A stretch of 64,000 bases of DNA from Chloroflexota bacterium (GTDB taxonomy: Bacteria; Chloroflexota; Limnocylindria; Limnocylindrales; CSP1-4): contig DAOTXE010000019.1 in the NCBI GenBank assembly GCA_034435355.1, positions 9,026 through 73,025 of the forward strand, in the 5' to 3' direction. Positions 1 through 64,000 of this stretch are shown here, piece after piece; positions within the stretch are counted from its first letter, which is position 1, and each line of letters starts with the position of its first letter. The position numbers and the translations under genes are program-made. The notes under the pieces are model-generated. The model worked only from the letters and a program-made list of their open reading frames with translations. It searched no databases and had not been told where the DNA came from.

Positions 1-1
1 C

Positions 2-412
2 GGTGGGCCGTGCGACGACCGGATCATCCGCCTCGTCGTCGAGTCGGCCCGCGCGTCGAAATCCGAGATCGTGGCCATCCACGTCGTCGAGATCGACTGG
101 ACGCTGCCGCTCGACGCGGGTGTCGCCGAAGGATCCGACGCAGCCCAGCGAGTTCTCGACACCGCCGAGGCCGCGGCCGAGCGCCTGCACGGGAAGCTCG
201 AACCGGTCCTGGTCCAGGCCCGCGACGTGGGCGCCGCGATCGTCGACGAGGCGGTGGAGCGGGCCGCGGACCTCCTGGTCGTGGGCCTGCCGTACCGCAA
301 GAAGTTCGGCGGAGACTTTGCGATCGGGCGGACCGTGCCCTATGTTCTCAAGAACGCACCGTGCGCCGTCTGGGTGGTGCGCGAGCCGATGCCAGCGGAG
401 AACCACGCATGA
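2..412 (+). CDS. universal stress protein (UspA family), 5' end truncated by window edge
   Basis: The reading frame is open from the window start. Translation ...VVGLPYRKKFGGDFAIGRTVPYVLKNAPCAVWVVRE resembles the UspA C-terminal motif. Confidence 0.65.
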   Translation, partial: GGPCDDRIIRLVVESARASKSEIVAIHVVEIDWTLPLDAGVAEGSDAAQRVLDTAEAAAERLHGKLEPVLVQARDVGAAIVDEAVERAADLLVVGLPYRKKFGGDFAIGRTVPYVLKNAPCAVWVVREPMPAENHA

Positions 413-897
413 AAGTGGTCATCGTCGGGTGCGGGCGGGTCGGCGGCCTGCTCGCCGCGTCGCTCGATGCGTCGGGCCACGACGTCGTCATCATCGACCT
501 CCTGGTCCGGGCATTCGACCGGCTCCCGGCGACCTTCGGGGGCGAGGCGGTGCGCGGCGACGGGACCGACGAGGATGCACTCCGGCGGGCCGGCGTCGCG
601 GGGGCGGACGTCTTCCTGGCCCTGACCGAAGGAGACAACCGGAACGTCCTGGCCGCCCAGCTCGCCCGCGAGGCTTTCGGGATCGGGACGGTCTACGCGA
701 AGGTCAACGACCCGATCCGGGCGCAGGCCTACGCCGAGCTGGGGATCGGGACCATCTGCAGAACGACGATGATGTCGGACGCGATCCTCGGCGCGATGCA
801 CCTCCCGCCGGGGAGCGAGCCGTCCGTCCGGCGCGGGGCCGATCACGACCATCCGCCGATCGGGGCTTCCGTGACGGCTCGCCTGGCGGAGGGCTGA
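409..897 (+). CDS. TrkA-N domain protein (K+ transport NAD-binding regulatory subunit, short form)
   Basis: MKVVIVGCGRVGGLLAASL...DVVIID is a Rossmann GxGxxG motif and matches TrkA_N. The ATG overlaps the upstream stop. Confidence 0.75.
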   Translation: MKVVIVGCGRVGGLLAASLDASGHDVVIIDLLVRAFDRLPATFGGEAVRGDGTDEDALRRAGVAGADVFLALTEGDNRNVLAAQLAREAFGIGTVYAKVNDPIRAQAYAELGIGTICRTTMMSDAILGAMHLPPGSEPSVRRGADHDHPPIGASVTARLAEG

Positions 898-899
898 CG

Positions 900-1568
900 A
901 TGTTCGTGCTCGTGGTGGGCGGCGGGAAGGTGGGCTACTACCTGACCCGCGAGCTCGCCGAATCCGGCCACGAGGTCGTCCTGATGGAGAAGGACCGCCA
1001 TCGCGCCGATCAGATCGCCGACGAGATCGGCTCCATCGTCGTCGCCCGGGACGGCTGCGAAGGAAGCTCGCTCGCCGATGCCGGCGCGAACCGCGCAGAC
1101 GTCGTCGCGGCGGTCACCGGGGACGACGAGGACAACCTGGTGATCTGCCAGATGGCCAAGCACCACTTTGCGGTGCCGAAAACGATCGCCCGGGTCAACA
1201 ACCCGAAGAACGAGCCGCTCTTCAAGCATCTCGGCGTCGACGAGCTGATCTCGCCAACCCGCATGATCCTCGGCTCGATCGAGCAGGACATCCCGGTCCA
1301 CGAGGTGCTCCACCTCGCCCCCCTGTCGCGCGAGTACGAGATGATGGAAGCGCATCTCGGGGCCGAGTCGCCCGCCGTCGGGAGGACAATGTTGCAGCTG
1401 CAGCTGCCGGTCGGCTGCTCGATCGTCGCCGTCGTCCGCGACGAGGTGGCCCAGGGGGTGAGCCCGGACATGATCTTCCGGTCCGGGGACAACGTGATCG
1501 CCACCGGCCGCCGGGAGAGCGAGCCTGCGCTCCACGAGGCCCTGATCGGCCCGCTTCCCGAGGGATAG
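900..1568 (+). CDS. trkA: TrkA family potassium uptake protein (TrkA-N + TrkA-C domains)
   Basis: MFVLVVGGGKVGYYLTRELAESGHEVVLME is a GxGxxG Rossmann motif. The C-terminal RCK_C-like region reads VGRTMLQLQLPVGCSIVAVVRDE. Confidence 0.8.
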   Translation: MFVLVVGGGKVGYYLTRELAESGHEVVLMEKDRHRADQIADEIGSIVVARDGCEGSSLADAGANRADVVAAVTGDDEDNLVICQMAKHHFAVPKTIARVNNPKNEPLFKHLGVDELISPTRMILGSIEQDIPVHEVLHLAPLSREYEMMEAHLGAESPAVGRTMLQLQLPVGCSIVAVVRDEVAQGVSPDMIFRSGDNVIATGRRESEPALHEALIGPLPEG

Positions 1569-1704
1569 GCCGGCGGCCCGGCCGACGTTCGCCGCGGCCG
1601 GTCGGTACCCACCGGCGATCGGTCCTGCGGGACGAGCGGGGCCACCATCTGCGCCCGGCCCGGCCGCCCCGGCACCCGGACCGAACCCATTCATGCCTAG
1701 ACTC

Positions 1705-1734
1705 TTGACAGCATTATTGTCATGGTTCTATCCT
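1705..1734 (+). promoter_or_regulatory. sigma70-like promoter (TTGACA-18-TATCCT) overlapped by inverted repeat CTTGACA-N7-TGTCAtG (HAIR-like HspR operator candidate) upstream of hsp20
   Basis: TTGACA lies at 1705-1710 and TATCCT at 1729-1734. The palindrome TGACAgcattatTGTCA spans the -35 and spacer, about 130 nt upstream of the hsp20 ATG. Confidence 0.45.
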
Positions 1735-1867
1735 CTCGCTTGCCCAGAAGTCTCGCAGGACAGCGCTCCTGGGCCACGTCCATCGGGGTGCCCCGGCGGC
1801 GTGATTCGAACCGGCCCGCCACGTGGCGGGGTGTACATCCAAGACCTGGCACCCGGAGGTGCATGCC

Positions 1868-2365
1868 ATGACCCTGATCCATCGAACCAGTCCGTGGGAT
1901 GACCTGTTCACCATGCGCCGGACCGTGGAACGCCTCTTCGACGACGACGTGCGGCCGCGCTTCTGGCGCGCCACGCTCGCGGGCGCGGAGCCTGCCCTCG
2001 ACATCACCACCAACAAGGACGAGCTTCTTGTGAAGGCGAGCCTCGCCGGCTGGAAGCCCGACGACGTGGAGATCACCCTCACCGGCAACACGCTGACCAT
2101 CGCCGGCGAGATCAAGGAGCAGGAGCACCGTGAGGAGGACTCCTGGATCCTGAACGAGATCCGGCAGGGGAGCTTCAGCCGCACGCTCGAGCTGCCCGAG
2201 GGCCTCGTCGGCGAGCGGGCCACCGCCAGCTTCGAGCATGGGATCCTGACCCTTCGCATCCCGAAGGCCGACGAGATCAAGCCGAAGCAGATCAAGATCT
2301 CGGCCGGTTCGACCGCCGAGGCCCGGGGTGAGCGCGAGATCGCCGGGGCGGGCAGCGGCCGCTGA
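1868..2365 (+). CDS. hsp20: Hsp20/alpha-crystallin family small heat shock protein
   Basis: GGAGGT RBS lies 7 nt upstream of the ATG. Translation LDITTNKDELLVKASLAGWKPDDVEITLTGNTLTIAGE...GSFSRTLELPEG is an alpha-crystallin domain. Confidence 0.85.
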   Translation: MTLIHRTSPWDDLFTMRRTVERLFDDDVRPRFWRATLAGAEPALDITTNKDELLVKASLAGWKPDDVEITLTGNTLTIAGEIKEQEHREEDSWILNEIRQGSFSRTLELPEGLVGERATASFEHGILTLRIPKADEIKPKQIKISAGSTAEARGEREIAGAGSGR

Positions 2366-2726
2366 GCCGCCGACGCTCGTGCAGCGCAGCCGGTTCGACC
2401 GGGACCCCGCCCGTCCGGTCTACGTGATCTCGGTGGCCGCCCGGATCGTGGCGGTCCACCCGCGTACGCTCCGGATCTACGAGGACGAGGGCCTGATCGA
2501 ACCGGCTCGCACGCCCACGAACATCCGCCTCTACTCCGACCACGACCTGCGCCGGATCCTGTGGATCAGGCATCTCACGCAGGACCGGGGGGTGAACCTG
2601 GCCGGCGTCCGGATCCTCTTCGAGCTCGAGGAACGGCTCGGGGTCCGCATCCTTGAGGCCCTCTCGGACGAATGGAGTGAGGGCAACCTCGAAGCCGCGG
2701 AGCCGGCCGGACAGCACGGGCCGTGA
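2328..2726 (+). CDS. hspR: HspR heat-shock transcriptional repressor (MerR family)
   Basis: VYVISVAARIVAVHPRTLRIYEDEGLIEPARTPTNIRLYSDHDLRRILWIRHLTQDRGVNLAGVRILFELEERL closely resembles Streptomyces and Mycobacterium HspR. The start is uncertain; GTG at 2379 is an alternative. It overlaps the hsp20 3' end. Confidence 0.8.
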   Translation: MSARSPGRAAAAEPPTLVQRSRFDRDPARPVYVISVAARIVAVHPRTLRIYEDEGLIEPARTPTNIRLYSDHDLRRILWIRHLTQDRGVNLAGVRILFELEERLGVRILEALSDEWSEGNLEAAEPAGQHGP

Positions 2727-2894
2727 TCCGCCAGACAGTGACCTCCCTGCAGCCCGTACCGCGCCCTCGATCCGCGCCATGATCGGGACCCCATCCCGCG
2801 AAGCCGAAGCCGGTCCACGGACCGGGTCCCCGGCCACCGGGCCGGAACCACAGCCGGGGACATGCAAGCGTCCCAGACGCGCCAGGAGGGCGTG

Positions 2895-5372
2895 ATGCCG
2901 AGACTGAAGAAGGGCGTGGATCGCCCGTCCGAGACGCGCACCCGCGAGCTGCCGATCGTGGCGCTCCGTGAGACGGTCATCTTTCCGGAGATGATCGTGC
3001 CGCTCACCGTGGGCCGCGAGAAGAGCGTCAACGCGCTCAACGCCGCGGTCGCCGAAGGCAGCCTGATCGGGCTCGTGACCCAGCGCCGGGCCGAGATGGA
3101 GGAGATCAACGATCCCTCCGAGCTCTACGGCATCGGGACGCTCGCCAAGATCGCCCAGGTCGTGCAGCTCCAGGACGGCACCGTGCGTGCCATCGTCCAG
3201 GGCCAGAGCCGCCTGCGCGTCCACGGTTTCGTGTCGACGAGCCCGCACCTCGTCGCGACGGTCGAGGAGATGCCGGACGCCTCTCCGAAGGGCCTCGAGG
3301 TCGAGGCGATGATGAAGACCGTCCAGGCACAGATGGACCAGTACGTCCAGTCGGGTGCGCCGGTTCCGCCGGAGGCTGCCGTCGCAGCCCGCAACATCAG
3401 TGAGCCGGGCCTGCTCGCCGACATGGTCGCCTACAGCCCCGACATGTCCACCGAGCAGCGCCAGGAGCTCCTCGAGACCATCGATGTCGTCGAGCGCCTC
3501 AAGCTCGTCTCGACATTCCTCAACCGCCAGGTCGAGATTCTCGAGCTCAAGGGGAAGATCCAGAACGAGGTCAAGTCGGAGCTCGACAAAACCCAGCGCG
3601 AGTACATCCTCCGGGAGCAGCTCAAGGCGATCCAGCGCGAGCTCGGCGAGGACGACCCGCAGCAGGCGGAGATCCACGAGCTTCGCGAGAAGGTCGAGCA
3701 GTCCGGGATGCCCGAGGAGGTCCGGACGCGCGCCCTCAAGGAAGTCGATCGGATGAGCCGCATCCCGTCGGCCTCCCCCGAGGTCGGCGTGATCCGAACC
3801 TACGTCGACTGGCTGGTCGGGCTGCCCTGGAACACCGCGACGGATGACAACCTCGACATCCGCGAGGCCGCACGCATCCTCGACGAGGATCACTACGGTC
3901 TCGAGAAGATCAAGGAGCGGATCCTCGAGTACCTCGCGGTTCGCACGCTCGCGTCGACCATCCGGAGCCCGATCCTCTGCTTCGTGGGCCCGCCGGGCGT
4001 CGGCAAGACCTCGCTGGGCAAGTCGATCGCGCGCGCGATGGGCCGCAAGTTCGTGCGGATGAGCCTCGGCGGCGTCCACGACGAGGCGGAGATCCGCGGG
4101 CACCGCCGCACCTACATCGGGGCCCTGCCGGGCCGGGTCATCCAGAGCATCAAGACGGCGGGCTCGAACAACCCGGTCTTCATGCTCGACGAGGTGGACA
4201 AGCTGGGCATGGACTTCCGGGGCGACCCGTCTTCGGCGCTCCTCGAGGTGCTCGACCCGGAGCAGAACAACACCTTCCAGGACAACTACCTCGAGGTCCC
4301 CTTCGACCTCAGCAAGGTCCTCTTCATCACCACGGCCAACCTGCTCGACCCGATCCCGGCGCCGCTGCGCGACCGGATGGAGGTCGTCCAGCTCCCCGGC
4401 TACACCCAGCGCGAGAAGGTGGAGATCGGAAAGCGGTTCCTCGTCCCCAAGCAGCTCCACAACCACGGCCTCACGGACAGGCGGATCGAGATCACGGACG
4501 AGGCGTTCGTCGAGCTCGTCCAGGCGTATACCCACGAGGCCGGCGTCCGGAACCTGGAGCGCGAGCTGGCGAACATCATGCGCAAGGTCGCCCGGCAGGT
4601 CGCCGAGGGGCACAAGCGCAAGACGCGGGTCGACGTGAGGAAGCTCAACGTCTTCCTCGGCCCGCCGCGCTTCGAGTACGGCGAACTCGAGTCGGAGGAC
4701 CAGACCGGCGCGGCGACGGGCCTGGTGGTCACCGAGGTCGGGGGCGACATCGTCGCGGTCGAGGTGACGAAGATGGAGGGCCGCGAGGACTTCATCCTGA
4801 CAGGCCAGCTCGGCGACGTCATGAAGGAGTCCGCCCGGGCCGCTCTCTCCTGGATCCGCGCGAACGCTTTGAAGCTCGGGATCGAGCGCGAGGTCTTCGA
4901 GAAGAACACCCTCCACATCCACGTCCCGGCCGGAGCGACCCCGAAGGACGGTCCGTCGGCCGGGATCACGATGGCCACCGCCATGGTGAGCGCGCTCACC
5001 GGCATCGCGGTGCGCAAGGACGTGGCAATGACCGGCGAGATCACCCTGCGCGGCAGGGTCCTCCCGATCGGCGGCCTCAAGAGCAAGATCCTTGCGGCGC
5101 ACCTCTCGGGTGCGCGCGTCGTGATCCTTCCCCGCAAGAACGAGAAGGACCTCCGGGACATCCCCGAGGAGATCCGCAAGCAGATCAAGGTGGTTCTCGT
5201 CGACACGATGGACCAGGTCCTGGACGCGGCCCTGCGGCAGCGCCCGCAGGCGCTGGCGCCCCGGGCCCGGGGATCCGGCGGGACGGAGAAGCAGGACGAG
5301 CCGCTCGCGGTCCCGGCCCCCCGACCCGCGTTCCCGGCCGACCAGCCCGCGGCGATCGTGGCGGGCCGCTGA
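2895..5372 (+). CDS. lon: ATP-dependent protease Lon (La)
   Basis: AGGAGG RBS lies 6 nt before ATG 2895. The Lon N domain, Walker [16 protein letters not shown], and the protease domain [21 protein letters not shown] with catalytic Ser are all present. Confidence 0.95.
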
Positions 5373-5422
5373 CCACGACCGCGCTCTCGACCCGTCTCCG
5401 GCGCCCCTGAGGGAGGCCGACG

Positions 5423-6463
5423 ATGGACTACAAGGATTACTACGCCGTGCTGGGCGTCCCCAAGACCGCCACGCCCGCCGAGATCAAGAAGGCGTACCGG
5501 AAGCTCGCCCGCGAGTTCCACCCGGACCGCAACGCGGGAGACAAGGCCGCCGAACGTCGCTTCAAGGACGTCAACGAGGCCAACGAGGTTCTCTCGGATC
5601 CCGAGAAGCGTGGGCAGTACGACGAGCTCGGCGCCCACTGGCAGGACTACGCCCGGGCGGGCGCCCGTCCGGGTGGAGATCCGTTCGGGCCGGGAGGCCC
5701 GTTCGCCGGCTTTTCGGCGGCGGGCCGGGGTGGCCGCGGGTCGGCGGGGAGCAGGCGGTTCGCGAGCCAGGACGGGGGAATCCGGTTCGAGTTCGCCGGC
5801 GGCGGCGACGACTTCTCCGACTTCTTCCGGACCTTCTTCGCCGGGACGACCCCGGGCGGTGCGGACGTGTTCGCCGGGGCCGGCGGACGCGACGGGGGAC
5901 CGGCACATGCGCAGGGGACGCACGCGCGGGGCCGCGTCGATGCGCTCCCGCCCGTCGAGGCGCACGTCGACCTGAGCCTCGAGGACGCCTTCCACGGCGC
6001 CGCCCGGCTCGTGGAGGTGGACGGGAAGCGCCTGGAGGTGAAGATCCCGGCCGGCGTGGAGACCGGCAGCCGGATCCGCCTGCGCGGCCGCGGCGGCGGC
6101 TCGGGCCCCGCGGCACGCGATCTCGTGCTCATCGCCAAGGTCGTCCCGCATCCCGTCTTCCGGCGTGACGGCGCGACGCTCTCCCGGGAGTTGCCGGTGA
6201 CGCTCGGCGAGGCGCTCCTGGGCGCGGAAGTCCCGGTCCGAACGCTCACCGGTCGCGTCCTGCTCCGCGTCCCGGCCGGCACGCAGAACGGGCGCGCCAT
6301 CCGGCTGGCCGGCCAGGGGATGCCGCGCCTCAAGGGCGAGGGCCGGGGCGACCTCCACGTGAAGATCCGGGTGATCCTGCCCGCGCTCGACGAGCCGGGC
6401 GTCGCCGCGGCCCGGACATTCCTCGACACCATCGACCAGCCCGACCCGAGATCTGCCGAATGA
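5423..6463 (+). CDS. cbpA: DnaJ-class co-chaperone lacking zinc finger (CbpA-type Hsp40)
   Basis: The J domain is [32 protein letters not shown] with HPD, followed by a G/F-rich linker and a DnaJ C-terminal domain. No CxxCxGxG repeats are present. GGGAGG RBS. Confidence 0.85.
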
Positions 6464-6527
6464 AGCCGGCGACCGCCGGGCAGCCAGCCGACCCGACATT
6501 CCCCGCTGGGAAGGATCCGCACGCACC

Positions 6528-9272
6528 ATGAACCTCGAACGATTCACCCAGAAGGCCCAGGAGGCGATCGCCGGCGCACAGGCGCTGGCCGAGCGGCTCC
6601 AGAGCCCCATCCTCGACGCGGAGCACATCCTGGCCGCGCTCGTCGAGGACGACGAGGGCATCCCGGCCCAGACCCTGCGCAGGGTCGGCGTGGACCTGGG
6701 CGCCTTCCGCGGCGAGCTGGCCGCCCTGCTCGCCCGCCGCGCCAAGATCGCCGGCGGCCAGCTGACTCTCGATCCGCGCTCCCGGCGCGTGCTGGAGCGA
6801 GCGGGCGAGGAGGCGCGCCGGCTCGGCGACGAGTTCGTCTCCACGGAGCACCTCCTCCTGGGGGTGGTCGACGCGGGCGGTGACGGCCAGGCGCTCCTCG
6901 AGCGGCATGCAGCCGGCCGCGAGGCCGTGCTCGGCGCGCTCGCGGGCGTGCGCGGCGGCCAGCGGGTCACCTCCCCGAACCCGGAGAGCACGTACCAGGC
7001 GCTCGAGAAGTACGGCCGCGACCTGACCCAGGAGGCACGGGCAGGCTCGCTCGACCCGGTCATCGGCCGGGACGTGGAGATCCGGCGAGTCGTCCAGGTC
7101 CTCAGCCGCCGGACGAAGAACAACCCGGTCCTGATCGGGGAACCGGGTGTCGGCAAGACCGCGATCGTCGAGGGCCTGGCCCAGCGGATCGTGCGGGGCG
7201 ACGTGCCGGAGACCCTCAAGGACAAGCGGGTCGTCGCGCTGGACCTCGGGTCGATCGTCGCCGGGGCGAAGTACCGGGGAGAGTTCGAGGAGCGCCTGAA
7301 GGCCGTCCTCAAGGATGTCAAGGACAGCGAGGGGCGGGTCGTCCTCTTCATCGACGAGCTCCACACGGTGGTGGGCGCCGGGGCGGCAGAGGGCGCGATG
7401 GACGCCAGCAACCTCCTCAAGCCGATGCTCGCGCGCGGGGAGCTCCACACGATCGGGGCGACCACCCTCGACGAGTACCGCAAGCACATCGAGAAGGACG
7501 CGGCGCTGGAACGCCGCTTCCAGCCGGTGGTCGTGGACCAGCCCACCGTGGAGGAGACGATCAGCATTCTGCGCGGGCTCCGGGAGCGCTACGAGGTGCA
7601 CCACGGGGTCCGGATCACGGACTCCGCGCTCGTCGCCGCGGCAAGCCTCTCCAACCGCTACATCACCGAGCGATTCCTCCCCGACAAGGCAATCGACCTC
7701 GTCGACGAGGCGGCCAGCCGGCTCAGGATGGAGATCGACTCCATGCCGGTCGAGCTCGACGAGCTGGAACGCCGGCGGATCCAGCTGGAGATCGAGCGCG
7801 AGGCGCTGCGCAAGGAGAAGGACGAGGCATCCAAAGCACGCCTCGCGGTCCTGGAGGCCGAGCTCGGCGAGATCGCCGAGCAGGCCGGCGCGATGAAGCA
7901 GCGCTGGGAGACCGAGAAGCAGGCGATCTCGGGCCTCCGGAAGACGAAGTCCGAGCTGGAGGCGCTGGCGGTCCGGATCGAACAGGCCGAGCGAGAGGCC
8001 GACTACGGCACCGCAGCGGAGCTCAAGTACGGGACCCGCGTCCAGCTCCAGGAGCGCCTCAGGGCGCAGGAGACAGCGCTCGCGGCCTCGGACGGCGCGC
8101 CGCGCCTCCTCAAGGAGGAGGTCGACGCGGACGACATCGCCGAGATCGTCGCGGCCTGGACGGGGATCCCGGTCACCAGGCTCCTCGAGGGCGAGATGGC
8201 CAGGCTCGTCCACATGGAGGAGCGGCTCCACGAGCGCGTCGTCGGCCAGGACGTGGCGGTCGAGGCGGTCTCCGACGCGGTGCGTCGTGCGCGGGCCGGC
8301 CTCAAGGACCCGCGCCGCCCGATCGGCTCGTTCCTCTTCCTCGGCCCGACCGGCGTCGGGAAGACCGAGCTCGCGCGCGCGCTGGCGGAGTTCCTGTTCG
8401 ACGACGAGCAGGCGATGGTCCGGATCGACATGTCCGAGTACCTCGAGAAGTTCTCGGTCCAGCGCCTGATCGGGGCACCTCCCGGCTACGTCGGGTACGA
8501 GGAGGGAGGCCAGCTGACCGAGGCGGTTCGCCGCCGCCCGTACGGCGTGATCCTGCTCGACGAGATCGAGAAGGCGCATCCGGACGTCTTCAATGTCCTG
8601 CTCCAGGTCCTCGACGACGGCCGCCTCACCGATGGCCAGGGACGCACCGTGGACTTCAAGAACTCCGTGGTGATCATGACCAGCAACGTCGGGAGCAACC
8701 TCATCACGGGCTTCACCGGGCGGCCGAGCCCCGAAGATTCGGCCTACGAGGCCATGAAGCGGCAGGTCCTGGGAGCGCTGCGCAGCCAGTTCCGGCCCGA
8801 GTTCCTCAACCGGGTGGATGAGATCATCGTGTTCCATTCGCTCTCGGACACCGACCTCGAGAAGATCGTCGAGCTCCTGCTTCTCGAGCTCCAGGGACGC
8901 CTGGCCTCGCACGACCTCGCGATCACGCTGTCGCCGGCGGCCAGGGCCGTGATCGCCCGGGACGGGCTGGATCCCTCGTACGGCGCCCGCCCGCTCAAGC
9001 GGACGATCCAGCGGCTGGTGGAGAACCCGCTGGCCCGGGCCCTGCTGCGCGGCGAGTTCACGCCAGGTGACGCGATCGCCGTCGACGCGGATCCCGTCTC
9101 GAAAACGCTCGTGTTCACGAGCAGTGACGCGACGGTCGTCGCGGACGCGTCCGATCGACGCGACGCGCGGGCCGGCGCCGACCAGCGCCCCGACCGTGCG
9201 CCGGCGCCGTTGGTGCTCGACCTGCCGTCGACACGGAGGAAGAACGACGACGAAGGCCCGCGGCTGAACTAG
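6528..9272 (+). CDS. clpB: ClpB disaggregase (Hsp100)
   Basis: Clp_N repeats, AAA1 [15 protein letters not shown], a middle coiled-coil, AAA2 [15 protein letters not shown] and a C-terminal D2-small domain. Confidence 0.95.
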
Positions 9273-9434
9273 GGTCAGCCGGCGGGATGCCGGCGGCCGG
9301 GGCGGGGCGTTGACCGGCGGCGGGGAGCCGAACGGCGACGCGGACCCGGCCGACGACGCGGACCCGGCCGGCGACGCCAAGCGGAACCTGGCTGGCAGGG
9401 CGCGCCGGATCACCCCGGCGCAGGCGGCTCTACG

Positions 9435-10079
9435 ATGTCGAGCGTGACTCCCGAGGACGTGCGCGCGCGCCTGCGCGCAGCCCGGCACCCGCTTCCGCCA
9501 GCGCCGGCCTGGCTGCGCCCGGAGCGGCTGCCCGACGGCGTCCCGTTCGAGCGACCGGCGCCACCTCCCACCGCTCGCCGAGCAGCCGCGCTGATCCTCG
9601 TCTATCCCGGGCCCGATGGGGAAGCGATGCTCGTGCTCACCCAGCGTGTCGACTACGGCGGCGATCATTCCGGGGAAGTGTCCCTTCCCGGCGGCAAGGT
9701 CGACCCGGGGGACGCGGACGCACCGTCGACCGCGCTGCGGGAAGCTCGCGAGGAGGTCGGGCTCGACGCCGCGGCCGCGGGCGTCGAGGTGGTCGGGGCG
9801 CTGGATGCGCTCTGGATCCCGCCGAGCAACTTCCGGGTGCAGCCGATCGTGGCGATCGCAGCGCGTCGCCCTGTGTTCGTGGCGGATCGCCGGGAAGTTG
9901 CGGCGATCCTCGAGGTCCCGGTGGCCGCGTTCCTGCCCGACGTCGCACCCGTGATCATCGATCCCGACCCATTCGGCCGGCCGCTTCGCTACGGTGCGTA
10001 CATGGTGGACGGCCGGATCGTGTGGGGCGCGACCGCAGCAATCCTGGGACAGTTCGGGGCAGTGCTCGCGAAGCAGTAG
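9435..10079 (+). CDS. Nudix hydrolase (CoA pyrophosphatase-like)
   Basis: Nudix box GGKVDPGDADAPSTALREAREEVGL. The size and the upstream LILVYPG motif fit the NudL/CoAse subfamily. Confidence 0.75.
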   Translation: MSSVTPEDVRARLRAARHPLPPAPAWLRPERLPDGVPFERPAPPPTARRAAALILVYPGPDGEAMLVLTQRVDYGGDHSGEVSLPGGKVDPGDADAPSTALREAREEVGLDAAAAGVEVVGALDALWIPPSNFRVQPIVAIAARRPVFVADRREVAAILEVPVAAFLPDVAPVIIDPDPFGRPLRYGAYMVDGRIVWGATAAILGQFGAVLAKQ

Positions 10080-10132
10080 GGGCCGGGCTGCCTCTCCCGC
10101 GCCACGTGCGGGGCCGCGCCACGTGGGTCCCC

Positions 10133-10210
10133 GAGCGGTTCGCCCTCCGCGGCCTTCCCCGCGTTCGCCTCAGAGCGGCTCGCCCTCCGCGGCCGTCCCC
10201 GCGTTCGCCC
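10133..10210. repeat. two 37-bp imperfect direct repeats (period 41) spanning the stop codon of the cupin gene
   Basis: gagcggttcgccctccgcggccttccccgcgttcgcc at 10133-10169 and gagcggctcgccctccgcggccgtccccgcgttcgcc at 10174-10210. Confidence 0.6.
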
Positions 10211-10670
10211 CCGGGCGCGCGGCCGGCGATCCGTCCCCCGCGCCCGTGCGGGTCGCCGCGCCCGACGAGCGATCCGTTGCGGCGGGTTCCCCGGCGGAGA
10301 GCTCCAGCGCCCGGCCCTCGAGGATCCCGCGGGCAGCCGTGTCGTCCGCGCCCGCGAACTCGACCATGAACGCACGCATCTCGGAGAGCTCCGTCCCGGC
10401 CGCGTGATCGATGTCGGCCGGCCAGAGGACCGCTTCGCCGGCCGCGATCCGGGCCCGCTCGTCACCGACCTGGACCCAGCCGCCGCCTTCGATCACGACG
10501 AACCAGGTCGTGTTCGGGTTCGAATGCGGCTCGATGCGCGCATTCCGCGCGAACGCCAGCTCTGCGACCGACCCGCGCGCGTCCGCATGGATCGGCTGCC
10601 CGCGCACCCCGACCGTCCCCGGCGGCCCGTCCGGGCGCCGGTTCCCGACACCGAAGCGGCGGACTTCCAC
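10170..10670 (-). CDS. cupin domain protein
   Basis: Cupin motifs IEPHSNPNTTWFVVIEGGGWVQVGDE...GEAVLWPADIDHAAG. The start is placed at GTG 10670, because the longer ORF would overlap the upstream membrane-protein gene. Confidence 0.5.
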   Translation of the reverse strand: MEVRRFGVGNRRPDGPPGTVGVRGQPIHADARGSVAELAFARNARIEPHSNPNTTWFVVIEGGGWVQVGDERARIAAGEAVLWPADIDHAAGTELSEMRAFMVEFAGADDTAARGILEGRALELSAGEPAATDRSSGAATRTGAGDGSPAARPGANAGTAAEGEPL

Positions 10671-10689
10671 GGCTCGGCGGCTCGGCGGC

Positions 10690-11217
10690 TCAGCGGCGGC
10701 GGCGCCGGGCGCGCTTGGGACGGATCGTGGACTCGGGGTGGGCGAACTTCTGCTTCGAGTAGAAGCGCGCCTTCGCCAGCTGCTGCTGGTAGCGGGCCAG
10801 CTCCGGCGGGAACCGCACAAACCGGACCCAGGCCAGGACGACCAGCCCGATCGGGATCGTCACCGCCGTGAAGATGAAGTCGAAGTGGAAGATCGCGTAG
10901 ACGAGGAGCAGGAAGAAGAGCGAGATCGACGTCCACAGCAGCCACTCGTACAGGTCGAGGTATGGCGGGTGGCGCCGCAGCTGGCGCGTCCGGATGTTGT
11001 AGAGGACCACGATGGCCACGATCCCGACGAGGGCAAAGATCCAGATCGCGTTGAACAGGTCCGGGAAGAGCCTGTCGTTGAACGTGGTGAACAGGTATTC
11101 CCAGGGCGGGCGCGTCACCGGGACGGACCTCCGTCGCTTCAGGGGCTCGGCGGGCGCAGCGAGGGGCGCGATCTCACCGGCGACGCCACCACCGGCGCCG
11201 AAGGCTGAGTATGCCAT
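10690..11217 (-). CDS. hypothetical integral membrane protein
   Basis: Hydrophobic helices IWIFALVGIVAIVVL and LWTSISLFFLLLVYAIF...IPIGLVVLAWV with a basic C-terminus. The composition is not Arg-rich junk. Confidence 0.5.
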   Translation of the reverse strand: MAYSAFGAGGGVAGEIAPLAAPAEPLKRRRSVPVTRPPWEYLFTTFNDRLFPDLFNAIWIFALVGIVAIVVLYNIRTRQLRRHPPYLDLYEWLLWTSISLFFLLLVYAIFHFDFIFTAVTIPIGLVVLAWVRFVRFPPELARYQQQLAKARFYSKQKFAHPESTIRPKRARRRRR

Positions 11218-11314
11218 GCTCGCGGCGTATACTCGCGGCCAGGAGCGAGGCCGCCCCGACGCCCCCGGGTGCGTGGCCTGTGCCCGGCCGTGCTGACACA
11301 GGAGGTTGATCCGG

Positions 11315-12862
11315 GTGCGAGCCCTCCTATCGGTCGCGAACCGCGATGGGATCAGCGCGCTCGCCCGTGACCTCGCCGGCCTCGGAGTCGAGATCTACGC
11401 GACCGACGGGACCCGGGAGCACCTCCTCGCCGACGGGGTCGACGCGCTCCCGATCACGGCACTGACGAACGTCCCGCAGCTCGTGGGCGGCCAGGTGAAG
11501 ACGTTCCACCCGGCCGTCTACGCCGGCATCCTCGCCCGGCGCGACCGGCCCGACGAGCTCGCGGAGCTCGCGGAGCTCGGGATCGGGCTGCTCGACATCG
11601 TGGTCGTCACCGTGAAGCCGTTTGCCCCGCAGGTCGGGGAGCGGCGCCTCCCGCTCGAGGAGGCGCTCGAGATGATCGATGTGGGAGGGACGGCGCTCCT
11701 GTCGGCAGCCGCCCGCAACCACGCAGGCGTGGCCGCGGTCAGCAGCCCGGCCGCCTATGCCGAGCTCGTCGCCGATATCCGCGCCCGCGGAAGCGTTTCG
11801 GCCGAGCTGCGGCAGCGGCTGGCTGCGGAAGCGTTCGCCGTCGTCGCCGCGCACCACGCGGAGGTGGCCGCCTACCTCAACCAGGTCACCGGGACGACGT
11901 TCCCGCCCCACGTCTCGATCGTGCTGGAGAAGGTCACCGACCTCCCGTACGGCGAGAACCCGCACCAGCGGGCAGCGTTCTACCGGGAGACGACGCACCG
12001 CGACGGCAAGCTCGCCGATGCGGTCCAGCTCCAGGGCCGCCCACCCACCTTCAACGACCTCCTCGACCTCGACGCTGCCTGGCTGATCGCGCGCGACTTC
12101 TCTGCCCCCACCGCGGTCGTGGTGCGCCACACGGACCCGGTCGGGATCGCCTCGGACGATGGGCTTCCGGAAGCCTACCGGCGAGCGATGGAGACGGACC
12201 CGGCCGCCGGCTACGGCGCGATCGTCGGGGTCAACCGGCCGCTCGACGCGACCACCGCGCGGGAGATCGCATCGGGGACGTTCGAGGCGGTCGTCGCGCC
12301 CGGCTACGATTCCGCGGCGCTCGCAGCGCTTGCCGCGCGGCCCAGCCTGGAGGTGCTCCGCGTCCCGCCGAATCCCCCGGACGGGCTGCGCGACTACGGG
12401 ATCACCGCGCTCGACTTCAAGCGGATCGGCGGGGGCCTTCTCGCGGAGACGCTCGACCACACGGCCCTCGACCGCGGCCAGCTCCGCGTGGTGACCCAGC
12501 GCCGCCCGACGCTGGGAGAGCTGACCGACCTCATGTTCGCCTGGCGCGTGGCGGCCCACGTCCGCTCGAATGCGATCGTCCTCTGCCGGGATCTCCAGAC
12601 GGTGGGGATCGGAGCCGCCCAGGTGAACCGCCAGGTGGCCGTGGAGATCGCCCTCCGGCGGGCCGGCGACCGGGCAAAGATGGCCGTGATGGCTTCGGAC
12701 GCCTACTTCCCGTTCCCCGACGCGATCGCCCATGCCGCGATCGCCGGGGTCACCGCGATCGTCCAGCCGGGCGGCTCCCGGCGCGACGAGATGGCGATCG
12801 AGGTCGCCGACCGCCACCACCTGGCGATGGTCTTCACGGGGCGGCGCCACTTCCGACACTGA
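11315..12862 (+). CDS. purH: bifunctional AICAR formyltransferase / IMP cyclohydrolase
   Basis: MGS-like N-terminus ALLSVANRDGISALARDLAGLGVEIYATDGT...KTFHPAVYAGILARRD and an AICARFT C-terminal domain. GGAGG lies 9 nt before GTG 11315. Confidence 0.9.
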   Translation: MRALLSVANRDGISALARDLAGLGVEIYATDGTREHLLADGVDALPITALTNVPQLVGGQVKTFHPAVYAGILARRDRPDELAELAELGIGLLDIVVVTVKPFAPQVGERRLPLEEALEMIDVGGTALLSAAARNHAGVAAVSSPAAYAELVADIRARGSVSAELRQRLAAEAFAVVAAHHAEVAAYLNQVTGTTFPPHVSIVLEKVTDLPYGENPHQRAAFYRETTHRDGKLADAVQLQGRPPTFNDLLDLDAAWLIARDFSAPTAVVVRHTDPVGIASDDGLPEAYRRAMETDPAAGYGAIVGVNRPLDATTAREIASGTFEAVVAPGYDSAALAALAARPSLEVLRVPPNPPDGLRDYGITALDFKRIGGGLLAETLDHTALDRGQLRVVTQRRPTLGELTDLMFAWRVAAHVRSNAIVLCRDLQTVGIGAAQVNRQVAVEIALRRAGDRAKMAVMASDAYFPFPDAIAHAAIAGVTAIVQPGGSRRDEMAIEVADRHHLAMVFTGRRHFRH

Positions 12863-13284
12863 GGGGCGCCGGCACGGGGGGCGGAGGCCACGCCGACCGG
12901 CACCCGGGGACACGGCCGGGGACACGGCCCGTCCCCGCCGGCTCGACCGGACGATGGGCTTCACGGGCGGCCGGCAACCCTTCTCGATCAGATGCTCGCC
13001 TGGCAAACGTTACGCAGGTCGCTGGAGCGCCCACTCGATCATATGAACGCCCGCGCGGACAGTTGACAGGATCGGGCACCGTCGGCGCGCCCGGCCTGTG
13101 CATGATCCGCAGCCCTCCGCCGATCCCCGCGCCGGCCCACCCTGCATACGGTCCGCGTGGCATGCAATTGATCAGGTTGCCCGGCGGCGGAGCGCGCCAG
13201 GTGCGGCGTTCGGCGCCGGAACGCGCGAGCACCGCCATCTCGAGGTCGACCGACGATCGCGATGAGGTTCCGTGGGCGATCGGC

Positions 13285-13950
13285 TCAATCGCCCGGGGGT
13301 GCCCCCCAGGCGCCTGCTGCGGCATTCCACCGACCGATCGGGCGGGCCGCGCCGGGACCTGCGCGCTGTTCGGCTCGACGCCGCGCGGTCGCAACGGTCT
13401 CGCGCCAGCCGGGAGGTCGCAGGCCGGGGGCGAGGTCGGCCAGCGGGGCCAGCACGAAGAGCCGTTCACGGGCACTCGGGTGGGGGACGGTCAGCCACCA
13501 CTGCGCGGCCGGGCCGGCCGAGCCGTCGCCGAAGCGCAGCATGTCGGCGGCGGCGCGGGCAGTCTCGGCGGCGCGGGCCGGATCCTCGCTCCGAGCCTCC
13601 GCAGGCCGCTCCACCCGGACCCGGTGGCGCCCGAAGACGAGCACGTCCAGGTCGAGCGCCCGCGGCCCCCAGCGCGGCCCATCACGTCGCCCGAACGCGC
13701 GCTCGAGACCCTTGAGCGCGACGAGCAGCGCCAGCGCCCCCGTGACGGGATCGGGGCCGGCCGGGACGTCGAGCGCCACGACGGCGTTGCGGAACTCGGG
13801 TTGGTCGACGACGCCGACCGGCGCGGTCGCGTAGAGCCGTGAGACTCCGGCGAGCCGGACGCCTGGCAGCGCGGAGAGCGCGTGGACCCCGGCCACGAGG
13901 GTGCCGACGGCATCGCCGATGTTCGCGCCCAGCCCGATGTACGCGCGCAC
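13285..13950 (-). CDS. folK: 2-amino-4-hydroxy-6-hydroxymethyldihydropteridine pyrophosphokinase (HPPK)
   Basis: VRAYIGLGANIGD...PRALDLDVLVF...WLTVPHPSARERLFVLAPLADL are HPPK signatures. The upstream part of the long minus ORF is Arg-rich and non-coding in appearance, so the start is placed at GTG 13950. Confidence 0.8.
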   Translation of the reverse strand: MRAYIGLGANIGDAVGTLVAGVHALSALPGVRLAGVSRLYATAPVGVVDQPEFRNAVVALDVPAGPDPVTGALALLVALKGLERAFGRRDGPRWGPRALDLDVLVFGRHRVRVERPAEARSEDPARAAETARAAADMLRFGDGSAGPAAQWWLTVPHPSARERLFVLAPLADLAPGLRPPGWRETVATARRRAEQRAGPGAARPIGRWNAAAGAWGAPPGD

Positions 13951-13989
13951 CCGTCCCAACCGGCCGCCTCCCGGGGTACCGTTTCGGGC

Positions 13990-15236
<1,247 letters not shown>

Positions 15237-15240
<4 letters not shown>

Positions 15241-16427
15241 TCTCGCCGGCGGAGGACGCTATCCGCGCAGAGATCGTCGCGCACGGTCCGATTCCGTTTG
15301 CGCGTTTCATGGCGCTCGCGCTGGGTCATCCCTCCGGTGGCTACTACGCAGGGCCACGGGCGCGACCGACTCGCCGCGGCGACTTCCTCACCGCGCCGGA
15401 GCTCCACCCGATCTTTGGCGCGGCGCTGGCACGGCAGCTGGCGGAGGCATGGAATCGTCTGGGCCGGCCCGACCCGTTCACGCTCGTCGAGTACGGGGCG
15501 GGCGCCGGGACGCTGGCCCTGGCGGTCCTCGCCGGTCTCCGCGACGATCGCTCGCCGCTCGCCGATGCCCTGGTGTATGCACCGATCGAGCTGAACACAC
15601 ACCGCCTGACCGAGCTGCACGAGCGGGCGGCGGCGACCGGCCTGCCCGTCGTCGCGGCGCCCGTGGCGCCGCCCGGAGCCGCGCCGGCGCCGGCTCCGGT
15701 CCAGGGTGCCGTGCTGGCCAACGAGTTCCTCGATGCGCTCCCCGTCCACGCGGTCGAGATCCGGGGCGGCGAGCCCCGTGAAGTCCACGTCGAGGTCGCG
15801 GGCGACGGCGCCCTCGTCGAGATCCTCATGCCTGCGTCCACTCCTGCGATCGCCGTCCGGCTCGACGCGCTCGCCGCGTCCGGCGTCACGTTCGCGGAAG
15901 GACAGCGGGCGGAGCTCTGCCTCGCGCTCGACGGCTGGGTCGCCGAAGTGGCGCTGTCCCTCGCGGCGGGGATCGTGCTCGTGATCGACTACGGCGCGCC
16001 GGCGCCCGAGCTCTACGGCCCGCGACGCTGCGCCGGCTCGCTGATGACGTACCGCGGCCACGTCGCCGACGGCTCGCCCGACGCGCCATACCGCGACGTC
16101 GGCGAGCGTGACATCACGGCCCACGTCGACACCACGACGCTGGAGCGGCTCCTGGCTGCGGCCGGCTTCGACGTCCTCGGAGACACGACCCAGGCCGAGC
16201 TGCTGGCGGGCTGCGGGCTGGACGACCTCCTCGAACGCGAACGCTGTCGATCGAGCGACGCGGCCTCGGCGCTGCTCCTGCGGAGCGCGGTCATGCGGCT
16301 GCTGGACCCGCGCCACCTCGGCGGCTTCCGGGCGGTGCTCGCGGGACGCGGGATGCCGGCCGGGCCGCCGCTTCGCGGCCTTGCCTGGCGGATGCCGGCC
16401 GGACGACCGGCGCCCCCGATGCGCTGA
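15237..16427 (+). CDS. class I SAM-dependent methyltransferase, MidA/NDUFAF7 (DUF185, COG1565) family
   Basis: IPFARFMALALGHPSGGYYA...GDFLTAPELHPIFGAALARQLAEAW...LVEYGAGAGTLALAVL...ANEFLDALPVH matches the MidA family. GTG overlaps the upstream stop (GTGA). Confidence 0.75.
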
Positions 16428-16659
16428 GGCGGCCCGGCCGCCCGGGCGGCCGCACGGGCGGTTCCGCCGCGGCGCCCGGGCCGGCAGGGACAGCCGGCCA
16501 CGCCCCCGGAACGCTCCTGCTAGGATGCTGAGGCGTGCCCGGAGGCTCCGGGCACGACTGGTGTGCCCGTTTCGCCCGAGCCCCGACCGGGTCTTCGTGG
16601 ATCGACCGGCTGCCCCCTCCGGGGCGCCAGCCGCACTGCCCCGGCGACTGAAAGGTGCG

Positions 16660-17016
16660 ATGGAAGGGATCTGGTACGTCGTCGGGTTTGTCGTGGCCGG
16701 CGTCTCGTTCGTGTTCCTGACGATCGGGCTGTCGTGGCTGATCAGCCACCGCACTCGCGGGAGCCGGGGTAAGGGCCTCCCCTACGAGAGCGGGATCGAC
16801 ACTTACGGGGACACCCACGGGCGCTTCGGCGTCTCGTACTACCTGTACGCCCTCCTCTTCGTCGCCTTCGACATCGAGGTGATCTTCATCTTCCTGTGGG
16901 CGCTGGTGATCCGGGACGCGATCCCGGGCATCCTGAGCTCGATGTTCCTGTTCGTCGGGATCCTCCTCCTGGGCCTTGCCTACGCGTGGCGGAAAGGCGT
17001 GCTCACGTGGCGCTGA
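16660..17016 (+). CDS. nuoA: NADH-quinone oxidoreductase subunit A
   Basis: ...[51 protein letters not shown]. Confidence 0.9.
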
Positions 17017-17750
17017 CGGAGCGCGGCAAGCCGAACCGTGACCTGGCCGTTTCGGCCGCACCGGCCCGGGACCTGCCCGCGCCGGCGGCGTCGCCGGACG
17101 ACGCGCTGGTCGAGGCGATCGTCGTGCCGAATGCACTCTGGCGGCCCGAGGACCCGCTCGGATACGGCGGCGGCGCGCTGCGCGACGACCCGCGCCTCGA
17201 GATGCGGCGCTACGACGAGTCCGGCGAGGGCCGCCGCGACGATGCGCGCTGGGCTGCGCTGGACATCGTGCCCACCAAGGCCGACTACGTGCTGGACCTG
17301 ATCCGCATGAACAGCCTCTGGCCGCTGCTGTCGGGCCTGGCCTGTTGCGCGATCGAGATGATGTCGACCGCGACCAGCCGCCACGACATCGATCGCTGGG
17401 GGATGTTCCCGTTCCGCGCTTCCCCGCGCCAGGCGGACGTGCTCATCGTGGCGGGCACGCTCACGACGAAGATGGCCGAGCCGCTGGTCCGGCTGTGGGC
17501 AGAGATGCCCGAGCCGAAGTGGTGCGTCGCGATGGGCGACTGCACCTGCTCGGGCGGGCGCTACAAGCGCAGCTACAGCACGGTCCAGGGGATCGACCGG
17601 GTCCTCCCGGTGGACGTCTACGTCCCCGGCTGCCCGCCCCGCCCGGAGGGCCTGATCTACGGGATGATGAAGCTCCAGCAGCTCGTCAAGGAGCGCCGCG
17701 GCCACTGGGCAGAGCGCGCGATCGGCCCCACCGTCCCGGACCAGGTCTGA
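17007..17750 (+). CDS. nuoB: NADH-quinone oxidoreductase subunit B (N2 cluster)
   Basis: [17 protein letters not shown]...[10 protein letters not shown]...VPGCPPRPE, so the N2 ligand motifs are intact. The start GTG 17007 has a GGAAAGG RBS and overlaps the nuoA stop. An alternative ATG at 17202 gives a 182-aa product. Confidence 0.85.
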
Positions 17751-17753
17751 CCG

Positions 17754-18305
17754 ATGGATCGTGCCTTCCGGGTCCGCCTCGAGCGAACGTTCGGGGACCT
17801 CCTGACCGGGCCCGTCCGCCAGCGCCACGACGAGACCGAGATGCGCGTCCGCCCCGGCGACGTCCCGGCCGTGATGCGGACCCTCCACGACGACCCAACG
17901 CTCCGCTTCGAATACCTGGGCGACCTCGCCGGCGTGGACACCGGCATGGACTTCCAGGTCGTCTACCACCTCTGGAGCGTCGTGACCCCGGACTGGCTCA
18001 GGGTGATCGCCGATGGGATCCCGCGCGACCAGCCGCGCATCCCCTCGATCACGTTCCTGTGGAAGGGCGCCGAGTGGATGGAGCGCGAGGCGTACGACAT
18101 GTTCGGCCTCGTTTTCGAGGGCAATCGCGACCTGCGCCGGATCTACCTCCCGGACGACTTCGTGAGCTTCCCGCTCCGCAAGGACTTCCACCTCCCGGAC
18201 GACGCGTCGCGCTCGCCCGGCGGCGGGGTGCGCCCGATGGAGGGCGCCGCCACGCCGGCCGACGCCGCGGAGCGCACCGTGCGCCGCACGGCCACGGCCA
18301 GGTAG
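17754..18305 (+). CDS. nuoC: NADH-quinone oxidoreductase subunit C (30 kDa)
   Basis: FEYLGDLAGVD...VVYHLWS...ITFLWKGAEWMEREAYDMFGLVFEGN. Confidence 0.9.
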   Translation: MDRAFRVRLERTFGDLLTGPVRQRHDETEMRVRPGDVPAVMRTLHDDPTLRFEYLGDLAGVDTGMDFQVVYHLWSVVTPDWLRVIADGIPRDQPRIPSITFLWKGAEWMEREAYDMFGLVFEGNRDLRRIYLPDDFVSFPLRKDFHLPDDASRSPGGGVRPMEGAATPADAAERTVRRTATAR

Positions 18306-18319
18306 CGCAGGGGACGCCG

Positions 18320-19534
18320 ATGACAACCCCGACTCGGCCCAGCCTCGACGATCCGGCCCTGGCCATCCCGCTCGACCATCCCGGGATCTTCGAGCCGATC
18401 CCCGTGGCTCGCACCGAGCGCCAGCAGGAGTTCTACGACCTCCGCGACGGCGAGATGCTCCTGAACATGGGACCGCAGCACCCGTCCACGCACGGCGTCC
18501 TGCGCGTGGTCCTCAAGATCTCGGGCGAGCAGGTGGTGGACCTGGACCCGGTCCTTGGCTACCTCCACCGCGGGGTCGAGAAGATCGCCGAGAACTCCGA
18601 CTTCCACCACATCATCAGCCAGCTCGACCCGCTCGAGTACATCAGCTCCCTCTTCTGCGAGTGGAGCCCGGTGATGTCCTTCGAGAAGCTCCTCGACGTC
18701 CAGGTCCCGCGACGGGCGGAGTACATCCGGGTCCTGACGGCCGAGCTGAACCGGATCGCCAGCCACATGCTCTTCCTGGGCTGGTACGCCCTGGACCTGG
18801 GCGGGATCACGCCGATCCTGTGGAGCTTCGCCGAGCGCGACGAGATCATGGAGATGCTCGCCGCGGTCACCGGCGCGAAGCTCCTCTTCAACTACTTCCG
18901 GATCGGTGGCGTCAACGGCGACCTGAACCACGAGTTCATGAGCCGCCTCGGCGACTGGATGAGCCGGGCGGGAACCCAGCTAGAGGCCGGGATGGGCCTC
19001 CTCAACGAGAACGAGATCTTCGTCCGGCGCGCGCGCGGGCTCGGCGTCCTCGACCGCGAGACCGCCCTCCGCATGTGCACCACGGGGCCGAACCTGCGGG
19101 CGTCCGGGGTCCCCTTCGACATCCGGCGCGCGCACCCGTACAGCGTCTACCCGGAGCTGGAGTTCGACATCCCGACCCGCAACGAGGGCGACTCCCTCGC
19201 GCGCTACCTGCTCCGCATGGACGAGGTCCGCCAGAGCCTCCGGATCATCGACCAGTGCCTGCACCAGATGCCCGACGGTCCCGTCATGGCGCGCCAGCCG
19301 CGCCTCCTGCGACCGCGCCCGGGCCGGGCCTACAGCGCGGTCGAGGGACCCCGCGGGCAGTACGCCTGCTACGCCATCAGCGACGGGACCGACCAGCCGT
19401 TCCGCCTGCGGATCCACGACCCGAGCTTCCTGCACCTCCAGCTGGTGGGGCTCCTCATGCCGGGCAACCTGATCGCCGACACGATGGCGATCATGGCGTC
19501 GCTGGACCCGGTCATGGGCGGCGTGGACAAGTGA
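18320..19534 (+). CDS. nuoD: NADH-quinone oxidoreductase subunit D (49 kDa)
   Basis: NMGPQHPSTHGVLRVVLKISGEQVVDLDPVLGYLHRGVEKIAE...RIHDPSFLHLQ. Confidence 0.95.
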   Translation: MTTPTRPSLDDPALAIPLDHPGIFEPIPVARTERQQEFYDLRDGEMLLNMGPQHPSTHGVLRVVLKISGEQVVDLDPVLGYLHRGVEKIAENSDFHHIISQLDPLEYISSLFCEWSPVMSFEKLLDVQVPRRAEYIRVLTAELNRIASHMLFLGWYALDLGGITPILWSFAERDEIMEMLAAVTGAKLLFNYFRIGGVNGDLNHEFMSRLGDWMSRAGTQLEAGMGLLNENEIFVRRARGLGVLDRETALRMCTTGPNLRASGVPFDIRRAHPYSVYPELEFDIPTRNEGDSLARYLLRMDEVRQSLRIIDQCLHQMPDGPVMARQPRLLRPRPGRAYSAVEGPRGQYACYAISDGTDQPFRLRIHDPSFLHLQLVGLLMPGNLIADTMAIMASLDPVMGGVDK

Positions 19535-19544
19535 GGGCCGCGGC

Positions 19545-20882
19545 GTGGTGAGCGCCTACTGGAGCCGCCTCTCGCTGGGCTCGCGGGCGTTCCTCGTGGT
19601 CGTCCCGGCCCTGCTCGTGGTGGGCGGGCTCCTCGCCGTCGCCGTCGCCCTGTTCCTGGGGCCGGTGCTGGACTTCATCAACGCGAACCTGCCCCTGGGC
19701 CGCTTCGTGCTGGCGGCCACGGCGCTCATCGTGGTCACGATCCCGATCGCGTTCCTGATCATCTTCATGGAGCTGAAGGTGATCGCCGCGATGAACCTGC
19801 GGGTCGGGCCCGACCGCGTCGGGCCGTACGGCACGTTCATGTCCGTGGTCCACGGCCTCAAGGTCCTCTCCAAGGAGGACTTCACGCCGCTGGGCGTCGA
19901 CGTCCCGATCTTCACCCTGGCGCCGATCGTCGTGTTCGCCTCGATCCCGCTGACGCTCCTGGTGATCCCGTTTGCGCCCGGGCTGTACGGCCAGGACTTC
20001 AACCTTGCCCTGCTCTACTTCTTCGCGATCGGCGGGATGAGCGTGGTGGGCCTGATGATGGCCGGCTGGGCGAGCTTCAACAAGTACAGCCTGCTCGGCG
20101 CGCTGCGGGCCGCCGCCCAGGCGATCAGCTACGAGCTCCCCCTGACGCTCTCCGTGGTCGGGATCATCATCCTGGCCGGGACGATGAGCCTGAACTCCAT
20201 CGTCGGCCAGCAGGCGGGATCGCTCTTCGACTGGAACATCTGGAAGCAGCCGCTCGGCTTCATCATCTTCTTCATCGCTGCCACGGCCGAGGCGAACCGG
20301 ACGCCGCTGGACATGACCGAGGCGGACCAGGAGCTCGTCGCCGGCTTCGCCACCGAGTATTCCGGCATGCGCTTCGGCTTCTTCTTCTTCGCCGAGTACG
20401 TCAACGTGTTCGTCGTCTCGGCGCTCACCACGGTCCTCTTCTTCGGCGGCTGGAACGCCCCGTTCAACTGGCCGTGGCCCGTCGCGATCAGCCTGGACCC
20501 GGGTGGCCTCGGGCTCGGCCTCATCTTCCTGATCGTCCTCGCCCCCGTCCTGGGCACGATCGTCCTGGGCCTGCCGTTCTGGCTCCTGTCGAGCCGGGTG
20601 AGCACGCTGCGGGCGCTGGTGGCCGGCTTCGTCCTGTTCAACCTGCTGATCATCGGGGCATTTCTGGGCTGGGCCTTCATCAGTGCCGCCTGGGTCTCGG
20701 GCCTGGTCTGGATGATGCTCAAGACCTTCGTCTTCGTCTTCATCTTCGTCCAGATGCGCGGGACGCTTCCGCGCGTGCGCGTCGACCAGCTGATGAGCTT
20801 CGCCTGGAAGTGGCTCCTGCCGGCAGCGCTCCTGAACATCTTCGTGACGGCGACCGCCGTCGTGATCGTGGCGAACCGGTGA
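19545..20882 (+). CDS. nuoH: NADH-quinone oxidoreductase subunit H (ND1)
   Basis: MELKVIAAMNLRVGPDRVGPYG...YELPLTLSVVG...EYSGMRFGFFFFAEY. GTG start with a GAGGG RBS. Confidence 0.95.
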   Translation: MVSAYWSRLSLGSRAFLVVVPALLVVGGLLAVAVALFLGPVLDFINANLPLGRFVLAATALIVVTIPIAFLIIFMELKVIAAMNLRVGPDRVGPYGTFMSVVHGLKVLSKEDFTPLGVDVPIFTLAPIVVFASIPLTLLVIPFAPGLYGQDFNLALLYFFAIGGMSVVGLMMAGWASFNKYSLLGALRAAAQAISYELPLTLSVVGIIILAGTMSLNSIVGQQAGSLFDWNIWKQPLGFIIFFIAATAEANRTPLDMTEADQELVAGFATEYSGMRFGFFFFAEYVNVFVVSALTTVLFFGGWNAPFNWPWPVAISLDPGGLGLGLIFLIVLAPVLGTIVLGLPFWLLSSRVSTLRALVAGFVLFNLLIIGAFLGWAFISAAWVSGLVWMMLKTFVFVFIFVQMRGTLPRVRVDQLMSFAWKWLLPAALLNIFVTATAVVIVANR

Positions 20883-20892
20883 GGGTGCGGCG

Positions 20893-21726
20893 ATGAGCTT
20901 CGTGCCCGGGATGGGGATCCTCAGGGGGATGGCGCTGACCCTGCGGCGCTTCTTCGCACCCAAGGTGACGATCCGCTACCCGGAGGTTCCGGCGGACATC
21001 GCGGTGAAGTACCGCGGCCGTCTGCAGCTGCTCTACGACGAGCACGGCACGCTCAAGTGCGAGACCTGCTTCCAGTGCGCCCAGGCGTGCCCCATCGAGT
21101 GCATCGACATGGGAGGAAGCGATACGAAGGGCCGCTACGCCGTCCACTGGGGCGCCTCGGAGACCTACGGCGAGCGACGGGAGGAGGCAGCCCTCCGGCG
21201 CTCCGGCCGCGAGGTGCCGGACCCGACCTACACCCACTTCGAGGCGATCGACGTCGCCGCGGTGGACCGGATCCTCGAGAACCACGAGTACGACCCGCAC
21301 CGGATGCTCTCGATCCTGGAGGCGATCCAGGCCGAGTTCGGCCACCTTCCCGTGGCGGCGCTCAAGCAGGTGAGCTTCACCACCGGCTCGTGGTACGCGA
21401 TGATCTACGGCACCGCCACCTACTACCGGCACTTCCGGTTCGAGAAGCCCGTCGAGCAGGTCGCGGTCTGTCGCTGCACGGCCTGCCTCATGCATGGCGG
21501 CGGGCGACTCGCGGACGGGATCGCGGACGGCCTCCGGACGGGGCTCGGGCGGGTCACGCCGGACGGCCGGATCCAGCTGGCCTGGCTCCCGACCCACCCC
21601 GCCGGCGCCGCCGCGCCCCTCGTCGCGCTCGACGGCGAGCCACAGCCGGAGGTGACGCCGGCCAACGCCACCGCGTGGGCCCAGGCGCTCGCCGGGGAGC
21701 ACCCCGCGACCCGGACGATCCACTGA
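20893..21726 (+). CDS. fused NuoI-like (N-terminal, single CxxCxxCxxxCP motif) / NuoE-like (C-terminal, thioredoxin-like, partial Cys set) protein - degenerate Fe-S subunits of the nuo operon
   Basis: N-terminus ILRGMALTLRRFFAPKVTIRYPEVP...YRGRLQL...CETCFQCAQACPIECI is NuoI/Nqo9-like, but the second cluster motif is replaced by ASETYGERREEAAL. C-terminus LSILEAIQAEFGHLPVAALKQVSFTTGSWYAMIYGTATYYRHFRFEK...VAVCRCTACLMHGGGRLADGI is NuoE/Nqo2-like and lacks the distal Cys pair. Confidence 0.8.
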   Translation: MSFVPGMGILRGMALTLRRFFAPKVTIRYPEVPADIAVKYRGRLQLLYDEHGTLKCETCFQCAQACPIECIDMGGSDTKGRYAVHWGASETYGERREEAALRRSGREVPDPTYTHFEAIDVAAVDRILENHEYDPHRMLSILEAIQAEFGHLPVAALKQVSFTTGSWYAMIYGTATYYRHFRFEKPVEQVAVCRCTACLMHGGGRLADGIADGLRTGLGRVTPDGRIQLAWLPTHPAGAAAPLVALDGEPQPEVTPANATAWAQALAGEHPATRTIH

Positions 21727-21730
21727 GCCG

Positions 21731-23080
21731 ATGACCACGATCCTCCCGACCCCCGCCGCCTGGCCGCACCCGCTCCTCGGGGATGCCCCGTCGGCGGACC
21801 CGGCCGACCTGGATGCCGCGGTTCGCGCCGGGGCCTTCGCGGGGCTCGCTCGCGCGCTCAACGACCTGGGCCCCACCCTGAGCACCGTCGCGATCGCCGA
21901 ATCCGGCCTCCGGGGACGGGGCGGCGCCGGTTACCCGGCCGCCGACAAGTGGCGCGCCGTCGCCGCGGCGGCGGAGGGCATCCGCTACGCGGTGGCGAAC
22001 GGCTACGAGGCCGACCCGGCCGGGGGAACCAACCATCACCTGATGACCGCCCGTCCGTACGCGATCGTGGAGGGCCTCGCGATCGCCGCGCTCGCGGTCG
22101 GCGCGGAGGAGGCGATCCTGGCGGTCCGCGCGGAGTACGCCGACGCGGTGGCCGCGCTCGAGCTCGCGGTTGCCGAGGCGGGCGAGGCCGGGTACCTCGG
22201 CGAGGACGTGCTCGGCTCGGGGCGCACGCTCCGGATGACGGTCCGGGCCGTGCAGGGCGCCTACATGCTGGGCGAGGAGACGGTCCTTCTCAAGGCGCTC
22301 GAGGGCCGGCGCGGGCAGCCCGAACAGCGGCCCCCGTACCCGTCCGAGCGCGGGCTGTGGGGCCGGCCGACGCTCGTCCACAACGTCGCGACGCTCGCGG
22401 CGATTCCCTGGATCATGGTCCACGGCGCGGACGCGTTCCGCTCGACCGGCGATCCGGGCGCGCCGGGCACGGTCCTCGTCTCGGTCAGCGGGGCCGTGGC
22501 GACCCCCGGCATCCTGGAGGTGCCGACGGGGACGCCGCTCGCGGACATCGTCGCGCTCGCAGGCGGCGTCGCGGGAGGGCGCCCGCTCAAGGCGATCCTG
22601 GTCGGCGGGCCGTCGGGCGGGCTCCTCCCGGCCGACCTCGCGGCCACGCCCTACACGTTCGGGGCGCTCCGGGCGGCCGGCGCGCATGTCGGGTCGGGAT
22701 CGGTCGTCGTGGCGGACGACCGGAGCTGCGTCCTCGACCTCGCCCGCCTGCTGACCCGCTATTGCGCGGACGAGGCGTGCGGCAAGACGATCCCCTGCCG
22801 GGTCGGGCTGCGCCGCCTCTCCGAGATCGGCGAGCGCATGGTCGCTGGCTTCGCCCGGCCGACCGACCCGCAGCTCCTGGCCGACCTCGCAGCGGACATC
22901 GCGGGCAGCGCGTTGTGCGACCACGAGCGGCTGGCCACGGGCCCGCTCGCGACCGCGATGCGATACTTCGGGGCCGAGGTCGACGCCCACATCCTGCGGG
23001 GCGTCTGCCCGGCCGGCGTCTGTGCCCCCATCGGGACCGCCGTCGCCGCCGGTCCCGCAACTACTGCGCACGGAGGATAG
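21731..23080 (+). CDS. nuoF: NuoF-like (51 kDa NADH/FMN-binding) subunit with altered N3 cluster motif
   Basis: GLRGRGGAGYPAADKW and GAYMLGEETVLLKALEGRRGQPEQRPPYPSERGLWGRPTLVHNVATL are present. The N3 motif reads EACGKTIPCRVG, with C-x2-T-x2-C in place of C-x2-C-x2-C. Confidence 0.85.
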   Translation: MTTILPTPAAWPHPLLGDAPSADPADLDAAVRAGAFAGLARALNDLGPTLSTVAIAESGLRGRGGAGYPAADKWRAVAAAAEGIRYAVANGYEADPAGGTNHHLMTARPYAIVEGLAIAALAVGAEEAILAVRAEYADAVAALELAVAEAGEAGYLGEDVLGSGRTLRMTVRAVQGAYMLGEETVLLKALEGRRGQPEQRPPYPSERGLWGRPTLVHNVATLAAIPWIMVHGADAFRSTGDPGAPGTVLVSVSGAVATPGILEVPTGTPLADIVALAGGVAGGRPLKAILVGGPSGGLLPADLAATPYTFGALRAAGAHVGSGSVVVADDRSCVLDLARLLTRYCADEACGKTIPCRVGLRRLSEIGERMVAGFARPTDPQLLADLAADIAGSALCDHERLATGPLATAMRYFGAEVDAHILRGVCPAGVCAPIGTAVAAGPATTAHGG

Positions 23081-23091
23081 GCACGACCGCG

Positions 23092-25731
23092 ATGGCCGAC
23101 CTCGTCTCCCGGCCCCCCGACCTCCTCCCCGCCGCGCGGCCGCAGCCGATGGTCGATTCGCTCGCCGAGCGGCTGCTCCGGACCCAGTCGCCGCAGCGCC
23201 CGCAGTCCACCCCGCTGATCCGCCTGGAGGTGGACGGGCGGGTCGTCGAGGGTCGCGAGGGGCAGACGATCCTCGAGGTCTGCCGGGACAACGGGATCGA
23301 GATCCCAACCCTCTGCTACGAGCCCAAGCTGCCCGGCTTCGGGGCCTGTCGGATGTGTGTGGTCGAGGTGGCGGGCGAGGAGCACCCGCCGATCTCGTGC
23401 TCGCGGCTGGCCGAGGCGGGGATGGTGGTCCAGACCCAGACCGAGGCGGTCCGTCGCCTGCGGCGCACGAACCTGGAGCTGATCTTCTCCGACCACAACG
23501 CCTACTGCCTGCCGCCGTGCCAGAACAAGTGCCCGAGCCACATAGACATTCCGGGCTTTCTCAAGGCGAATGCGGAGGGCGAGTTCCGCGAGTCGGCCCG
23601 GATCTTCAAGCGGACCATCCCGTTCCCCTCGATCCTCGGCCGGGTCTGCCCGGCGCCGTGCGAGGAGCACTGCCGCCGCGACGAGGTGGACGAGGCGATC
23701 GCGATCCGGGACAGCCACCGCTACGCCGGCGACCAGGTGCTCCTCGCGATGCGCGAGGAGGGCGTCGATCCGCCCCTCCCGTTCGAGCTCCAGCCGAAGT
23801 CGGGCAAGCGGGTGGCGGTCATCGGCTCGGGCCCGGCCGGCGCGTCGGCCGCCTACTACCTCCTGATCGCCGGCCACGAGGTGACGATCTACGAGCGCGA
23901 CGAGGCGCCCGGGGGGATGCTCCGCTACGGCATCCCGGAGTACCGGCTGCCGAAGGAGCGGGTCCTCGACCCCGAGTACGAGAGCATCACGCGGCTCGGC
24001 GGGCGCTTCATCTGCAACCAGGCGCTCGGGCGCGACTTCAGCCTGGACGACCTCCAGAACCAGGGCTACGACGCGGTCGTCGTCGCGATCGGCTGCTACG
24101 ACACGAACAAGCTCGGGATCCCGGGGGAGGACGCGGACGGCGTCATCGACGGCCTCGAGTACCTCAAGGTCGCCACGCTCGGCCTGCTCTACCCGGGTCA
24201 CGCGGGGAAGCGGGTGGTCGTCGTCGGGGGCGGCTTCACGTCGATGGACTGCTCGCGCACGTCGGTGCGCCAGGGTGCGTCGGAGGTGACGCTCGTCTAC
24301 CGCCGCGACATGAAGGACATGCCGGCCTCGGGCGAGGTCCATGAGGCGATCGAGGAAGGCGTCACGACGATCTTCCAGGCCGGCCCGACCCGCGTCATCG
24401 CCGACGATGCGGGCAGGGTGACCGGCGTGGAGTTCATCCGGATGCAGCTCGGTGCGCCCGACGCCTCCGGCCGGCGCCGCCCGGAGCCCGCCCCCGGCAC
24501 CGAGTTCGTGATCGCGTGCGACCGGGTCCTGCTCGCCATCGGCCAGGGGCCGGACCTGAGCTGGATCGGCGCCGGCTCCGACGGCGTCGAGGCCACCCGG
24601 AACCGGCGCCTGCGGGCCGACGCGGTCACCTTCGTGACGCCGCGGCCGGGCGTCTTCGGGACGGGCGACGTCCGCAACGGCGCGCAGACGGTGGTCCAGG
24701 CAGTCGCCGACGGACGCCGCGCCTCGTACGCCGTCGACGCGTTTCTGAAGGGCCTCGACCTCGGGGAGATCAGGACCCGCCAGACGCTGGCCGAGCCGCA
24801 GCCGGAGTTCCTCAGCATCGTGCCGTTCACCTCCGAGGTGAAGGCGCCCCGCCATCGGCTGCGGAGCATGCCGGCCGAGGAGCGCCGCACAAGCTACGTG
24901 GAGTACGAGATCCCGTACACCCCGAGCGAGGCCGTCGCGGAATCGACGCGCTGCCTCCAGTGCACCTGCGAGGCGATCGGATTCTGCGACCTGCGTCGGC
25001 TGGGGATCGAGTACGGGACCACCCTGCGGACACTGGAGCCGCAGAACAACCAGGGGGCCGGCTTCCGGAGCGTGACCGAGAACCGCTTCACGGGAGCCAA
25101 CCACGACTACGTCCGCGACGACAGCCACGCCTTCATCCTCCGCGAGCCGTCGCGCTGCATCGACTGCGGCCGCTGCGCGAACGTGTGCGCCGAGGTCGTC
25201 GGGGCGGCCTGCTACGACTTCATGCGGATCGGCTTCGACACGCTCGTCACCACGCCGCTCGACATGAGCCTCAACGACACGCCGTGCGTCTCGTGCGGTC
25301 GCTGCGCCGAGACGTGCCCCACCGGCGCGCTCATGCCCAAGCCCCGGATCCTCGAGAAGTACGAGGTGGACGAGAGCCGCTGCATCCTGTGCGGGATCTG
25401 CGTCGACGCCTGCCCCTACGATGCGCTCCGCTGCGGACCCGACTTCGAGCTGGCCCACGTCAGCCGCGAGGAGCCCATGATCGACCTGATCGCGATCGCC
25501 GCGGTGGACCGCGAGACCGAGATGACCTACGTCCACAGGGAGCGCGACTGGCTGGAGCGGGCGATCGCCTCGGGGCGCGACGTCGGGCCGCGTCAACTGC
25601 CCGTGCTTCCGGCCTCGCTCGCCGAGCGGGGCGGCGGGCACGGCGGGGGTCGCGCGAGCGACCCGGACAACGGCCACAATGGCACCGGCGCGGCCGGCGG
25701 CGCCTTCCCGGAGCACGGACGCAACCGGTAG
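23092..25731 (+). CDS. chimeric Fe-S flavoprotein: NuoG N-terminal-like [2Fe-2S] domain + GltD-type NAD(P)H/FAD oxidoreductase + C-terminal 2x[4Fe-4S] ferredoxin domain (occupies nuoG position)
   Basis: [19 protein letters not shown]...[16 protein letters not shown] matches NuoG N1b. [25 protein letters not shown]...[57 protein letters not shown] and [25 protein letters not shown] match GltD. The C-terminus carries [23 protein letters not shown] and [12 protein letters not shown]. Confidence 0.85.
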
Positions 25732-25799
25732 ACCCAGCGCGAGGGCGGGCGGAAAGCCGCCCGGTCGACGCGCAGCGCAGGCTGGAGGGAGAGGAACAG

Positions 25800-26333
25800 G
25801 TGGCCATACCGGATACCATCCCGGTCCTCGGGATCAGCTGGAGCGACGTGCTCTTCCTGGTCCTTGCGGCCGTGATGCTCGGGTCCGCCTTCCTCGTGGT
25901 GACCCTTCGCGACATCATCCGCTGCGGGCTGGCGATGATCGTGGCCTTCGGGGCGCTCGCCGGGATCTACGTGCTGCTCGGCGCGCCGCTGGTGGCCGCC
26001 GCGCAGGTGCTCGTCTACATCGGCGCGATCGCCGTCCTGATCCTCTTCGCGGTCATGCTGACCCAGGCGAAGAACGCGCCCGTCCGGCTCGTCTTCCAGG
26101 CGCAGGCGTTCCCCGCCGCGATCGCCGCCATCGTGCTGGCAGTGCTGATCGCGCTCACGGTAAGCGCGACGGACTGGGGCGCGGCGGCGAAGCGGCTCGC
26201 GACGGCGACGGACGCGCTGGCCCGCCTGCTGTTCACGTCGTACGTGCTGCCGTTCGAGGTCGTGAGCGTGCTCCTGCTGATGGCCGTGATCGGGGGCATC
26301 TTCCTGGCGAAGCGCGAGGGCCGGGACGCGTGA
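25800..26333 (+). CDS. nuoJ: NADH-quinone oxidoreductase subunit J
   Basis: A hydrophobic ND6-like protein. GTG start with a GGAGGGAGAGG RBS. Confidence 0.9.
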
Positions 26334-26641
26334 GCCAGAGCCTCGACGCCTACCTCAGCGTGTCCGGGATCCTGTTCTCGATCGGCATGTTCGGGTTCCT
26401 GGCCCGGCGCAACGCGATCAGCATGCTGATGTCCATCGAGCTGATGCTGAACGCGGTGAACCTGACGATCGTCGCCTTCGGGGCCTTCATTCCCGCCCTC
26501 AACGGAACCGCCTCCATCATCGCCCTCGTCGTGATGGCGGTCGCCGCGGCCGAGGCCACGGTCGGCCTCGCGATCGTCATGGCCATCTACCGGAACCGCC
26601 GCACACCGCTGGTCGACGAGTACGACAGCATGCGCCAGTAG
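26330..26641 (+). CDS. nuoK: NADH-quinone oxidoreductase subunit K
   Basis: [24 protein letters not shown]...[20 protein letters not shown] overlap with nuoJ. Confidence 0.9.
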
Positions 26642-26663
26642 CCGCGGGAATCGGGCCGCCTCC

Positions 26664-28676
<2,013 letters not shown>

Positions 28677-28687
28677 GCAGGCAGACC

Positions 28688-30238
28688 ATGGACGCCACGT
28701 CCTTCCCGATCCTCAGCGTGATCATCTTCCTGCCCCTCGTGGGGGCGGTGGTGGTCGGGCTCATTCCGCGGCGCAACCTGGCCGCGATCCGCGGGACCGC
28801 GCTGCTCTTCGCCCTCGCGACGTGGGTCGTCAGCCTGTGGCTGGTCCTCGGCTTCCTGCCGGGACGCCAGCTGGTGGCATCCGCGGCGGGCTCGTTCGAG
28901 TTCGTGCAGACGATCGACTGGATCCCGGTCTTCGGGATCCAGTACAAGGTCGGCGCCGACGGCCTCTCGGTGGCGCTCGTAGTCCTGACCACGACACTGT
29001 CGTGGATCTCGATCCTGGCCAGCTTCTCGCCGATCAAGGAGCGGGTGAAGGAGTACATGATCTCCTTCCTCGTCCTCGAGGTCGGGATGCTGGGCGTGTT
29101 CCTGGCCCTGGACCTGTTCCTGTTCTACATCTTCTGGGAGGTGGTCCTCGTCCCGATGTACCTGATCATCGGGATCTGGGGCGGCGCGAACCGGATCTAC
29201 GCGACGATCAAGTTCGTCCTCTACACGCTCGTCGGGTCGCTCCTGATGCTGGTGGCGATCCTCGCCACGGCGTTCACCTACCAGCACGCAACCGGGTCGT
29301 GGGTCGGTGCGTTCGACCTGGAGAAGCTCGCCGGAGCCGGCTTCGACGGCACGTTCCAGGTCTTCGCCTTCGCCGCGTTCGCGCTGGCCTTCGCGATCAA
29401 GGTCCCGATGTTCCCCTTCCACACCTGGCTGCCGGACGCGCACGTCGAGGCACCGACGGCCGGCTCGGTGATCCTGGCAGGCGTGCTGCTCAAGCTCGGC
29501 GCGTACGGCTTCATCCGGTTCGCCATCCCGCTCTTCCCGCACGGCGCCCACGTGTTCGCGCCGCTCATCATCGCCCTGTCGCTCATCGCGATCATCTACG
29601 GCGCGATCGTGGCCATGGTCCAGCCCGACCTCAAGAAGCTCGTCGCCTACAGCTCCGTGAGCCACATGGGATTCGTGACCCTGGGCATCTTCATCTTCCA
29701 GGCCCAGGGCCTCCAGGGCGCGATCCTCCAGATGGTCAACCACGGCATCATCACGGGCGCCCTCTTCCTGCTCGTCGGCGTCATCTACGAGCGAACCCAC
29801 GACCGGACGATCGCGAAGATGGGCGGCCTGGGCGCGGTGACGCCGGTCTACTCGGCCGCCCTGGGGTTCTTCGTGTTCGCGTCGGTCGGCCTGCCCGGCC
29901 TGGCCGGGTTCGTCGGCGAGTTCCTCGTCTTCCAGGGCGCGTTCGCATTCAACCCGTGGGTCGGCGTGTCCGCCGCGTTCGTCATGATCTTCGCGGCCGG
30001 GTACCTGCTCTGGATGCTCCAGCGCGTGTGCTTCGGCCAGGTTTCGGAGTTCCTGTCGAACCTCGGTCACCACCTGACCGACATGCGCCCCACGGAGATC
30101 CTGACGCTCGCCCCGCTGGGCGCCCTGACGGTGGTCCTGGGCCTCTATCCCGCCCTCGTCCTGGACCTCATCGCGGGCCCGGTCAGGGCGGTCCTGGCCG
30201 CGGTCGACCCATCGGTCGCGATGGCTGTCGGCCGCTGA
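28688..30238 (+). CDS. nuoM: NADH-quinone oxidoreductase subunit M
   Basis: FYIFWEVVLVPMYLIIGIWGG...FPFHTWLPDAHVEAPTAGSVILAGVLLKLG. Confidence 0.9.
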   Translation: MDATSFPILSVIIFLPLVGAVVVGLIPRRNLAAIRGTALLFALATWVVSLWLVLGFLPGRQLVASAAGSFEFVQTIDWIPVFGIQYKVGADGLSVALVVLTTTLSWISILASFSPIKERVKEYMISFLVLEVGMLGVFLALDLFLFYIFWEVVLVPMYLIIGIWGGANRIYATIKFVLYTLVGSLLMLVAILATAFTYQHATGSWVGAFDLEKLAGAGFDGTFQVFAFAAFALAFAIKVPMFPFHTWLPDAHVEAPTAGSVILAGVLLKLGAYGFIRFAIPLFPHGAHVFAPLIIALSLIAIIYGAIVAMVQPDLKKLVAYSSVSHMGFVTLGIFIFQAQGLQGAILQMVNHGIITGALFLLVGVIYERTHDRTIAKMGGLGAVTPVYSAALGFFVFASVGLPGLAGFVGEFLVFQGAFAFNPWVGVSAAFVMIFAAGYLLWMLQRVCFGQVSEFLSNLGHHLTDMRPTEILTLAPLGALTVVLGLYPALVLDLIAGPVRAVLAAVDPSVAMAVGR

Positions 30239-30254
30239 CGGGAGCTGCCTGACG

Positions 30255-31736
30255 ATGACCTGGTCCGATTTCGCCACCGTCGCCCCCTTCGCGGCCGCCG
30301 TGGCCGTGGCGGCGCTCGTCGTCGTGGCCGACATCGTGCGGCCCGGAAACCGGCACCTGGCGCTGGGTGTTGCCCTGGCGGGCCTCGTCGGCGTCGGTGC
30401 GCTCACCCTGTGGACCGGCCAGTCGCCGGGGACCGCCTTCGGCGGCATGTACAAGGTCGACAACCTGACGACGTTCCTCGACACGATCTTCGTCGCGATC
30501 GCGGCGATCACCTGCCTCTTCGCGCCCGACTACCTCGAGCCGCGCGGGCTTCCGGTCGCGGAGTTCGCCGCCATCCTCGTGTTCGCGCTGAGCGGCGCGA
30601 TGCTGGTGTCCGCGTCCGCGGACCTCATCGTCCTGTTCGTCGGTCTCGAGCTCATGGTGATCCCGGGCTACCTGCTCGCCGGGTATCACAAGCGCGACGC
30701 GCTCTCCACCGAGGGCGCGATCAAGTACTTCCTGCTCGGCTCGTTCTCGAGCGCGATCTTCCTCTTCGGGCTCGCCTACATCTGGGGCCTGACCGGCTCC
30801 ACCCGGATCGCCGACGTGGCGGCCCGGATCGGCGCGGTCATGGCCGGCCAGGCACCGCTCTCCCCCGGTCTGGCGATGGGCCTGGCCTTCCTCACGACCG
30901 GGGTCGCGTTCAAGATGGCCGCGGTCCCGTTCCACTACTGGACGCCCGACGCGTACCAGGGCTCGCCGACGCCGGTGACCGGCTACCTGTCGGTGGGCCC
31001 GAAGGTGGGGGCGTTCGCGGTGGTGCTGCGGGTCTTCGCCGAGGCCCTCCTCCCGCTTCGCCAGGAGTGGGTGATCGTCTTCTTCGTCCTCGCGGCGCTG
31101 ACCATGACGCTTGGCAACCTCGTGGCGCTCACGCAGGACAACGTCAAGCGGATGCTCGCCTACTCGTCGATCGCCCACACCGGGTACATGCTGGTGGGCC
31201 TCGCGGCGTACGCGGCAGGGGTGCTGCAGGGCCTCGAGGGCCTCCTCTTCTACGGCGCCGCCTACGCGTTCATGAACCTGGGGGCGTTCGCCGTGATCGC
31301 CGCCCTCCAGAAGCGCCCCGGGGTCAGCAGCCGGCTGGAGACGTTCGCGGGGCTCGGGCGGCGTGAGCCGGCGCTCGGTCTCCTGATGGTCCTCTTCCTG
31401 CTCTCCCTGACCGGGATCCCACCGACGGCCGGCTTCTTCGCCAAGGCGTACGTGATCCTCGCCGCCGTGCAGGCCGGGGGATGGCTCACGGCCCTCGCCG
31501 TCATCGCCGTCCTCAACGCGGCCGCGGCCGCGTTCTACTACCTGCGGGTCATCGTCTACATGTACATGCGCGATCCGGCGGGCGAGCCGGCCCCCGTGGG
31601 CCACGGCGCGCTGCTCCGCCTGGGGCTCGCCATCACGGCAGTCATGACGGTGGTCCTGGGCCTCTTCCCGGGGCTCATCCTGACGAGCGTCTCGTCGGCG
31701 GCGCAGGCAATCGGGGTCGCTGTCGCCATCCATTAG
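30255..31736 (+). CDS. nuoN: NADH-quinone oxidoreductase subunit N
   Basis: VGLELMVIPGYLLAGY...AVPFHYWTPDAYQGSPTPVTGYLS. Confidence 0.9.
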   Translation: MTWSDFATVAPFAAAVAVAALVVVADIVRPGNRHLALGVALAGLVGVGALTLWTGQSPGTAFGGMYKVDNLTTFLDTIFVAIAAITCLFAPDYLEPRGLPVAEFAAILVFALSGAMLVSASADLIVLFVGLELMVIPGYLLAGYHKRDALSTEGAIKYFLLGSFSSAIFLFGLAYIWGLTGSTRIADVAARIGAVMAGQAPLSPGLAMGLAFLTTGVAFKMAAVPFHYWTPDAYQGSPTPVTGYLSVGPKVGAFAVVLRVFAEALLPLRQEWVIVFFVLAALTMTLGNLVALTQDNVKRMLAYSSIAHTGYMLVGLAAYAAGVLQGLEGLLFYGAAYAFMNLGAFAVIAALQKRPGVSSRLETFAGLGRREPALGLLMVLFLLSLTGIPPTAGFFAKAYVILAAVQAGGWLTALAVIAVLNAAAAAFYYLRVIVYMYMRDPAGEPAPVGHGALLRLGLAITAVMTVVLGLFPGLILTSVSSAAQAIGVAVAIH

Positions 31737-31770
31737 TGCGGGCCGTCGTCGCCGCGCGCGGCCCCGAGTC

Positions 31771-32718
31771 TCAGCGCCCTGCGCGGTCCTCCGCCTCCAG
31801 GGCCCGGGCGAGGGCCCGCAGCACGGCCGCGGTCGACGCCGGCTCGGGCAGGATCAAGTCCGCGGCAGCCAGCAGCTCGGGAGGCACCTCGCGGGCCCCG
31901 CGGACACCCAGCAGGAGGCTGGCCGCCAGGCGTCCCTCGGCGCGCTCGCGCGCCACGACCTCGAAGGCCTCGGCGTCGGCCCGGTCGTCACCGATGACGA
32001 GCGCGGCAGTCGACCGGTGCCGGCGCAGCAGGCGGGTCACGGCCTCGCCCTTCGCCCCGGCCTCCTCCGGGCGCATCTCCACGATCCGGCGTCCCTCGAC
32101 CCTTCGGAAGCGCGGGCCACGGAGGCTGGCCGGGAGCGCGGCTGCGGCGGCGTCGAGGGCGGCCAGGATCCGGGCGCGCGCGGCGGGGGCGTCGGCGGCG
32201 GCTCGGAAGTGGAATGCCACGGACGGCCCCTTCGGCTCGACGTAGAGCCACGCCGCGTCGCCGAGCATCCGCTCGACCTCGTCGCCGAGGCGCCGGGCAG
32301 TCGCGTGGTGGCCGGCGAGGCGCGGGTCATGAGCGACGACGAGGCGCTCCGCGGCGACCCCGGCGGGCAGGTCGCCGCCCTGGCTCCCGTGGTCGCCGAG
32401 GTAGGTCAGCCCGCCCACCCGGACGCGGCCGGCCACGTCCAGGGCGGTGCGGCCCGAGAGGATCGCGAGTGCGAGGCGATCCGGCCGCCGGCGAGCGGCC
32501 CGGGCGAGGCGCCTGAGCGCGTGGCGCGCGGCCGGCAGGATCGTCGGCGCGAGCGGGTCCCCGGAGATCGGCGCCAGCGTCCCATCGAAGTCGCACACGA
32601 CGAGGAGCCCGCCGCGCGTGTCGGCAAGCGCTCGGGCCGCCTCCATGGCCTGCTCCAGCGAGTCGGCCCGGGTTTCGCCGGTAACGCGGTCGGGGCGGCG
32701 TCCGCGCGCGATCGCCAC
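31771..32718 (-). CDS. otsB: HAD-IIB hydrolase, trehalose-6-phosphate phosphatase-like
   Basis: LLVVCDFDGTLAPIS...VIGDDRADAEAF (DxDGT and GDDxxD motifs). Confidence 0.6.
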   Translation of the reverse strand: MAIARGRRPDRVTGETRADSLEQAMEAARALADTRGGLLVVCDFDGTLAPISGDPLAPTILPAARHALRRLARAARRRPDRLALAILSGRTALDVAGRVRVGGLTYLGDHGSQGGDLPAGVAAERLVVAHDPRLAGHHATARRLGDEVERMLGDAAWLYVEPKGPSVAFHFRAAADAPAARARILAALDAAAAALPASLRGPRFRRVEGRRIVEMRPEEAGAKGEAVTRLLRRHRSTAALVIGDDRADAEAFEVVARERAEGRLAASLLLGVRGAREVPPELLAAADLILPEPASTAAVLRALARALEAEDRAGR

Positions 32719-32719
32719 G

Positions 32720-33397
32720 TTACGGCGTGACCGTCACGCCGGGCAGGATCTCCTGGAGGCCACTCGCCATGACGTCGGGCCCGATCCCGCCGAGCGCGGC
32801 GTCGCGCACGTTCCCTTGCGCGTCGATGAAGTAGTGGAGCGGCAGCACGGCCGCGTCCCAGGCCCGGGCACGCGAGCCGTCCGCGTCGAGGCCGACCGGG
32901 AAGGCCACGTTCAGCGACGAGATGAACGGCGCGACGACCTCCTCGCCCTCGCGGACGTGGATCGCGATGACCACCAGGCCGGTGTCCGCATAACGCGCCG
33001 CGAACGTGTTCATGACCGGGTACTCATCACGGCAGGGAGGGCAGTACGTGCCCGTGAAGACCAGCCAGACCGGCTTGCCGCGGAGCGCGGCAAGGTCGAT
33101 CGTGCCCCCGCCGACCTGCGGCGCGGTGAGCAGCGGGGCAGGCTTGCCGACGAGCGGGAAGGGCGACACCGACCCGCTCGATGCCGGCGCGGGTGACGCG
33201 CCGCCTGCACCCGGAGCCGCGGACGCGGGGGCGGTCGCGGACGGCGAACCGGGCAACGGCGCGGCCTGGGATGCCGGCGCGCCGGGCGTGACGCGGACGC
33301 CCGGCGCCGGCGTGAGCGCGACGACAGCGACACCGATGCCGACGGCCGCGCCCAACCCCACGGCCAACCCGATCACGACCGCGATGAAGCTCCGCAT
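32720..33397 (-). CDS. TlpA/ResA-like thiol-disulfide oxidoreductase (membrane-anchored thioredoxin)
   Basis: N-terminal TM helix, a Pro/Ala/Ser linker, and VWLVFTGTYCPPCRDEYPVM (CPPC motif). Confidence 0.8.
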   Translation of the reverse strand: MRSFIAVVIGLAVGLGAAVGIGVAVVALTPAPGVRVTPGAPASQAAPLPGSPSATAPASAAPGAGGASPAPASSGSVSPFPLVGKPAPLLTAPQVGGGTIDLAALRGKPVWLVFTGTYCPPCRDEYPVMNTFAARYADTGLVVIAIHVREGEEVVAPFISSLNVAFPVGLDADGSRARAWDAAVLPLHYFIDAQGNVRDAALGGIGPDVMASGLQEILPGVTVTP

Positions 33398-33538
33398 CAG
33401 GAAGGAGCGTAGCGCGTGGGGTGGTGGCCCGCCCGCCAGCCCGGCGGGAGCGGCCGGTCACCCGAAGGCCGTGCATGGAGACCCCACGTCCTGGGCGCCC
33501 GACGAACTGCAAGGGACCCTGCGTGTGCCGCTGGTAGC

Positions 33539-34267
33539 ATGGAAACTCGCATGCGATCGATCGTCGGCTGGGTTCGCCGCCGCCTCATCCCGGCGGCCCT
33601 CACGGCAGCGGGGATCACGCTGCTGGTCGTGGGCCTGCTGACATACGGCTCACCCGCTCCGGCGCCGGCGTCGAGCCCCGCACCCTCGGTGCCATCGTCC
33701 GCTCCGGCGGCGTCCCCGACGCTGATTCCCTTCCCGTCCCCGGCCGCATCGCCTGCCGCGTCGTCCCCGTCGTCCGCTCCGGCGGGGCCGCGCGTCGTCA
33801 CGCGGGTGGTCGTGCCCGCCCTGGACATCGACCTGCCAGTCGTCGCCCCCCCGAGCGATCCCACCGCCTTCCCGTACTGCAACGTTGCCGAGTACCTGCC
33901 GGGCCTGAGCCGGCCGGGCTTCCCGGGTACGACCTACCTCTTCGCGCACGCCCGGACCAGCATGTTCCTGCCGCTCCTCCTCCAGTCGAGGATCAACAAC
34001 GGGAACGCGATGCTCGGGATGCTCGTGCAGGTCTACACGAGCGACGACCAGCTCTTCCTGTATGAGATCACGCGCGTCCTGCGCCACCAGTCGCAGCTCT
34101 ACAGCGAGCCCCAGCAGGAGCTGGTGCTTCAGACATCCGAGGGTCCCAGGAAGGGTGTTCCCGGCTATACCGGCCTCGTGCTGATCGTCGTCGCGTCGCC
34201 CCTCAGCTCCGGCCCGGCGGACCATGCCGCGGCACATCCCACGCCGCAGCCGGTCGTCTGCCAGTAG
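33539..34267 (+). CDS. sortase-family-like protein with Ser at the expected catalytic Cys position
   Basis: N-terminal TM helix and a P/S/A-rich linker. TTYLFAHARTSMF is a His-strand-like motif. LVLQTSEGPRKG...LVLIVVA aligns to the TLxTC...R region with Ser replacing Cys. Confidence 0.5.
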   Translation: METRMRSIVGWVRRRLIPAALTAAGITLLVVGLLTYGSPAPAPASSPAPSVPSSAPAASPTLIPFPSPAASPAASSPSSAPAGPRVVTRVVVPALDIDLPVVAPPSDPTAFPYCNVAEYLPGLSRPGFPGTTYLFAHARTSMFLPLLLQSRINNGNAMLGMLVQVYTSDDQLFLYEITRVLRHQSQLYSEPQQELVLQTSEGPRKGVPGYTGLVLIVVASPLSSGPADHAAAHPTPQPVVCQ

Positions 34268-34446
34268 GAGCGACGCGCTCCGCGGTCACCAGCGGGTGCA
34301 GGCCCAGGCGCCGGGCAACCGCCCGGGTCAGCTCCGCCGGGTTCTGGTCCATCTCGGCGAGCACCTCGAGGCCGGCGAACGACCGGGGGCCGCCTTCGCC
34401 CCAGGTCTCGATCCTGAGCCCGATCGCGGCCTCGTTCCCAGGCTCA

Positions 34447-36132
34447 TCAGACGAGGGTGACGGGCTCGCGCTCGGCGCCGTCGCGTCCTTCGGCCCCGTC
34501 GGTGTCATCCCCGCTTCCTCCGGCACCCGCGGGCTCCGATGCGCCCGTCTCGGTCGAGAGCATACGCGGCCGCTCCCGCAGGACGAGCGCCGCGGGGATC
34601 GCGGCCGCGGTCACGCCGGCGGCGACGACGAAGAGCACGACCATCGTCTCGGACGCCTTGCGGGCCGCCCACGCCTCCAGCGCGTCCACGACGAGCGGAT
34701 CGTGGAGCGAGCGTGTTGCGAGCGCAGCCGGGACGATCGCCTTGTACGCGTCCGGCGAGTCGTAGACCTGGGCGGAGAAGCGACTGATCGCGGTCGAGCC
34801 GTACGCCGTCAGGACGGCCAGCCCGACCGCCATCCCGATCATTCTCGCCACCGTGACCGTGGCGCTCGCCGCGCCGAAGCGCTGCCGGCCGACGGCCTCG
34901 ACCGCGGCCGTCGAGCGCGGCGTCACCGTCAGGCCGAAGCCCAGCCCAAAGACGCCCCCGCCCGCGGCGACCGTGGAGAGGTCGACGTCCGCCGTCCAGG
35001 TCCCCATCCAGGCCAGGCCGGCGACGGAGGCGGCCAGCCCGACGAGCGTCACGGCCCGGAGCGACGCGTGGCGCACGAGCCAGCCCGATGCGAGCGCTCC
35101 GACCGCGGTCGCGCCAGCGAGCGCGCCGAGCGCCACGCGCTCCTGATCCGGACCGCCGTACAGGACCCGGTCGACGAACACGGCGGCGCCGACGATCGCG
35201 GTCGCAAACCCGTACCCCGTCAGCAGCGAGATCAGCGCGGCGGAGCTGAAGACGCGATTCGTGAACAGCCGGGGATCGAGGAATGGGTCGGGCCGCCGGA
35301 GGCCGCGACGCACGGCCGCGATCCCGGCGGCTCCCCCGAGCAGGACCAGCCCGAGCGAGAGGAGCGCCGGGTCGATCCCCAGCGCCTCGTCGACGCCGCC
35401 GGCCTCGCCGAGGAGGGTGACGCCCAGGAGGATCGCCCCGACCGCGAGGGTGAAGAGGAACGCGCCCGTCAGGTCGAGGCGGGACCGCGTCCGCGGCGTG
35501 TCCCAGCCCGCCATGGCCGCCCAGCCGAGGGCGAGCGCCACGATCCCGATCGGGACGTTGACGTAGAAGACCCAGCGCCAGGCCGGCGCGAAGAGCGCGA
35601 GGAGCGGCCCGCCCAGGATCCCGAAACGCGCGAGCGCCGCTTCGGGGCGGACCGTGCCGAGAATCGCGGCGCCCAGGAACGGGCCGGCCGCCATGCCCAG
35701 GAACGTGAGCGCGCCGATGATCCCCAGCGCTCGCGGGCGCGCGTGGCCCTCGTACAGGTGGGACGCCGCGGCCGTCGCCACGGGGACGAGCGCGCCGCCC
35801 CCCAGGGCCTGCACGACCCGCCCGACGATCAGCCCGTTCATGCTCCCGGCGCTTCCGGCAAGCAGCGAGCCGAGCGTGAAGAAGACGAGCGCGCCAAGGA
35901 AGAGGCGGCGGGTTCCCCATTGGTCGGCCAGGCGGCCGGCGAGCGGCATCGTCCCGACGTACACGAGGAGATACGCGTTGATGATCCAGCTTGCGTGGCG
36001 GAGGTCGGTCCAGGAACCGAGGTTCGCGACGATCGCCGGCAGCGCGACCGCCGTGATCATCAGCTCGAGGCCGGCGAGGAACACGCCGGCGGCCAGCACG
36101 GCGAGCAGGACGAGCGCGGCCCGACGGTCCAT
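34447..36132 (-). CDS. MFS transporter (DHA2/EmrB-like, 14-TMS type)
   Basis: GLELMITAVALPAIV...GRLADQWGTRRLF...many TM helices. ATG at 36132. Confidence 0.85.
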   Translation of the reverse strand: MDRRAALVLLAVLAAGVFLAGLELMITAVALPAIVANLGSWTDLRHASWIINAYLLVYVGTMPLAGRLADQWGTRRLFLGALVFFTLGSLLAGSAGSMNGLIVGRVVQALGGGALVPVATAAASHLYEGHARPRALGIIGALTFLGMAAGPFLGAAILGTVRPEAALARFGILGGPLLALFAPAWRWVFYVNVPIGIVALALGWAAMAGWDTPRTRSRLDLTGAFLFTLAVGAILLGVTLLGEAGGVDEALGIDPALLSLGLVLLGGAAGIAAVRRGLRRPDPFLDPRLFTNRVFSSAALISLLTGYGFATAIVGAAVFVDRVLYGGPDQERVALGALAGATAVGALASGWLVRHASLRAVTLVGLAASVAGLAWMGTWTADVDLSTVAAGGGVFGLGFGLTVTPRSTAAVEAVGRQRFGAASATVTVARMIGMAVGLAVLTAYGSTAISRFSAQVYDSPDAYKAIVPAALATRSLHDPLVVDALEAWAARKASETMVVLFVVAAGVTAAAIPAALVLRERPRMLSTETGASEPAGAGGSGDDTDGAEGRDGAEREPVTLV

Positions 36133-36176
36133 GCTTGGAGTGTAGGGGAGGGCTCGCGGGACCGATGCCGGCCGGC

Positions 36177-36680
36177 ATGGAGATCGAGCGCAAGTACCTG
36201 CTCGCGGGCGCGCCGTCCGAAGCCGAGCTGACAGCCCTGGGCGCGCGGCCGAAGCGGATCGAGCAGGTGTACCTGCGATCCGACGACGAGTGGGTGCGGC
36301 GCGTCCGGAAGGTCGAGTCGGACGGCCGGACACGGTACGTCGCGACGATGAAACGCGAGATCGACGGGATCACGAGGGAGGAGCACGAGGACGAGCTCGA
36401 TGCCCTCGCGTACGAACGGATCAGCCGCGAGGAGGCGGACCCCGGGCGCCGCCTGGTCCGGAAGGTGCGCCACGTCTTCGAGTTCGCGGGCCACGTGCTC
36501 GAGCTGGACGTATTCGTGGAGCCACCCGGTCTCGTCCTGCTCGAGATCGAGCTGGAGGACCCCTCGGAGGTGCCCTCGCTTCCGCCGGCCATCGTGGCCC
36601 GGCTCGTGCGCGAGGTCAGCCTGGAGGACGCCTACATGAACCACACGATCGCCATCCGGCCGCCGCCCTCCGATGGGTGA
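36177..36680 (+). CDS. CYTH domain protein (CyaB/ThTPase-like triphosphate tunnel metalloenzyme)
   Basis: MEIERKYLL..., with the ExExK signature at the N-terminus. About 167 aa. Confidence 0.75.
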   Translation: MEIERKYLLAGAPSEAELTALGARPKRIEQVYLRSDDEWVRRVRKVESDGRTRYVATMKREIDGITREEHEDELDALAYERISREEADPGRRLVRKVRHVFEFAGHVLELDVFVEPPGLVLLEIELEDPSEVPSLPPAIVARLVREVSLEDAYMNHTIAIRPPPSDG

Positions 36681-36761
36681 TCAGCCCGCCTCCCGCCGGC
36701 CGCTCGCCTGCGACGAAGTCCCGCTTGACGGAGGGCCTCCGGGCGGGGCACGCTCTGCGCT

Positions 36762-37028
36762 GTGAACGACGCCGACCCGGACCGCGACGAAGAGCTCGAC
36801 CTTCCGCCCGCCGAGGCCGAGCGTGACCGGCGTCGTGACCACGACCTCCGGGCGGCCGAGCGCGAGGGAATGCGCACGGGGCTCGCCAAGCAGTTCAAGC
36901 AGGTGCTGGACACGCAGTTGAAGCGCGCCCGCGAGGCCGAGGACGAGCTGACCATCGACGAGCGTCGAACGCACGAGGCGAAGGGGTCGCACCGCGCTCG
37001 CCGTGGGGCCGGGCACCCGCCCGAGTGA
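36762..37028 (+). CDS. possible small hypothetical protein (88 aa, highly charged)
   Basis: The charged composition MRTGLAKQFKQVLDTQLKRAREAEDELTIDERRTHEAKG is unlike Arg/Pro-rich junk frames. There is no clear RBS. Confidence 0.25.
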   Translation: MNDADPDRDEELDLPPAEAERDRRRDHDLRAAEREGMRTGLAKQFKQVLDTQLKRAREAEDELTIDERRTHEAKGSHRARRGAGHPPE

Positions 37029-37120
37029 GCCGATCCGTTGCCTGTGGCGACGGGACACGCCGCGCCACGCTGACCGCCGGCCGTGCTGCGCGATGATCGC
37101 CGGGACCGCGAGGACGATCC

Positions 37121-37176
37121 TTGACACGTCCGAGCCGCGTGTTTAGGATCAATCTCCCTTTATATAAACACGTGTT
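37121..37176 (+). promoter_or_regulatory. AT-rich promoter/operator island upstream of arsR-PI operon: TTGACA-17-TAGGAT plus CGTGTT half-sites and perfect palindrome AACACGTGTT
   Basis: TTGACA at 37121-37126 and TAGGAT at 37144-37149. CGTGTTTA-N19-TAAACACG is an inverted repeat. AACACGTGTT lies at 37167-37176. TTTATATAAA is embedded. The island is far more AT-rich than its surroundings. Confidence 0.4.
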
Positions 37177-37226
37177 GAGGCGCGCACCGAGCCGCGGCCC
37201 GGCTCGATGAACCCGGGAGGCGCACC

Positions 37227-37574
37227 CTGTCCCCATCGCCGGTCCGGATCCGCGGGACCCTCGCCTCGATCGTCGACCAGCCCGACGACCTGCGCGAGCT
37301 GCGGACCTTTCACCGGGCGCTCGCCGACGTCAACCGGCTCCGGATCGTCCGGCGCCTGGCCGAGACGCCGTCGACCGTCACGGAGCTCATCGACCACGTC
37401 GGGCTCTCCCAGCCCCTGGTGAGCCACCACCTGAAGCGACTCCGCGATGCCGGGCTCGTCGTGACGCGTCGGGCGGGGAGGGAGACGATCTGCTCGCTGC
37501 GGCCCGGAGCCTTCGACGAGGTCGCAGCCCGTGAGCGCGACGTCCTGGGCTATCCACCATCGGTCGTGGGCTGA
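37227..37574 (+). CDS. ArsR/SmtB family transcriptional regulator
   Basis: DVNRLRIVRRLAETPSTVTELIDHVGLSQPLVSHHLKRLRDAGLVVTRRAGRETICSL. No in-frame ATG or GTG lies upstream of the HTH. CTG 37227 sits 7 nt after GGGAGG and is the most plausible start. The ATG at 37207 is out of frame. Confidence 0.65.
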   Translation: MSPSPVRIRGTLASIVDQPDDLRELRTFHRALADVNRLRIVRRLAETPSTVTELIDHVGLSQPLVSHHLKRLRDAGLVVTRRAGRETICSLRPGAFDEVAARERDVLGYPPSVVG

Positions 37575-37584
37575 GGAGCGCGGG

Positions 37585-38250
37585 GTGGCGATCTCGAACG
37601 GCGCACGGGTCCGGATCAAGAAGCTCGGGGAGCCGTTCGCCCTCGCCCTCGGGAGACTGGGGCTGACGCCGGACGGCCTCACCCTCGCCGGGTTCGGCAT
37701 CACGGCGGTCGGGGCGATCCTCCTCGCCGGCCAGCTCTGGCTGGCCGGCGGCGTCGTCGTCCTTGCCGGTGGCGTCTTCGACATGTTCGATGGCACGCTC
37801 GCCCGGGCGACGGGTCGCGTCAGCCGCCTGGGCGCCTTCATGGACAGCGTGTTCGACCGCTGGGGCGAGGCGCTCGTCTACCTCGGCGTCATCGTCGGCT
37901 GCTCGCGTGCCGGCTTCGGGGACGGTCCGTGGCTGGCCGGGGCGGCGATGGCGTCCGCGTTCCTCGTCAGCTACGTCCGCGCGAAGTCGGAGGGCCTGGG
38001 CTTCACGGCCGGGACGGGGATGGCCGCGGTCGGGCTCATGCCGCGCGAAGTCCGCCTCGTCGTGCTCACCCTCGGCCTGGTGCTCGCCGGCGCCGCCGGC
38101 GGCGTCGCGTCCGCGCTCGACGCTGCGGGCTCGATCTTCCTTGCCGCCGCGCTCGCGATCATCGCGGTCGGCGCCACGATCACGGTCATCCAGCGCGTCC
38201 TGCACGTGCGCGGGCAGGCCGCGGCGGAGGCGCGCGAACGCCCGAGCTGA
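37585..38250 (+). CDS. pgsA: CDP-alcohol phosphatidyltransferase (phosphatidylinositol-phosphate synthase-like)
   Basis: [31 protein letters not shown] (D-G-x2-A-R...G-x3-D-x3-D). GAGGAG RBS lies 6 nt before GTG 37585. Confidence 0.85.
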
Positions 38251-38311
38251 CCACCGAATCATCCTCGATCCACCCATCACCCCATTTCCACCGGAGGCAG
38301 AAGGCAGCCCA

Positions 38312-39574
38312 ATGGCAAAGAAGGACCCGAAGCATGGGAGCACGAACGGCGTGAGCAGCAACGACAACGGCGACGGGGCGAATCCGACCGGCTCCTGGGC
38401 CGGAGCGAAGCGCAGGGACGGCAAGATCCGCGTGGCGATCGTCGGCGTGGGGAACTGCGCCAGCAGCCTCGTCCAGGGGCGCTACTACTACGAGAACGCG
38501 AAGGAGACCGAGGCCGTTCCGGGCCTCATGCACGTCAACCTCGGCGGTTATCACATCCGCGACATCGAGTTCGTGGCGGCCTTCGACATCGACAAGACGA
38601 AGGTCGGGAAGGACCTCTCCGAGGCGATCTACGCCGGCCAGAACAACACCTACGTGTTCCAGCAGGTCCCGCACATCGGCGTGACCGTGGACCGCGGGAT
38701 GACCCACGACGGCCTCGGCAAGTACCTCAGCCAGGTCATCGAGAAGGCGCCCGGCCCGACCGCCGACGTGGTCGGCATCCTGCGCGACCGCGAGGTCGAC
38801 GTGGTGGTCTCCTACCTTCCCGTGGGCAGCGAGGAGGCCACGAAGTGGTACGTCGAGCAGGCCCTCAAGGCCGGCGTCGGCTTCGTGAACGCCATCCCCG
38901 TCTTCATCGGCCGCGAGCCCTACTGGCAGCGCCGGTTCGCCGAGGAAGGCCTTCCGATCATCGGCGACGACATCAAGAGCCAGGTCGGCGCGACGATCAC
39001 GCACCGCGTCATGACGCGTCTCTTCATGGACCGCGGCGTTCGCCTCGACCGGACCTACCAGCTGAACTTCGGCGGCAACACCGACTTCCTGAACATGCTG
39101 GAGCGCGAGCGGCTGGAGTCCAAGAAGATCAGCAAGACGAATGCGGTCACCTCGATGCTCGACTACGAGATGGCCGAGTCCGACATCCACGTCGGCCCGT
39201 CGGACTACGTGCCCTGGCTGAAGGATCGGAAGTACTGCTACATCGTCATGGAGGGCACGACCTACGGCGACGTGCCGCTGAAGGCCGAGCTCAAGCTCGA
39301 GGTCTGGGACAGCCCGAACTCCGCCGGTGTGATCACCGACGCGATCCGCTGCCTGAAGCTCGGCCTGGACCGTGGGCTCAAGGGCACCCTCGTGGCGCCG
39401 TCCAGCTACTTCATGAAGAGCCCGCCGCAGCAGATCCACGACGACATCGCGTTCAACCGCGTCGAAGCGTTCATCCGCGGCGATGACAACGAGACGCTGG
39501 TCGGGACCGAGAAGCCGGTGGCCCGGAATCTCCGGACGGTCGCCAGGGCCGCCGCCAGGGCTGCCGCGAAGTGA
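38312..39574 (+). CDS. ino1: myo-inositol-1-phosphate synthase
   Basis: [18 protein letters not shown]...[14 protein letters not shown]...[11 protein letters not shown]. This looks like the actinobacterial/archaeal type of Ino1. Confidence 0.95.
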
Positions 39575-40674
39575 CATTGGTCCCCGGTGCTCCCGGCGCC
39601 ACCGACCGGGTGCCGGGACCCGAGGCCCGGGCCGGGTCCCGCGCCACCCCCGGAGCCCTCCGGGCTCCCCATCGCAGGGAGGCCGAGGGGCGGCGCATCC
39701 GGGCACGGATCGCCGTGCTCGCGTACCGCGCGGGAGCGTGGGTCCTCGCCCGCCTCCCGCTCGGGCCGGCGACGCGCGTCGGCGGGTGGATCGCGGTGGG
39801 CCTGTACTGGGCGTGGCCAGCCCGGCGACGGTACGTCCGCGCCAACGCGGCCCACGTCCTCGGCATCCCGCGGGGCGATCCCCGGGTCGGGCGGCTTGCC
39901 CGGGCGGTCTACCGGAACCAGGTCCGCTGGGTCCTCGAGCTGATGCGCCTGTCGCGGATGTCACAGGCACAGCGGATCGCCCAGATCTCCGAGACCGGCG
40001 CCGAGCCGTTCCACCGGACGTGGCTCGAGTCGAAGGGCCTGATCGTCGTGGGCGCGCACCTCGGCAACAACGAGGCAGCCGCGGCCGGCCTCGCCGGGCG
40101 CGGCTGGCCGATGCACGCCGTCGCCGACGACACTGCCTACGAGGAGCTGTTCGAACACCTCGACCGTGAGCGACGCAGCTGGGGCGTCGGGCAGATCCCG
40201 TGGCGGAATCTCCGGGAGGTCTTCCGGGTCCTCCACCGGCACGAGATCGTCGCGCTGCTGGTTGACTGGGGCTACCGGCCGGACGGCATCCCGGTCCGCT
40301 TCTTCGGCGCCTGGACCCGGTTCCCGGCCGGGCCCGCCGTCCTGGCGGCCAGGACGGGCGCGGCAATCCTCCCGTTCTGGGTGATCCGCACCGATGGCCG
40401 CCATCTCACGAACGTGGGGTCGACGATCACGGCGGCGTCGGACGAGCCGGCCGAGATCGTCCGAGCGACGCAGGAGATCGCCACCGCGATCGAGGCCGGC
40501 ATCCGGCTGGCGCCCGAGCAGTGGTGCGTGTTCAAGCCCATGTGGCCGGACGATCCCGCCGAGATCGCCCGGCTCGAGTCGCTCGGCGGGATGGCGCCCG
40601 GGGCCGTTTCGGCACCCGGCGCGCCCACCGGTTCCGGTTCGGCGCCGGCGGGCGAGCCGGTGGCGGAAGCATGA
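39571..40674 (+). CDS. lysophospholipid/lipid A-type acyltransferase (LPLAT, HtrB/PatA-like) 1
   Basis: [13 protein letters not shown]...[20 protein letters not shown]...HAVAD matches the LPLAT fold. GTGA overlap with ino1. Confidence 0.75.
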
Positions 40675-41660
40675 GCGGCCCACGGGCAGCCGGCGCCCCG
40701 CGTCGCCCCACGGCGATCCAGCGGCTGCGCGTCGGTCTCCTCGACGTCGTCAGCTGGCTTGCGACACGCCTGCCCGCAGCCGTGGCCGGAGGGCTCGCGG
40801 ACGCGGTCGGCGAGCTCTGGTACCGGGCGACGCCGGCGCGGGCCGCCCAGGCGCGGGCGAACCTCGGGCGCGTCGTCGCGCACCTCGCCGCAACGGGGAT
40901 GGCGGGAGCCCGGGCGCAGGCCGCCGCGGACGATCCCGCTGCGCTGGAGCGCCTGGTCCGGGCCGCCTACCGGCATGCAGCCAGGACGTACGCGGAGCTG
41001 ATCCGGGGGGCAGCCGTGGTCCGCGAGGCACCGGCTCGAACCCGCATCGAGACGCCCGCCGCGGTCGACGCCGCCTTCGGCGTCCGGCCCGCGATCTTTG
41101 CCTCCCTCCACTTCGGGTCGCTCCAGGCGACCGAGGCCATCCTGCTCACCCGCCTCGACACGCCGATCACCGCGCCCATGGAGACGCTCGACGACCCGGC
41201 GCTGCAGGCGTTCGTGGCACGGGCCCGCTCCGCCTCGGGCGTTCGCCTCGTCACGCTCGACGCGGCACGGCGCGAGCTCCGCGCGGCGCTCGGCCGGGGC
41301 GAGCTCGTCGGCGTCATCGGCGACCGCGACATCATCGGGGGCGGTGTCTCCGTCCCGTTCTTCGGATCGCCCGCGCCGCTGCCCGTCGGGGCCGCCCTCC
41401 TCGCCCTCGAGTCGGGAGCCCCGATCCACGTCGCGGCCGTTCGCCGTCTCCGCGGGGAGCGCTATGCCGGCCGGCTCGAGACGATCGCGCCGCCGAGCGG
41501 CGCCCTCGCCGCCGGGCCGGGCGCCCGTCGCGCCAGAGTCGAGGCCCTTCTTGCCGACGAGGTCGCCGTGTTCGAGCGTTTCATCGCCGACGCCCCCGAA
41601 CAGTGGTGGGCCGTCTTCTTCCCGATCTGGCCGGATCTCGGCCTGGCGGCCCGGCCGTGA
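40671..41660 (+). CDS. lysophospholipid/lipid A-type acyltransferase (LPLAT) 2
   Basis: This is a paralogue of the upstream gene: FASLHFGSLQATEAI...GELVGVIGDRDIIGGGVSVPFFGSPAPLPVGAALLALESGAPIHVAAV. ATGA overlap. Confidence 0.8.
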   Translation: MSGPRAAGAPRRPTAIQRLRVGLLDVVSWLATRLPAAVAGGLADAVGELWYRATPARAAQARANLGRVVAHLAATGMAGARAQAAADDPAALERLVRAAYRHAARTYAELIRGAAVVREAPARTRIETPAAVDAAFGVRPAIFASLHFGSLQATEAILLTRLDTPITAPMETLDDPALQAFVARARSASGVRLVTLDAARRELRAALGRGELVGVIGDRDIIGGGVSVPFFGSPAPLPVGAALLALESGAPIHVAAVRRLRGERYAGRLETIAPPSGALAAGPGARRARVEALLADEVAVFERFIADAPEQWWAVFFPIWPDLGLAARP

Positions 41661-42529
41661 GCGACGGCGGAACGACGCTGCGATCGGTCGGCGGACCCGA
41701 CCCGTCGGAGCCGCACGGCCGCGCCGACCTGCACGTCCACAGCCTCGCCTCGGACGGGCTCGACGACATCGAGACGATCCTCGCCCACGTGCTGGCGACG
41801 GAGGACCTCGACGTCCTCGGCATCGCGGACCACGAGCGGATCGACGGTGCGATCGCGGCCCGCGCGATGGCCCGGGCGCGGGGCCTCCGCCTGGAGATCG
41901 TCGTCGGCGAGGAGATCACGACGCTCGAGGGACATCTCCTGGCCCTCTTCCTCGAGGAGCGGGTGAGGCCCTTCCGCTCGATGCGGACGACGATCGGCGA
42001 GGTCCACGAGCAGGGCGGCCTCGCGATCCCGGCCCACCCACTGTTCCCCTACCCGCTCTGCGCGCAGGGCTGGACGCTCCGGCGACTCGTGACCGCCGGC
42101 GATGCGCGCGTCCGGCCCGACGCGCTGGAGGCATTCAACCCCACGACATTCGGTCGGCTCGTGCACGACCGGGTCGGCGCGTTCGCCACGGCGCACGGCC
42201 TGGCGACGGTCGGCAACAGCGACGCCCACGAGGCAGCCGCGATCGGCACCGGGTTCACCACGTTCCCCGGACGAACCGCCGACGACGTGCGGGCGGCGAT
42301 CATCGCCGGGACGACCGGCTGGGAGGGATCCTTCCACCGGACCACCTCGCAGCTTCCGACCTTCGGGAGGCAGCTCCGCAAGTACAGCCGCGACATGCGC
42401 GCGGAGGTTGGCGGCCGCGTGCGGCGCGATGGCACCGGCCGCGACCTGGGCTACCCGGGCGGCCGCTTCCGGCCGCCCCGCCCCGAGCACGCCGGGAGCG
42501 GCGCGCCCCCTCACGAGGACGCGCCGTGA
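41657..42529 (+). CDS. PHP-domain metal-dependent phosphoesterase
   Basis: ADLHVHSLASDGLDDIETILAHV...LDVLGIADHERIDG...VGNSDAHE are PHP His/Asp motifs. GTGA overlaps on both sides. Confidence 0.8.
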   Translation: MSDGGTTLRSVGGPDPSEPHGRADLHVHSLASDGLDDIETILAHVLATEDLDVLGIADHERIDGAIAARAMARARGLRLEIVVGEEITTLEGHLLALFLEERVRPFRSMRTTIGEVHEQGGLAIPAHPLFPYPLCAQGWTLRRLVTAGDARVRPDALEAFNPTTFGRLVHDRVGAFATAHGLATVGNSDAHEAAAIGTGFTTFPGRTADDVRAAIIAGTTGWEGSFHRTTSQLPTFGRQLRKYSRDMRAEVGGRVRRDGTGRDLGYPGGRFRPPRPEHAGSGAPPHEDAP

Positions 42530-43707
42530 AGATCGGGCTCGTGACCCCGTACGTGTACCCGCTCCCAGGGGGCGTCAACGACCATGTCGGGCACCTGTAC
42601 GAGGCGCTGCGTGGCCGCGGCCACGACGTCCGGATCCTGACGGCCAGCCACGGCCTCCAGCGCAGCTCCGAGGGCGACGTCATCCGGATCGGGAAAGGCT
42701 TCTCCGTGCCGTCGAACGGGTCCATGGGGACGATCACGGTCTCGCCCCGCTATCGCAGCCAGATCCAGGCAGTCCTCGACGGCGAGCAGTTCGACCTCCT
42801 TCATTTTCACGAGCCCTTCGTGCCCCTCCTCGCCGTGTTCACGCTGCGCGAGTCCCGAAGCGTCAACATCGCCACGTTCCACGCCTACTCCGGGTACGCG
42901 CCCGGCTACCAGCTGGGCGGCAGGCTGCTGCGACCCGTTGCCCGGCATATCCACGGCCGGATCGCGGTCAGCGCGGCCGCCCGGCACTTCGCGGACCGCT
43001 ACCTGCCCGGCGACTACAAGGTGATCCCCAACGGCGTGGACCTCGCCCGGTTCGCGCACGCGGTCCCGATCGCGCGCTGGCAGGACGGCCGCCCGAACAT
43101 CCTCTTCGTCGGCCGGTTCGAGGCCCGCAAGGGGCTGCTTCCGCTCCTGAAGGCCTACCGGATCCTGCGCAAGAGCGGCCGCGACTGCCGGCTCCTGGTG
43201 GTCGGCTCCGGGCCGCAGGAGCGGGAGGCACGCCGCTACGTGATGACCCGGCGCCTGCCCGACGTGGAGTTCCTGGGCCGCGTGTCGGACAGCGACAAAG
43301 TCCAGCTCTTCAGGACGGCCGATGTCTACGTGTCGCCGGCGACCGGCCGCGAGTCGTTCGGGATTGTTCTCCTCGAGGCGATGGCCGCCGGGACGGCGAT
43401 CGTCTGCAGCGACATCCACGGCTACAAGGGTGTCGTCAAGCGGGGCGAGCAGGCGCTCCTCGTGCCGCCCGGCGAGTCACGCCCGCTCGCCGAGGCGATC
43501 CTCCGGCTCGTCGACGACCCGGACCTGCGTGCGCGGATGGAGGCGAGTGGCCTCGAGCGCGTCGCCGAGTTCGGCTGGGACCGGATCGCGGCCCGGGTGG
43601 AGGCCTATTACGGGTTCGTGATCCGGCGCCTCGCGGCGCAGGGCGCCCTGCCGGACGGGTTCCGCGCCGACGTTCCGCCGGACCCGCGGGCCGGCGTCGT
43701 CGGCTGA
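42526..43707 (+). CDS. GT4 family glycosyltransferase (PimA/MshA-like mannosyltransferase)
   Basis: KIGLVTPYVYPLPGGVNDHV...FVGRFEARKGL...ESFGIVLLEAMAAGTAIVCSD, a GT-B fold with the EX7E motif. Confidence 0.85.
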   Translation: MKIGLVTPYVYPLPGGVNDHVGHLYEALRGRGHDVRILTASHGLQRSSEGDVIRIGKGFSVPSNGSMGTITVSPRYRSQIQAVLDGEQFDLLHFHEPFVPLLAVFTLRESRSVNIATFHAYSGYAPGYQLGGRLLRPVARHIHGRIAVSAAARHFADRYLPGDYKVIPNGVDLARFAHAVPIARWQDGRPNILFVGRFEARKGLLPLLKAYRILRKSGRDCRLLVVGSGPQEREARRYVMTRRLPDVEFLGRVSDSDKVQLFRTADVYVSPATGRESFGIVLLEAMAAGTAIVCSDIHGYKGVVKRGEQALLVPPGESRPLAEAILRLVDDPDLRARMEASGLERVAEFGWDRIAARVEAYYGFVIRRLAAQGALPDGFRADVPPDPRAGVVG

Positions 43708-43716
43708 CCGGCCCCG

Positions 43717-46700
43717 TCAGGTTCGTGGCGGCTCGGGCGCTGCGGGCGCCTCGGGCGCTTCCGGCCACTCGGGCGCTGCGGGCGCTGCGGGCGGCTCCGA
43801 CAGCAGGGCAGGCGCGGCCTCGTCGGCCAGTCGCTCGGCGATCGCGATGCGCCACACCCAGGCGCTGTACCCCACGATCAGGACCGAGACGAGCACCGCG
43901 GCGAGCAGGAGCAGCGGCCACGGGCTGGCGAACGACACGGTGAACGGCGCGTCCGTGTTCACGGCGAACTGGAACGGGTAGAGCCACGTCGGCAGGAGGC
44001 CCTGATACCAGTTGAAGACGCCGTTCGGGAGCGGCAGCCCTGACCAGTTCGGGTAGAACGCAACGAACGCCACGGCCGAGGCGAGCACGACGCCGACGGC
44101 GAACCGGCGCGGCGAGCGGGCCGTCCACACGAGCCAGGCGAGCGGCCCGAGGACCAGCAGGAGGAGCAGCGAGAGAAGCTCGCCCGGGATGCTCGGGGTC
44201 TGGACCAGCGGGGTCACCGGGAGCAGGACGGCCGCCGCAACGAGGCAGGCGAGGGCAATGAGCCCGGTCGCGACGATTCGGCGTGAGCCCGCTGCAGCCG
44301 CGGCCCGGTCCGCGCCCGCCCGGACCAGCCGGTCGAGCCGGACCAGCTGCCAGACCAGGAGCCCCGCGCCGGCCGCGAGGACGACGATGAGGCCGACGAC
44401 CTGGGCCGTCAGCGAGAAGGGCAGGGACGCGGCGGCGGTGCACGCTTGGGAACCGGGGTCGACCCGCTCGACGCCGGCGAGCCCGCACAGCGGGCTCTTG
44501 CCGAACCAGAGGACAACCGGGACGAGGAGCGCCGCTGCGGCGGCGCCCCGGGCCAGCAGCCATGTCCGGGCCGACGGACCGTGCCAGAGCTCCGCCACGA
44601 AATAGGCCAGGCCGAGGATCACGAATGGGACCGTGGCGTAGTAGTGGTATTCGAACGTGGCCCGATCGATCCGCGCCCAGGAGAGCCAGGTGAAGGCAAT
44701 CACGACCGAGATGAGCCCCAGCCCGAGGCTCCTGCGCCGGTAGGCCTGCCAGGCGACGAAGGCGATGGCCGGGATGGCGAGCCACCAGATGACCGGGTTG
44801 CCGCCGTCGTAGATGGCGCCCGACATCGACCCGCCGAAGGACTGCTGGAAGAACCAGACCGGCTTGAGGTCGAGCGGCCAGGCCCACCAGGGCGACGCGG
44901 CCGGGTGGGTCGCCCGGAGGTTGTTGTGGTAGTCGTACATCGCCTTGGTGAGGTCGAGCAGCGTCTGGCCCGTGTTGCCCGGCGGCCAGGAGGACGTCAG
45001 GCGGTTGCCCAGGGCCACCCAGGGCAGGTACAGGGCGACGTAGACCGCGGCCGGGATCGCCCCCAGCGAGATTCCCGCCCAGGCCACGGGCAGGCCCCGG
45101 CGCCAGCCCGGGCGGAGCCAGCCATCCGGAGGGGGCGCAGGCGGGCCGAGCAATGCCGCGGGATCGTCGGGTGCGATCGGCGGCGCGAGCGGGCCGAAGC
45201 CGAGCCGTCCCGCGAGCCAGAAGGCCCCGGCGGCCAGCGCGGAGATGCCGAAGCAGCCGAGCGCGAGCGCGAGCGCCGCAGGCCCGAGAGCGAGCGGGAT
45301 CGCCACCAGCGCCACCAGAGCCCCGGCCGCGGCGGGCCCGGCGACCGCGATCCAGACTTCCTCGACCGACCACGCGATCGGGTGGAGCACCGTCACCGCG
45401 GCGGCCGCGAGGGTCAGCCCGATCATGATGGCGAGGAAGGCAAGGTTGCCTCCGGACGTCGCGCCGGCCGGGACCGAGACGGCCATGTACCCGAGCACGG
45501 CCGTCGCGCCGGCGAGGCCGAGGACGACCACGACCCGTCCGAGCGCCGACCGGACCAGGAGCAGGAGCGCGACGGCAGCGAGCGCATAGAGTCCGACCCA
45601 CTTGGACCCCATGGCGAGCCCGAGCAGAAGTCCCACGACCGGCATCCCGACCCAGAACGCCCCGCGCCAGCGCCACGCCCCCGTCCAGATCGCCGCGAAC
45701 AGCGTGACGGCGGCAACGATGAAGAACGCGACGTACGTGTCGTTCATGCCGATGCGCTGCTGGACGAAGAACATCCCGTCCAGCAGGCCGAAGATGCCGG
45801 CAAGCACGGCCACCGAGCGCCGACGGAACAGGATCCGCGCAAGCAGGAAGAGGAGCCCGGCCATCAGCGCGCCGAGGATCACGCCCGGGAGTCGCCAGGC
45901 GAACGCGTGCTGGCCGATGTCGACGGAGGCCGCCTGGCCGGTCGCCCCGAACACCAGGATCTGCTCGCGGTCCGTGGCCGGCACGTCCGGGTTGACGTCG
46001 GTGGCCCAGGCGGCGGGCGCGAACGGCAGGCGGGCGTCCGCGAAGACGCTGTTGCCGCGCGGCTCCACGACGTAGACGGTCCAGCCCGTGCCGTCCATCG
46101 TCCGGCCGAGCGCGTGGATCATCTGGCTCGCCGCGTCATAGGTGACGCGGCTGATGGCGGCGGGCATCCAGACGCTCTGCGAGAGGGTCGGCGCGCTCCC
46201 GTCCGCCGGGGTCCCGATCACGGCCAGCGACGACCCGGTCGCCGCGTACAGGAAGGGCGAGTCGAGGCCCGGGGCCGCGACCACGCTCGTGGCGCCCCCG
46301 GCCAGCGGAACCTGCCCGGTCACCGCGCCGCTCGTCGGCTCCATGAACGTCACGCCGGCGGCATCGGACACCGCGACCTGGGAGAGGCTCGTGTCGCTCA
46401 GCCCGGCGAGCGCCCCGCTCGCGATGGCGGCGTCGATCTGCGTCCTCTGGGCGGAGATGGCAGTCGAGATGACCACCTGCGACGCCTTCGAGCGGAGCTG
46501 CTGCTCGTAGGTTGCCGTCGTGCCGCCCAGGATCCTGGAGAGCTGGGCGGCGACGAACGTCGGGTCGGTCACGCTCGCCGGGTCCGCCACGAGCGCGGCG
46601 ACGGTGCCGGCATCGGCAACCTCCGAGCGGCCCGCCAGGATGACCGAGGCGAGCCGTGCCCCCGTTGCCGCGTCGAGCGAGACGAGCGTGTCGCCGGGGG

Positions 46701-48909
46701 TCGCCGCGAGCACCGTCGCGCCATCGTCCGTGACCCACAGCCGCGTCACCGGGCCCCCCGCGGACCCGAGCGGGACGAGGGCGGGCCGCAGCGCCCCGCC
46801 GGTCGCTGCGGCCCGCACGGCGGCGGCGCCGACGGACGTGTCGAGGGCGAGGATGTCACCCGAGGCCGTGCCGACGAAGAGCCGATGCCCCGTGGCGTCG
46901 ACCGCGACCGCCTGCGCGCCGGGCAGCGCGAGGGTGACGAGGAGCTCGCGCGTCTGCAGGTCGTAGACGCGGATGCCGGCACCCGTCGCGACGTACAGCC
47001 GGTTGCCCTCGGCCTGGCCCCCGCCGGCCGCTGCCGGGTCGGACCAGCCCTCCTCGATGGCGACGTCCGTCACCGGCACGCCGAGCGCGCTCGTGGCGGT
47101 GACCGTGTCGTCCCCGACCGCGACCAGCCCGCCTGCCATGACGTACTTGGCCAGGTGCGGGTGGGTCCACTCGTAGATCGCGTGCGGTTCGCCGTAGCGC
47201 CAGTCCTGCAGGAACTCGGTGGCCGTGCGCGCGTGATAGACCTCGTCGAAGTGCATCCGCAGGGGCTCGCCCAGCCGGAAGGTCCGCAGGAAGAGCGACG
47301 CGACGACGATCACGACGATGAACCAGAGGTCGAGCCGGTCGAGCGTGCCGCCGCCCTCGCGATCGAGAAGGTGCGAGCGATCGAAGGCTGCCCGCCCGGC
47401 GAGGGCGCGCGCGCCGCCGGCCGCCCGGCCCAGCGCCGCTCCGAGGCCGAGCCCACCCACCGGGGGAGCGTCACCGGGCCCGCCCTCTGCGGGCGCATCG
47501 GCCAGCGCTCCCCGCGGAGCGGGCGCCTCCCCGGCCGGCGGCGCGTCGTCGTCGGCCGCGATCAGCGCGGCGGTGGCGTCGACCTCCTCGGGGGCCGGGT
47601 GAACCAGGAACGCCAGCCCCGTGAGCAGGCCCCCTGCGTGGACGGCGGCCGCGGCGGTGACCCCGCCCCATGAGCGCGCCGCGTCGCCGAGCTGGGATCC
47701 CAGGCCGCCGAATGCGTCGAGCATCGGTCCGAGCCCGAGGTTCGCGTAGAACGGCTCGGTCAGGATGCCGTAGAGGTTGGCCGTATTCGCAGCCGCCAGC
47801 GCGAGATAGACCCCGATCCAGCGCGGGCTCACCGCCACGAGCACGGCCCCGAGCGCGAAGAACGGGAAGAGGTAGCGCTCGTGGACGCGGGTCGGCAGGA
47901 CGAAGAAGGCGATCGCAAGCACCGCCAGGGCCGCGAGGAAGGTCCGCCGGTCGTCGCGCCGCCAGATGACGGCGGCCAGGAACCCGATCATGCCGAGCAG
48001 CAGGGCAGTACCGACCACGATCGCCGGGATCCCGAAGACCAGGAAGCCCGGCCCGCCGTCGGCGCCGGCCTGCGTGGCGTCGCGGATCCAGGTCCCGTTG
48101 AGGGCAAGCCCCGCCCCGGCCTGGCTGACGAGCGCCCACGGGTTGAACGCGTTGACGGTCAGCCATGGGTAGCCCGCCGCGGTGTCGACGATCTGGTGGA
48201 GCAGGCCCACGATCGTCAGTCCGAAGGGGGCGCACAGGAGCTGGGCGGTGACCAGCCCGACGAGCGTCGTGGTCAGCACGCGGCGGGGTCCGTGGCCGGG
48301 CGGCCGGGTGACCAGGTTTCGGCGCAGGATCAGGACGGCAGCCAGGGGGATGAGGATCCCGAACTGGGGCTTGATGATCGCCGCGACGGTCGTGAGCAGG
48401 GCGGCTCGCTCGTCGCGTCCGCGCCACAGCTCGCGCACGGCGAGAAGGAGCACCAGCGTCCCGACCGAGTCGACCTGGGACCAGATCGCGCTGTCGAACC
48501 AGGTGACCGGGACGAACAGGACCAGGGCGGCGGCGCCGAGCGCGGCCCGCCGGCGCGCACCGAGATCGGCGGCGAGCTGGAAGACGGCGACCGCGAGCCC
48601 CAGGTCGGCCAGGATCGCCGGCAGCTTCAGGAGATCGCCGGGCGCGGCGCCCGGCCCGCCCAGGAGCTGGGCCACCAGGCCGAGACCCCACAGGACGTAG
48701 AGATACCCGGGCGTGTAGTCGATGAAGATCCCGCGGCCGTAGATCCCGAACGGCCCGTTCCGGGCGAGCTCCACGGCCCAGCCGTTGAAGGAGCCGACGT
48801 CCACCTTGAAGCCGGACCCGGGCAGGACGGCGTATGCGATGATGAGCCGAAGGACGAGGCCGAGCGCGAGAAGAACGCCGAGCGGGACGGCAACGTCCCG
48901 AAGCCGCAC
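43717..48909 (-). CDS. giant polytopic membrane glycosyltransferase: N-terminal GT-C domain + PMT (GT39) N-terminal domain + beta-propeller-like insert + PMT C-terminal/PMT_4TMC region
   Basis: The first ~460 codons of the 2191-aa ORF track entry are Arg-rich and overlap a plus-strand gene, so the start is placed at GTG 48909. IKPQFGILIPLAAV is a GT-C motif. RMHFDEVYHARTATEFL...HPHLAKYVM matches PMT. YVATGAGIRVYDL...LFVGTASGDILALD is propeller-like. YDYHNNLRATHPAASPWWAWPLDLKPVWFF...GNPVIWWLAIPAIAF matches PMT_4TMC. Confidence 0.75.
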   Translation of the reverse strand: MRLRDVAVPLGVLLALGLVLRLIIAYAVLPGSGFKVDVGSFNGWAVELARNGPFGIYGRGIFIDYTPGYLYVLWGLGLVAQLLGGPGAAPGDLLKLPAILADLGLAVAVFQLAADLGARRRAALGAAALVLFVPVTWFDSAIWSQVDSVGTLVLLLAVRELWRGRDERAALLTTVAAIIKPQFGILIPLAAVLILRRNLVTRPPGHGPRRVLTTTLVGLVTAQLLCAPFGLTIVGLLHQIVDTAAGYPWLTVNAFNPWALVSQAGAGLALNGTWIRDATQAGADGGPGFLVFGIPAIVVGTALLLGMIGFLAAVIWRRDDRRTFLAALAVLAIAFFVLPTRVHERYLFPFFALGAVLVAVSPRWIGVYLALAAANTANLYGILTEPFYANLGLGPMLDAFGGLGSQLGDAARSWGGVTAAAAVHAGGLLTGLAFLVHPAPEEVDATAALIAADDDAPPAGEAPAPRGALADAPAEGGPGDAPPVGGLGLGAALGRAAGGARALAGRAAFDRSHLLDREGGGTLDRLDLWFIVVIVVASLFLRTFRLGEPLRMHFDEVYHARTATEFLQDWRYGEPHAIYEWTHPHLAKYVMAGGLVAVGDDTVTATSALGVPVTDVAIEEGWSDPAAAGGGQAEGNRLYVATGAGIRVYDLQTRELLVTLALPGAQAVAVDATGHRLFVGTASGDILALDTSVGAAAVRAAATGGALRPALVPLGSAGGPVTRLWVTDDGATVLAATPGDTLVSLDAATGARLASVILAGRSEVADAGTVAALVADPASVTDPTFVAAQLSRILGGTTATYEQQLRSKASQVVISTAISAQRTQIDAAIASGALAGLSDTSLSQVAVSDAAGVTFMEPTSGAVTGQVPLAGGATSVVAAPGLDSPFLYAATGSSLAVIGTPADGSAPTLSQSVWMPAAISRVTYDAASQMIHALGRTMDGTGWTVYVVEPRGNSVFADARLPFAPAAWATDVNPDVPATDREQILVFGATGQAASVDIGQHAFAWRLPGVILGALMAGLLFLLARILFRRRSVAVLAGIFGLLDGMFFVQQRIGMNDTYVAFFIVAAVTLFAAIWTGAWRWRGAFWVGMPVVGLLLGLAMGSKWVGLYALAAVALLLLVRSALGRVVVVLGLAGATAVLGYMAVSVPAGATSGGNLAFLAIMIGLTLAAAAVTVLHPIAWSVEEVWIAVAGPAAAGALVALVAIPLALGPAALALALGCFGISALAAGAFWLAGRLGFGPLAPPIAPDDPAALLGPPAPPPDGWLRPGWRRGLPVAWAGISLGAIPAAVYVALYLPWVALGNRLTSSWPPGNTGQTLLDLTKAMYDYHNNLRATHPAASPWWAWPLDLKPVWFFQQSFGGSMSGAIYDGGNPVIWWLAIPAIAFVAWQAYRRRSLGLGLISVVIAFTWLSWARIDRATFEYHYYATVPFVILGLAYFVAELWHGPSARTWLLARGAAAAALLVPVVLWFGKSPLCGLAGVERVDPGSQACTAAASLPFSLTAQVVGLIVVLAAGAGLLVWQLVRLDRLVRAGADRAAAAAGSRRIVATGLIALACLVAAAVLLPVTPLVQTPSIPGELLSLLLLLVLGPLAWLVWTARSPRRFAVGVVLASAVAFVAFYPNWSGLPLPNGVFNWYQGLLPTWLYPFQFAVNTDAPFTVSFASPWPLLLLAAVLVSVLIVGYSAWVWRIAIAERLADEAAPALLSEPPAAPAAPEWPEAPEAPAAPEPPRT

Positions 48910-48990
48910 CCGGGCCTGCTCGCCCGCCCGCGCCCGCTCGCCCGGTGCGGGGCCAGCCAAGGGGAACGGCCTCCGTGATCGAGCGCTGAG

Positions 48991-50397
48991 GTGAACCGGA
49001 GTATAGCCGAGGGCTCGGACGACCTTGCCCCTCGGCCGGCCCGGGCAGCCGCCTCGCGGCCTCGTTCCCCGCTCGCCGTGGGGCTGGGCCTCATGGTCCT
49101 GTTCCTGGCCCTGTATCTCCTCACCCGGCCCTGGTGGCCGACGGTCTACAACCACTTCGTCTGGCAGGCGGACGCCTTCCTCCACGGCCAGGCCTCCATC
49201 CGCTTCCCGGTCCCGGCGACGGGCACCTCGCCGGGCAACGACTTCTTCAATGACGTCGTCCCCGTTCTCGACGCCGCCGGGAACGAGACGGGCCGCGGGA
49301 TGATCCCGTTCCCGCCCCTGCCGGCCGTGATCCTCCTCCCGTTCGTGGCGATCTGGGGGATGGCCACCGACGAGACGTTCCTGTCCGTCCTGCTCGGTGC
49401 GATGGACGTCGGGCTCGCCTACTGGCTCCTTGGCAGGCTGCCGGTCCGCGCCGGGCTTCGCGCCGCCCTCACGGTCTTCCTGGGGGCCGGGACGGCGCTT
49501 TGGTATGCCTCGTCGCTCGGCACGACGTGGTACATAGCGCACGTGGTCGCGGTCGGGCTCGCGCTCGGCGCGGTCGGGCTCGCGCTCGATGCCGACGGCC
49601 GGACGGCCGCGCTCGACGCGGGCGCGCCTCGCCCCCTCCTCGACTGGCGCCAGGTCGCCGCCGGCCTTCTCCTGGGTCTCGCGGTGACGAGCCGGCTGAC
49701 CGTGGTCTTCGGGGCGGTGTTCCTTCTCTTCGTCGGCGGGGGCGGCTCGTGGACACGACGGACCGTCAGCGCGGGGCTCGGCATGGCGATCCCGGTCGGA
49801 GCGCTGCTCCTGTACAACCTCGCGGTGAGCGGGACGCCGTTCAACTCCATCTACGAGGCGCTCTACCGTTACGAGGTGTGGGCCTACCCCGAGCTCCACT
49901 ACAACGGGGCATGGGCACTGGAGGACCTCCGCTACATCCCCCAGAACCTCGGGATCATGCTGGGCGGCCTTCCGGACGTGCTGCCCGCCTGCGACGCCGG
50001 CGTTCCGCGCGAGATCTGGAGCGCTGCCGGGTGCTCCTGGCTGGTGCCCAACCCGGTCGGGATGAGCCTGCTGCTCACCAGCCCGGCCTGGCTCCTGGCC
50101 GCCGCCGCGCTGCCACTCCTGCGTGACCGGAGGGTCGTGGGGGCCTTCCTCGCGACGCTCGCCATCGCGGTCGCCAACCTGATGCACTTCTCGCAGGGCT
50201 GGGTCCAGTTCGGCTACCGGTTCAGCCTCGACTTCGCGCCGTTCCTGCTGGTCCCGCTCGCCCTCGGCGCAGAGCGGCTCGTGGCCCGCCATGGCGCCCG
50301 CACGCGCCGTGGCGGGCTGCTCGTCGGCGGCCTGATCGCGGCCTCCGTCGTCGTGCAGGCTTGGGGGCTCGTGTGGGCCAGGGTGCTCGGCTGGTGA
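48991..50397 (+). CDS. GT-C fold polytopic membrane glycosyltransferase-like protein
   Basis: Multiple TM helices. This gene is divergent from the giant GT and couples (GTGA overlap) with the downstream gene. Its family could not be assigned. Confidence 0.6.
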   Translation: MNRSIAEGSDDLAPRPARAAASRPRSPLAVGLGLMVLFLALYLLTRPWWPTVYNHFVWQADAFLHGQASIRFPVPATGTSPGNDFFNDVVPVLDAAGNETGRGMIPFPPLPAVILLPFVAIWGMATDETFLSVLLGAMDVGLAYWLLGRLPVRAGLRAALTVFLGAGTALWYASSLGTTWYIAHVVAVGLALGAVGLALDADGRTAALDAGAPRPLLDWRQVAAGLLLGLAVTSRLTVVFGAVFLLFVGGGGSWTRRTVSAGLGMAIPVGALLLYNLAVSGTPFNSIYEALYRYEVWAYPELHYNGAWALEDLRYIPQNLGIMLGGLPDVLPACDAGVPREIWSAAGCSWLVPNPVGMSLLLTSPAWLLAAAALPLLRDRRVVGAFLATLAIAVANLMHFSQGWVQFGYRFSLDFAPFLLVPLALGAERLVARHGARTRRGGLLVGGLIAASVVVQAWGLVWARVLGW

Positions 50398-51980
50398 TCG
50401 CCGGCAAGCGAAGGGGGGAGCTGGATCGCCGGATCGCGCTGGCGAGCGTCGCTGCGCCCGTGCTCGTCGGCGTGGTCGCGTTCGCGCTCGCCCGGTCGAC
50501 GCTGCTTCCCGGCCAGGGCCTCTGGGACACCGGCGAGTTCCAGGTGGTGGCCCCCGTGCTGGGCACGGCGCATCCCACCGGCTACCCGAGCTACGTGCTG
50601 CTGGGCTGGCTGGCGAACCTGCTGCTGGCGCCCATCGGCGAGCCGGCCCTGCGGATGAACCTGCTCTCGGCGATCACGCTCGGGGTGTCGAGTGGGTTGA
50701 CAGTCGTGCTGGTCCGCCAGCTGACGGGCCGGACGCTCGTGGCGGCCGGGGCCGGGATGCTCCTGGCGTTGACGCCGATCCCGTGGCGCGTCGGGTCGTT
50801 CGCCGACCCGCACATGCTCCACCTCGCCCTGGTCGCCGGGCTGCTCGTGCTGCTCGTCGGCTGGGAGAAGCGGGCGCGAGCCGTCCGGTCGGACGCGGAC
50901 CGCTGGCTGGTCGCCGCGGCTGCGCTGTACGGCGTCGCCGTGGGCAACCAGGCGCTCACCTTCCTGCTCGCGCCGGGGATCGCCCTCTTCATCCTCGCCG
51001 TCGACCGGGGCGCATGGCGGCGGGGGGGCCTGGTCGGCCGCTGCGCCGCCGCCCTCTTCGGCACGGCCGCGCTCGTCTACCTGGAGCTTCCGATCCGGGC
51101 GGCGATGGGCGCGCCGCTCGTCTACGGGCACCCGGACACGTGGGCCGGCTTCTGGTACGTGGCCCTCGGGCTGCAGTTCACCGGCGCGCTCGGCGGGCTC
51201 TTCACGGACCTTGCCGGCAAGGCGGGGGCCCTGGTCAGCCTGGCGACGGCGCAGGTCGGGCCGCTCGTCGCGCTCGTCCCGGCGAGCCTCCTGGTGACCG
51301 CCATCCGGCGGCCCCGGTATGCCCTCCTCTCCGCCACCTGGCTGGCAATGACGTGCTGGTTCGCGATCTCCTACACCAACGCCGACATCGACCGCTACTA
51401 CCTCGGCCCGATCCTGATCGCGGTGAGCTGGCTCGCGATCGCCGCCGGCGCGGTCGCCGACGCGGTCGAGGCGCAGCTGTTCGTGAGCCCCGACGACGCG
51501 GGGAGGCACGCCGCCGCGGTGCGGCTGGTCCTGAGCGGCGTCGCCTGCGTCGCTCTCGTCGGTCCGGCGGTCATCGCCGCCCCGGCCACCCGGCTCGCCG
51601 TGGACCAGTCGACCGACACGCAGGCCGCCGACTGGAGCCACTGGGCGCTGCAGGTCGTCGAGCCGCACGCCGTGCTCGTGACGTGGTGGGACTACTCGAC
51701 GCCCCTCTGGTACCGCCAGCTGATCCTGGGCGAGCGTCCCGACGTCAGCGTGATCGACGATCGCACGCGGCTCGACGCGAACCTGGGAAGCGTGGACGAC
51801 GTGATCCGTGCGAACCTTGGCACGCGGCCCGTCTACCTGGTGCGGCGCGACGAGGACCTGCCGGACCTCGAGCAGCGCTGGCAGGTGGAACCGATGCCCG
51901 ATCCCGGGGGCCTGCAGGCGCTCCTGCGTGTCGTGGGCCCGGTCGCAGCGATTCGCCTCCCGGCTACGATAGGGCCATGA
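50394..51980 (+). CDS. DUF2723/TMEM260-like GT-C membrane protein (putative mannosyltransferase)
   Basis: GQGLWDTGEFQVVAPVLGTAHPTGYPSYVLLGWL, a polytopic membrane protein with a soluble C-terminal domain. GTGA overlap upstream, ATGA downstream. Confidence 0.65.
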   Translation: MIAGKRRGELDRRIALASVAAPVLVGVVAFALARSTLLPGQGLWDTGEFQVVAPVLGTAHPTGYPSYVLLGWLANLLLAPIGEPALRMNLLSAITLGVSSGLTVVLVRQLTGRTLVAAGAGMLLALTPIPWRVGSFADPHMLHLALVAGLLVLLVGWEKRARAVRSDADRWLVAAAALYGVAVGNQALTFLLAPGIALFILAVDRGAWRRGGLVGRCAAALFGTAALVYLELPIRAAMGAPLVYGHPDTWAGFWYVALGLQFTGALGGLFTDLAGKAGALVSLATAQVGPLVALVPASLLVTAIRRPRYALLSATWLAMTCWFAISYTNADIDRYYLGPILIAVSWLAIAAGAVADAVEAQLFVSPDDAGRHAAAVRLVLSGVACVALVGPAVIAAPATRLAVDQSTDTQAADWSHWALQVVEPHAVLVTWWDYSTPLWYRQLILGERPDVSVIDDRTRLDANLGSVDDVIRANLGTRPVYLVRRDEDLPDLEQRWQVEPMPDPGGLQALLRVVGPVAAIRLPATIGP

Positions 51981-52762
51981 CCCGGGCTGCAGCCGCGCCT
52001 CCTGCTTCGACGGCTCGCGTCCCCGAGCTCTCCTACTTCTTCCCGGCCCACGACGAGGAGGCCAACCTCGAGGGCCTCGTCGAGGAGGCGCTGGCGGCAC
52101 TGCCCGCGCTCGCCGACCGCTTCGAGATCATCGCAGTCGACGATGGATCGAAGGACCGGACGGCCGAGATCGCCGACCGGCTCGCAGCCGCGAACCCGGG
52201 CGTCGTCCAGGTGGTTCATCACGCGACGAACCTCGGCTACGGCGCAGCGCTGCGCTCCGGCTTCGGCGCCGCCCGGTACGGCCTGGTCGCGTTCACCGAT
52301 GGCGACCGGCAGTTCCACGTGGTGGACCTCGGGCGGCTGACGGCCCGCCTGGCAGGCCCGGATCTCCCCGACGCGGTCGTCGGCTTCCGGATCCGGCGGG
52401 CGGATCCGGCCATCCGGACCCTCTATGCGCGCCTGTACCGGCTCGCCAACCGGATCTTCTTCAGGCTCCGGGTCCGCGACGTGGACTGCGCCTGCAAGCT
52501 CTTCCGGCGCGATGCACTGGCCGGTGTCCTCGTAGAGTCCGGCGGGGCGTTCTTCTCGGCGGAGCTGCTGATCAAGCTCGAGGCGGCGGGCCGGCGGGTC
52601 GTCGAGGTGGGGGTCGACCACTACCCGCGGACCGCGGGCTCACAGACGGGCGCGAAGCTTGCCGTGATCTGGCGTTCGGTCGTGGACTTCTGGAGCCTGC
52701 GCCTCCGGCTCTGGGCGAACCGGAAGGGAGCGCTCGCGCGGGGCTCGGCCATCGTCCGCTGA
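51977..52762 (+). CDS. GT2 glycosyltransferase, polyprenol-phosphate mannose synthase (Ppm1/DPM1)-like
   Basis: LSYFFPAHDEEANLEGLVEE...FEIIAVDDGSKDRTAEIA...LGYGAALRSGF...VAFTDGDRQF. Confidence 0.85.
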   Translation: MTRAAAAPPASTARVPELSYFFPAHDEEANLEGLVEEALAALPALADRFEIIAVDDGSKDRTAEIADRLAAANPGVVQVVHHATNLGYGAALRSGFGAARYGLVAFTDGDRQFHVVDLGRLTARLAGPDLPDAVVGFRIRRADPAIRTLYARLYRLANRIFFRLRVRDVDCACKLFRRDALAGVLVESGGAFFSAELLIKLEAAGRRVVEVGVDHYPRTAGSQTGAKLAVIWRSVVDFWSLRLRLWANRKGALARGSAIVR

Positions 52763-52823
52763 CGCCGTCCCCGGGGTGCCACCCGCGAGCGGGAACACGT
52801 TCCGGGCCCGGGGCTGCGCCCCG

Positions 52824-53366
52824 TCACTCGCGCGGCGGCCTCTCGCGTCGCTCGTCGGCGCCCGGGTCCACGTCCAGGGAATTCACGAAGTCGCGGAAGA
52901 CGGAGAGCTTCGACTCGTCGATCGGCCCCTCGTCCCCGGCGCCCTGTGCCCCGTGCTCGGGTTCGACGCCGGCACGGTCGAGCACGTCCTCGGCGGCGAA
53001 GATGCGGACGCCCGTTCGAACGGCGAGCGCGATCGCGTCCGAGGGCCGGGAGTCGACTTCGACCGGCCGCCCACCCGATTCCAGGATGATCCGGGCGCGG
53101 AAGGTGTCGTCGGCGAGGTCGGAGATGATCACCTCGCGCACGGTCGCCCCGAGCAGGTCGAGGATCGTCGCGAGAAGGTCGTGGGTGAGCGGCCGCTCCG
53201 GCGCCTGGCCCTGGAGCTTCATGGCGATCGCGCTTGCCTCCCACGGGCCGATCCAGATGGGCAGGTAGCGATCGCGCTCGAGCTCGCGGAGGATGACCAC
53301 GTGCTGGGTCGAGAGCATGTGGACCCGCACGCTCTCGACGGACATCTCGACGAGTCGGCCGGCCAT
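52824..53366 (-). CDS. bifunctional nuclease (BFN/DUF151) family protein
   Basis: VRVHMLSTQHVVILRELERDRYLPIWIGPWEASAIAMKL...RPSDAIALAVRTGVRIFAAEDVL. The ATG at 53366 comes after Arg-rich upstream junk. Confidence 0.75.
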   Translation of the reverse strand: MAGRLVEMSVESVRVHMLSTQHVVILRELERDRYLPIWIGPWEASAIAMKLQGQAPERPLTHDLLATILDLLGATVREVIISDLADDTFRARIILESGGRPVEVDSRPSDAIALAVRTGVRIFAAEDVLDRAGVEPEHGAQGAGDEGPIDESKLSVFRDFVNSLDVDPGADERRERPPRE

Positions 53367-53443
53367 GGCGGGATTATCCCACCTTGCATCCGTCCGGCGG
53401 TTGGCCGGGCGCCCGGGGTCGGACGGCCGTCGCCCCCCGGGGG

Positions 53444-55738
53444 CTACGGGGCCTTGGTCGGCCTGGGCGTCGCCGAGGCCTTCGGCCTGACTGACGGCCG
53501 GCTCGAGGGACCAGGCGTCCCGCCAGCCGCCGGGCTCGCGCCCGGCGAGCTGCCCGGCGTCACCGCCGGGACCGGCTCGAGGATCGCCGTGCCGAGGGTG
53601 GTGGCGTCGATCCAGAAGATCGCCGGCGCCTGCCCCGTGGCGCCCGGCTGCACGTAGAAGGCGCGTATCTGGCTCCACGCCGGGCTCCCGCCCGCGGGCC
53701 GGTACTGGGCCTCGTACGCCCCGGTCAGCTTGTCGAACGCCAGGATGCGCCCGTTCGCGGCGTCATAGACATACAGCGTCCCCTGGCGACGTGGGTCAGG
53801 CGAGTCGACGAGGGTGTAGGTGCGGATGGGGCGGAGGACGTCGTCGCCCGGGGATGCGAGCGACCAGCCGCCGGAGCTCCCACCGACGAGTCGCTCGACC
53901 ATGCCGTTGTCGGCCAGGTAGATCTCGCCGTCGATATACATCGACGTCACCTTGCTGATGTCCTGGGGTGTTGCGAGGTAGCCGGTTGCCGCTGCGGGGA
54001 AGCTCGACCCGTCGGCGAGCATGGTGTAGCGGAGGATCTGCTGCTGCGACGGCTCCAGGACGTACAGGTTGTAGAGCGCGGCGTCGAAGTTGGCGACGAA
54101 GGTGCCGATGCCGAGGATGTCGTTGCCCCAGGAGGCCGACTCCTGGACCGGGAGCCGGAGCAGGACGCCCTTCCCCGTCGTGTCCGTCGGGCGCCAGCGC
54201 CAGAGGATGTTCTTGTCGTCGAGGACGAGCAGGTCGGGCCCCCCGACGGCGAGGAGGCGCGGCACGCCGACCTTGATCCCGGCGCTCGCCACGGCCTGGC
54301 CGGCCTTGATGATCGGGACCGCCTTGCGTGCCCGCAGGTCGATCCGGTAGACGGCCCTCGTGGTGCGGTCCAGGACGTACGGCGCCCCGTCCGGCCCCTG
54401 GACGAGCCCGGCCAGGTCGAACGGCGGGTTCTGCGAGGCAAACGAGAAGGCGGCCTGCGGCGCCACCTCCACGACCCCGTACAGCCGGTCCAGCCCTGCC
54501 GTTGTTCGCGAGCGCAGCGGCCCCACGACCGACGCGGGGGTCCCGGCCGTGGCCGCAGCCGTCTCGTTCGTCAGGGCGTCCTTGAGCAGTTGCTCGGCGC
54601 GTTGCGGATCGGCAGCGATCAGGTCGGTCCCGTTGTCGAACACCAGCCGCACGTCGTCTTTCGCGGCCGCCAGGGCCTTCTCGCCGGCGTTGATCTGCGG
54701 GATCTGGGTGGTGCCGCCCGACCCGCCGACCACCCACAGGCCGAGGCCGAGCACGGCGGCGATGCCCACGAACGCGAGCGCGGCGACGGCGGCTCGCCGC
54801 TGGGTCTCGCGGCGGGTTGCGGCGGGCGTGACCCGCCGGTACCGGGCGCCCCGCCGAGGGAGGATGTCCTGGGCCCGCCCGACGAGCCTGGCGAGCGCGC
54901 TGCCGGCCGCGCTGCGTGCCCGGGTGGCCCTCGACGAAACGGCGGCCACCCCGTCTCCGACCGAATCCGCGAGGGGGATCGGCGACCGGTCCGGGTGGCC
55001 GGCGAGCGGCTGGGCCGGGCGCAGCGGAACCAGTCGCCCGCGCTGGGCCGTGGCCGGCACCTCGTCGGCCTCGAGAGCAAGCGCGGCGTCGCTGCCCGTG
55101 CCCCCGGCCGCGACGAATCGATGATGCAGGTGCTCCATCGCCGCCTGGGGGTGCAGCGTCACGACGGCATCCTTGAGCTCGTCCGCGCCCAGCTTCGCCG
55201 TGACGTTGGTGGAGACGAGGACGAGCGAGTCCCGGACCGCGATCTCGCCCCGCCAGACGACCGGCGCCGGGTCCTCCATCGGGAGGCCGCGCTCCCGCCC
55301 TGCGTCGGGCAGGGTCATGAGGTGCGCCTGGCGGACGAGGTAGGCCTCCACGGGACCGGTCGTGACCACGTAGAGCTCGTTGCTCCGGACCACGGCCAGG
55401 CCGATCCCGATGGGACCGGTCGGCCCGTCGCCGAGCGCGAGCCGGTCCCGCTGGGCGAGGAGGCGGCGGTTCGCCGCTCGGACAGCCTTCTCGAGGCAGA
55501 CGACGAGGCCCGCGGACTCGTCGTAGTAGTACTCGCCCTGGATGGTGTCGGCGACGAGGCGGACGGCCTCGCGCAGTCGCCGTCCCTTGCCGACGCCGGT
55601 CACGACGAGGAAGAGGCTCCCCTTGGAGCGGGCCGTCGCGCCGATCGTCGGCTCGACGATGACGACGGTGTCCGGGGAGTCCTCGAGCCGCTCGGTCTCG
55701 GCCACCAGGCCGAGCTTCATCTGCAGTCGGACGGCCAT
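53444..55738 (-). CDS. membrane-anchored protein: cytoplasmic PP2C-like domain (catalytic Asp motifs apparently replaced) - TM helix - large extracytoplasmic domain with Pro/Ser/Thr-rich tail
   Basis: GSLFLVVTGVGKG aligns to DGMGG. GIGLAVVRSNELYVVTTGPVEAYLV aligns to the GDSR strand. The TM helix is AAVAALAFVGIAAVLGLGLWVV. About 400 aa of extracytoplasmic domain follow. Confidence 0.55.
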   Translation of the reverse strand: MAVRLQMKLGLVAETERLEDSPDTVVIVEPTIGATARSKGSLFLVVTGVGKGRRLREAVRLVADTIQGEYYYDESAGLVVCLEKAVRAANRRLLAQRDRLALGDGPTGPIGIGLAVVRSNELYVVTTGPVEAYLVRQAHLMTLPDAGRERGLPMEDPAPVVWRGEIAVRDSLVLVSTNVTAKLGADELKDAVVTLHPQAAMEHLHHRFVAAGGTGSDAALALEADEVPATAQRGRLVPLRPAQPLAGHPDRSPIPLADSVGDGVAAVSSRATRARSAAGSALARLVGRAQDILPRRGARYRRVTPAATRRETQRRAAVAALAFVGIAAVLGLGLWVVGGSGGTTQIPQINAGEKALAAAKDDVRLVFDNGTDLIAADPQRAEQLLKDALTNETAAATAGTPASVVGPLRSRTTAGLDRLYGVVEVAPQAAFSFASQNPPFDLAGLVQGPDGAPYVLDRTTRAVYRIDLRARKAVPIIKAGQAVASAGIKVGVPRLLAVGGPDLLVLDDKNILWRWRPTDTTGKGVLLRLPVQESASWGNDILGIGTFVANFDAALYNLYVLEPSQQQILRYTMLADGSSFPAAATGYLATPQDISKVTSMYIDGEIYLADNGMVERLVGGSSGGWSLASPGDDVLRPIRTYTLVDSPDPRRQGTLYVYDAANGRILAFDKLTGAYEAQYRPAGGSPAWSQIRAFYVQPGATGQAPAIFWIDATTLGTAILEPVPAVTPGSSPGASPAAGGTPGPSSRPSVRPKASATPRPTKAP

Positions 55739-55826
55739 GCGATTCGTCGGACCTGACGCTCGGGGGCGGGCTGGCGTGACGCCGGAGATGGACGGCAGCA
55801 GTGCGCGGCGAGGTTGCCCGCCGGGG

Positions 55827-56186
55827 TCACCGGATGATACCCCTGCCCACCACCACCCGCAGTGACTCGGCCCGGACCCCGTCGGGCATCTCCGCGAACC
55901 CTTCCAGGAGCTCGGCCGCACGGAGGACCAGCTCCTGGCCGACGATCGGGGCGCCCACATCGACGATCAGGGTGCCGTCCCGCTCCAGGCGCACCGCCCG
56001 GGACCCGCCCGCTGCCGCCGGTACGCGCGCCTGCACCAGCCGCTCCCACGCTGCGGCCGCCCGCGCCCACCGGAGCTGCTCCTCCAGGCCGAGGGCCCGC
56101 GCCGCCTCGGGGAGGAGGTCGCCGACGCGGCTGATCGGCCGCCTGCGCGGGACGCGGCGGTCGTCGTCGGGTCGTGCGGGGGACAT
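55827..56186 (-). CDS. DUF721 (DciA-like) protein downstream of recF
   Basis: RVGDLLPEAARALGLEEQLRWARAAAAWERLV...LERDGTLIVDVGAPIVGQELVL. Its position after dnaN-recF is typical for this family. Confidence 0.7.
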   Translation of the reverse strand: MSPARPDDDRRVPRRRPISRVGDLLPEAARALGLEEQLRWARAAAAWERLVQARVPAAAGGSRAVRLERDGTLIVDVGAPIVGQELVLRAAELLEGFAEMPDGVRAESLRVVVGRGIIR

Positions 56187-56196
56187 CGAACGCCCT

Positions 56197-57336
56197 TCAG
56201 GCGGCCGGCGGCCCGACGAGCCGGGGGCCCAGCAGCGCGTCCGGGACCACCTCCCAGGCCGCCCCGATCGCCCGCAGGACGGGGTCCACGTCGTCGAGCG
56301 TGGTCGTCGTGATGAACGCCTGCGGCAGGCCGGCGATCCGGCGGACGAGGTGGCTGCGGCGCACGGGGTCGAGCTCGCTGAAGACGTCGTCGAGGAGGAG
56401 GAGCGGGGGCCGCCCGTCGTGCGCGGTCAGCAGATCGAGCTCGGCGAGCTTCAGGGCGAGGATGGCGGTTCGCTGCTGTCCGCGCGAGGCGAACGTGGCG
56501 AGGTCGCGCCCATCGAGCCGGAAGGCGACGTCGTCCCGGTGCGGGCCGACGAGGGTCGTCCCGTTCCAGGCCTCCTTCTCGGCGGTCTCCGCGAGCCGCC
56601 GGGCCAGGGCCTCCCCGGCCGTCTCGGCGGACCCCGGAACCACGTTGCTCTCGTAGGTCACGGACAGGTGCCCCTCGTCGGTCGCGATCTCCGCGTGGGC
56701 TGCCGCGAGCGGCCCGGCTAGCTCGGCGAGCGTCCGGCACCGTCCGTCGAGGACCGCCGCCCCGGATTCGATCAGCTTCGCGTCCCAGGGTGGCAGCTGC
56801 TCCGGCGTTGCGCTCTCCTCGCGGATCGCCCGCAGGAGCGCGTTTCGCTGGGCCAGCACGCGACCATACGCGGCGAGGTCCGCCACATACGTGGGCATGC
56901 GCTGCGCGGCGAGCGCGTCCAGGGTGGCGCGCCGCAGGGAGGGCGGGCCGGCGACGAGCAGCATCTCTTCCGGCCCAAACACGACGACCCGCATGAGCCC
57001 GGCCAGCCCGGAGGTGCGGCGCGGGATCCCGTTGACCCGGATCCGCTTCCGTCCCCCGGCGGGACCGTCCCGGAGCAGCGTCACGTCCAGCTCGAGCGGG
57101 TCGAGGCCGGGGAGCTCGCGCCGCGTTTCGATCCGCGCGAACCGGGCGCCCCAGCGGATCAGCTCGCCGTCCACCTGGGTTCGGTGGGACGAGCCGCGCG
57201 CACAGACGACGAGGGCTTCGAGCAGGCTCGTCTTGCCGGCCGCGTTCGGGCCCCAGACGAGATGGGCGCCCGGCCCGAACGTCGCCGCCAGCACCGCGTA
57301 GCCGCGGAAGTCGGTCACCGAGATCGAGGTGCGCAC
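56197..57336 (-). CDS. recF: DNA replication/repair protein RecF
   Basis: GPNAAGKTSLLEALV is the Walker A motif, and LLLLDDVFSELD is the ABC-ATPase signature. Confidence 0.9.
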   Translation of the reverse strand: MRTSISVTDFRGYAVLAATFGPGAHLVWGPNAAGKTSLLEALVVCARGSSHRTQVDGELIRWGARFARIETRRELPGLDPLELDVTLLRDGPAGGRKRIRVNGIPRRTSGLAGLMRVVVFGPEEMLLVAGPPSLRRATLDALAAQRMPTYVADLAAYGRVLAQRNALLRAIREESATPEQLPPWDAKLIESGAAVLDGRCRTLAELAGPLAAAHAEIATDEGHLSVTYESNVVPGSAETAGEALARRLAETAEKEAWNGTTLVGPHRDDVAFRLDGRDLATFASRGQQRTAILALKLAELDLLTAHDGRPPLLLLDDVFSELDPVRRSHLVRRIAGLPQAFITTTTLDDVDPVLRAIGAAWEVVPDALLGPRLVGPPAA

Positions 57337-57377
57337 GGGGGCCGGTGCGGCCGGTCCTCCGGCCGCCGGGTGGCCGT

Positions 57378-58496
57378 TTACGACGTCGTCCGGACCGGCA
57401 TGACGACGTGCGTGTAGTCGCGCCCGTCCGCCGGCCGGAAGACGCCTGGCGCGAGCGGCCCGTTCAGCTCGATCACGAAGCGGTCCGTGTCGACGTTCTG
57501 CAGGGCGTCGCTCAGGTAGCGCGCGTTGAAGGCGATCGTCGTCCCGTCGCCCTCGATGGTGGCGTCGACGAGGCCGCGGTGGTCGCCGACCTCGGCAGCG
57601 GCGGCCACCAGCACCTGGGCCGCTCCCTCCGGGGCAATCTGCATGCGCACGATGTTGGCGGACGAGCTCGCGATGTACCCGGCGAGGCGCACGGCCTTGA
57701 GGAGGTCGTCCCGGTCCACCTCCACCCGTGTCGCATGCGACGCCGGCAGGACCTGCTGGTAGTTGGGGAACTGGCCGTCGATGAGCCGGCTGACGACGTC
57801 CACGCCCTCGACGTGGAAGAGGATCTGGTTCTTCTGCGGCGAGAGGATCAGCTCGACGGGGTCGTCCGTGTCGGCGAGGACGCGGGCGAGCTCGGCATAC
57901 GAGCGGGCCGGGACCACGATGCTCGTCTCCTCGACGGCGTCGAGGGTCGGGATCGTGGTGATGGCGATCCGGTAGTTGTCCGCCGCGGCCAGGGTGAGGC
58001 GATCGCCCTCGAAGCGGGTGAGCACCCCGGTCAGGATCGGGCGCGCTTCATCGGACGCGGCCGCAAAGGTCACCTCGGCGAGCGCGCGGCGGAGTACCCG
58101 CTGGCTGATCCGCGTGGTGGGCCGCTCACCCGCGGCAGGGATGGCCGGGAACTCCTCGGCGTCGATGCCCCGCAGCGTGGTCTCGAAATGGCCGGCCCTG
58201 ATGTACAGGTGGTCGCCGCCCCGGAGCTCGAGATCAACGCGCTCCTGCGACGGGAGGCCGCCGATGATCTCGGCAAACAGGCGGGCCGGCACGGTGATGG
58301 CGCCATCGGTCTCGATCCGGCCCGGCACCCAGTAGGTGATCCCGATCTCGAGGTTGGTCGCGGTGAGCTTGAGACCGGCGTCCTCCGTCCGCAGCAGGAC
58401 GTTGGCCAGGACCGGCAGCGTGCTGCGCCCGGAGACGGCGTGGCCGACGACGGAGAGGCCGCGGGCGAGGTTCTCGCAGATGACCGAGAGGTTCAC
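57378..58496 (-). CDS. dnaN: DNA polymerase III beta sliding clamp
   Basis: Three-domain clamp, MNLSVICENLARGLSVVGHAVS...RLTLAAADNYR. GTG start. Confidence 0.9.
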   Translation of the reverse strand: MNLSVICENLARGLSVVGHAVSGRSTLPVLANVLLRTEDAGLKLTATNLEIGITYWVPGRIETDGAITVPARLFAEIIGGLPSQERVDLELRGGDHLYIRAGHFETTLRGIDAEEFPAIPAAGERPTTRISQRVLRRALAEVTFAAASDEARPILTGVLTRFEGDRLTLAAADNYRIAITTIPTLDAVEETSIVVPARSYAELARVLADTDDPVELILSPQKNQILFHVEGVDVVSRLIDGQFPNYQQVLPASHATRVEVDRDDLLKAVRLAGYIASSSANIVRMQIAPEGAAQVLVAAAAEVGDHRGLVDATIEGDGTTIAFNARYLSDALQNVDTDRFVIELNGPLAPGVFRPADGRDYTHVVMPVRTTS

Positions 58497-58948
58497 AGGC
58501 TCGTCACTCCGGGTGATCGGAACCGGGGCGGGCGGGGTCTGTCAGCCGGGCCCGGAGGCAACCGATTCGTGGTTTGGTGCATCCTCGCATATCGAGTCAT
58601 CACCGTCGTCATCATGGTGTTGATGCCGTGGATGAACGTGCGCGCTCGTGCGCAGGGCCGCGGTGCACGGAGGCCGCGCCGAGGTGGACGAAGCCCCGGG
58701 AGCGGTGTGTTCGCATGAGCCGACAGCGTGGACGAGCTGTCGCCGCCGATCCAGGATGTGCCGACGCGCGCGGTCGCCTGCCCTGATCGTCCCCCGCGAG
58801 AGGCGTCGCCGCGAGCCGCATTTTCCACACGCGGGGAGGGTTTTCCACTGAATTCGACCGTTTTTCCACACGCAGGCGGCGCGGCGGGCGCTGTCACCGG
58901 CATGCCGAGCGCCGCCGGGCCCGGCGGGATCCGTCGCGCAGCCGGTCG
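58497..58948. other. candidate oriC in dnaA-dnaN intergenic region: phased DnaA-box-like 9-mers and locally AT-enriched stretch
   Basis: TTTTCCACA at 58821, TTTTCCACT at 58841 and TTTTCCACA at 58862 are in the same orientation at about 20-21 bp spacing. Opposite-strand T(T/C)CGTCCAC-like sites sit at about 58627, 58683 and 58726. The segment 58578-58626 is AT-enriched relative to the genome. Confidence 0.55.
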
Positions 58949-60406
58949 TCAGTCGGCGTAGATCAGCTCTCGGACCGCGGCGATGTCGCGGCGCATCTCG
59001 TCGTTGATGGCCGCCTCCCGGTTGATCTTGTCGTAGGCATGGAGGACGGTCGAGTGGTCCCGTCCCCCGAGCTCGGCCCCGATGCGCAGCAGGGAGACGT
59101 CGGTCTCCTCGCGCATCAGGAACATCGCGATCTGGCGGGGCGTGACGATCGCCTTGTCGCGCTTCTGGCCACGGAGCGCCTCGAGCCCGACCCCGTAGTA
59201 GTCGGCGACCGCCCGGGCGATCTTCTCCGTGGTGACCTGGCGCTTCTTGGGGTTGTAGAGAACGTTCGAAAGGACGGCCTGGGTGAGCTCGATCGTGATC
59301 GGCATGGCGCCCATGCTCGCGTACGCGACGACGCGATTGAGCGCGCCCTCGAGCTCGCGGATGTTGCTGAGGACCTTGCGCGCGATGAACTCGATGACGT
59401 CCGAGCCGATCGGGACGGCAGAGTCCTCGGCCTTTGCCCGGAGGATGGCGATCCGTGTCTCGAGGTCCGGCGCGGTGAGGTCGGCGATCAGGCCCCACTC
59501 GAAACGGCTTCGAAGCCGCTCCTCGAGGGTGATGATCTGCTTGGGCGGGCGGTCCGACGAGAGCACGATCTGCTTGCCATCCTCGTGGATGGCATTGAAG
59601 GTGTGGAAGAACTCCTCCTGGGTCCGCTCCTTGTCGGCGATGAACTGGATGTCGTCGATCAGGAGCAGGTCGATCCGCCGGTAGCGGGAGCGGAAGTCGT
59701 CGATCCGGCCCTGCTGGATGCTCGTGATGAACTCGTTGGTGAACTTCTCGCTCGTCGCGTAGACGACCCGCTTGCGCGGGAAGCGGGCCACCACCGCGTT
59801 CCCGATCGCGTGCATCAGGTGGGTCTTGCCGAGGCCGACGCCGCCATACAGGAAGAGCGGGTTGTAGGCATGTCCCGGGCGCTCGGCCACGGATAGGGCC
59901 GCAGCGTGGGCCAGGCGGTTGGCCGACCCGACGATGAAGTTCGAGAACGTGTAGCGCGGGTTGACGTTGGCCGCGGAGCCGTCGCCACCGACCCGCGTCG
60001 GCTCCACGCGAACGTCGGCCGGCGCCCCGGCGGACTGCTCCGTGCCGGGCTCTCCGATCGCGGCGTCGGCCCGCACGATGAACTCGACCGCGACGCTGTA
60101 GCCGACGATCCGGGCGAGGGTCTGGGAGATCAGCGAGCGGTAGCGCGTCTCCAGCCAGTCCTTGGCGAACCCATTCGGGACGGCGATCCGGAACCGCGTG
60201 TCGTCGACCTCCACCAGCGAGGTGTGGCGCAGCCACGTCTCGAAGTTTGCCGGCGAGAGGGCGACCTGGAGCTCCCCGAGGGCCGCGCGCCAGATGTGTC
60301 GTGTATCCAACGGACGGACCTGCTTGACCCGGACGCACGGCCCGGAGGTGATTCTCGGCGGCCGGTCCCGGGCAGGGCAAACCGGACGGTAGGGGCACAG
60401 AATCAT
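58949..60406 (-). CDS. dnaA: chromosomal replication initiator DnaA
   Basis: [14 protein letters not shown]...[18 protein letters not shown]+ [15 protein letters not shown], and C-terminal DNA-binding [32 protein letters not shown]. The ATG at 60406 has a GGAAGAGG upstream. An alternative TTG about 35 codons in gives the typical [11 protein letters not shown] start. Confidence 0.9.
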
Positions 60407-60560
60407 AGAAGGAGCCTCTTCCAGCCTTGCTGGAGGAGCGCTCCCGGGCCGGCCCCGGGGCTCACCCGGGTCTGCCCGCAGGCGTCCCGGCGACCGTGGG
60501 CCGGGGCATGGTAGCACCGCCCGGGTCGGCCCCGCAAGGCGATCCGGCACCCAAAGCGCG

Positions 60561-60577
60561 ATACTCCCAGGGAGTAT
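60561..60577. repeat. perfect palindrome ATACTCCCAGGGAGTAT followed by TTTT in dnaA/rpmH divergent control region
   Basis: Read directly from the sequence. It is AT-rich relative to its surroundings. Confidence 0.7.
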
Positions 60578-60650
60578 TTTAACGCGGCCGCACGTGGGCC
60601 GCTCGAGCCGCGGCCGGGCACCTGGCGGCACTATCGAGGCGCAGCTTCGT

Positions 60651-60680
60651 TTGACACTTCCGAGGGCGCGTTCCTATAAT
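60651..60680 (+). promoter_or_regulatory. near-consensus sigma70-type promoter TTGACA-18-TATAAT for rpmH operon
   Basis: TTGACA at 60651-60656 and TATAAT at 60675-60680, about 110 nt upstream of the rpmH ATG. Confidence 0.5.
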
Positions 60681-60793
60681 CGGCCGGCGTCGACGCGCCT
60701 CGCGCCACCGTGCGTGCGGCGCGTTCATGTGCCTTCTGGGGGACGAAGCGACCGAGACCCCTGGGGCCGGACGGTTGAGGTTCACGACACCCG

Positions 60794-60928
60794 ATGAAGC
60801 AGACCTACCAGCCGAAGAAGCGCCATCGCGCAAAGGAGCACGGCTTCCGCGCCCGGATGAAGACGACCGGGGGCCGTCGGGTGCTCGCCGCGCGCCGCGC
60901 TCGAGGCCGAAAGCAGCTGACGGCCTGA
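60794..60928 (+). CDS. rpmH: 50S ribosomal protein L34
   Basis: [44 protein letters not shown], 44 aa. It is below the ORF-track size cutoff and was found by reading the frame. Confidence 0.85.
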
Positions 60929-60963
60929 CTGCCACCGCGGGCCGCGATCACCGCCGGCTCGCC

Positions 60964-61299
60964 ATGCTCACCCGGCCGGCAGACTTCACGGCGCTCCAGG
61001 TATCCAGGACCACGCGGTCCAACCCGCTCATGACCGCTCGATTTCGCCGTACGGACCTCGACGAAGTCCGCTTCGGCTTCGCGACCGGCCGAACTCTCGG
61101 GGGAGCCGTGATCAGGAACCGGACGCGGCGACGGATCAGGGAGGCACTCAGGGTGATGGCGCCTTCGCTCCAGCCCGGTTGGGACGTGCTCATCATCGCC
61201 CGGCCGGCGCTCGTGGCCGCGGACCACCGGGCGCTCGTCGAAGTACTGGAACGGCTCCTCCGGCGCGGAGGGGTCCTGGGAGGACCGACGCCCTCGTGA
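60964..61299 (+). CDS. rnpA: ribonuclease P protein component
   Basis: FGFATGRTLGGAVIRNRTRRRIREALR...GWDVLIIARP. Position after rpmH. Confidence 0.8.
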   Translation: MLTRPADFTALQVSRTTRSNPLMTARFRRTDLDEVRFGFATGRTLGGAVIRNRTRRRIREALRVMAPSLQPGWDVLIIARPALVAADHRALVEVLERLLRRGGVLGGPTPS

Positions 61300-61502
61300 A
61301 GCGGATCGGAATCGGGCTCATCCGGCTCTACCGGATCGTGTTCGCGTGGCTTCCGTCGAGCTGCCGTTTCTACCCCACCTGCTCCCGCTACACCGAGCAG
61401 GCGATCGACAAGTACGGCCTCATCCGCGGAAGCTGGATGGGAGCGCGGCGGATCGCGCGCTGCCATCCCTGGAACCCCGGCGGCTATGACCCGGTCCGCT
61501 AG
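61296..61502 (+). CDS. yidD: membrane protein insertion efficiency factor YidD
   Basis: LIRLYRIVFAWLPSSCRFYPTCSRYTEQAIDKYGLIRGSWMGARRIARCHPWNPGGYDP. GTGA overlap with rnpA. Confidence 0.8.
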   Translation: MKRIGIGLIRLYRIVFAWLPSSCRFYPTCSRYTEQAIDKYGLIRGSWMGARRIARCHPWNPGGYDPVR

Positions 61503-62720
61503 GTGAGGCAGCTCGGGGTGTCGTTCCCACGCCCGCGCCGCGAGCTGCTGCTCGCGCTGCTCCTGCTCGCCGGCGTGGCGCTCCTCGTCTCCGCCTGCAG
61601 CTCGTCGGGGATCGTGCCGGTCGGCTCCGGGGGGGTCGTCGCGACGGCCTCGCCGAAGCCGCCGCTGACCCCCGCCCAGCCGGGCGCGGACCCGGTCTCG
61701 CTCCTGGCCTGGCTGTTCAACCCGATCTTCCAGCTCCTGTACATCCTCCTGGTCTGGCTGACGAAGCTGACGAGCGACGTCGGGATCGCGATCGTCCTGA
61801 TGACCCTGATCGTGCGCGCCGCGCTGATCCCGCTCTTCCGGCGCCAGATCGTCTCCACGAAGCGGATGCAGCTGATCCAGCCCGAGCTTAAGGAGCTCCA
61901 GAAGCGCTACAAGGGCGACCGGGCCAAGTTCAGCCAGGCCCAGATGGAGCTGTTCAAGGAACGCGGTGTCAACCCGGCCTCCGGCTGTGTGCCCGTGCTC
62001 CTCCAGCTGCCGCTCCTCATGATCATCTACTCGGTGATCAGCCAGGGGCTGACGAACCCGAATCCCCAGGCGATGTTCACCTTCTTCGGGATCCACCTCG
62101 TCGACTACACGTGCGTCAATGGCGTGGGCGCGGCCGCCGGCACGGCGGTGGACCTCTACAAGCCGTGCATCAACACGACGGTCGCCTGGCTCGGCAACCT
62201 GGACGTCTCGAAGCCCTGGGTCCTCTTCCCGACCATCCCGTTGCTGGGTTGGTTCAGCGTCCTGGCCGCGGCCTCCGCGCTGCTCCAGCTGATCCAGAGC
62301 CGGATGACGATGCCCCCGTCCACCGCCGCGTTCAGCGACCAGAACTCGAAGGTCCAGCGGCAGCTCGTGCTGTTCCTGCCCCTCATCTCGCTGGCCTACG
62401 GCGGGTTCCTGCCCGCCGGCCTGTTCATCTACTGGATCGTGACCACGATCTTCGGGATCTTCCAGCAGTACCTCATCGTCGGCTGGGGCTCAACGTTCCC
62501 GCTGTTCGGGTACACGCCGGGCTTTGTCCGCGAGCATCGCCCCCGCTTCCCGGTCGAGGAACCCAGGATCGCATCCGGGGGTGCCTCCGGCGCCGCCCGC
62601 AAGCCGGCAGCCGTTCTGCCGCCCACCGAACGCACGCCCGCCGCCCGCTCTGCCTCCGCGGCGGCCACCGTGCGACCCCGAGAACGAGGCCGTCAGGGCC
62701 GCCGAGGGAGAAAGCGCTGA
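61503..62720 (+). CDS. yidC: membrane protein insertase YidC (monoderm lipoprotein type)
   Basis: The lipobox LLVSACSSS is followed by the YidC core ...IVLMTLIVRAALIPLFRRQIVSTKRMQLIQPELKELQKRY...GCVPVLLQLPLLMIIY. The GTG start follows the yidD stop. Confidence 0.9.
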   Translation: MRQLGVSFPRPRRELLLALLLLAGVALLVSACSSSGIVPVGSGGVVATASPKPPLTPAQPGADPVSLLAWLFNPIFQLLYILLVWLTKLTSDVGIAIVLMTLIVRAALIPLFRRQIVSTKRMQLIQPELKELQKRYKGDRAKFSQAQMELFKERGVNPASGCVPVLLQLPLLMIIYSVISQGLTNPNPQAMFTFFGIHLVDYTCVNGVGAAAGTAVDLYKPCINTTVAWLGNLDVSKPWVLFPTIPLLGWFSVLAAASALLQLIQSRMTMPPSTAAFSDQNSKVQRQLVLFLPLISLAYGGFLPAGLFIYWIVTTIFGIFQQYLIVGWGSTFPLFGYTPGFVREHRPRFPVEEPRIASGGASGAARKPAAVLPPTERTPAARSASAAATVRPRERGRQGRRGRKR

Positions 62721-62722
62721 GC

Positions 62723-63784
62723 ATGAGTGCGTACCAGGAATTCACCGGAAAGTCCGTCGAAGAGGCCCTCCGCCACGCCCGGGAGGAATTCGGGGTCGGC
62801 CTCGACGAGCTCGACTTCGAGATCCTGACTCCGGGCAGCCGGGGCGTCCTGGGGATGGGCGCGGAGCCGGCCCGGATCGTCGCGGCGCCGCGCGCCGCGC
62901 TCGGGGGTGCCGCGCCGAAGCGCGAGGCTGCCGCAGCCAAGCCGCTGCCTGCCCCGGTCGATCGCGGGCCGCGCCGGGACGACCGGCCGTTCCGTGGCGA
63001 CGCTCCACGGAGCGACGAGCGACCCCCTCGGGCCGAGGAGCGCGTCGACCGCGCGGCGATGTCGCACCCGGCCCCGCGCCTGGACACCCCCCGGTCCGAC
63101 AGCCCCCGCCGGGATGACCGGCCGCCGCGGCGCGACGATCGCGTTCCCCGCCGGGACGACCGGCCGCCGCGGCGCGACGATCGCGCCCCCCGCCGTTCGG
63201 ACGGACGGACCGGTGCGTCGGCGGTGTCGTCCAGCGAGATCGACGAGGTCCAGGCAGCCCGGTCGCTCGTGCGTGAGCGCGAGGAGCTCCAGGCGGCCGA
63301 GGCGTCCCCTGCCGCGCTCGACGCCGGCAAGCGGCTTCTCGAGCAACTGATGCAGCACATGGGATTCGCGGTCGTCGTCAACATCGAGACCGGAGAGACG
63401 AACCGCCTCAACGTCGTCGGAGCCGACGACGAGGAGCACGAGGCGCTCGGCGCTCTCATCGGGCGCAAGGGGGAGCGCCTCTCTGCCCTCCAGCACATCG
63501 TCAACCTCATGCTCTCGCGCGAGATGGGCGAGTGGACTAGGGTCCTCGTCGACGTTGAGGGCTACCGCGGCCGGCGCGAGCATCAGCTCCGGGAGATTGC
63601 GGACCGGGCGGCCGCGCGTGTCGTCGAGACGGGCAAGATGCTCCAGCTCGAGCCGATGCCCGCCCTCGAGCGACGCTGGATCCACCTCGCCCTGCGCAAC
63701 CACCCCGCGGTGGGGACGCAGTCCATCGGGGAGGAGCCGAACCGGCGAGTGGTGGTCGTGCCAAAGGCGATCGCCCAGGCCTGA
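62723..63784 (+). CDS. jag: Jag/KhpB RNA-binding protein (Jag_N + KH + R3H) with internal Arg/Asp-rich repeat linker
   Basis: Jag_N MSAYQEFTGKSVEEALRHAREEFGV, the KH region ...LIGRKGERLSALQHIVNLM, and the R3H region ...RRWIHLALRNHPAVGTQSIGEEPNRRVVV. Confidence 0.85.
   Translation: MSAYQEFTGKSVEEALRHAREEFGVGLDELDFEILTPGSRGVLGMGAEPARIVAAPRAALGGAAPKREAAAAKPLPAPVDRGPRRDDRPFRGDAPRSDERPPRAEERVDRAAMSHPAPRLDTPRSDSPRRDDRPPRRDDRVPRRDDRPPRRDDRAPRRSDGRTGASAVSSSEIDEVQAARSLVREREELQAAEASPAALDAGKRLLEQLMQHMGFAVVVNIETGETNRLNVVGADDEEHEALGALIGRKGERLSALQHIVNLMLSREMGEWTRVLVDVEGYRGRREHQLREIADRAAARVVETGKMLQLEPMPALERRWIHLALRNHPAVGTQSIGEEPNRRVVVVPKAIAQA
63115..63198 (+). repeat. two tandem ~42-bp in-frame repeats (DRPPRRDDRxPRR) inside jag
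   Basis: gaccggccgccgcggcgcgacgatcgcg occurs at 63115 and again at 63157. Confidence 0.6.
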
Positions 63785-63918
63785 GGGCCACCGGAATCCC
63801 GCCCCGCGCGCCTGGCGAAGGCGACCCGCGTCGCGCGTCATGCCGGAGGGCGGCCGTGCGTCCTTTCCCGCCAGCCTGCTAGATTCACGTCTCGACCGTC
63901 CGCACCGAGCACATCGCG

Positions 63919-64000
63919 ATGGCCTCCGCGCCCCGCCACCTCCCCGTCGGCCGCCTTCTCTTCGCCGCGGTTGCGGGATTCGTCCTCGCGACGGCGGTCG
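63919..64000 (+). CDS. start of hypothetical secreted/membrane protein (truncated by window end)
   Basis: The ATG is followed by MASAPRHLPVGRLLFAAVAGFVLATAV, a signal or TM-like segment. Confidence 0.3.
   Translation, partial: MASAPRHLPVGRLLFAAVAGFVLATAV

Follow-up and report, generated by a model that had tools for sequence, protein, structure and literature searches.

A MidA/NDUFAF7-family methyltransferase gene beside the complex I operon of Chloroflexota, and its recurrent adjacency to Q-module genes in other bacterial phyla

Dimethylation of one arginine beside iron-sulfur cluster N2 is needed for the normal assembly of human complex I. The enzyme that dimethylates this arginine of NDUFS2 is NDUFAF7 (PMC3829151), also called MidA. 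The modified residue, Arg-85 of mature bovine NDUFS2, is the arginine of the HRGxE motif and not that of GVLR (PMC3750175; PMC8042128). Symmetric dimethylarginine occupies the HRGxE position in bovine, human, Pichia and Paracoccus complex I and is absent in E. coli (PMC3750175), while Thermus has a threonine in place of the arginine (HTG; PMC3750175; PMC8042128). Complex I is modified in mitochondria and Paracoccus but not in E. coli and Thermus. In a 64,000-nucleotide stretch of Chloroflexota DNA (the window; 72% GC), a gene of the MidA/NDUFAF7 family lies directly upstream of a nuo operon, which raises the question of whether its product acts on complex I, and whether such a pairing extends to other bacteria.

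A bacterial link between MidA and complex I is not new in principle, and the modification in Paracoccus is already known. Paracoccus belongs to the Alphaproteobacteria, the group from which mitochondria are thought to derive. For MidA homologues of alphaproteobacteria, this very modification has been proposed as their function (Shahul Hameed 2018, cited in PMC9006661), and according to PMC12455994 what MidA does in prokaryotes is to date inferred in silico only. The case described here, from Chloroflexota, is not covered by the 'proteobacterial origin' framing in Shahul Hameed et al. 2018.

The gene, midA, occupies positions 15237..16427 of the forward strand, from a GTG start (15237-15239) to a TGA stop (16425-16427). 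Pfam, sequence matches in the PDB and an AF2 model assign its 396-aa product to the MidA/NDUFAF7 family (PF02636, COG1565) of class I SAM-dependent methyltransferases, and NCBI has an identical 396-aa protein on record. The match to PF02636 (Methyltransf_28, formerly DUF185) spans profile positions 1-247 of 249 with E=6.1e-46 and 157.3 bits, against a curated cut-off of 23.3 bits; a search of NCBIfam gave no match for midA. The protein contains GDFLTAPE, EYGAGAG, NEFLDALPVH, IDYG and DITAHVD, matching a family pattern (GDFxTAPE, ExGxGxG, NExxDAxPxH, IDYG and D(I/L)TxHVD) whose positions are invariant or almost so in sets of 31 and 26 diverse homologues. The second of these stretches, read from the sequence as E-Y-G-A-G-A-G at residues 85-91 (15489..15509, forward strand), is the SAM-binding motif I (E/DxGxGxG), whose residues E85, G87, G89 and G91 vary little or not at all in diverse homologues.

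The genome is 72% GC and holds many long spurious open reading frames, and midA might be suspected of being one of them, or a pseudogene. The strong Pfam match over the full profile speaks against this, as do the codon-position GC, which fits this frame (0.87-0.95 at the third position and 0.45-0.58 at the second), the invariant catalytic motifs, the confident fold prediction and the thousands of homologues (10,252 cluster representatives at 50% identity with E<=1e-3). On this evidence, drawn from the sequence and the model, a non-functional reading frame is effectively refuted and we give it next to no credence.

The AF2 model of MidA (pLDDT 84, pTM 0.87) was compared with solved structures by Foldseek, and it matches three members of the family over their full length: 4F3N at TM 0.76-0.80, 1ZKD at TM 0.71-0.80, and MidA of Dictyostelium at TM 0.71-0.72. 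The same three are the nearest PDB matches by sequence, at 4e-37 for 4F3N, 1e-21 for 1ZKD and 5e-12 for Dictyostelium MidA (5ZTZ). Because the whole chain of the model matches three solved members while every other methyltransferase drops to about TM 0.35, we regard membership of the MidA/NDUFAF7 family as secure on sequence and predicted fold, in agreement with the DUF185/MidA assignment first made from the sequence.

Family membership does not by itself specify the substrate. The closest solved structures, the COG1565 protein of Burkholderia thailandensis (4F3N/4G67; ~30% identity for 4F3N) and the DUF185 protein of Rhodopseudomonas palustris (1ZKD), are structural-genomics targets with no assigned substrate, and are uninformative on function. 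The window protein shares with NDUFAF7/MidA of human and Dictyostelium discoideum (PDB 5ZTZ/5ZU0/5ZZW) the PF02636 domain, the two-domain whole-chain fold (TM 0.71-0.72) and the SAM-binding and family motifs, and the proposed substrate arginine in the HRGxE motif of the 49-kDa/NuoD subunit is present as well. However, the Foldseek structural alignment gives it only 18% identity with Dictyostelium MidA and, unlike the mitochondrial enzyme, it has no mitochondrial targeting, adjoins the operon of its presumed substrate and is coupled to a clade-specific open reading frame. A rough, unrooted neighbour-joining tree places all three references outside the non-proteobacterial sequences sampled, and by score the window protein is nearest to the one from Burkholderia, ahead of those from R. 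palustris and Dictyostelium. Orthology with the mitochondrial enzyme in the sense of a common substrate is thus assumed here, since the kinship to experimentally studied MidA is distant and the uncharacterised Burkholderia COG1565 protein is closer.

The proposed substrate is encoded by nuoD (18320..19534, forward strand; 404 aa), identified by PF00346 (E=1.3e-84) and by the HRGxE motif. The preliminary description had pointed to two arginine-containing motifs in NuoD, and both are present: GPQHPSTHGVLR, from residue 51, and GYLHRGVEK, with HRG at residues 83-85. Only the latter holds the target arginine; GVLR is not the methylated site. Arg-84 of GYLH-R-GVEK (codon at 18569..18571, forward strand) is, by its position in the HRGxE motif, equivalent to Arg-85 of bovine NDUFS2 and to Arg-65 of Paracoccus Nqo4 (PMC8042128; PMC3750175). 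Complex I of Paracoccus denitrificans, an alphaproteobacterium, is likewise a bacterial enzyme of the 14-subunit type with the HRGxE arginine, and its Nqo4 Arg-65 is symmetric dimethylarginine (PMC3750175), a precedent for the modification in bacteria; by analogy, NuoD Arg-84 may be methylated here as well. The motif extends as HRGxEK to every NuoD or NdhH that adjoins a midA in the loci examined, and in cyanobacterial NdhH it reads HRGMEK. The presence of the arginine alone is no predictor of methylation, because E. coli NuoCD keeps the arginine of the HRG motif as window NuoD does, but its Arg-249 is unmodified (PMC3750175).

The nuo operon (16660..31736, forward strand) reads A-B-C-D-H-E-F-(G/I-like fusion)-J-K-L-M-N, with Pfam hits for A, B, C, D, H, E, F, J, K, L, M and N. 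It begins with nuoA (16660-17016; PF00507), nuoB (~17007-17750; PF01058) and nuoC (17754-18305; PF00329), and nuoD is followed by nuoH (19545-20882; PF00146), nuoE (20893-21726) and nuoF (21731-23080). An atypical NuoG/NuoI-like fusion of 880 aa (23092-25731) is the sole representative of NuoG and NuoI, and it is followed by nuoJ (ending at 26333), nuoK (ending at 26641), nuoL (26664-28676), nuoM (~28679-30238) and nuoN (30255-31736). By its predicted gene content the cluster makes up a full complex I operon in altered order, with H after D. An F420-type (Fpo-like) enzyme, which came into consideration through the weak FbiD/CofC likeness of the product encoded upstream of midA, was ruled out, as the operon has the NADH-module genes nuoE and nuoF.

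The midA gene stands between this operon and a conserved hypothetical gene, orfU (13990..15240, forward strand), whose codon-position GC is coding-like. The TGA stop of orfU (15238-15240) overlaps the GTG start of midA as GTGA, and 232 bp separate the midA stop from the nuoA ATG (16660). The gene boundaries, the distance to nuoA and the coupling to an uncharacterised upstream frame given in the preliminary description are thus exact, and the upstream product has no match in Pfam or NCBIfam at E up to 0.01. The 4-nt overlap of orfU stop and midA start is kept in at least 14 close loci, so that orfU-midA is, on this comparison of sequences, a conserved bicistronic unit. Farther upstream, folK (HPPK; 13285..13845, reverse strand), recognised by its HPPK-like translation and by synteny in tblastn, diverges from orfU.

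Close relatives of MidA in the genome collection all come from Chloroflexota metagenome-assembled genomes, and a single-sequence MidA query of genome contigs returned only this close clade and one Terriglobia locus. Throughout the close loci, tblastn finds the order purH - folK(-) - orfU - midA - nuoABCDH. In the wider Chloroflexota clade, comprising genome and metagenome loci whose midA is 45-84% identical, nuoA lies at most 1.5 kb downstream of midA in 27 of the 29 informative loci, that is, those with enough downstream sequence. The co-localisation in related genomes for which a check had been set beforehand is therefore found. NuoD across the close loci is 83-96% identical and forms one clade. 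NuoD of the window groups with proteins of Candidatus Limnocylindrales (Chloroflexota), and the genome is accordingly of Limnocylindria type. The Limnocylindria clade is known only from metagenome-assembled genomes.

To reach more distant homologues, diverse MidA sequences were aligned and the alignment was used to scan metagenome contigs. The scan yielded 80 loci, which were then searched with the Nuo proteins of the window, and the layouts of the distant loci were confirmed by Pfam, with taxa assigned via cluster names. Of the distant loci, 34 have 1 kb or more of sequence on either side; five of these carry complex I genes within 500 bp of midA, and 28 have no complex I gene nearby. Two Nitrospirota loci (L045 and L078) place midA before nuoA-nuoB-nuoCD, with a gap of ~70 bp in L078. 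Cyanobacterial loci (L042, from Chroococcus, L060 and L094) place ndhH before midA, and in hot-spring Synechococcus/Thermostichus (L049) midA follows ndhC-ndhK-ndhJ. The arrangement rsmH(-)-ndhH-midA is also present in Synechocystis sp. PCC 7509, Gloeocapsa sp., Tolypothrix campylonemoides and Brasilonema octagenarum. The ndhH-midA adjacency is absent from four named cyanobacterial genomes (Nostoc sp. C057, Cylindrospermum and two more), and it is missing in about half of the sampled cyanobacterial loci.

In every case of adjacency, the neighbours of midA are Q-module genes (NuoA/B/C/D or NdhH/K/J). The Q-module is where the methylated arginine contacts cluster N2. Unbiased clustering of the flanking open reading frames in 64 distant loci returned NuoC/NuoD as the only neighbour family common to different MidA clades, while the larger clusters reflect synteny within single lineages, such as a macro-domain-like gene in an Acidobacteriota clade. 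For three or more independent adjacencies in ~25 lineages, a rough binomial calculation gives p ~3e-4 to 2e-3, where the lineage count and the 0.5-1% chance per lineage are assumed values. Judged from gene order, midA came to lie beside Q-module genes in two other phyla as well, in no fewer than three further layouts, each arranged differently. Because the same pairing recurs in Nitrospira and cyanobacteria, the mitochondrial link between MidA and complex I probably extends widely across bacteria; the conserved bacterial link between methyltransferase and complex I that was first suggested from the single Chloroflexota locus thus finds support at the genomic level.

The 232-bp gap hints at how midA and nuo are expressed relative to one another. 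An alignment of the last 160 nt before nuoA in 18 Chloroflexota loci shows CCTGCTA[GC][GC]ATG kept in 18/18, with variable flanks, ~130 nt upstream of the nuoA ATG; the motif occurs once in the window. In the window it reads CCTGCTAGGATG (16516..16527, forward strand), an extended -10-like motif (TGnTAnnAT) and a candidate nuo promoter. It is followed by a GC-rich hairpin, GTGCCCGG-AGGCT-CCGGGCAC (16535..16555, forward strand, read from the sequence), at the start of a conserved nuoA leader. Compensatory changes on both arms preserve the stem in the alignment, and after the hairpin come the rest of the conserved leader and a Shine-Dalgarno sequence before nuoA. A generic sigma-70 scan of 13200-17000 called no promoter, the motif at 16516-16527 included; a terminator scan of the same interval gave a single terminator-like site, inside nuoA, and none that was useful; and Rfam at E up to 1 gave no match in 12800-17100. 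The conservation of the extended -10-like motif and the leader suggests that nuo has a promoter of its own within the gap and that orfU-midA is a separate transcription unit. The promoter-like motif thus argues against simple co-transcription of midA with nuo, although read-through from orfU-midA into nuo may occur.

Taking these observations together, we lean, with confidence a little above even, towards MidA being a protein arginine methyltransferase that most likely dimethylates NuoD Arg-84 for maturation of the Q-module; this reading draws on sequence, on the model, on gene order and on analogy with the mitochondrial enzyme. MidA, made from the two-gene unit orfU-midA (GTGA overlap) directly upstream of a nuo operon that appears to have its own promoter, would use SAM to dimethylate Arg-84 symmetrically within the HRGxE motif beside cluster N2. 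It would act on newly made NuoD, before or while NuoD joins NuoB, and the modification would lend stability to the complex I Q-module, in the way that NDUFAF7 acts on NDUFS2 in mitochondria. The analysis itself establishes family membership, fold, the target arginine and the recurrent Q-module adjacency in three phyla, while substrate, chemistry, timing and promoter, as well as any role of orfU, are inferred.

The same gene order could also have been inherited without functional meaning, with MidA a genuine methyltransferase of some other substrate, for example a different protein arginine or, as suggested for Wolbachia, DNA. The close loci belong to one clade, with NuoD 83-96% identical, and their order is explicable by descent; nuo apparently has its own promoter, most distant MidA homologues are not near nuo, and the conserved midA neighbour in Acidobacteriota is a different gene. 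In E. coli, signals of DNA methylation were seen with Wolbachia MidA, a result that its authors regard as preliminary (PMC12455994). Against this reading stand the further Q-module layouts, at least three in number, in two other phyla, and the finding that Q-module genes are the only neighbour family common to MidA clades; the only substrate known from experiment for the family is, moreover, the NuoD homologue. We consider inherited synteny with another substrate, the main rival, possible but doubtful.

A second alternative turns on orfU, which together with midA might form a two-enzyme small-molecule pathway (a nucleotidyltransferase-like enzyme and a methyltransferase), perhaps tied to folate/pterin metabolism through folK or to a cofactor. 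The translational coupling of orfU and midA in at least 14 loci would fit such a pathway, as would the conserved divergent position of folK. So would the predicted fold: in the AF2 model of the orfU product (pLDDT 87), the N-terminal ~210 aa show a weak GT-A/MobA-like nucleotidyltransferase likeness, with FbiD (6bwg) at E=9e-4, TM 0.53-0.60 and ~15% identity, and further weak matches, again confined to the N-terminal half, to CofC-like and DUF2064 proteins at E ~1e-3. These matches are weak (E ~1e-3, TM 0.5-0.6, 15% identity) and are not backed by any Pfam match. A DxP-type metal-binding aspartate motif is typical of MobA-like, CofC and FbiD nucleotidyltransferases. We see no such motif in the conserved LGSGAxP stretch of orfU, which may count against a nucleotidyltransferase role. 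In locus L046, folK abuts nuoA while midA lies elsewhere, so that the synteny of folK with nuo is independent of midA. The pathway becomes less likely above all because orfU is confined to the clade, whereas midA pairs with nuo or ndh without orfU in L027, in Nitrospirota and in cyanobacteria, and we consider it improbable.

Methylation of NuoD Arg-84 by MidA is therefore the reading we carry forward, and its possible reach is wider than the present locus. More tentatively, and with rather less belief than doubt, we suggest that HRGxE dimethylation by MidA is an ancient and widespread step of complex I maturation beyond Proteobacteria and mitochondria, including the cyanobacterial NDH-1 (NdhH), and that orfU of Limnocylindria is a lineage-specific helper of Q-module maturation. 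In the literature searched we found no paper linking NDUFAF7 or PF02636 to Chloroflexota, Nitrospirota or Cyanobacteria, or dealing with this gene neighbourhood, and no report of dimethylarginine in NdhH. Judged against that literature, what is new is the evidence from gene neighbourhoods of Chloroflexota, Nitrospirota and Cyanobacteria. The position of the methyltransferase gene against genes of its presumed target module in these three phyla provides independent genomic evidence for an old and broadly kept enzyme-substrate pair, calls a purely proteobacterial origin into question, and extends the likely reach of the modification beyond Proteobacteria, to photosynthetic NDH-1. For the window gene itself the gain is incremental, as its relatives are already annotated as MidA family (the JGI label reads 'SAM-dependent MidA family methyltransferase'), and specialists on complex I may see corroboration rather than surprise. 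The cyanobacteria with ndhH before midA, and Nitrospira, are tractable organisms for which proteomics and cryo-EM data exist.

The start of orfU may be the ATG at 13990 (416 aa) or the GTG at 13882 (452 aa); its homologues are ~384 aa long and are found only beside midA, within the clade. The C-terminal tail is missing or different in most homologues of the alignment, and in the window this variable tail contains a perfect 9-bp tandem repeat, GGCGCAGAC, present in 5.3 copies (15153..15200, forward strand; Tandem Repeats Finder, 100% matches) and coding for (AQT)n.

In many cyanobacteria ndhH is directly followed by a co-oriented gene for the MidA homologue, examples being Chroococcus, Synechocystis sp. 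PCC 7509, Gloeocapsa, Tolypothrix and Brasilonema (loci L042, L060, L094, L100, L102, L103 and L104), and in these ndhH-midA loci rsmH lies upstream in divergent orientation. In the literature searched, we found no report of arginine methylation of NdhH, the cyanobacterial counterpart of the proposed substrate NuoD. A second cyanobacterial layout, distinct from ndhH-midA, is found on a contig of hot-spring Synechococcus/Thermostichus type (L049, 8095-11134), where ndhC-ndhK-ndhJ is followed by a MidA homologue about 250 bp further on. We further note that in Nostocales-type loci (L101, L103, L104, L105 and L107) a gene for a dehydrogenase of about 290 residues (NAD_binding_2/F420_oxidored/NAD_binding_11) regularly follows midA, with or without ndhH upstream.

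Two Nitrospirota contigs (L045, 5444-9386; L078, 5612-9633) carry midA followed by nuoA, nuoB and nuoC/nuoD, with a gap of about 70-120 bp between midA and nuoA; in L078, NuoC and NuoD are fused into a NuoCD protein of 612 residues. Another neighbour recurs in a single MidA clade that includes the Terriglobia locus L018. In 10 loci of this clade (L018, L054, L055, L067, L068, L076, L081, L088, L093 and L096), midA is immediately preceded on the same strand by an ORF of about 170-210 residues with macro-domain-like sequence (GDIT...DAIVNPAN), an association that probably reflects lineage synteny.

Within the Chloroflexota clade, close relatives share the order purH, folK (reverse strand), orfU, midA and nuo, orfU being the clade-specific hypothetical ORF that overlaps the start of midA. 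The basal relative L046 (6702-17603; GC 0.70) has midA upstream of purH and lacks orfU, and its nuoA is directly abutted by the reverse-strand folK. Within the clade, orfU and midA thus seem either to have entered together between folK and nuoA by insertion or to have been relocated from there. The C-terminal tail of orfU is variable, and in the window it contains a perfect 9-bp tandem repeat (GGCGCAGAC, 5.3 copies; 15153-15200, forward strand) that encodes (AQT)n and ends 37 nt 5' of the midA start. This repeat is degenerate or missing in close relatives.

Alignment of 18 Chloroflexota loci reveals a conserved region ahead of nuoA (window 16516-16659, forward strand), in which an extended -10-like motif, CCTGCTAGGATG, precedes a GC hairpin (16535-16555) with compensatory changes in the stem and a conserved nuoA leader of about 130 nt. 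Leader, motif and hairpin are common to all 18 loci, and the region has no match in Rfam.

The nuo operon that follows (window 16660-31736, forward strand) has the order A-B-C-D-H-E-F-..., with nuoH relocated directly 3' of nuoD. Its NuoE (277 residues; 20893-21726, forward strand) carries an N-terminal extension of about 120 residues ahead of the thioredoxin-like 2Fe-2S domain. The nuoG position is occupied by a single forward-strand ORF of about 880 residues (23092-25731), whose product begins with a NuoG-like 2Fe-2S domain (Fer2_4) and ends in a NuoI-like 2x[4Fe-4S] domain; it also has a Fer4_20 domain and a pyridine-nucleotide oxidoreductase domain of the GltD-like FAD/NAD(P) type (Pyr_redox_2, E=3e-32). 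The molybdopterin-like domain of NuoG is absent from this product, and the fusion gene leaves no space for a separate nuoI. Related loci retain the fusion at full length with 85-95% identity (79% in L027, where midA lies beside nuo without orfU), and it could be an unusual electron-input module of the clade's complex I. Elsewhere in the window, a reverse-strand ORF of 2,191 residues (43717-50292) has a coding-like third-position GC of 0.89.

Follow-up and report, generated by a model that had tools for sequence, protein, structure and literature searches.

A complex I operon of uncultured Chloroflexota with a predicted NfnABC/StnABC-type input cassette inside nuoI

The nuo operon of a Chloroflexota bacterium (Limnocylindria; CSP1-4) departs from the canonical pattern in its NADH-input genes, which raises the question of whether it encodes a degenerate complex I or a functional one with a rebuilt electron input. 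It lies in a 64 kb stretch of DNA, the window (GCA_034435355.1, contig DAOTXE010000019.1, positions 9,026-73,025, forward strand). The original prediction, made from the sequence alone, left both answers standing.

Gene content of the operon

A GC3 frame plot and a Pfam scan define a single compact operon at 16660-31736 on the + strand, nuoA-B-C-D-H-X-F'-G'-J-K-L-M-N, with the gene order that had been predicted. Gaps between its genes range from -10 to 69 nt and the in-frame GC3 is 0.93-0.97 along each ORF. The operon and the gene upstream of it comprise:

14682..16427, + strand, NDUFAF7/MidA-like methyltransferase (PF02636, Pfam E 2e-32; start codon uncertain)
16660..17016, + strand, nuoA (PF00507, E 6e-30)
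17007..17750, + strand, nuoB (PF01058, E 8e-28; start codon uncertain)
17754..18305, + strand, nuoC (PF00329, E 2e-38)
18320..19534, + strand, nuoD (PF00346, E 1e-84)
19545..20882, + strand, nuoH (PF00146, E 1e-102; 445 aa, above the usual length)
20893..21726, + strand, X (277 aa; NuoI-like N-terminus followed by PF01257)
21731..23080, + strand, F' (449 aa; PF01512, SLBB, PF10589)
23092..25731, + strand, G' (879 aa; Fer2_4, Fer4_20, Pyr_redox_2 and Fer4 domains)
25800..26333, + strand, nuoJ (PF00499)
26330..26641, + strand, nuoK (PF00420)
26664..28676, + strand, nuoL (synteny with Proton_antipo_N/M genes of locus L001; paralogy with M and N)
28688..30238, + strand, nuoM (synteny with L001; paralogy within L/M/N)
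30255..31736, + strand, nuoN (synteny with L001; paralogy within L/M/N)

The methyltransferase gene, just ahead of nuoA, is a conserved neighbour: 63 of 64 related loci, and L001 as well, have it preceding nuoA in the same orientation.

As had been proposed, the Q-module and the membrane arm are both intact. NuoB, which carries an N-terminal extension of ~110 aa (its start codon being uncertain), retains the N2 ligand motifs, GCPP among them, and NuoD, aligned to Nqo4 (chain 2fug_4), retains the equivalents of the quinone-site His38 and Tyr87 (T. thermophilus numbering). Neither a stand-alone nuoE nor a NuoG with the molybdopterin-like body was found in the operon by frame plot and Pfam, in agreement with the original prediction, and no single-ORF NuoI either; tblastn found no second copy of nuoE, F, G or I in the whole 64 kb window.

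The split NuoI

The domains of X and G' were delimited by profile, structure-chain and conservation alignments as follows:

20893..21150, + strand, X residues 1-86, NuoI N-terminal half with the first CxxCxxCxxxCP motif (C56, C59, C62, C66, C70)
21151..21240, + strand, X residues 87-116, charged linker (G..E.YGERREE.ALRR.GR.VPD; lineage-specific)
21241..21726, + strand, X residues 117-277, NuoE/BfuC-like thioredoxin-fold domain (PF01257, E 3e-20)
23215..23451, + strand, G' residues 42-120, NuoG/BfuA-type [2Fe-2S] domain (PF13510, E 2e-19)
23494..24771, + strand, G' residues 135-560, GltD/NfnB-like domain (PF14691 and PF07992; alignment to 9bov_A and 8oh5_C)
24934..25326, + strand, G' residues 615-745, Fe-S core (alignment to 9bov_A and 8oh5_C through residue 774)
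25345..25491, + strand, G' residues 752-800, NuoI C-terminal half (TIGR01971 positions 71-116; chimera alignment)
25492..25731, + strand, G' C-terminal tail (conserved helix ~796-826, then a variable Gly-rich end; conservation profile)

Against the NuoI profile TIGR01971, X residues 12-76 cover positions 1-64 (47.7 bits), G' residues 752-797 cover positions 71-116 (53.3 bits), and the X/G' chimera covers positions 1-116 (98.9 bits). The chimera of X 1-86 and the G' half aligns end to end with full-length NuoI/TYKY chains from E. coli, plants and others (E 4e-22), while X alone matches NuoI chains of the PDB with E 1e-9 over residues 9-81. In the X half the stretch KCETCFQCAQACP[IV]EC does not vary among 29 sequences, and the G' half reads YEVDESRC764 ... 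774PYDAL..PDFELA. G' ends in three CxxCxxCxxxC motifs rather than the two ferredoxin motifs counted initially, the last of which (C764-C774 followed by PDFELA) corresponds to the second motif of NuoI. NuoI is thus divided over two proteins and not absent: the claim that a NuoI with two motifs is lacking is right for any single ORF of the operon and wrong for the second motif, which is present at the C-terminus of G'.

By this alignment, the X-F'-G' cassette lies inside the nuoI of an operon of the 11-subunit type (nuoABCDH-I-JKLMN), a position that leaves the N-terminal half of NuoI on the NuoE/BfuC-like X and the C-terminal half at the end of the NuoG::GltD fusion G'. AF2 models this half of NuoI in X as disordered, at pLDDT 30-40.

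Subunits of the input cassette

X, F' and G' are each best matched by chains of NfnABC from C. saccharolyticus (9bov) and StnABC from S. ovata (8oh5), above any complex I chain. As a set they are therefore homologs of NfnABC/StnABC (the Bfu family) rather than of NuoEFG, the identity assigned to them at first.

The linker of X contains many invariant columns and is missing from Thermoleophilia-type homologues. The NuoE-like domain has 9bov_C and 8oh5_A as its top PDB matches, and residues 117-277 are modelled by AF2 with pLDDT 75-95, with NfnC/HydC/StnA leading the Foldseek matches. Its cluster site is altered to C193-x-C195-xx-C198 ... H235 (CxCxxC...H), all four residues being invariant.

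G' aligns to the solved Nfn/Stn chains over residues 42-774 with E 1e-163; its AF2 model, with a mean pLDDT of 46, is too poor to be used. The cysteines of the [2Fe-2S] domain (C75, C86, C89, C103) are invariant. The GltD domain contains the Fer4_20 cluster motifs, an FAD fold (GSGPAG) and an NADPH fold (GGGFTSMD...). The cofactor motifs of both folds, among them the 2'-phosphate signature YRR, are invariant, and so is H209, which occupies the ligand position of StnC K170. Residues 615-745, the counterpart of the NuoG-like Fe-S core in StnC/NfnA, hold a CxxCxCx5C motif (C621-C632) and two ferredoxin-type motifs (C689-C699, C732-C742), again with every Cys invariant. These domains and motifs bear out the proposal of an input module rebuilt with a GltD-type FAD/NAD(P)H flavoprotein at its centre. 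The accompanying claim that ligands are missing from each protein of the Fe-S wire is not supported: G' has 33 Cys, of which only C308 and C781 vary among 48 orthologues, the other 31 being invariant.

F' has a NuoF/BfuB-like core with the Gly-rich FMN loop, GEET, an SLBB domain and the N3/B1 site, and among PDB chains it best matches 9bov_B (over residues 112-527 of that chain's 584, E 3e-101). The B1 (N3-like) site reads C350-G-K-T353-I-P-C356 ... C396-DHER, where the three Cys and the Thr are invariant, as are H398 and E399; of 62 sequences, 56 have D397 and 60 have R400. The ligand substitutions in X and F' are thus fixed, which differs from the scattered decay implied by erosion. In the same 62 sequences GLRGRGGAG[FY]P is mostly retained, a few members having an eroded Gly-rich loop, and GEET, K73-W74 and RGQPEQ.PP show little or no variation. 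Since FMN-contacting positions are non-canonical, the equivalent of Nqo1 D94 being Tyr in 60 of 62 sequences and that of NNVET a variable HN[VP][QA]T, F' may have lost FMN or NADH binding. Compared with BfuB, and with the full-length F of the sister operons L082/L083, F' is without the ferredoxin-binding C-terminal domain (B3/B4) and the N-terminal [2Fe-2S] domain (B2). It has shed the domains required for bifurcation, and because of this the enzyme should not bifurcate electrons.

Comparison with known enzymes

NfnABC and StnABC are bifurcating transhydrogenases of known structure (PDB codes 9bov/9bp5, 8oh5 and 9n5u; PMC10482914, PMC11829005, PMC12018979). They share with G' the order of a [2Fe-2S] domain, a GltD insertion with FAD and NADPH sites and ferredoxin-type clusters, and the C-terminal domain of X together with F' corresponds to their NfnC/NfnB core. 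In the published pathway electrons pass from FAD through clusters to B1 and FMN, while a side branch toward an Fdh-like domain is unused; in G' this Fdh-like domain is replaced by the NuoI half. NfnABC/StnABC are soluble tetramers in which NADPH reduces ferredoxin and NAD+, whereas the module of the window is predicted to be tethered to a membrane proton pump, lacks B2 and B3/B4 and has altered ligands at clusters C1 and B1.

Like canonical complex I (T. thermophilus Nqo1-14, M. smegmatis, E. coli), the operon encodes the Q- and P-module subunits A, B, C, D, H, J, K, L, M and N as ten single polypeptides, with strong profile matches, and it has the NuoB and NuoD motifs, the full NuoI sequence and folds like those of NuoE, NuoF and the N-terminal part of NuoG. 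It differs in the two NuoI halves borne by two other polypeptides, in the place of the E/F/G-like genes (between nuoH and nuoJ instead of nuoD and nuoH), in the GltD FAD/NADPH domain of G' in place of a molybdopterin-like body, and in the CxCxxC...H and Cys3+Thr ligands of the N1a-like and N3-like sites.

The predicted Nuo-Bfu complex I of Geobacter, Deferribacteres, Planctomycetes and Nitrospirae/Nitrospina NUO-2 (PMC9304861, PMC3578206) is likewise a complex-I-like proton pump with an NADH module of the Bfu type, encoded in the middle of the nuo cluster. In that enzyme, however, the genes follow the usual A-N order, the NuoG-like BfuA lacks GltD, NuoI is separate, and confurcation of NADH and ferredoxin is predicted. 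In the window BfuA is of the Nfn type, with an NADPH site, and NuoI is split; its lineage has no bifurcation domains. The Nuo-Bfu survey (PMC9304861) mentions neither GltD nor NuoI nor Actinobacteria. The 11-subunit homologues, cyanobacterial and chloroplast NDH-1 and archaeal Fpo/Fqo, have the same ABCDHIJKLMN backbone with an exchangeable input module (PMC3144371); they receive electrons from ferredoxin or F420H2 via unrelated subunits and, unlike the window, keep NuoI/NdhI/FpoI as one polypeptide. No description of the present variant was found in the literature searched, in line with the suggestion that it may be undescribed. The Bfu-family homology of X, F' and G' as a set and the position of the cassette inside nuoI did not figure in the original prediction.

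Conservation and sister operons

The gene order, including H-X-F'-G'-J, is identical in every long-enough locus among 81 fetched from Limnocylindria MAGs (Chloroflexota), and the marker fusion occurs in at least 579 loci of species-representative genomes. With dN/dS of 0.05-0.35 for all 13 genes, the operon is an intact, widely conserved complex I variant of uncultured Chloroflexota and not a degenerate one, contrary to the alternative raised initially. Among the peripheral subunits G' is conserved best (76-95% identity to the window) and is constrained as strongly as NuoD, while F' evolves fastest (46-85%), although its dN/dS of 0.15-0.32 is no weaker than that of NuoH or NuoL.

Sister operons L082/L083 (one labelled Thermoleophilia) and L084 have an identically split NuoI, a GltD domain and the same site between nuoH and nuoJ, with the N-terminal half on a NuoE-like protein and the C-terminal half on a truncated NuoG-like protein. 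In L082/L083 the 4-Cys sites remain canonical and F is of the full Bfu type, 636-643 aa long, with N-terminal [2Fe-2S] and C-terminal 2x[4Fe-4S] domains; in L084, GltD is joined to the C-terminus of F and a separate 265-aa protein combines NuoG-N with NuoI-C. X is only 27-39% identical across the split-NuoI lineages. By this comparison, the lineage of the window is the reduced form.

Proposed electron path and alternatives

Taken together, the homologies favor a functional complex-I-type proton pump, a rather probable NAD(P)H:quinone oxidoreductase with an input cassette of the NfnABC/StnABC kind, which would probably feed NADPH straight into the proton-pumping respiratory chain. The two halves of NuoI would reassemble in trans into a two-cluster (N6a/N6b) ferredoxin fold on NuoH, NuoB and NuoD. 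A hydride from NADPH, the putative physiological donor, would reduce the FAD of the GltD domain, from where electrons would pass via the two GltD clusters to the NuoG-like cluster core of G', leave it by the branch that dead-ends in soluble Stn/Nfn, and reach the split-NuoI clusters, N2 in NuoB and then quinone, probably menaquinone. This direction of electron transfer would drive proton pumping by NuoH/J/K/L/M/N. F', with its flavin site and Cys3+Thr cluster, would feed or exchange electrons with the G' core; NADH is probably still its substrate. Were both flavin sites active and connected, the enzyme would have an uncoupled NADPH:NAD+ transhydrogenase activity as well, which is physiologically awkward.

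Such a short circuit would presumably be avoided if G' were the sole catalytic input and F' and the NuoE-like part of X were structural relics, a scaffold with off-path clusters that binds neither FMN nor NADH, comparable to the relic molybdopterin-like body of canonical NuoG. The fast evolution of F', its altered or variable FMN contacts and the non-canonical ligands in both clusters beside the flavin site agree with this reading, which is nevertheless unlikely given the retained loop, GEET, K73-W74 and RGQPEQ.PP motifs, the undiminished selection on F' and the invariant surroundings of its cluster.

Conversely, F' might be a working NADH site in an ordinary NADH-oxidizing complex I, with the GltD domain non-catalytic or regulatory. 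F' does keep most NuoF hallmarks, and complex I accommodates big inert domains, the C-terminal body of NuoG being one. This is improbable for the most conserved peripheral subunit, whose FAD fold, YRR-bearing NADPH fold, GltD cluster cysteines and histidine at the K170 position are invariant; retention of nucleotide-binding residues across lineages so divergent in X would be unexpected for an inert domain.

No less improbable is operation in reverse, in which pmf drives quinol electrons to NADP+ and/or NAD+ and yields NADPH for biosynthesis. Complex I is reversible, Nfn/Stn modules run both ways (PMC10482914), and reverse electron flow via an unusual NUO has been discussed (PMC3578206). Against it, the operon and its neighbourhood give no hint of a lithotrophic donor. 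Likewise, we know of no report of lithoautotrophy in Limnocylindria that would require such operation.

That one operon encodes two enzymes, a soluble Nfn/Stn-like X/F'/G' and an 11-subunit complex I with another donor, e.g. ferredoxin, is very improbable. The cassette does resemble a soluble enzyme as a set, and separately encoded input modules are common among 11-subunit homologues (PMC3144371, PMC5736913). This arrangement would, however, leave the operon without NuoI, its sole NuoI sequence being the invariant halves covalently attached to X and G', as they are to cassette proteins in all three operon architectures; moreover, G' lacks the Fdh-like domain required for Stn assembly and F' the ferredoxin-binding domain.

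An artefact or decaying pseudo-operon, in which frameshifts joined nuoI to nuoE and shortened nuoG, would fit the frequent frameshifts of high-GC MAG-type sequence and the broken genes in nanopore-derived L010, L011, L028 and L063, but is refuted in practice by the number of marker loci, the conserved order, purifying selection across all genes, the in-frame GC3 through each ORF, and the recurrence of this ORF structure, with the same lengths, in dozens of independent assemblies that differ in study and technology.

Organization of the nuo operon

Judged from its sequence, the nuo operon of the window appears to encode a complex I with an exchanged input module, in which a split NuoI and a putatively NADPH-binding GltD domain form part of the electron-transfer chain, a combination undescribed in the sources searched. 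The window has a G+C content of 72%. A third-codon-position GC plot, ORF translations and Pfam searches delimit 13 close-packed genes, separated by gaps of -10 to 69 nt:

16660-31736, + strand, the operon: nuoA, nuoB, nuoC, nuoD, nuoH, X, F', G', nuoJ, nuoK, nuoL, nuoM, nuoN
20893-21726, + strand, X (277 aa), a NuoI-like N-terminus joined to a NuoE-like domain
21731-23080, + strand, F' (449 aa), a NuoF-like subunit
23092-25731, + strand, G' (879 aa), a subunit with NuoG-like and GltD domains

All core subunits of the Q-module and of the membrane arm are present (NuoA, B, C, D, H, J, K, L, M and N; Pfam E-values of 6e-30 to 1e-102), with NuoL, NuoM and NuoN assigned by synteny and paralogy. The translated NuoB keeps the N2 ligand motifs, including GCPP, and NuoD, aligned to the Thermus thermophilus Nqo4 chain (2fug_4), keeps the equivalents of the quinone-site residues His38 and Tyr87. 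The original prediction, made from the sequence alone, described this gene order and the loss of three canonical genes: a stand-alone nuoE, a nuoG with the molybdopterin body and a two-motif nuoI. The description is correct, since the order and the three missing genes are as it stated, and no second nuoE/F/G/I set or further nuo-like gene occurs elsewhere in the 64 kb window. For the complete chromosome OY970306.1 the analysis covered the surroundings of the operon.

Two of the canonical subunits carry lineage-specific additions. NuoB has an N-terminal extension of ~110 aa (17007-17340), and NuoH (19545-20882) is 445 aa long versus 372-375 aa in the homologous loci L082 and L083. These additions might serve as contacts to a rebuilt peripheral arm.

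NuoI is divided between two subunits

No single-polypeptide NuoI with two CxxCxxCxxxCP motifs is encoded in the operon. Motif 1 is found on X (C56-C66) and motif 2, which had been thought lost, near the C-terminus of G' (C764-C774). Residues 12-76 of X correspond to positions 1-64 of the 121-position NCBIfam NuoI profile TIGR01971 (47.7 bits) and residues 752-797 of G' to positions 71-116 (53.3 bits), and the concatenation of the two halves matches positions 1-116 without a break (98.9 bits, E 1e-28). Among solved structures, the concatenation aligns contiguously with residues 22-131 of E. coli NuoI (E 4e-22), with plant TYKY and with others; X alone matches solved NuoI chains over the first half only (E 1e-9). 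The split lies within the hairpin that connects the two cluster motifs. Family-invariant residues are KCETCFQCAQACP[IV]EC in the half on X and C764, C767, C770 and C774 in the half on G'.

The simplest reading of these alignments is that a three-gene cassette sits inside the nuoI of an ABCDH-I-JKLMN operon, with in-frame fusion at both ends, and the domain holding clusters N6a and N6b would then be rebuilt in trans from the two halves. In the AlphaFold2 model of X, confidence is limited to the NuoE-like domain and the NuoI half is disordered, which would fit a half-domain but does not prove it. The model of G', built on a 32-sequence alignment at 80-92% identity, has a mean pLDDT of 46, too low to be of use.

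The cassette proteins

F', G' and the C-terminal domain of X all have as their best solved relatives NfnABC from C. saccharolyticus (9bov/9bp5) and StnABC from S. ovata (8oh5), which score above every complex I chain. Foldseek, queried with the confidently modelled part of X, returned the same ranking.

Table. Closest solved relatives of the cassette proteins
Protein; NfnABC (9bov); StnABC (8oh5)
G'; chain A, E 1e-163, residues 42-774; chain C, E 9e-141
F'; chain B, E 3e-101; chain B, E 3e-99
X C-terminal domain; chain C, E 2e-16; chain A, E 1.5e-15

NfnABC and StnABC are members of the Bfu family, which carries out flavin-based electron bifurcation (PMC10482914, PMC11829005, PMC9304861). Stn/Nfn take up electrons from NADPH at the FAD of the large subunit's GltD domain, and a chain of clusters leads to the [4Fe-4S] cluster B1 and the FMN of the NuoF-like subunit, while a side branch to an inactive Fdh-like domain is described as a non-functional remnant (PMC10482914, PMC11829005).

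G' is built like BfuA, with an N-terminal [2Fe-2S] domain (Fer2_4), an inserted GltD FAD/NADPH domain (GltD/DPD Fer4_20 and a Pyr_redox_2 flavoprotein fold) and several Fer4 motifs; its residues 42-774 align to residues 3-699 of 9bov chain A. The GltD domain has an invariant FAD fold, NADPH fold and VYRR...MPA signature, and the conserved cysteines of the ferredoxin-type clusters are retained. The non-Cys ligand of the FAD-proximal cluster, K170 of StnC, is an invariant His209 in G'. The molybdopterin-oxidoreductase-like C-terminal body of NuoG is absent from G', in which NuoG profiles match residues 46-144 only. Also absent is the Fdh-like domain at the C-terminus of BfuA, through which Stn assembles into tetramers: G' has 879 aa versus 1172-1178 aa, and its alignment to the solved chains stops at about their residue 700. 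A link of 21 residues then leads into the NuoI half, which takes the place of the Fdh-like domain, and the "dead end" branch of the soluble enzymes has for this reason likely become the exit towards N2 and quinone. In public annotations G' appears as "FAD-dependent oxidoreductase" or "formate dehydrogenase major subunit".

F' carries the NuoF domains PF01512, SLBB and PF10589. It aligns to the core of NfnB/StnB only (residues 112-527 of the 584-aa NfnB), ends directly after CPAGVC and, in that alignment, has neither an N-terminal thioredoxin-like [2Fe-2S] domain nor a C-terminal 2x[4Fe-4S] ferredoxin-binding domain. Its B1/N3 site reads ADEACGKTIPCR[IV]G ... LCDHER, the four-Cys N3 being replaced by three Cys and Thr353; C350, T353, C356, C396, H398 and E399 are invariant in 62 sequences. 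Of the FMN-contact positions, the one equivalent to D94 is almost always Tyr and HN[VP][QA]T replaces NNVET, while the Gly-rich loop, GEET and K-W are retained. With the contacts thus partly altered and partly kept, binding of flavin and NADH by F' is plausible but uncertain. F' scores 346 bits against the NCBIfam nuoF model, below the cut-off of 559.

X begins with the NuoI-like part and its one CxxCxxCxxxCP motif and continues with a thioredoxin-like domain of the NuoE type (PF01257, E 3e-20). The canonical four-Cys [2Fe-2S] site of NuoE (Cx4C...Cx3C) is lacking, as the second Cys pair is absent. The site consists of VC193-x-C195-T-x-C198 and H235, with the Cys and His residues invariant, and H235 occupies the exact place of the first Cys of the second canonical pair. 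Public databases list X as "NADH:ubiquinone oxidoreductase subunit E" or "formate dehydrogenase gamma". A charged, highly conserved linker, G..E.YGERREE.ALRR.GR.VPD (residues 87-116, window 21151-21240), connects the NuoI half to the NuoE-like domain and is absent from the Thermoleophilia-type proteins.

Conservation of the cassette

Full-length 277-aa homologs of X are common in metagenomes, and those with a name come from Chloroflexota or "Candidatus Limnocylindrales" MAGs; the exact X sequence of the window has no entry in the assembly index. Peptide patterns specific to X are encoded by at least 579 loci, with one genome per species scanned, and the best 80 of these all belong to Limnocylindria-type Chloroflexota. 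In a survey of 81 fetched loci, the order A-B-C-D-H-X-F'-G'-J-K-L-M-N, including the nuoH-X-F'-G'-nuoJ stretch, is identical in every locus long enough to show it. The two exceptions are lone second copies of X in Limnocylindrales MAGs, L060 (10001-10867, SPRUCE 394) and L069 (5784-6584, GcC5-39). These NuoI-N::NuoE-like proteins lie outside any nuo operon, occur besides the operon copy and have every Cys and His conserved.

In pairwise comparisons of the window with seven relatives, each of the 13 genes has a dN/dS within 0.05-0.35. The values for G' (0.08-0.17) indicate a constraint equal to that on NuoD, and those for F' (0.15-0.32) are comparable to NuoH and NuoL. On the recurring gene order in the fetched loci and the dN/dS values, the readings as a frameshift artefact or as pseudogenes were rejected. 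The suggestion that the NADH-input module might be degenerate does not stand either: the invariant sites of X and F' are read as fixed ligand replacements, not erosion.

Sister architectures

A search of 50%-identity cluster representatives revealed far more distant NuoI-N::NuoE fusions, at 27-39% identity. The family represented by L082 and L083 has 1201 members at E<=1e-10, one of them labelled Thermoleophilia. Both loci (L082, 10001-15165; L083, 4337-9511; 67% G+C) contain the same kind of operon. Their NuoE-like site has the canonical four Cys. Their F, a full Bfu-type subunit of 636-643 aa, combines canonical FMN motifs, a four-Cys B1 and a CPAGxC site with a [2Fe-2S] domain at its N-terminus and a 2x[4Fe-4S] domain at its C-terminus, and G (824 aa) likewise ends in a NuoI half. 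These loci are candidates for a membrane-bound, quinone-linked, bifurcating hybrid of Nfn and complex I.

A third architecture is found in L084 (1321-6023, on a contig of 49% G+C), where a NuoI-N::NuoE fusion, a 1048-aa thioredoxin-like::NuoF::GltD fusion and a 265-aa protein joining the N-terminal Fe-S domains of NuoG to NuoI-C all lie between nuoH and nuoJ; here GltD is fused to the C-terminus of F. Because the split NuoI and the GltD domain also occur in L082/L083 and in L084, they are regarded as a shared, older trait, and the lineage of the window as a reduced derivative without the bifurcation-specific parts.

Relation to known enzymes

BfuB is defined by the B2-B5 sites, with an N-terminal thioredoxin-like [2Fe-2S] domain, a C-terminal 2x[4Fe-4S] ferredoxin-binding domain and a Zn linker, and the two cluster domains set bifurcating BfuB apart from non-bifurcating NuoF-type proteins (PMC9304861, PMC11829005). 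The B2-B5 domains are absent from F' but present in L082/L083. The Bfu flavobicluster consists of FMN, a four-Cys [4Fe-4S] B1 and a four-Cys [2Fe-2S] C1, whereas in the window B1 would be held by Cys3+Thr and C1 by Cys3+His, both invariant. Nfn-Bfu/Stn enzymes couple the NADPH-dependent reduction of NAD+ and of ferredoxin, and the lack of a ferredoxin-binding domain in F' argues against such coupling here.

A survey of the Bfu family, which describes the soluble Nfn-Bfu too, predicts for Deferribacteres, Proteobacteria, Planctomycetes and Nitrospirae a "Nuo-Bfu" of 14 subunits that has the usual gene order, with BfuABC taking the place of NuoEFG (PMC9304861); Nitrospina NUO-2 is of this kind (PMC3578206). 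Nuo-Bfu has a nuoA-N cluster of 14 genes, a NuoG-like BfuA and a separate NuoI, whereas the window has a cassette between nuoH and nuoJ, an Nfn-type BfuA and a split NuoI. The survey makes no mention of GltD, NuoI or Actinobacteria and has no Nfn-type module within a nuo cluster. On these comparisons the enzyme is not filed under the Bfu family, Nfn-Bfu or Nuo-Bfu, because defining features of each were looked for and are absent. Mbx-like operons, with a GltD-like protein in place of NuoI (Degli Esposti 2015), were rejected for their different architecture, which has no NuoE/F/G-like genes. Neither a nuo operon with a GltD-bearing subunit nor one with a split NuoI is described in the literature searched, which also has nothing relevant on Limnocylindria and complex I, on NuoI/NuoE fusions with Chloroflexi and NADPH, or on input modules and glutamate synthase.

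Proposed function

The enzyme is proposed to be a proton-pumping NAD(P)H:quinone oxidoreductase. Downstream of NuoI it would work as complex I does, and upstream of NuoI as the non-bifurcating half of Nfn/Stn. NADPH would reduce the FAD of G', from which electrons would pass through the GltD clusters to the NuoG-like core of G', then to the trans-assembled N6a/N6b, N2 and quinone. F' would provide a second input, probably for NADH, or act as a redox buffer, and ferredoxin-linked bifurcation would not take place.

One rival reading is an NADPH-only enzyme in which F' is a relic; F' combines altered FMN contacts with a constraint like that on membrane subunits. Another is an NADH-only enzyme with an inert GltD domain, to be set against the invariant nucleotide-binding folds of G'. 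Substrate specificity and direction are deduced from conserved motifs and homology to characterized enzymes, and operation in reverse is a further rival. Two separate enzymes sharing one operon, or an artefact, are hard to reconcile with NuoI halves that are covalently attached to the cassette proteins and conserved.

Complex I is generally seen as NADH-specific, with a fixed core subunit composition. A bacterial class frequent in soil, peat and freshwater metagenomes appears to carry a complex I with three unexpected properties: its best-conserved input site is predicted to bind NADPH, an essential Fe-S subunit is split and joined to the input module, and its closest relatives are the recently solved bifurcating Nfn/Stn enzymes. 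The proposed oxidoreductase may be part of a wider picture, which as a whole is advanced tentatively and given somewhat less than an even chance. The enzyme would be the first recognized class of proton-pumping complex I to take NADPH directly, through an Nfn-type Bfu module spliced into nuoI, with NuoI rebuilt in trans from pieces of two subunits. The L082/L083 enzymes, which keep all bifurcation hallmarks, would be membrane-bound, quinone-linked, proton-pumping hybrids of NfnABC and complex I that join ferredoxin, NAD(H), NADP(H) and the quinone pool. As an aerobic, streamlined descendant, the Limnocylindria form would have had both flavin-flanking clusters re-ligated (Cys3+His and Cys3+Thr) to retune the potentials. 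If NADPH is a real donor, the anabolic nucleotide pool would be tied directly to respiration and proton pumping, and metabolic models of these organisms would change. The series of full-Bfu, F::GltD and reduced forms offers a natural experiment on the grafting of input modules onto a complex I chassis and on the loss of bifurcation capacity, and the split NuoI is a defined test case for the assembly of an Fe-S domain in trans.

Neighboring genes

Directly 5' of nuoA lies a gene for an NDUFAF7/MidA-family methyltransferase (PF02636; 14682-16427, + strand), found also in the related locus L001 (4321-5517) and, on the same strand as nuoA, in 63 of 64 related loci. NDUFAF7, a known assembly factor of complex I, methylates an Arg of NDUFS2/NuoD. 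The target Arg of the mitochondrial enzyme corresponds to R84 of T. thermophilus Nqo4 ("typRmdY"), a position at which NuoD of the window has Pro ("qldPleY"). The flanks of the operon (2862-9272, 11306-12862 and 31771-36132) encode Lon protease, ClpB, PurH, trehalose phosphatase, an AhpC/TSA-type redoxin, a sortase-like protein and an MFS transporter, housekeeping genes of which none is obviously tied to NADPH metabolism. Further downstream, an ORF of 1747 aa on the - strand (43717-48960) has a coding-like GC3 of 0.93.

Follow-up and report, generated by a model that had tools for sequence, protein, structure and literature searches.

A complex I operon of Limnocylindria with a probably split NuoI around an Nfn/Stn-type flavoprotein module

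Complex I has 14 universally conserved core subunits, NuoI among them, and in the locus analysed here the nuoI gene appears to stop halfway. The window, by which we mean the whole 64-kb stretch of DNA that was analysed, comes from Limnocylindria (Chloroflexota), a bacterial class abundant in soils and lakes that is widespread and, to our knowledge, has few or no cultured members. Adjoining nuoH is a single uninterrupted ORF of 277 aa (20893–21726, plus strand) with an ATG start and a TGA stop, in which a sequence-only reading had recognised half of NuoI joined to a NuoE-like domain. That reading suggested that the product may be a cluster-poor structural scaffold, retained after loss of the N6a/N6b and N1a clusters. 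We asked where the remainder of NuoI is and what the fused protein could be doing.

The fusion itself was confirmed, with NuoI-like sequence at residues 9–81 and a PF01257 domain at residues 117–261 (Table 1). Residues 12–76 correspond to positions 1–64 of the 121 positions in the TIGR01971 NuoI profile, and this half includes the membrane-proximal N-terminus of NuoI together with its first Cys motif. The NuoE-like domain scored 72.8 bits against PF01257, for which the Pfam gathering score is 24.8, and had its best PDB sequence matches in NfnC/StnA (2e-16). Foldseek placed 9bp5_C, 7p5h_C and 8oh5_A at the top for this domain, with a probability of 1.0 to NfnC, HydC and NuoE. When the fusion was modelled alone with AF2, pLDDT was ~90 in the E domain and 35–55 in the NuoI N-terminal half. 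The linker between the two (residues 82–116) is nearly invariant across the class and is missing from distant relatives with the same architecture.

Table 1 Features of the complex I locus, in window numbering; all lie on the plus strand.
Feature	Position	Strand	Observation
nuoA	16660–17016	+	Start located from sequence; PF00507 at this position in orthologous loci
nuoB	16896–17750	+	PF01058, E = 1e-27; N2 ligand motifs present, including GCPPRPE; true start uncertain, the ORF running over the nuoA 3' end
nuoC	17754–18305	+	PF00329, E = 2e-38
nuoD	18320–19534	+	tblastn synteny, 80 loci; PF00346 at this position in relatives
nuoH	19545–20882	+	PF00146, E = 1e-102
NuoI N-half :: BfuC/NuoE-like fusion (277 aa)	20893–21726	+	Intact ORF
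NuoI N-terminal half, residues 9–81	20917–21135	+	Aligns with residues 7–79 of mycobacterial NuoI 8e9g_I, E = 8e-11
NuoI motif 1, CETCFQCAQACP, CxxCxxCxxxCP, C56/C59/C62/C66	21058–21093	+	Cys 100% conserved, 78 sequences
Class-specific linker, residues 82–116	21136–21240	+	...HWGxxEtYgERReExALRRsG...; many invariant columns
BfuC/NuoE-like thioredoxin-like domain, residues 117–261	21241–21675	+	PF01257
CRCTAC, canonical ligands C193 and C198 (first pair, C-x4-C), extra C195	21469–21486	+	99% conserved
H235, adjoining the lost third Cys ligand position	21595–21597	+	99% conserved
NuoF/BfuB-like FMN subunit, core only (449 aa)	21731–23080	+	PF01512, PF10589, SLBB
N3/B1 motif in a variant form, CGKTIPC, with Thr353 in place of the second Cys	22778–22798	+	Thr ~99% conserved, 61 orthologues
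BfuA/NfnA-like subunit with NuoI C-half at its end (879 aa)	23092–25731	+	Fer2_4, Fer4_20, Pyr_redox_2, Fer4
N-terminal [2Fe-2S] domain, N1b-like	23218–23442	+	PF13510, E = 2e-19; C75/86/89/103 100% conserved
GltD/NfnB-like FAD and NADPH domain, two 4Fe-4S sites	23506–24756	+	PF14691, PF07992
HydA-type 2x[4Fe-4S] ferredoxin domain, C689–C699 and C732–C742	25156–25317	+	Aligns with the motif pair of 9bov_A and 8oh5_C; Cys 100% conserved
NuoI C-terminal half, residues 752–797, conserved tail to ~840	25345–25482	+	TIGR01971 positions 71–116 of 121
NuoI motif 2, C764/C767/C770/C774	25381–25416	+	Cys 100% conserved, 52 sequences
nuoJ	25800–26333	+	Synteny; PF00499 at this position in relatives
nuoK	26330–26641	+	Synteny
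nuoL	26664–28676	+	670-aa ORF; Proton_antipo_N and Proton_antipo_M at this position in relatives
nuoM	28688–30238	+	ORF
nuoN	30255–31736	+	ORF

An architecture this unusual invites the suspicion of a frameshift or mis-join, an error that could have produced a spurious fusion or eliminated codons for Cys, and its strangeness is the only point in favour of such an artefact. The explanation is scarcely credible given that independent assemblies numbering in the hundreds, produced by many projects, show exactly this architecture with start and stop at conserved positions. The full-length fusion is present in hundreds of protein clusters at 56–92% identity and is encoded in at least 521 species-representative genomes, and its stop codon and the start of the downstream gene are kept among orthologues. 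With a GC3 of 0.95, third codon positions back the annotated frame along its whole length, and a scan of all six frames of 20793–21826 returned no hidden second motif, in agreement with what had been reported from the letters alone. Gene order was equally stable: every Limnocylindria locus of sufficient length had the order nuoA-B-C-D-H-[I'::E]-F-[A::I'']-J-K-L-M-N, and nuoD-H-[I'E]-F-[A..I'']-J-K, checked by tblastn across 80 Limnocylindria loci, was kept wherever length allowed.

The second NuoI Cys motif and the NuoI C-terminus were found 3.6 kb downstream, where they close the third gene of the inserted module. The motif is flanked by NuoI-like sequence on both sides, KYEVD...RC upstream and DFELA downstream, and this C-terminal half matched NuoI/TYKY in the PDB at ~2e-12. 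Each half alone scored 35–50 bits against the PDB, and joining them in silico gave a single contiguous, full-length TYKY/NuoI alignment (84 bits, E = 9e-23). As whole proteins, the fusion and the third protein scored 47.7 and 53.3 bits against TIGR01971, both below the cut-off of 113.05. The two CxxCxxCxxxCP motifs that NuoI carries on one polypeptide are here split between 21058–21093 and 25381–25416, and the stretch between nuoH and nuoJ holds the complete NuoI set at the level of the operon, namely the YPE segment, both motifs and the DFE C-terminus. Each of the eight Cys of NuoI is 100% conserved across 52–78 orthologues. From this complementarity we consider it likely that the split of NuoI is natural and that its two parts enclose an NADH/NADPH-dehydrogenase module inserted between them.

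These observations bear directly on the idea of a degenerate scaffold, in which N6a/N6b and N1a would have been lost and motif 2 would have decayed in place into ASETYGERREEAAL. The ORF does hold a single NuoI motif, its NuoE-like domain does lack the second Cys pair, and there is a weak G/EE/A likeness at about the right distance beyond motif 1. The motif and C-terminus presumed lost are nonetheless intact at residues 752–797 of the third module protein, with fully conserved Cys, and the rejoined halves align contiguously with NuoI, so that we find decay very improbable and the notion of a cluster-poor scaffold unsupported. The 'EEA' that had been read as a possible remnant of motif 2 is most likely a chance likeness, as the segment in which it lies is strongly constrained within the class and missing from distant relatives with the same split. 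As structures from Thermus and E. coli indicate, electron transfer to N2 in complex I is impossible without N6a/N6b, yet the remaining operon is intact. The altered NuoE site is itself marked by 99% conservation of C195 and H235.

For N1a the outcome was mixed. The last Cys of the fusion is C198, in line with the claim that none occurs late in the protein, and in the alignment to canonical NuoE the second ligand pair is replaced by T234 and G238, leaving the C-x4-C...C-x3-C pattern incomplete as had been stated. Whether the cluster was lost is less certain: C193, C195, C198 and H235 are 99% conserved, and a deeper relative (P0121) retains a Cys at the canonical third position. Because of this conservation and the P0121 Cys, the altered site gives the impression that ligands were exchanged and did not simply decay, and the conserved C195 and H235 could point to a 3Cys+His metal site or to no metal site at all. 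All four NuoE Cys ligands are retained in three distant relatives (P0219, P0224 and P0231).

The split extends well beyond the class. Three far more distant lineages (L082/L086, L083/L084 and L085), at 27–29% identity, have the same arrangement in a nuoA–N context, with the NuoI N-terminal half on the E-like protein and the C-terminal half ending the A-like protein, and the split persists there despite differing arrangements of the module. In L086, the split-NuoI operon encodes a complete BfuB (636 aa, all domains) and a canonical BfuC cluster. In L085, the A subunit is short (265 aa) and has the same layout; a protein-database query with this subunit (P0446) returned mainly ordinary short NuoG/FdhA-like proteins, which covered only its N-terminal 86% and so did not widen the range of the split.

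A census of the window found CxxCxxCxxxCP exactly three times and CxxCxxCxxxC once. Two of these four motifs (C689–699 and C732–742) align with the HydA-type pair of NfnA/StnC, so that the fusion and the third protein are each left with a single unpaired motif. Clusters of a 2x[4Fe-4S] ferredoxin fold are held by three Cys of one motif and a fourth from the other. The NuoI halves would be expected to reassemble in trans and, because the dicluster fold shares Cys between motifs, N6a and N6b would both be formed at the interface between two polypeptides. The motifs could also be paired differently, with C732–742 and C764–774 making up a 2x[4Fe-4S] domain of their own and motif 1 either pairing with C689–699 or sitting in a single-cluster or empty appendage. 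Pfam dicluster models do pair the last two motifs of the third protein (residues 732–778), Fer4_7, Fer4_9 and Fer4_21 match residues 728–779 as a single dicluster unit, and the spacing of 21 residues between these motifs is typical of small ferredoxins. We nevertheless hold this pairing to be unlikely, as the homologues of 689–699 and 732–742 pair with each other in NfnA/StnC/HydA (residues 612–699 of 9bov_A), the sequence on either side of motif 2 resembles NuoI specifically (E = 2e-12 to NuoI/TYKY; TIGR01971 71–116), and the short A subunit of L085 shows the same layout.

The operon begins with nuoA. Its Q-module and P-module genes (nuoA, B, C, D, H, J, K, L, M and N) lie together, N2 ligands are present, and genes are closely spaced or overlapping. 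No further canonical nuoI or nuoEFG was found within the 64-kb window, and the third module protein is not a canonical NuoG with a molybdopterin-like C-terminal domain. We think it probable that the complex I (nuo) operon of the window is complete and that a flavoprotein module of three genes, NfnABC/StnABC-like (Bfu-type), interrupts its nuoI.

Among solved structures, each of the three module proteins has its closest relatives in NfnABC/StnABC (9bov/9bp5, 8oh5, 9n5u). The F-like protein aligns with residues 112–527 of the 584 in 9bov_B (E = 3e-101) and has neither the N-terminal 2Fe-2S domain nor the C-terminal 2x[4Fe-4S] domain, such that the B2–B5 sites of Bfu enzymes are missing. The canonical ligand set of N3/B1, CGKCxxC, is likewise altered, while C350, C356, C396 and H398 are 100% conserved (61 orthologues). 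The loop of its NADH site is divergent and variable (NGYEADPAGG compared to NADEGDPGAF), and with this divergence and one N3 Cys absent, NADH oxidation at the F-like FMN is not assured. Residues 42–774 of the third protein align with residues 3–699 of 9bov_A (E = 1e-163), ending where the molybdopterin-like domain of NfnA starts, and profile searches gave no match to a molybdopterin domain in this protein. It has the full set of an Nfn-type BfuA, with 2Fe-2S, GltD-like FAD/NADP(H) and HydA-type 4Fe-4S domains. The GltD-like domain, in which GSGPAG, GGGFT and VYRR are conserved, has PDB matches to the large subunit of NfnI and to GltD; its putative specificity for NADPH over NADH is assigned from conservation of these motifs.

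In the split-NuoI reading, the reassembled subunit would clamp the NAD(P)H module to NuoB/C/D/H and wire it to N2 and quinone, with binding of N6a/N6b and docking to NuoH/B/D both predicted for the split NuoI. The enzyme would most likely be an NAD(P)H:quinone oxidoreductase that pumps protons and has two sites for hydride entry, with NADH served by FMN and NADPH by FAD. Domain homologies, complementary halves, conservation and synteny are directly observed, and assembly in trans, occupancy of the clusters, the substrates used and the pumping of protons are inferred.

The module might instead be a true bifurcating or confurcating Bfu enzyme that couples NADH, NADPH, ferredoxin and quinone, as in 'Nuo-Bfu'. 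Membrane-bound enzymes of this kind have been predicted (PMC9304861), all three subunits are nearest to bifurcating NfnABC/StnABC, and the L086 clade combines complete BfuB and a canonical BfuC cluster with the same split operon. Bifurcation requires C1/A1, B1 and the B3/B4 ferredoxin-like domain (PMC10482914, PMC11829005, PMC12018979), and in characterised enzymes it is abolished when either the B3/B4 or the C1/A1 clusters are deleted (PMC11829005, PMC10482914). The F-like protein of the window, like every Limnocylindria orthologue examined, lacks the N-terminal 2Fe-2S and the C-terminal B3/B4 domains, and both FMN-adjacent clusters have altered ligand sets, which makes bifurcation at this locus seem improbable. 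With the B3/B4 domain and the BfuB N-terminal 2Fe-2S gone, and the C1 and B1 ligand sets changed, the Limnocylindria module is probably non-bifurcating. Our broadest proposal, which we put forward tentatively and with somewhat less than even confidence, is that Limnocylindria and at least three other lineages possess a respiratory complex I with an Nfn/Stn-type input module spliced into a split NuoI and with inter-subunit N6a/N6b, in which NADPH as well as NADH may drive pumping, NADP+ reduction driven by pmf may occur in reverse, and relatives with intact Bfu may have a membrane-bound bifurcating or confurcating form.

Several known systems resemble parts of this arrangement. NuoI/Nqo9/TYKY (NDUFS8) shares the N-terminal YPE, both Cys motifs, the DFE(L/M)A C-terminus and the position between nuoH and nuoJ, but here the fold is distributed over two polypeptides, with ~4.2 kb of other coding sequence between the pieces, and both pieces have a fusion partner from the electron-input module. 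NuoE/Nqo2/NDUFV2 and BfuC (HydC, NfnC, StnA) have the same PF01257 fold and an adjoining NuoF-like partner, whereas the protein in the window carries an N-terminal NuoI half and a replaced second Cys pair. NfnABC/StnABC (9BOV/9BP5, 8OH5, 9N5U) match the module in their three subunits, the gene order C-B-A, an A subunit composed of 2Fe-2S, a FAD/NADPH domain of GltD type as an insertion and clusters of HydA type, and the FRFE linker kept in the C subunit. They are soluble enzymes, in contrast to a module embedded in a membrane complex I operon, and their A subunit carries a molybdopterin-like domain where that of the window carries the NuoI C-terminal half; the B subunit of the window also differs in lacking the B2–B5 sites, and C1 and B1 ligands are altered.

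Among membrane-bound systems, Nuo-Bfu and Mbh-Bfu were predicted by Schut et al. 2022 (PMC9304861), and in both a BfuABC-type module lies centrally within the gene cluster of a complex I-like pump and replaces NuoEFG as input, as it does here. Nuo-Bfu has 14 subunits, A–N, and was described for Deferribacteres, Proteobacteria, Planctomycetes and Nitrospirae (PMC9304861); the main text of that survey contains no fusion, split subunit or GltD-type A in a Nuo context. The window differs from Nuo-Bfu in its split NuoI, its Nfn-type A subunit and, in Limnocylindria, the missing hallmark domains of BfuB, owing to which the domain filter of the survey would miss the Limnocylindria module. Mbx-like operons with a GltD-related flavoprotein in the place of NuoI (Degli Esposti 2015, PMC4758237) also tie a GltD-type NAD(P)H flavoprotein to NuoI's position in a complex I-like operon. 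In those operons GltD reportedly substitutes for NuoI, whereas in the window NuoI is split yet retained, GltD is part of a larger NfnA-like subunit, and this subunit has NuoE- and NuoF-like partners.

The sequence-only reading did not recognise the NuoI::NuoE fusion from known complex I operons, and the open-access papers and bioRxiv preprints searched described neither this architecture nor a natural split of NuoI with its halves fused to input-module subunits, nor did the same literature describe an Nfn-type module between nuoH and nuoJ. A soluble module of Bfu/Nfn type would appear to be graftable onto a proton-pumping core, which bears on the origin of the N-module in complex I, and a split dicluster ferredoxin would have a natural precedent as a docking device. 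If a pumping complex I of Limnocylindria does accept NADPH, models of redox balance and energy yield for the class would be altered. Pipelines that score NuoI by a single-gene HMM cut-off will call such genomes NuoI-less, and public annotation names the fusion simply 'subunit E'. In a cluster look-up, one member of the clade of the distant relative P0219 was labelled 'Thermoleophilia bacterium', which we note as a hint only.

The fusion ORF is intact in this 72% G+C window, and its residues 9–81 aligned with the N-terminal half of solved NuoI/TYKY (mycobacterial 8e9g_I residues 7–79, E = 8e-11; E. coli 7awt_I and Thermus 2fug_9 also aligned). This part holds one CxxCxxCxxxCP motif, and residues 117–261 scored 72.8 bits (gathering score 24.8) against PF01257, the NuoE-type family of thioredoxin-like 2Fe-2S proteins. 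In alignments to solved homologues, the first NuoE-like ligand pair is kept (C193-x4-C198) and the positions of the second are T234 and G238, with no Cys downstream of C198 in the fusion. The sequence-only reading had described a half-NuoI and a NuoE-like domain in one ORF, with a single NuoI motif, a C-x4-C pair and no downstream NuoE Cys pair, and all of these features were present; a scan of all frames of the fusion region agreed with it in finding no second ferredoxin motif.

We also considered whether sequencing error had created the fusion. The full-length protein occurs at 60–91% identity in >100 protein clusters from independent projects, where its label goes no further than ‘NAD(P)H-dependent oxidoreductase subunit E’, and at least 521 genomes were found to encode it when each species was represented by a single genome. 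The best 80 of these were all Chloroflexota metagenome-assembled genomes, assigned to Candidatus Limnocylindria, Limnocylindrales, Limnocylindrus or Aquidulcis wherever a more specific label was given. Start and stop codons of the fusion and the adjoining gene starts are conserved across orthologues, and in many genomes the fusion gene and the next share a 4-bp stop/start overlap. Recovery of the same full-length protein in independent projects, with conserved start and stop, rules out a sequencing or assembly artefact.

The remainder of NuoI lies two genes downstream, in an operon ordered nuoA, B, C, D, H, fusion, NuoF-like gene, 879-aa gene, nuoJ, K, L, M, N. The end of the 879-aa protein corresponds to residues ~93–142 of Paracoccus, plant and mammalian NuoI/TYKY (E ~2e-12). 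On the curated 121-position NuoI model TIGR01971, the fusion covers positions 1–64 and the 879-aa protein 71–116, and the halves rejoined in silico aligned contiguously, over their own full length, to NuoI/TYKY with 84 bits (E = 9e-23), compared to 35–50 bits for each half alone against the same PDB entries. CxxCxxCxxxCP occurs only three times in the whole window, and one further CxxCxxCxxxC without the trailing Pro lies at C689–C699 of the 879-aa protein. Since C689–699 and C732–742 form the HydA-type ferredoxin pair in alignment to NfnA/StnC, each of the two proteins is left with exactly one orphan motif. The eight NuoI Cys show 100% conservation (52–78 orthologues), and from these alignments we identify the end portion of the 879-aa protein as the C-terminal half of NuoI. 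In 2x[4Fe-4S] ferredoxin folds each cluster takes three of its Cys ligands from one motif and the remaining one, the fourth Cys, from the other, such that the two half-domains can bind clusters only together. The low AlphaFold2 confidence of the N-half when the fusion was modeled alone (pLDDT 35–55, vs. ~90 for the NuoE-like domain) is consistent with a need for the partner half. The earlier observation is therefore confirmed and its interpretation supported in part: the fusion is real, while a structural scaffold left after cluster loss is not supported, as the second motif and NuoI C-half are found at the end of the 879-aa protein, and the EEA read as a possible remnant of that motif is in all likelihood coincidental. 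What is present is a larger feature than the fusion ORF, namely the split-NuoI module within the nuo operon.

Positions of the split-NuoI module, its sites, related loci and neighboring features
Feature	Sequence	Position	Strand	Remark
nuo operon	window	16660-31736		
Split-NuoI module	window	20893-25731		
Fusion ORF	window	20893-21726	+	277 aa
NuoF-like gene	window	21731-23080		between fusion and 879-aa gene
879-aa gene	window	23092-25731		directly before nuoJ
CxxCxxCxxxCP motifs	window	21058; 25285; 25381		
C-x4-C loop	window	21469-21486		contains C195
H235	window	21595-21597		
N3/B1 motif, F-like protein	window	22778-22798		ACGKTIPCR
Fourth-ligand region, F-like protein	window	22916-22924		C396-D-H398
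Methyltransf_28 protein	window	14682-16427	+	immediately upstream of nuoA
9-bp tandem repeat	window	15153-15200		
N-terminal extension of nuoB ORF	window	16896-17250		
2191-aa ORF	window	43717-50292	-	
TMEM260-like mannosyltransferase	window	50361-51980		adjoins 2191-aa ORF
recF, dnaN, dnaA, yidC	window	56197-62720	-, -, -, +	
Split-NuoI nuo operon	L086	6255-20762		GCA_040769125.1, 1.84-Mb contig
Split-NuoI locus	L085	1321-6023		
Half-ferredoxin::BfuC cluster	L081	7819-15933		

The nearest solved relatives of all three module proteins are Bfu-type electron-bifurcating transhydrogenases, namely NfnABC of Caldicellulosiruptor (9BOV/9BP5), StnABC of Sporomusa (8OH5) and NfnABC of Thermococcus sibiricus (9N5U). 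The E-like domain best matched the C/A chains (NfnC, StnA; E = 2e-16, with a structural match too), the F-like protein residues 112–527 of the 584-aa B chain (E = 3e-101), and residues 42–774 of the 879-aa protein residues 3–699 of the 1178-aa A chain (E = 1e-163). The latter protein comprises 2Fe-2S, GltD/NfnB-like FAD and NADPH, and HydA-type dicluster domains, with the GltD-domain motifs GSGPAG, GGGFT and VYRR conserved, but carries the NuoI C-half where NfnA/StnC have a molybdopterin-like domain. The E-like domain shares the FRFE(K)P linker of NfnC, which was mutated in T. sibiricus and is functionally important (PMC12018979).

Several cofactor sites differ from those of the relatives. The F-like subunit lacks both the N-terminal 2Fe-2S domain of BfuB and its C-terminal 2x[4Fe-4S] (B3/B4) ferredoxin-binding domain, and in its N3/B1 motif Thr353 replaces the second Cys (~99% conserved, 61 orthologues), with an invariant fourth-ligand region. 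Next to the FMN, this suggests either a 3Fe-4S cluster or one held by three Cys and a non-Cys ligand. In the E-like domain canonical ligands 3 and 4 are gone, and C195 and H235, the latter adjoining the lost third ligand, are each 99% conserved; the site could be a 3Cys+His 2Fe-2S or a zinc site. A relative with 51% identity (P0121) has Cys at the third canonical position as well as the extra Cys, a possible intermediate, and the pattern looks as if ligands were replaced one by one instead of decaying. Mutagenesis of Stn, Hyd and Nfn-Bfu enzymes found both cluster C1/A1 and domain B3/B4 to be needed for bifurcation (PMC10482914, PMC11829005), and the module in this lineage is thus most likely non-bifurcating. 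Among the three subunits conservation is lowest in F, whose NADH-site loop is divergent and variable and whose retention of FMN/NADH chemistry is uncertain.

Alongside the observed homologies, complementary halves, conservation and synteny, we propose a mechanism in which the NuoI halves would join in trans into the N6a/N6b domain and dock the flavoprotein module onto NuoB/C/D/H. NADH would deliver electrons at FMN and NADPH at the GltD-domain FAD, to pass from the A-subunit clusters through N6a, N6b and N2 to quinone, with the intact membrane arm predicted to pump protons; reverse operation or a transhydrogenase role might also occur.

Among 1.84 billion representative proteins scanned with HMMER, full-length relatives were recovered at only 27–29% identity (P0219, P0224/P0277 and P0231). 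Their N-terminus resembles NuoI, their NuoE domain has the complete canonical set of four Cys, and their contigs are all ordered nuoA-B-C-D-H-[I'::E]-...-nuoJ-K-L-M-N. In every distant case, TIGR01971 positions ~1–66/71 fall on the E fusion and ~70–115, the NuoI C-half, at the A-subunit C-terminus. The large L082/L086 clade, with one member labeled Thermoleophilia, keeps the canonical BfuC cluster; L086 encodes a complete 636-aa BfuB (N-terminal 2Fe-2S, canonical ESCGKCVPCR, C-terminal 2x4Fe-4S) and an 824-aa Nfn-type A subunit ending in the NuoI C-half, and is a candidate for a membrane-bound hybrid of Nfn-Bfu with complex I in which bifurcation may persist. In L083, another lineage, the 799-aa A subunit has the C-terminal sequence SYTLDVSRCIFCSECVEVCPHNALAVSPNFELA. 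The rare L085 type (two protein clusters found) joins the GltD FAD/NADPH domain to the BfuB C-terminus (1048 aa), and its A subunit of just 265 aa (2Fe-2S and HydA-type clusters) still ends in the NuoI C-half. The split-NuoI design is older and wider than Limnocylindria, whose version seems to have been derived by reduction, and the constant element across lineages is the split NuoI clamp. A half-ferredoxin::BfuC fusion (P0264/P0291) was also observed in locus L081, within a pyruvate:ferredoxin oxidoreductase and BfuB cluster that is the ‘Por-Bfu’ of Schut et al. Orphan motifs of this half-ferredoxin kind may generally serve to dock BfuC to partner modules.

Membrane-bound ‘Nuo-Bfu’ (14 subunits) and ‘Mbh-Bfu’ have been predicted, with BfuABC genes mid-cluster (Schut et al. 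2022, PMC9304861); the main text of that paper mentions no fusion, no split subunit and no Nuo-associated A subunit of the Nfn type, and its BfuB definition demands a ferredoxin domain, which the Limnocylindria F-like protein lacks. In mbx-like operons a GltD-related flavoprotein stands in for NuoI (Degli Esposti 2015, PMC4758237), an arrangement different from the split reported here. We found no account of a split NuoI in open-access papers and bioRxiv preprints. The operon is a variant of two known kinds, complex I and Bfu/Nfn, rather than a separate category of system. Specialists in complex I would find it surprising, and it offers a concrete example, open to testing, of how an N-module is acquired and, with function inferred, of possible NADPH respiration.

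Within the window, the PF02636 Methyltransf_28 protein (E = 2e-45) belongs to the MidA/NDUFAF7 family, which in mitochondria methylates an Arg of the NuoD homologue, and could serve complex I as a dedicated maturation factor. A 9-bp unit, GGCGCAGAC, is repeated perfectly in tandem 5.3 times, giving (AQT)n-type repeats in overlapping ORFs, either shortly before this gene region or within its beginning. The nuoB ORF has a ~120-residue Pro/Ala/Arg-rich N-terminal extension overlapping the end of nuoA, and the true start is probably further downstream. In the 2191-aa ORF the only domains, all weak, were of the PMT-type protein O-mannosyltransferase kind and lay close to the C-terminal end; it could comprise several genes or be mis-framed in this high-GC DNA. 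The presence of recF, dnaN, dnaA and yidC places the window beside the chromosomal replication origin, ~30–45 kb from the nuo operon.

Follow-up and report, generated by a model that had tools for sequence, protein, structure and literature searches.

The window, by which we mean the whole 64,000-nt stretch of DNA analysed here, carries a complex I operon on its forward strand (Table 1), arranged as nuoA-B-C-D-H, a fusion of the N-terminal half of NuoI with a NuoE-like domain (IE), a NuoF-like gene, a fusion of an NfnA/StnC-like protein with the C-terminal half of NuoI (Gx), and J-K-L-M-N. All 80 related genome loci have an identical order, as do two more distant loci, L081 and L085; in the L084 locus A-B-C-D-H-IE-F-Gx is retained, and J-N is missing from the stretch of contig displayed. 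The clade belongs to Candidatus Limnocylindria of the Chloroflexota, which are uncultured and widespread in soil and freshwater, and a pattern scan matched 514 species genomes, all sequences compared being from metagenome-assembled genomes. No second, canonical nuoEFG was found within the 64,000 nt of the window. The names given by current automatic annotation are "subunit E", "subunit F" and "formate dehydrogenase major subunit".

Table 1. Features of the complex I operon and of its electron-input genes, in window coordinates.
Feature	Position	Strand	Basis
Complex I operon	16660..31736	+	Pfam and NCBIfam matches, GC3 frame plot, start positions
Fusion protein IE, 277 aa	20893..21726	+	TIGR01971, PF01257, alignment to 9bov_C and 8oh5_A
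NuoI first half in IE, motif C56xxC59xxC62xxxC66P	~20914-21135	+	TIGR01971
NuoE/NfnC-like domain in IE	~21241-21675	+	PF01257
NuoF-like flavoprotein, 449 aa	21731..23080	+	PF01512, PF10531, PF10589
Span with putative 3Cys-1His zinc site	22727..23023	+	Invariance in 81 orthologues, NfnB/HydB alignment
Cluster motif C350-G-K-T353-I-P-C356	22778..22798	+	Ungapped alignments, codon positions
C396-D-H-E399-R	22916..22930	+	C396 is the fourth Cys ligand; Glu399 for near-universal Gly
Fusion protein Gx, 879 aa, at NuoG's place	23092..25731	+	Pfam, TIGR01971
2Fe-2S domain of Gx	23218-23442	+	Pfam
GltD-like Fe-S/FAD/NADPH domain of Gx	23506-24714	+	Pfam
Two ferredoxin-type 4Fe-4S motifs of Gx	25147-25326	+	Pfam
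NuoI second half in Gx	25345-25482	+	TIGR01971

The NuoF-like protein matches the Complex1_51K (7e-38), SLBB and NADH_4Fe-4S (9e-18) families of Pfam, the last over the full model (residues 336-420 on positions 1-85 of 85), and scores 130 bits against PF01512. Its scores stay below the cut-offs of TIGR01959, the nuoF equivalog (346.5 versus 558.65 bits), and of NF010120 (257 versus 389). The best phmmer matches among solved structures are NfnB, StnB and HydB (~1e-100), with true NuoF behind them (7e-82), and Bfu B subunits make up the top eight PDB sequence matches as well as the top eleven Foldseek matches. An AF2 model of the protein (pLDDT 88) predicts a fold close to that of NfnB, with Foldseek TM scores of 0.88-0.92. 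[quoted passage not shown] Its tail (432-449) is predicted to be disordered in the AF2 model, and no Cys follows C431.

The NADH and FMN motifs that the first-pass annotation had described as kept are indeed present: the translation contains GLRGRGGAGYPAADKW, GAYMLGEET, and RPPYP, as well as YCADEACGKTIPCRVG, and the FMN/NADH-binding domain has its Gly-rich loop, GEET, and a PPFP/PPxP motif. The clade shows no variation at L60, R61, G62, R63, G64, G65, G67, K73, G181, E182, E183, T184, P201, P202, or P204, and of some 70 positions conserved among NuoF/HydB homologs about 62 are kept, including all flavin- and nucleotide-loop glycines. Several canonical flavin-site residues are nevertheless changed in the clade; the NNVET motif is altered, and most of the Thr clade (see below) has Gly for the Glu of NADE, a Glu that the window sequence retains. 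Because of these differences, the FMN site may function differently or weakly; FMN and NAD(H) would presumably still bind.

The two fusion proteins on either side of the NuoF-like gene share a divided NuoI. Positions 1-65 of the NuoI model TIGR01971 match IE residues 12-77 and positions 71-116 match Gx residues 752-797; when the halves are joined in silico they form one stretch covering model positions 1-116 of 121 (E 2e-28), at 98 bits against a cut-off of 113. Rather than a single-chain NuoI with both CxxCxxCxxxCP motifs and their flanks, the operon therefore encodes halves on two polypeptides. Residues 42-774 of Gx align with the first 700 residues of NfnA (9bov_A; 1e-164) and of StnC (8oh5_C; 9e-141), and its Fe-S, FAD, and NADPH motifs are all 95-100% conserved. 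The earlier picture of a classical NuoEFG module in the course of degeneration was thus incomplete in its frame, as the module belongs to the NfnABC/StnABC type and is lodged in a split nuoI.

In the NuoE-like domain of IE the first Cys pair of the 2Fe-2S cluster is kept, and PTHPAG stands where NfnC and StnA have the second pair, in line with the losses reported for the adjacent reading frames in the first pass. Across 61 orthologs the second pair is absent throughout and the first is kept in 26; the window domain retains two of the four ligands and most of the clade none; in L084, the thioredoxin-like domain of the NuoE-like part is lost. A strict coupling between this cluster loss and the change at N3 described below was rejected, as L081 and L084 have lost the N1a ligands or the thioredoxin-like domain and keep four N3 Cys.

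Within the cluster motif of the NuoF-like protein, Thr353 (codon ACG, 22787-22789) occupies the position of the middle Cys ligand, as first read from the sequence. In ungapped phmmer alignments, the query segment deaCGKtipCRvG lies on keSCGKCtyCRvG of NfnB (9bov_B), keSCGKCiyCRiG of StnB (8oh5_B), and eeSCGKCipCReG of HydB (8a6t_B), and alCdher lies on slCglgq. These alignments identify C350, C356, and C396 with three canonical ligands, and T353 takes the place of the fourth, which leaves three Cys where cluster N3 has four. An offset that would restore four Cys can be dismissed, since no gap occurs in the alignments over more than 100 residues to each side. The substitution is shared by close relatives: of the 120 best database homologs (64-86% identity), 113 have Thr at position 353, 6 have Ser, 1 has Ala, and none has Cys. 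Cys is likewise never present at 353 in 201 clade sequences, and across 80 genome loci the residue is kept over synonymous codons (Thr ACG in 59, ACC in 13). Thr353 is therefore neither a chance occurrence nor a sequencing error.

A second Cys-less clade has Ala at position 353 in all 120 of its sequences, by which the hydroxyl group at this position is judged dispensable. As one member of the Thr clade also carries Ala, Thr353 is unlikely to be an essential oxygen ligand. Other Cys residues of the protein were considered as substitutes. C345 is variable (C 59, S 12, G 8, A 2). C333 (22727-22729), C426 (23006-23008), and C431 (23021-23023) are invariant in 81 orthologs, as is H420 (22988-22990), but together these four match the zinc site of Bfu B subunits: H420, C426, and C431 fall on H..kkCPAkqC of NfnB and HydB, and C333 on the Cys of TCMVD. 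They are probably a zinc site inherited from Bfu-type B subunits, for which a 3Cys-1His site has been described (PMC9499530, PMC11829005), the ligand identities being taken from the text of the papers, which gives no residue numbers.

The position that does follow the loss of the Cys lies three residues past C396. Glu399 (codon 22925-22927) is present in all 201 Cys-less sequences and in none of the 140 that keep the Cys; 119 of 123 outgroup sequences and all 17 Cys-keeping sisters have Gly instead. The middle Cys itself is kept in 123 of 123 outgroup sequences, a set that was selected by an intact CxxCxxC and is not an independent test of this point. A scan of all 449 positions yielded only two, 399 and 308, with a derived state that both Cys-less clades share and that occurs nowhere else; at 308, Leu becomes Tyr along with the loss of the middle Cys. 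Two neighbors of Glu399 were rejected as new ligands: His398 also occurs in the Cys-keeping L081 and is Leu in the Ala clade, and Asp397 is confined to the Thr clade. The AF2 model has a short helix (397-401) starting right after C396, which would place residue 399 on the first helix turn beside C396. Given that the Ala clade has Ala at 353, Glu399, and not Thr353, is the candidate replacement ligand. The suggestion of an alternative cluster ligation made in the first pass is thus supported, through a perfectly covarying residue, and the part of it that implied Thr as the ligand probably does not hold.

In a neighbor-joining bootstrap tree built with the sites of interest excluded, the L081 lineage (Cys353/Gly399) is the sister of the Thr clade with 100% support, and the Ala clade is placed outside both. 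This topology implies that the paired change, loss of Cys353 with Gly399Glu, arose at least twice or reverted as a pair, the independence of the two events resting on a distance tree of one protein.

The NuoF-like gene is under purifying selection. Its dN/dS against close relatives is 0.14-0.21 (about 0.17), similar to that of NuoH (0.13-0.25), and it is at the same time the fastest-evolving subunit of the operon (highest dN). E348, A349, C350, G351, K352, P355, C356, R357, and G359 are invariant across the two clades, together with the flavin and nucleotide loops.

The substitution, its conservation, the purifying selection, the covariation from Gly to Glu, the homology of the three subunits, and the split of NuoI are observed directly. 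They are jointly explained, in the reading that we hold to be somewhat better than an even prospect, by a re-ligated flavin-proximal cluster in a debifurcated NfnABC/StnABC-type module that is wired into complex I. The NuoF-like subunit would retain a site-differentiated cluster beside the flavin, held by Cys350, Cys356, and Cys396, with the carboxylate of Glu399, a residue on the first turn of the short helix that follows Cys396, taking the fourth position in place of residue 353 (Thr, Ser, or Ala). The most likely form of such a cluster would be a Cys3-Glu [4Fe-4S]; both the contact of Glu399 with the cluster and the cluster type are inferred. The NuoF-like subunit would correspond to subunit B in an NAD(P)H module of the NfnABC/StnABC type from which the bifurcation parts have been removed, with neither N- nor C-terminal cluster domains and with the 2Fe-2S ligands of its partner lost, and the module would be joined to complex I through insertion into the split NuoI. 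Electrons from NADPH would enter at the FAD of the GltD-like domain and those from NADH probably at the FMN of the NuoF-like subunit, to pass, again probably, via the NuoI and NuoB clusters to quinone; the direction of flow and the substrates are likewise inferred.

Alternatively, the three-Cys site could hold a [3Fe-4S] cluster, with Glu399 only filling the empty corner or tuning potential or protonation. Loss of the middle Cys from a CxxCxxC...C arrangement is the classical 3Fe signature, as seen in SdhB/FrdB, NarH, and 7Fe ferredoxins, and a carboxylate lies beside the 3Fe cluster of Azotobacter ferredoxin I. Three Cys are left here and an invariant spare Cys is absent, residue 353 varies among Thr, Ser, and Ala as a non-ligand would, position 399 adjoins a cluster-binding Cys in the model, and a carboxylate beside the cluster would leave an identical sequence signal. 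In known 3Fe sites, however, the position of the missing Cys is usually taken by a hydrophobic residue or proline, with no compensating acidic residue, and the strict and repeated change from Gly to Glu (201/201) is more specific than the filling of a void needs. We consider a [3Fe-4S] cluster a credible but unlikely occupant.

It could also be that the NuoF-like and NuoE-like parts are structural remnants with no redox role, electrons entering only at the GltD-like FAD and N3 being empty or irrelevant. Every lineage has lost cluster ligands from the NuoE-like domain, and L084 the thioredoxin-like domain as well, the NuoF-like gene has the highest dN of the operon, some canonical flavin-site residues are altered, and, by analogy with the Stn and Nfn paths, a path from FAD to NuoI would need no cluster in the NuoF-like subunit. 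Against such a remnant stand the kept positions (about 62 of 70, with the loop glycines, GEET, and PPxP), the invariance of the three cluster Cys together with a specific compensating change at the fourth ligand, and a dN/dS below 0.25 versus close relatives; we think it improbable. Relaxed selection on the Fe-S wire, which the first-pass annotation had suggested, or incipient pseudogenization would account for one ligand lost from the NuoF-like subunit, two from the NuoE-like domain, and a NuoG that is missing as such. The dN/dS of 0.14-0.21 and the conserved synteny lead us to reject both; the state is fixed in hundreds of species genomes with frames intact and gene order conserved, the motifs flanking the site are invariant, and the clusters of Gx are all conserved, which leaves this explanation with hardly any probability.

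The invariance of N3 and its four Cys is, to our knowledge, taken for granted in complex I, as it is for the NAD-linked hydrogenases, formate dehydrogenases, and bifurcating enzymes related to it. A natural and repeated exchange of Cys for Ala or Thr together with Gly for Glu could serve as a test of how ligand identity tunes the flavin-cluster pair, which governs the oxidation of NADH, the production of reactive oxygen, and electron bifurcation. If the re-ligated, debifurcated module is real, one enzyme would take pyridine nucleotides at two sites, NADPH at the FAD and NADH at the FMN, and would act as an NAD(P)H:quinone oxidoreductase and possibly as a respiration-linked transhydrogenase, and the step from Cys4 to Cys3-Glu would retune a site that in relatives belongs to an electron-bifurcating center. 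The setting as a whole shows that complex I can have its input module exchanged for an NADPH/NADH module of the Nfn/Stn type by insertion into nuoI. Such a swap may explain earlier surveys in which many Chloroflexi had 13 of the 14 nuo genes, "missing only NuoG" (PMC4453560). Given the number of species genomes matched by the pattern scan, the enzyme may serve a common uncultured soil lineage as its main point of entry into respiration. The fullest version of this proposal, in which Limnocylindria, abundant in soil and freshwater, respire by a proton-pumping complex I that has had its NADH module replaced by a debifurcated NfnABC-type one, with a split-NuoI insert, two nucleotide sites, and a deliberate retuning from Cys4 to Cys3-Glu, is put forward tentatively, as a possibility that falls somewhat short of an even prospect. 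A literature search covering few subscription-journal papers found nothing relevant on this architecture, on Limnocylindria complex I, or on a non-Cys N3 ligand.

Of the known systems, NfnABC of Caldicellulosiruptor saccharolyticus (9BOV/9BP5) and StnABC of Sporomusa ovata (8OH5) provide the best matches of all three input subunits of the window, the NuoF-like protein matching NfnB at 3e-101 (TM 0.89, rmsd 1.3 Å) and the NuoE-like domain matching NfnC at 1e-16. They share with the window the GltD-like FAD/NADPH domain inserted after an N-terminal 2Fe-2S domain, the putative zinc-site residues H..CPAxxC, and the flavin-plus-cluster core. They differ from it in the partner 2Fe-2S cluster, which the proposed bifurcating "flavobicluster" counts among its three parts (PMC11829005): its ligands are incomplete in the window, where no Bfu partner C subunit with a [2Fe-2S] cluster to complete the flavobicluster is found. 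Further differences are an FMN-adjacent cluster with, as proposed here, three Cys and a Glu instead of four Cys, half of a NuoI in place of the formate-dehydrogenase-like domain of the A subunit, and the encoding of the module within a nuo operon.

Canonical NuoE/NuoF/NuoG proteins (T. thermophilus Nqo1-3, M. smegmatis 8E9G, and E. coli) share the fold and the flavin and nucleotide motifs (TM 0.86), and as in canonical complex I the operon includes NuoA-D and H-N, with a NuoI-type protein, NuoB, and NuoD present. Unlike the canonical N-module, that of the window has three Cys at N3, has lost N1a ligands, and has a GltD-containing fusion instead of NuoG; the gene order (A-D, H, module, J-N) and the distribution of NuoI over two polypeptides are also unlike canonical complex I.

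A natural flavin-adjacent [4Fe-4S] cluster with three Cys and a Glu is known from NfnSL (Glu126 of NfnL), where a change of ligand alters electron partitioning (PMC9503767). Its fold and position are unrelated to those discussed here, and Glu ligation in the family of the window is proposed from covariation. Centre 3 of SdhB/FrdB, FS4 of NarH, and the 7Fe ferredoxins show a like motif change (CxxXxxC with a remote Cys) in another fold; we know of no compensating, strictly covarying Glu at those [3Fe-4S] sites. In Mbx-like complexes, a GltD-related flavoprotein replaces NuoI (Degli Esposti 2015, PMC4758237), and as in the window a GltD-type NAD(P)H flavoprotein is attached at the NuoI position of a complex I-like membrane enzyme. 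Unlike those ferredoxin- or sulfur-linked complexes, in which NuoI is substituted, the window keeps both halves of NuoI along with NuoE- and NuoF-like parts, and the remainder of its enzyme is a full 11-subunit complex I of the quinone type.

The motifs quoted in the first-pass annotation are present in the 449-residue translation of the NuoF-like flavoprotein (NuoF'), in which Pfam identifies Complex1_51K, SLBB, and, matched along its whole length, NADH_4Fe-4S. In a phmmer search against all PDB chains, local alignments without gaps place its deaCGKtipCRvG segment opposite keSCGKCtyCRvG of NfnB (9bov_B), keSCGKCiyCRiG of StnB (8oh5_B), and eeSCGKCipCReG of HydB (8a6t_B), and its alCdher opposite slCglgq. 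The site of the flavin-proximal [4Fe-4S] cluster (complex I cluster N3, which is termed B1 in the electron-bifurcating Bfu family; PMC11829005) therefore retains three of its four canonical ligands, C350, C356, and C396, and the place of the middle cysteine is taken by Thr353 (codon ACG). The earlier report of a threonine at one N3 ligand position is thus confirmed; an offset alignment with four cysteines was looked for and is absent.

Among the best 120 homologues (64-86% identity), residue 353 is Thr in 113, Ser in 6, Ala in 1, and Cys in none. A scan at one genome per species yielded 514 genomes with a relative, of which 80 were kept for comparison of loci, nearly all of them Chloroflexota MAGs labelled Candidatus Limnocylindrales or Limnocylindria. 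Gene order is identical in 80/80 loci, as far as each contig extends. Thr353 is retained over synonymous codons (ACG 59, ACC 13), and so is Glu399 (GAG 73, GAA 8). Nei-Gojobori dN/dS of NuoF' against close relatives is 0.14-0.21, compared with 0.02-0.11 for NuoB and NuoD, 0.13-0.25 for NuoH, and 0.08-0.10 for Gx, the NfnA/StnC-like fusion encoded downstream; NuoF' is the fastest-evolving subunit, yet clearly under purifying selection. Of ~70 positions at which at least 85% of 126 outgroup homologues agree, the family keeps ~62, including the entire Gly-rich loop, GEET, and PPxP. Because of the fixed residue, the synteny, the dN/dS values, and these conserved positions, the relaxed selection proposed in the first-pass annotation is unsupported, and that reading is rejected. 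Canonical flavin-site residues partly differ across the family: the Glu of NADE (residue 93), which is reported to be the invariant Glu95 of E. coli NuoF, has been replaced by Gly in 53 of the 81 clade members and is kept in the window, and NNVET (217-220) reads HNVAT in the window, the commonest clade residues giving HNVQT.

With one representative per 50%-identity cluster, the nearest relatives that keep the cysteine, P0121 (locus L081, 52% identity) and P0129 (locus L084, 42% identity), share the operon type. A second large clade labelled Limnocylindria, formed by P0125 (locus L085) and 119 relatives, has Ala353 in 120/120. Position 399, three residues past the fourth cysteine ligand, is Glu in all 81 members of the Thr/Ser/Ala clade and all 120 of the Ala clade, Gly in the 17 Cys-keeping sisters of the same operon type, and Gly in 119 of 123 outgroup sequences (NuoF, HydB, NfnB, and similar), where Glu does not occur; apparent deviations in a regex count traced back to misfires or to fragments with frameshifts. 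Of all 449 positions, just two carry a derived state that is common to both Cys-less clades and lacking elsewhere: 399 (Gly to Glu) and 308 (Leu to Tyr). Tyr308 is found in 95-98% of the Cys-less clades and 4% of the outgroup, with Leu in the Cys-keeping sisters. In a neighbour-joining tree (200 bootstraps, sites of interest left out), 100% of replicates join lineage L081, which has Cys353 and Gly399, to the Thr clade, with the Ala clade outside; on this tree the paired change therefore arose at least twice or reverted as a pair. An AlphaFold2 model (pLDDT 88, pTM 0.89) places C396 directly before a short helix (397-401), which puts residue 399 on the first turn beside this ligand; the near-universal Gly would be expected if the backbone here lies close against the cluster.

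Six cysteines (333, 350, 356, 396, 426, and 431) are invariant in 81 orthologues, and C345, being variable, was rejected as an N3 ligand. H420, C426, and C431 align with H..CPAxxC of NfnB and HydB, and C333 with the cysteine of TCMVD in the same proteins; most simply, these four residues form a probable zinc site as in the Bfu B subunits, which would account for C333, C426, and C431 and leave no cysteine for N3. Residue 353 is probably not a ligand, given the uniform alanine of the Ala clade, and His398 was discarded as a compensating change because L081 has it too and the Ala clade carries Leu there. The alternative ligation raised in the first-pass annotation thus gains support from the covarying Gly-to-Glu change, with Glu399 rather than Thr353 as the candidate.

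The most economical reading, to which we give slightly better than even weight, is that the cluster is kept as a site-differentiated 4Fe cluster ligated by Cys350, Cys356, Cys396, and the carboxylate of Glu399, residue 353 (Thr, Ser, or Ala) not being a ligand. It competes mainly with a [3Fe-4S] cluster in which Glu399 would stand beside the vacant corner: 3Fe clusters classically arise by loss of the middle cysteine, the one lost here. From sequence, these two cluster types are indistinguishable. A vestigial site that holds no cluster is less likely, as the three remaining ligands are invariant and the compensation by Glu399 is specific. A precedent for Cys3-Glu ligation is the flavin-adjacent Glu-ligated [4Fe-4S] cluster of NfnSL, in which Glu-to-Cys replacement uncouples the electron branches (PMC9503767). 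In four unrelated HydB/NfnB-like proteins with extra domains (P0197, P0213, P0226, and P0242), the third N3 cysteine is Gly (CGKCVFGREG, CGGCRPGREG, CGLCLVGREG, and CGQCTPGREG), so loss of an N3 ligand is not unique to the Chloroflexota family.

The window (72% G+C) holds a complex I operon of unusual gene order: nuoA, B, C, D, H, IE (NuoI first half fused to a NuoE-like domain), NuoF', Gx, nuoJ, K, L, M, N. Housekeeping genes lie on both flanks (Lon, DnaJ, ClpB, and PurH upstream; trehalose phosphatase, an MFS transporter, and DnaA downstream), and because dnaA is close to the window end, the operon may lie near the replication origin. Two long high-GC3 ORFs had no match in Pfam.

Features of the complex I operon and its surroundings, in window positions
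Feature	Position	Strand	Basis or remark
Complex I operon	about 16660-31736	+	codon-position G+C plot, domain searches
IE	20893-21726	+	277 aa
NuoI first half (IE)	about 20914-21135		TIGR01971
IE Cys70	21100-21102		
IE residues 193-198	21469-21486		CRCTAC
NuoF'	21731-23080	+	449 aa
NuoF' residue 93	22007-22009		Glu of NADE
NuoF' residues 217-220	22379-22390		
NuoF' Tyr308	22652-22654		
NuoF' Thr353	22787-22789		
Gx	23092-25731	+	879 aa
Gx Cys707	25210-25212		
NuoI second half (Gx)	about 25345-25482		TIGR01971
Gx C-terminal tail	25600-25731		~40 residues
dnaA	58949-60673	-	
High-GC3 ORF	13843-15240	+	
High-GC3 ORF	53444-55966	-	

A three-gene NAD(P)H module lies between two halves of nuoI, an arrangement kept in 80/80 loci and in more distant Chloroflexota lineages. 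Positions 1-65 of TIGR01971 (NuoI) match IE residues 12-77 and positions 71-116 match Gx residues 752-797; joined in silico, the pieces match as a single stretch (positions 1-116 of 121, E 2e-28, 98 bits). Each half carries one CxxCxxCxxxCP motif, both invariant in the clade; the NuoE-like protein bears the first as an N-terminal fusion, and the NfnA/StnC-like protein bears the second as a C-terminal one. Because both motifs contribute ligands to each cluster of a 2x[4Fe-4S] ferredoxin fold, both NuoI clusters must be assembled from two polypeptides. Extra cysteines occur in the NuoI half of IE (Cys70, CPIECID, invariant) and after the first ferredoxin motif of Gx (Cys707, GAACYDF, in 64/65 orthologues). 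Beyond its NuoI half, Gx ends in a poorly conserved Gly/Ala/Arg-rich tail, and tblastn matches to relatives mostly stop short of it. At the distant locus L084 (7334-8014), IE is only 226 aa, with the NuoI first half and the helical NuoE part and without the thioredoxin-like domain; its NuoF keeps four cysteines, and no nuoJ-N follows the module on the shown part of the contig.

In a working model, speculative as to substrates and physiology, NADPH would reduce FAD on Gx and NADH would reduce FMN on NuoF', and both flavins would feed the Gx cluster chain, the split NuoI clusters, N2, and finally quinone, with a possible transhydrogenase side reaction between FAD and FMN. The Gx FAD motif (GSGPAG) and NADPH-type motif (GGGFT.MDC.RT...VYRR) are 100% conserved.

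Source annotations give these proteins unspecific names ("subunit E", "subunit F", "formate dehydrogenase major subunit"), and a literature search returned nothing on this architecture, on complex I of Limnocylindria/Ellin6529, or on a non-cysteine N3 ligand. Many Chloroflexi genomes have been described as carrying 13 of 14 nuo genes, "missing only NuoG" (Spero et al. 2015, PMC4453560), and Mbx-like operons as having a GltD-related flavoprotein in place of NuoI (Degli Esposti 2015, PMC4758237). As judged from homology, the input module is not a classical NuoEFG, and NuoF' is of Nfn/Stn ancestry within a hybrid module. For each of the three input subunits the best match lies in NfnABC of C. saccharolyticus, with StnABC of S. 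ovata next. NuoF' aligns to NfnB at 3e-101 (Foldseek TM 0.89, rmsd 1.3 Å), compared with 7e-82 (TM 0.86) for a true NuoF, that of M. smegmatis. Residues 42-774 of Gx, covering the 2Fe-2S domain, the GltD-like Fe-S/FAD/NADPH domain, and a pair of ferredoxin-type clusters, align with NfnA over its first 700 residues at 1e-164, and the NuoE-like domain in IE aligns with NfnC at 1e-16. In this last domain, the second cysteine pair of the 2Fe-2S site is absent in every orthologue and the first in most. The window's subclade keeps three cysteines (CxCxxC) at the first half of the former site, which are retained in only 26/61 IE orthologues, and the sister L081, with CxCxxC and a single DCH, resembles a halfway stage in the loss of this cluster.

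Confidence in the sequence-level facts is high. The parts that bifurcation requires in Bfu enzymes are missing from this module: NuoF' lacks the N-terminal and C-terminal cluster domains, and the NuoE-like domain lacks cysteines of its 2Fe-2S site. In Gx, a NuoI half replaces the formate-dehydrogenase-like domain of NfnA and StnC. The bifurcating centre proposed for Bfu enzymes is a "flavobicluster", B1-FMN-C1 (PMC11829005). In the window's family, by comparison, C1 is gone and B1 is probably re-ligated, with Glu399 as the candidate, which would make NuoF' a complex I flavoprotein with a modified flavin-proximal cluster.
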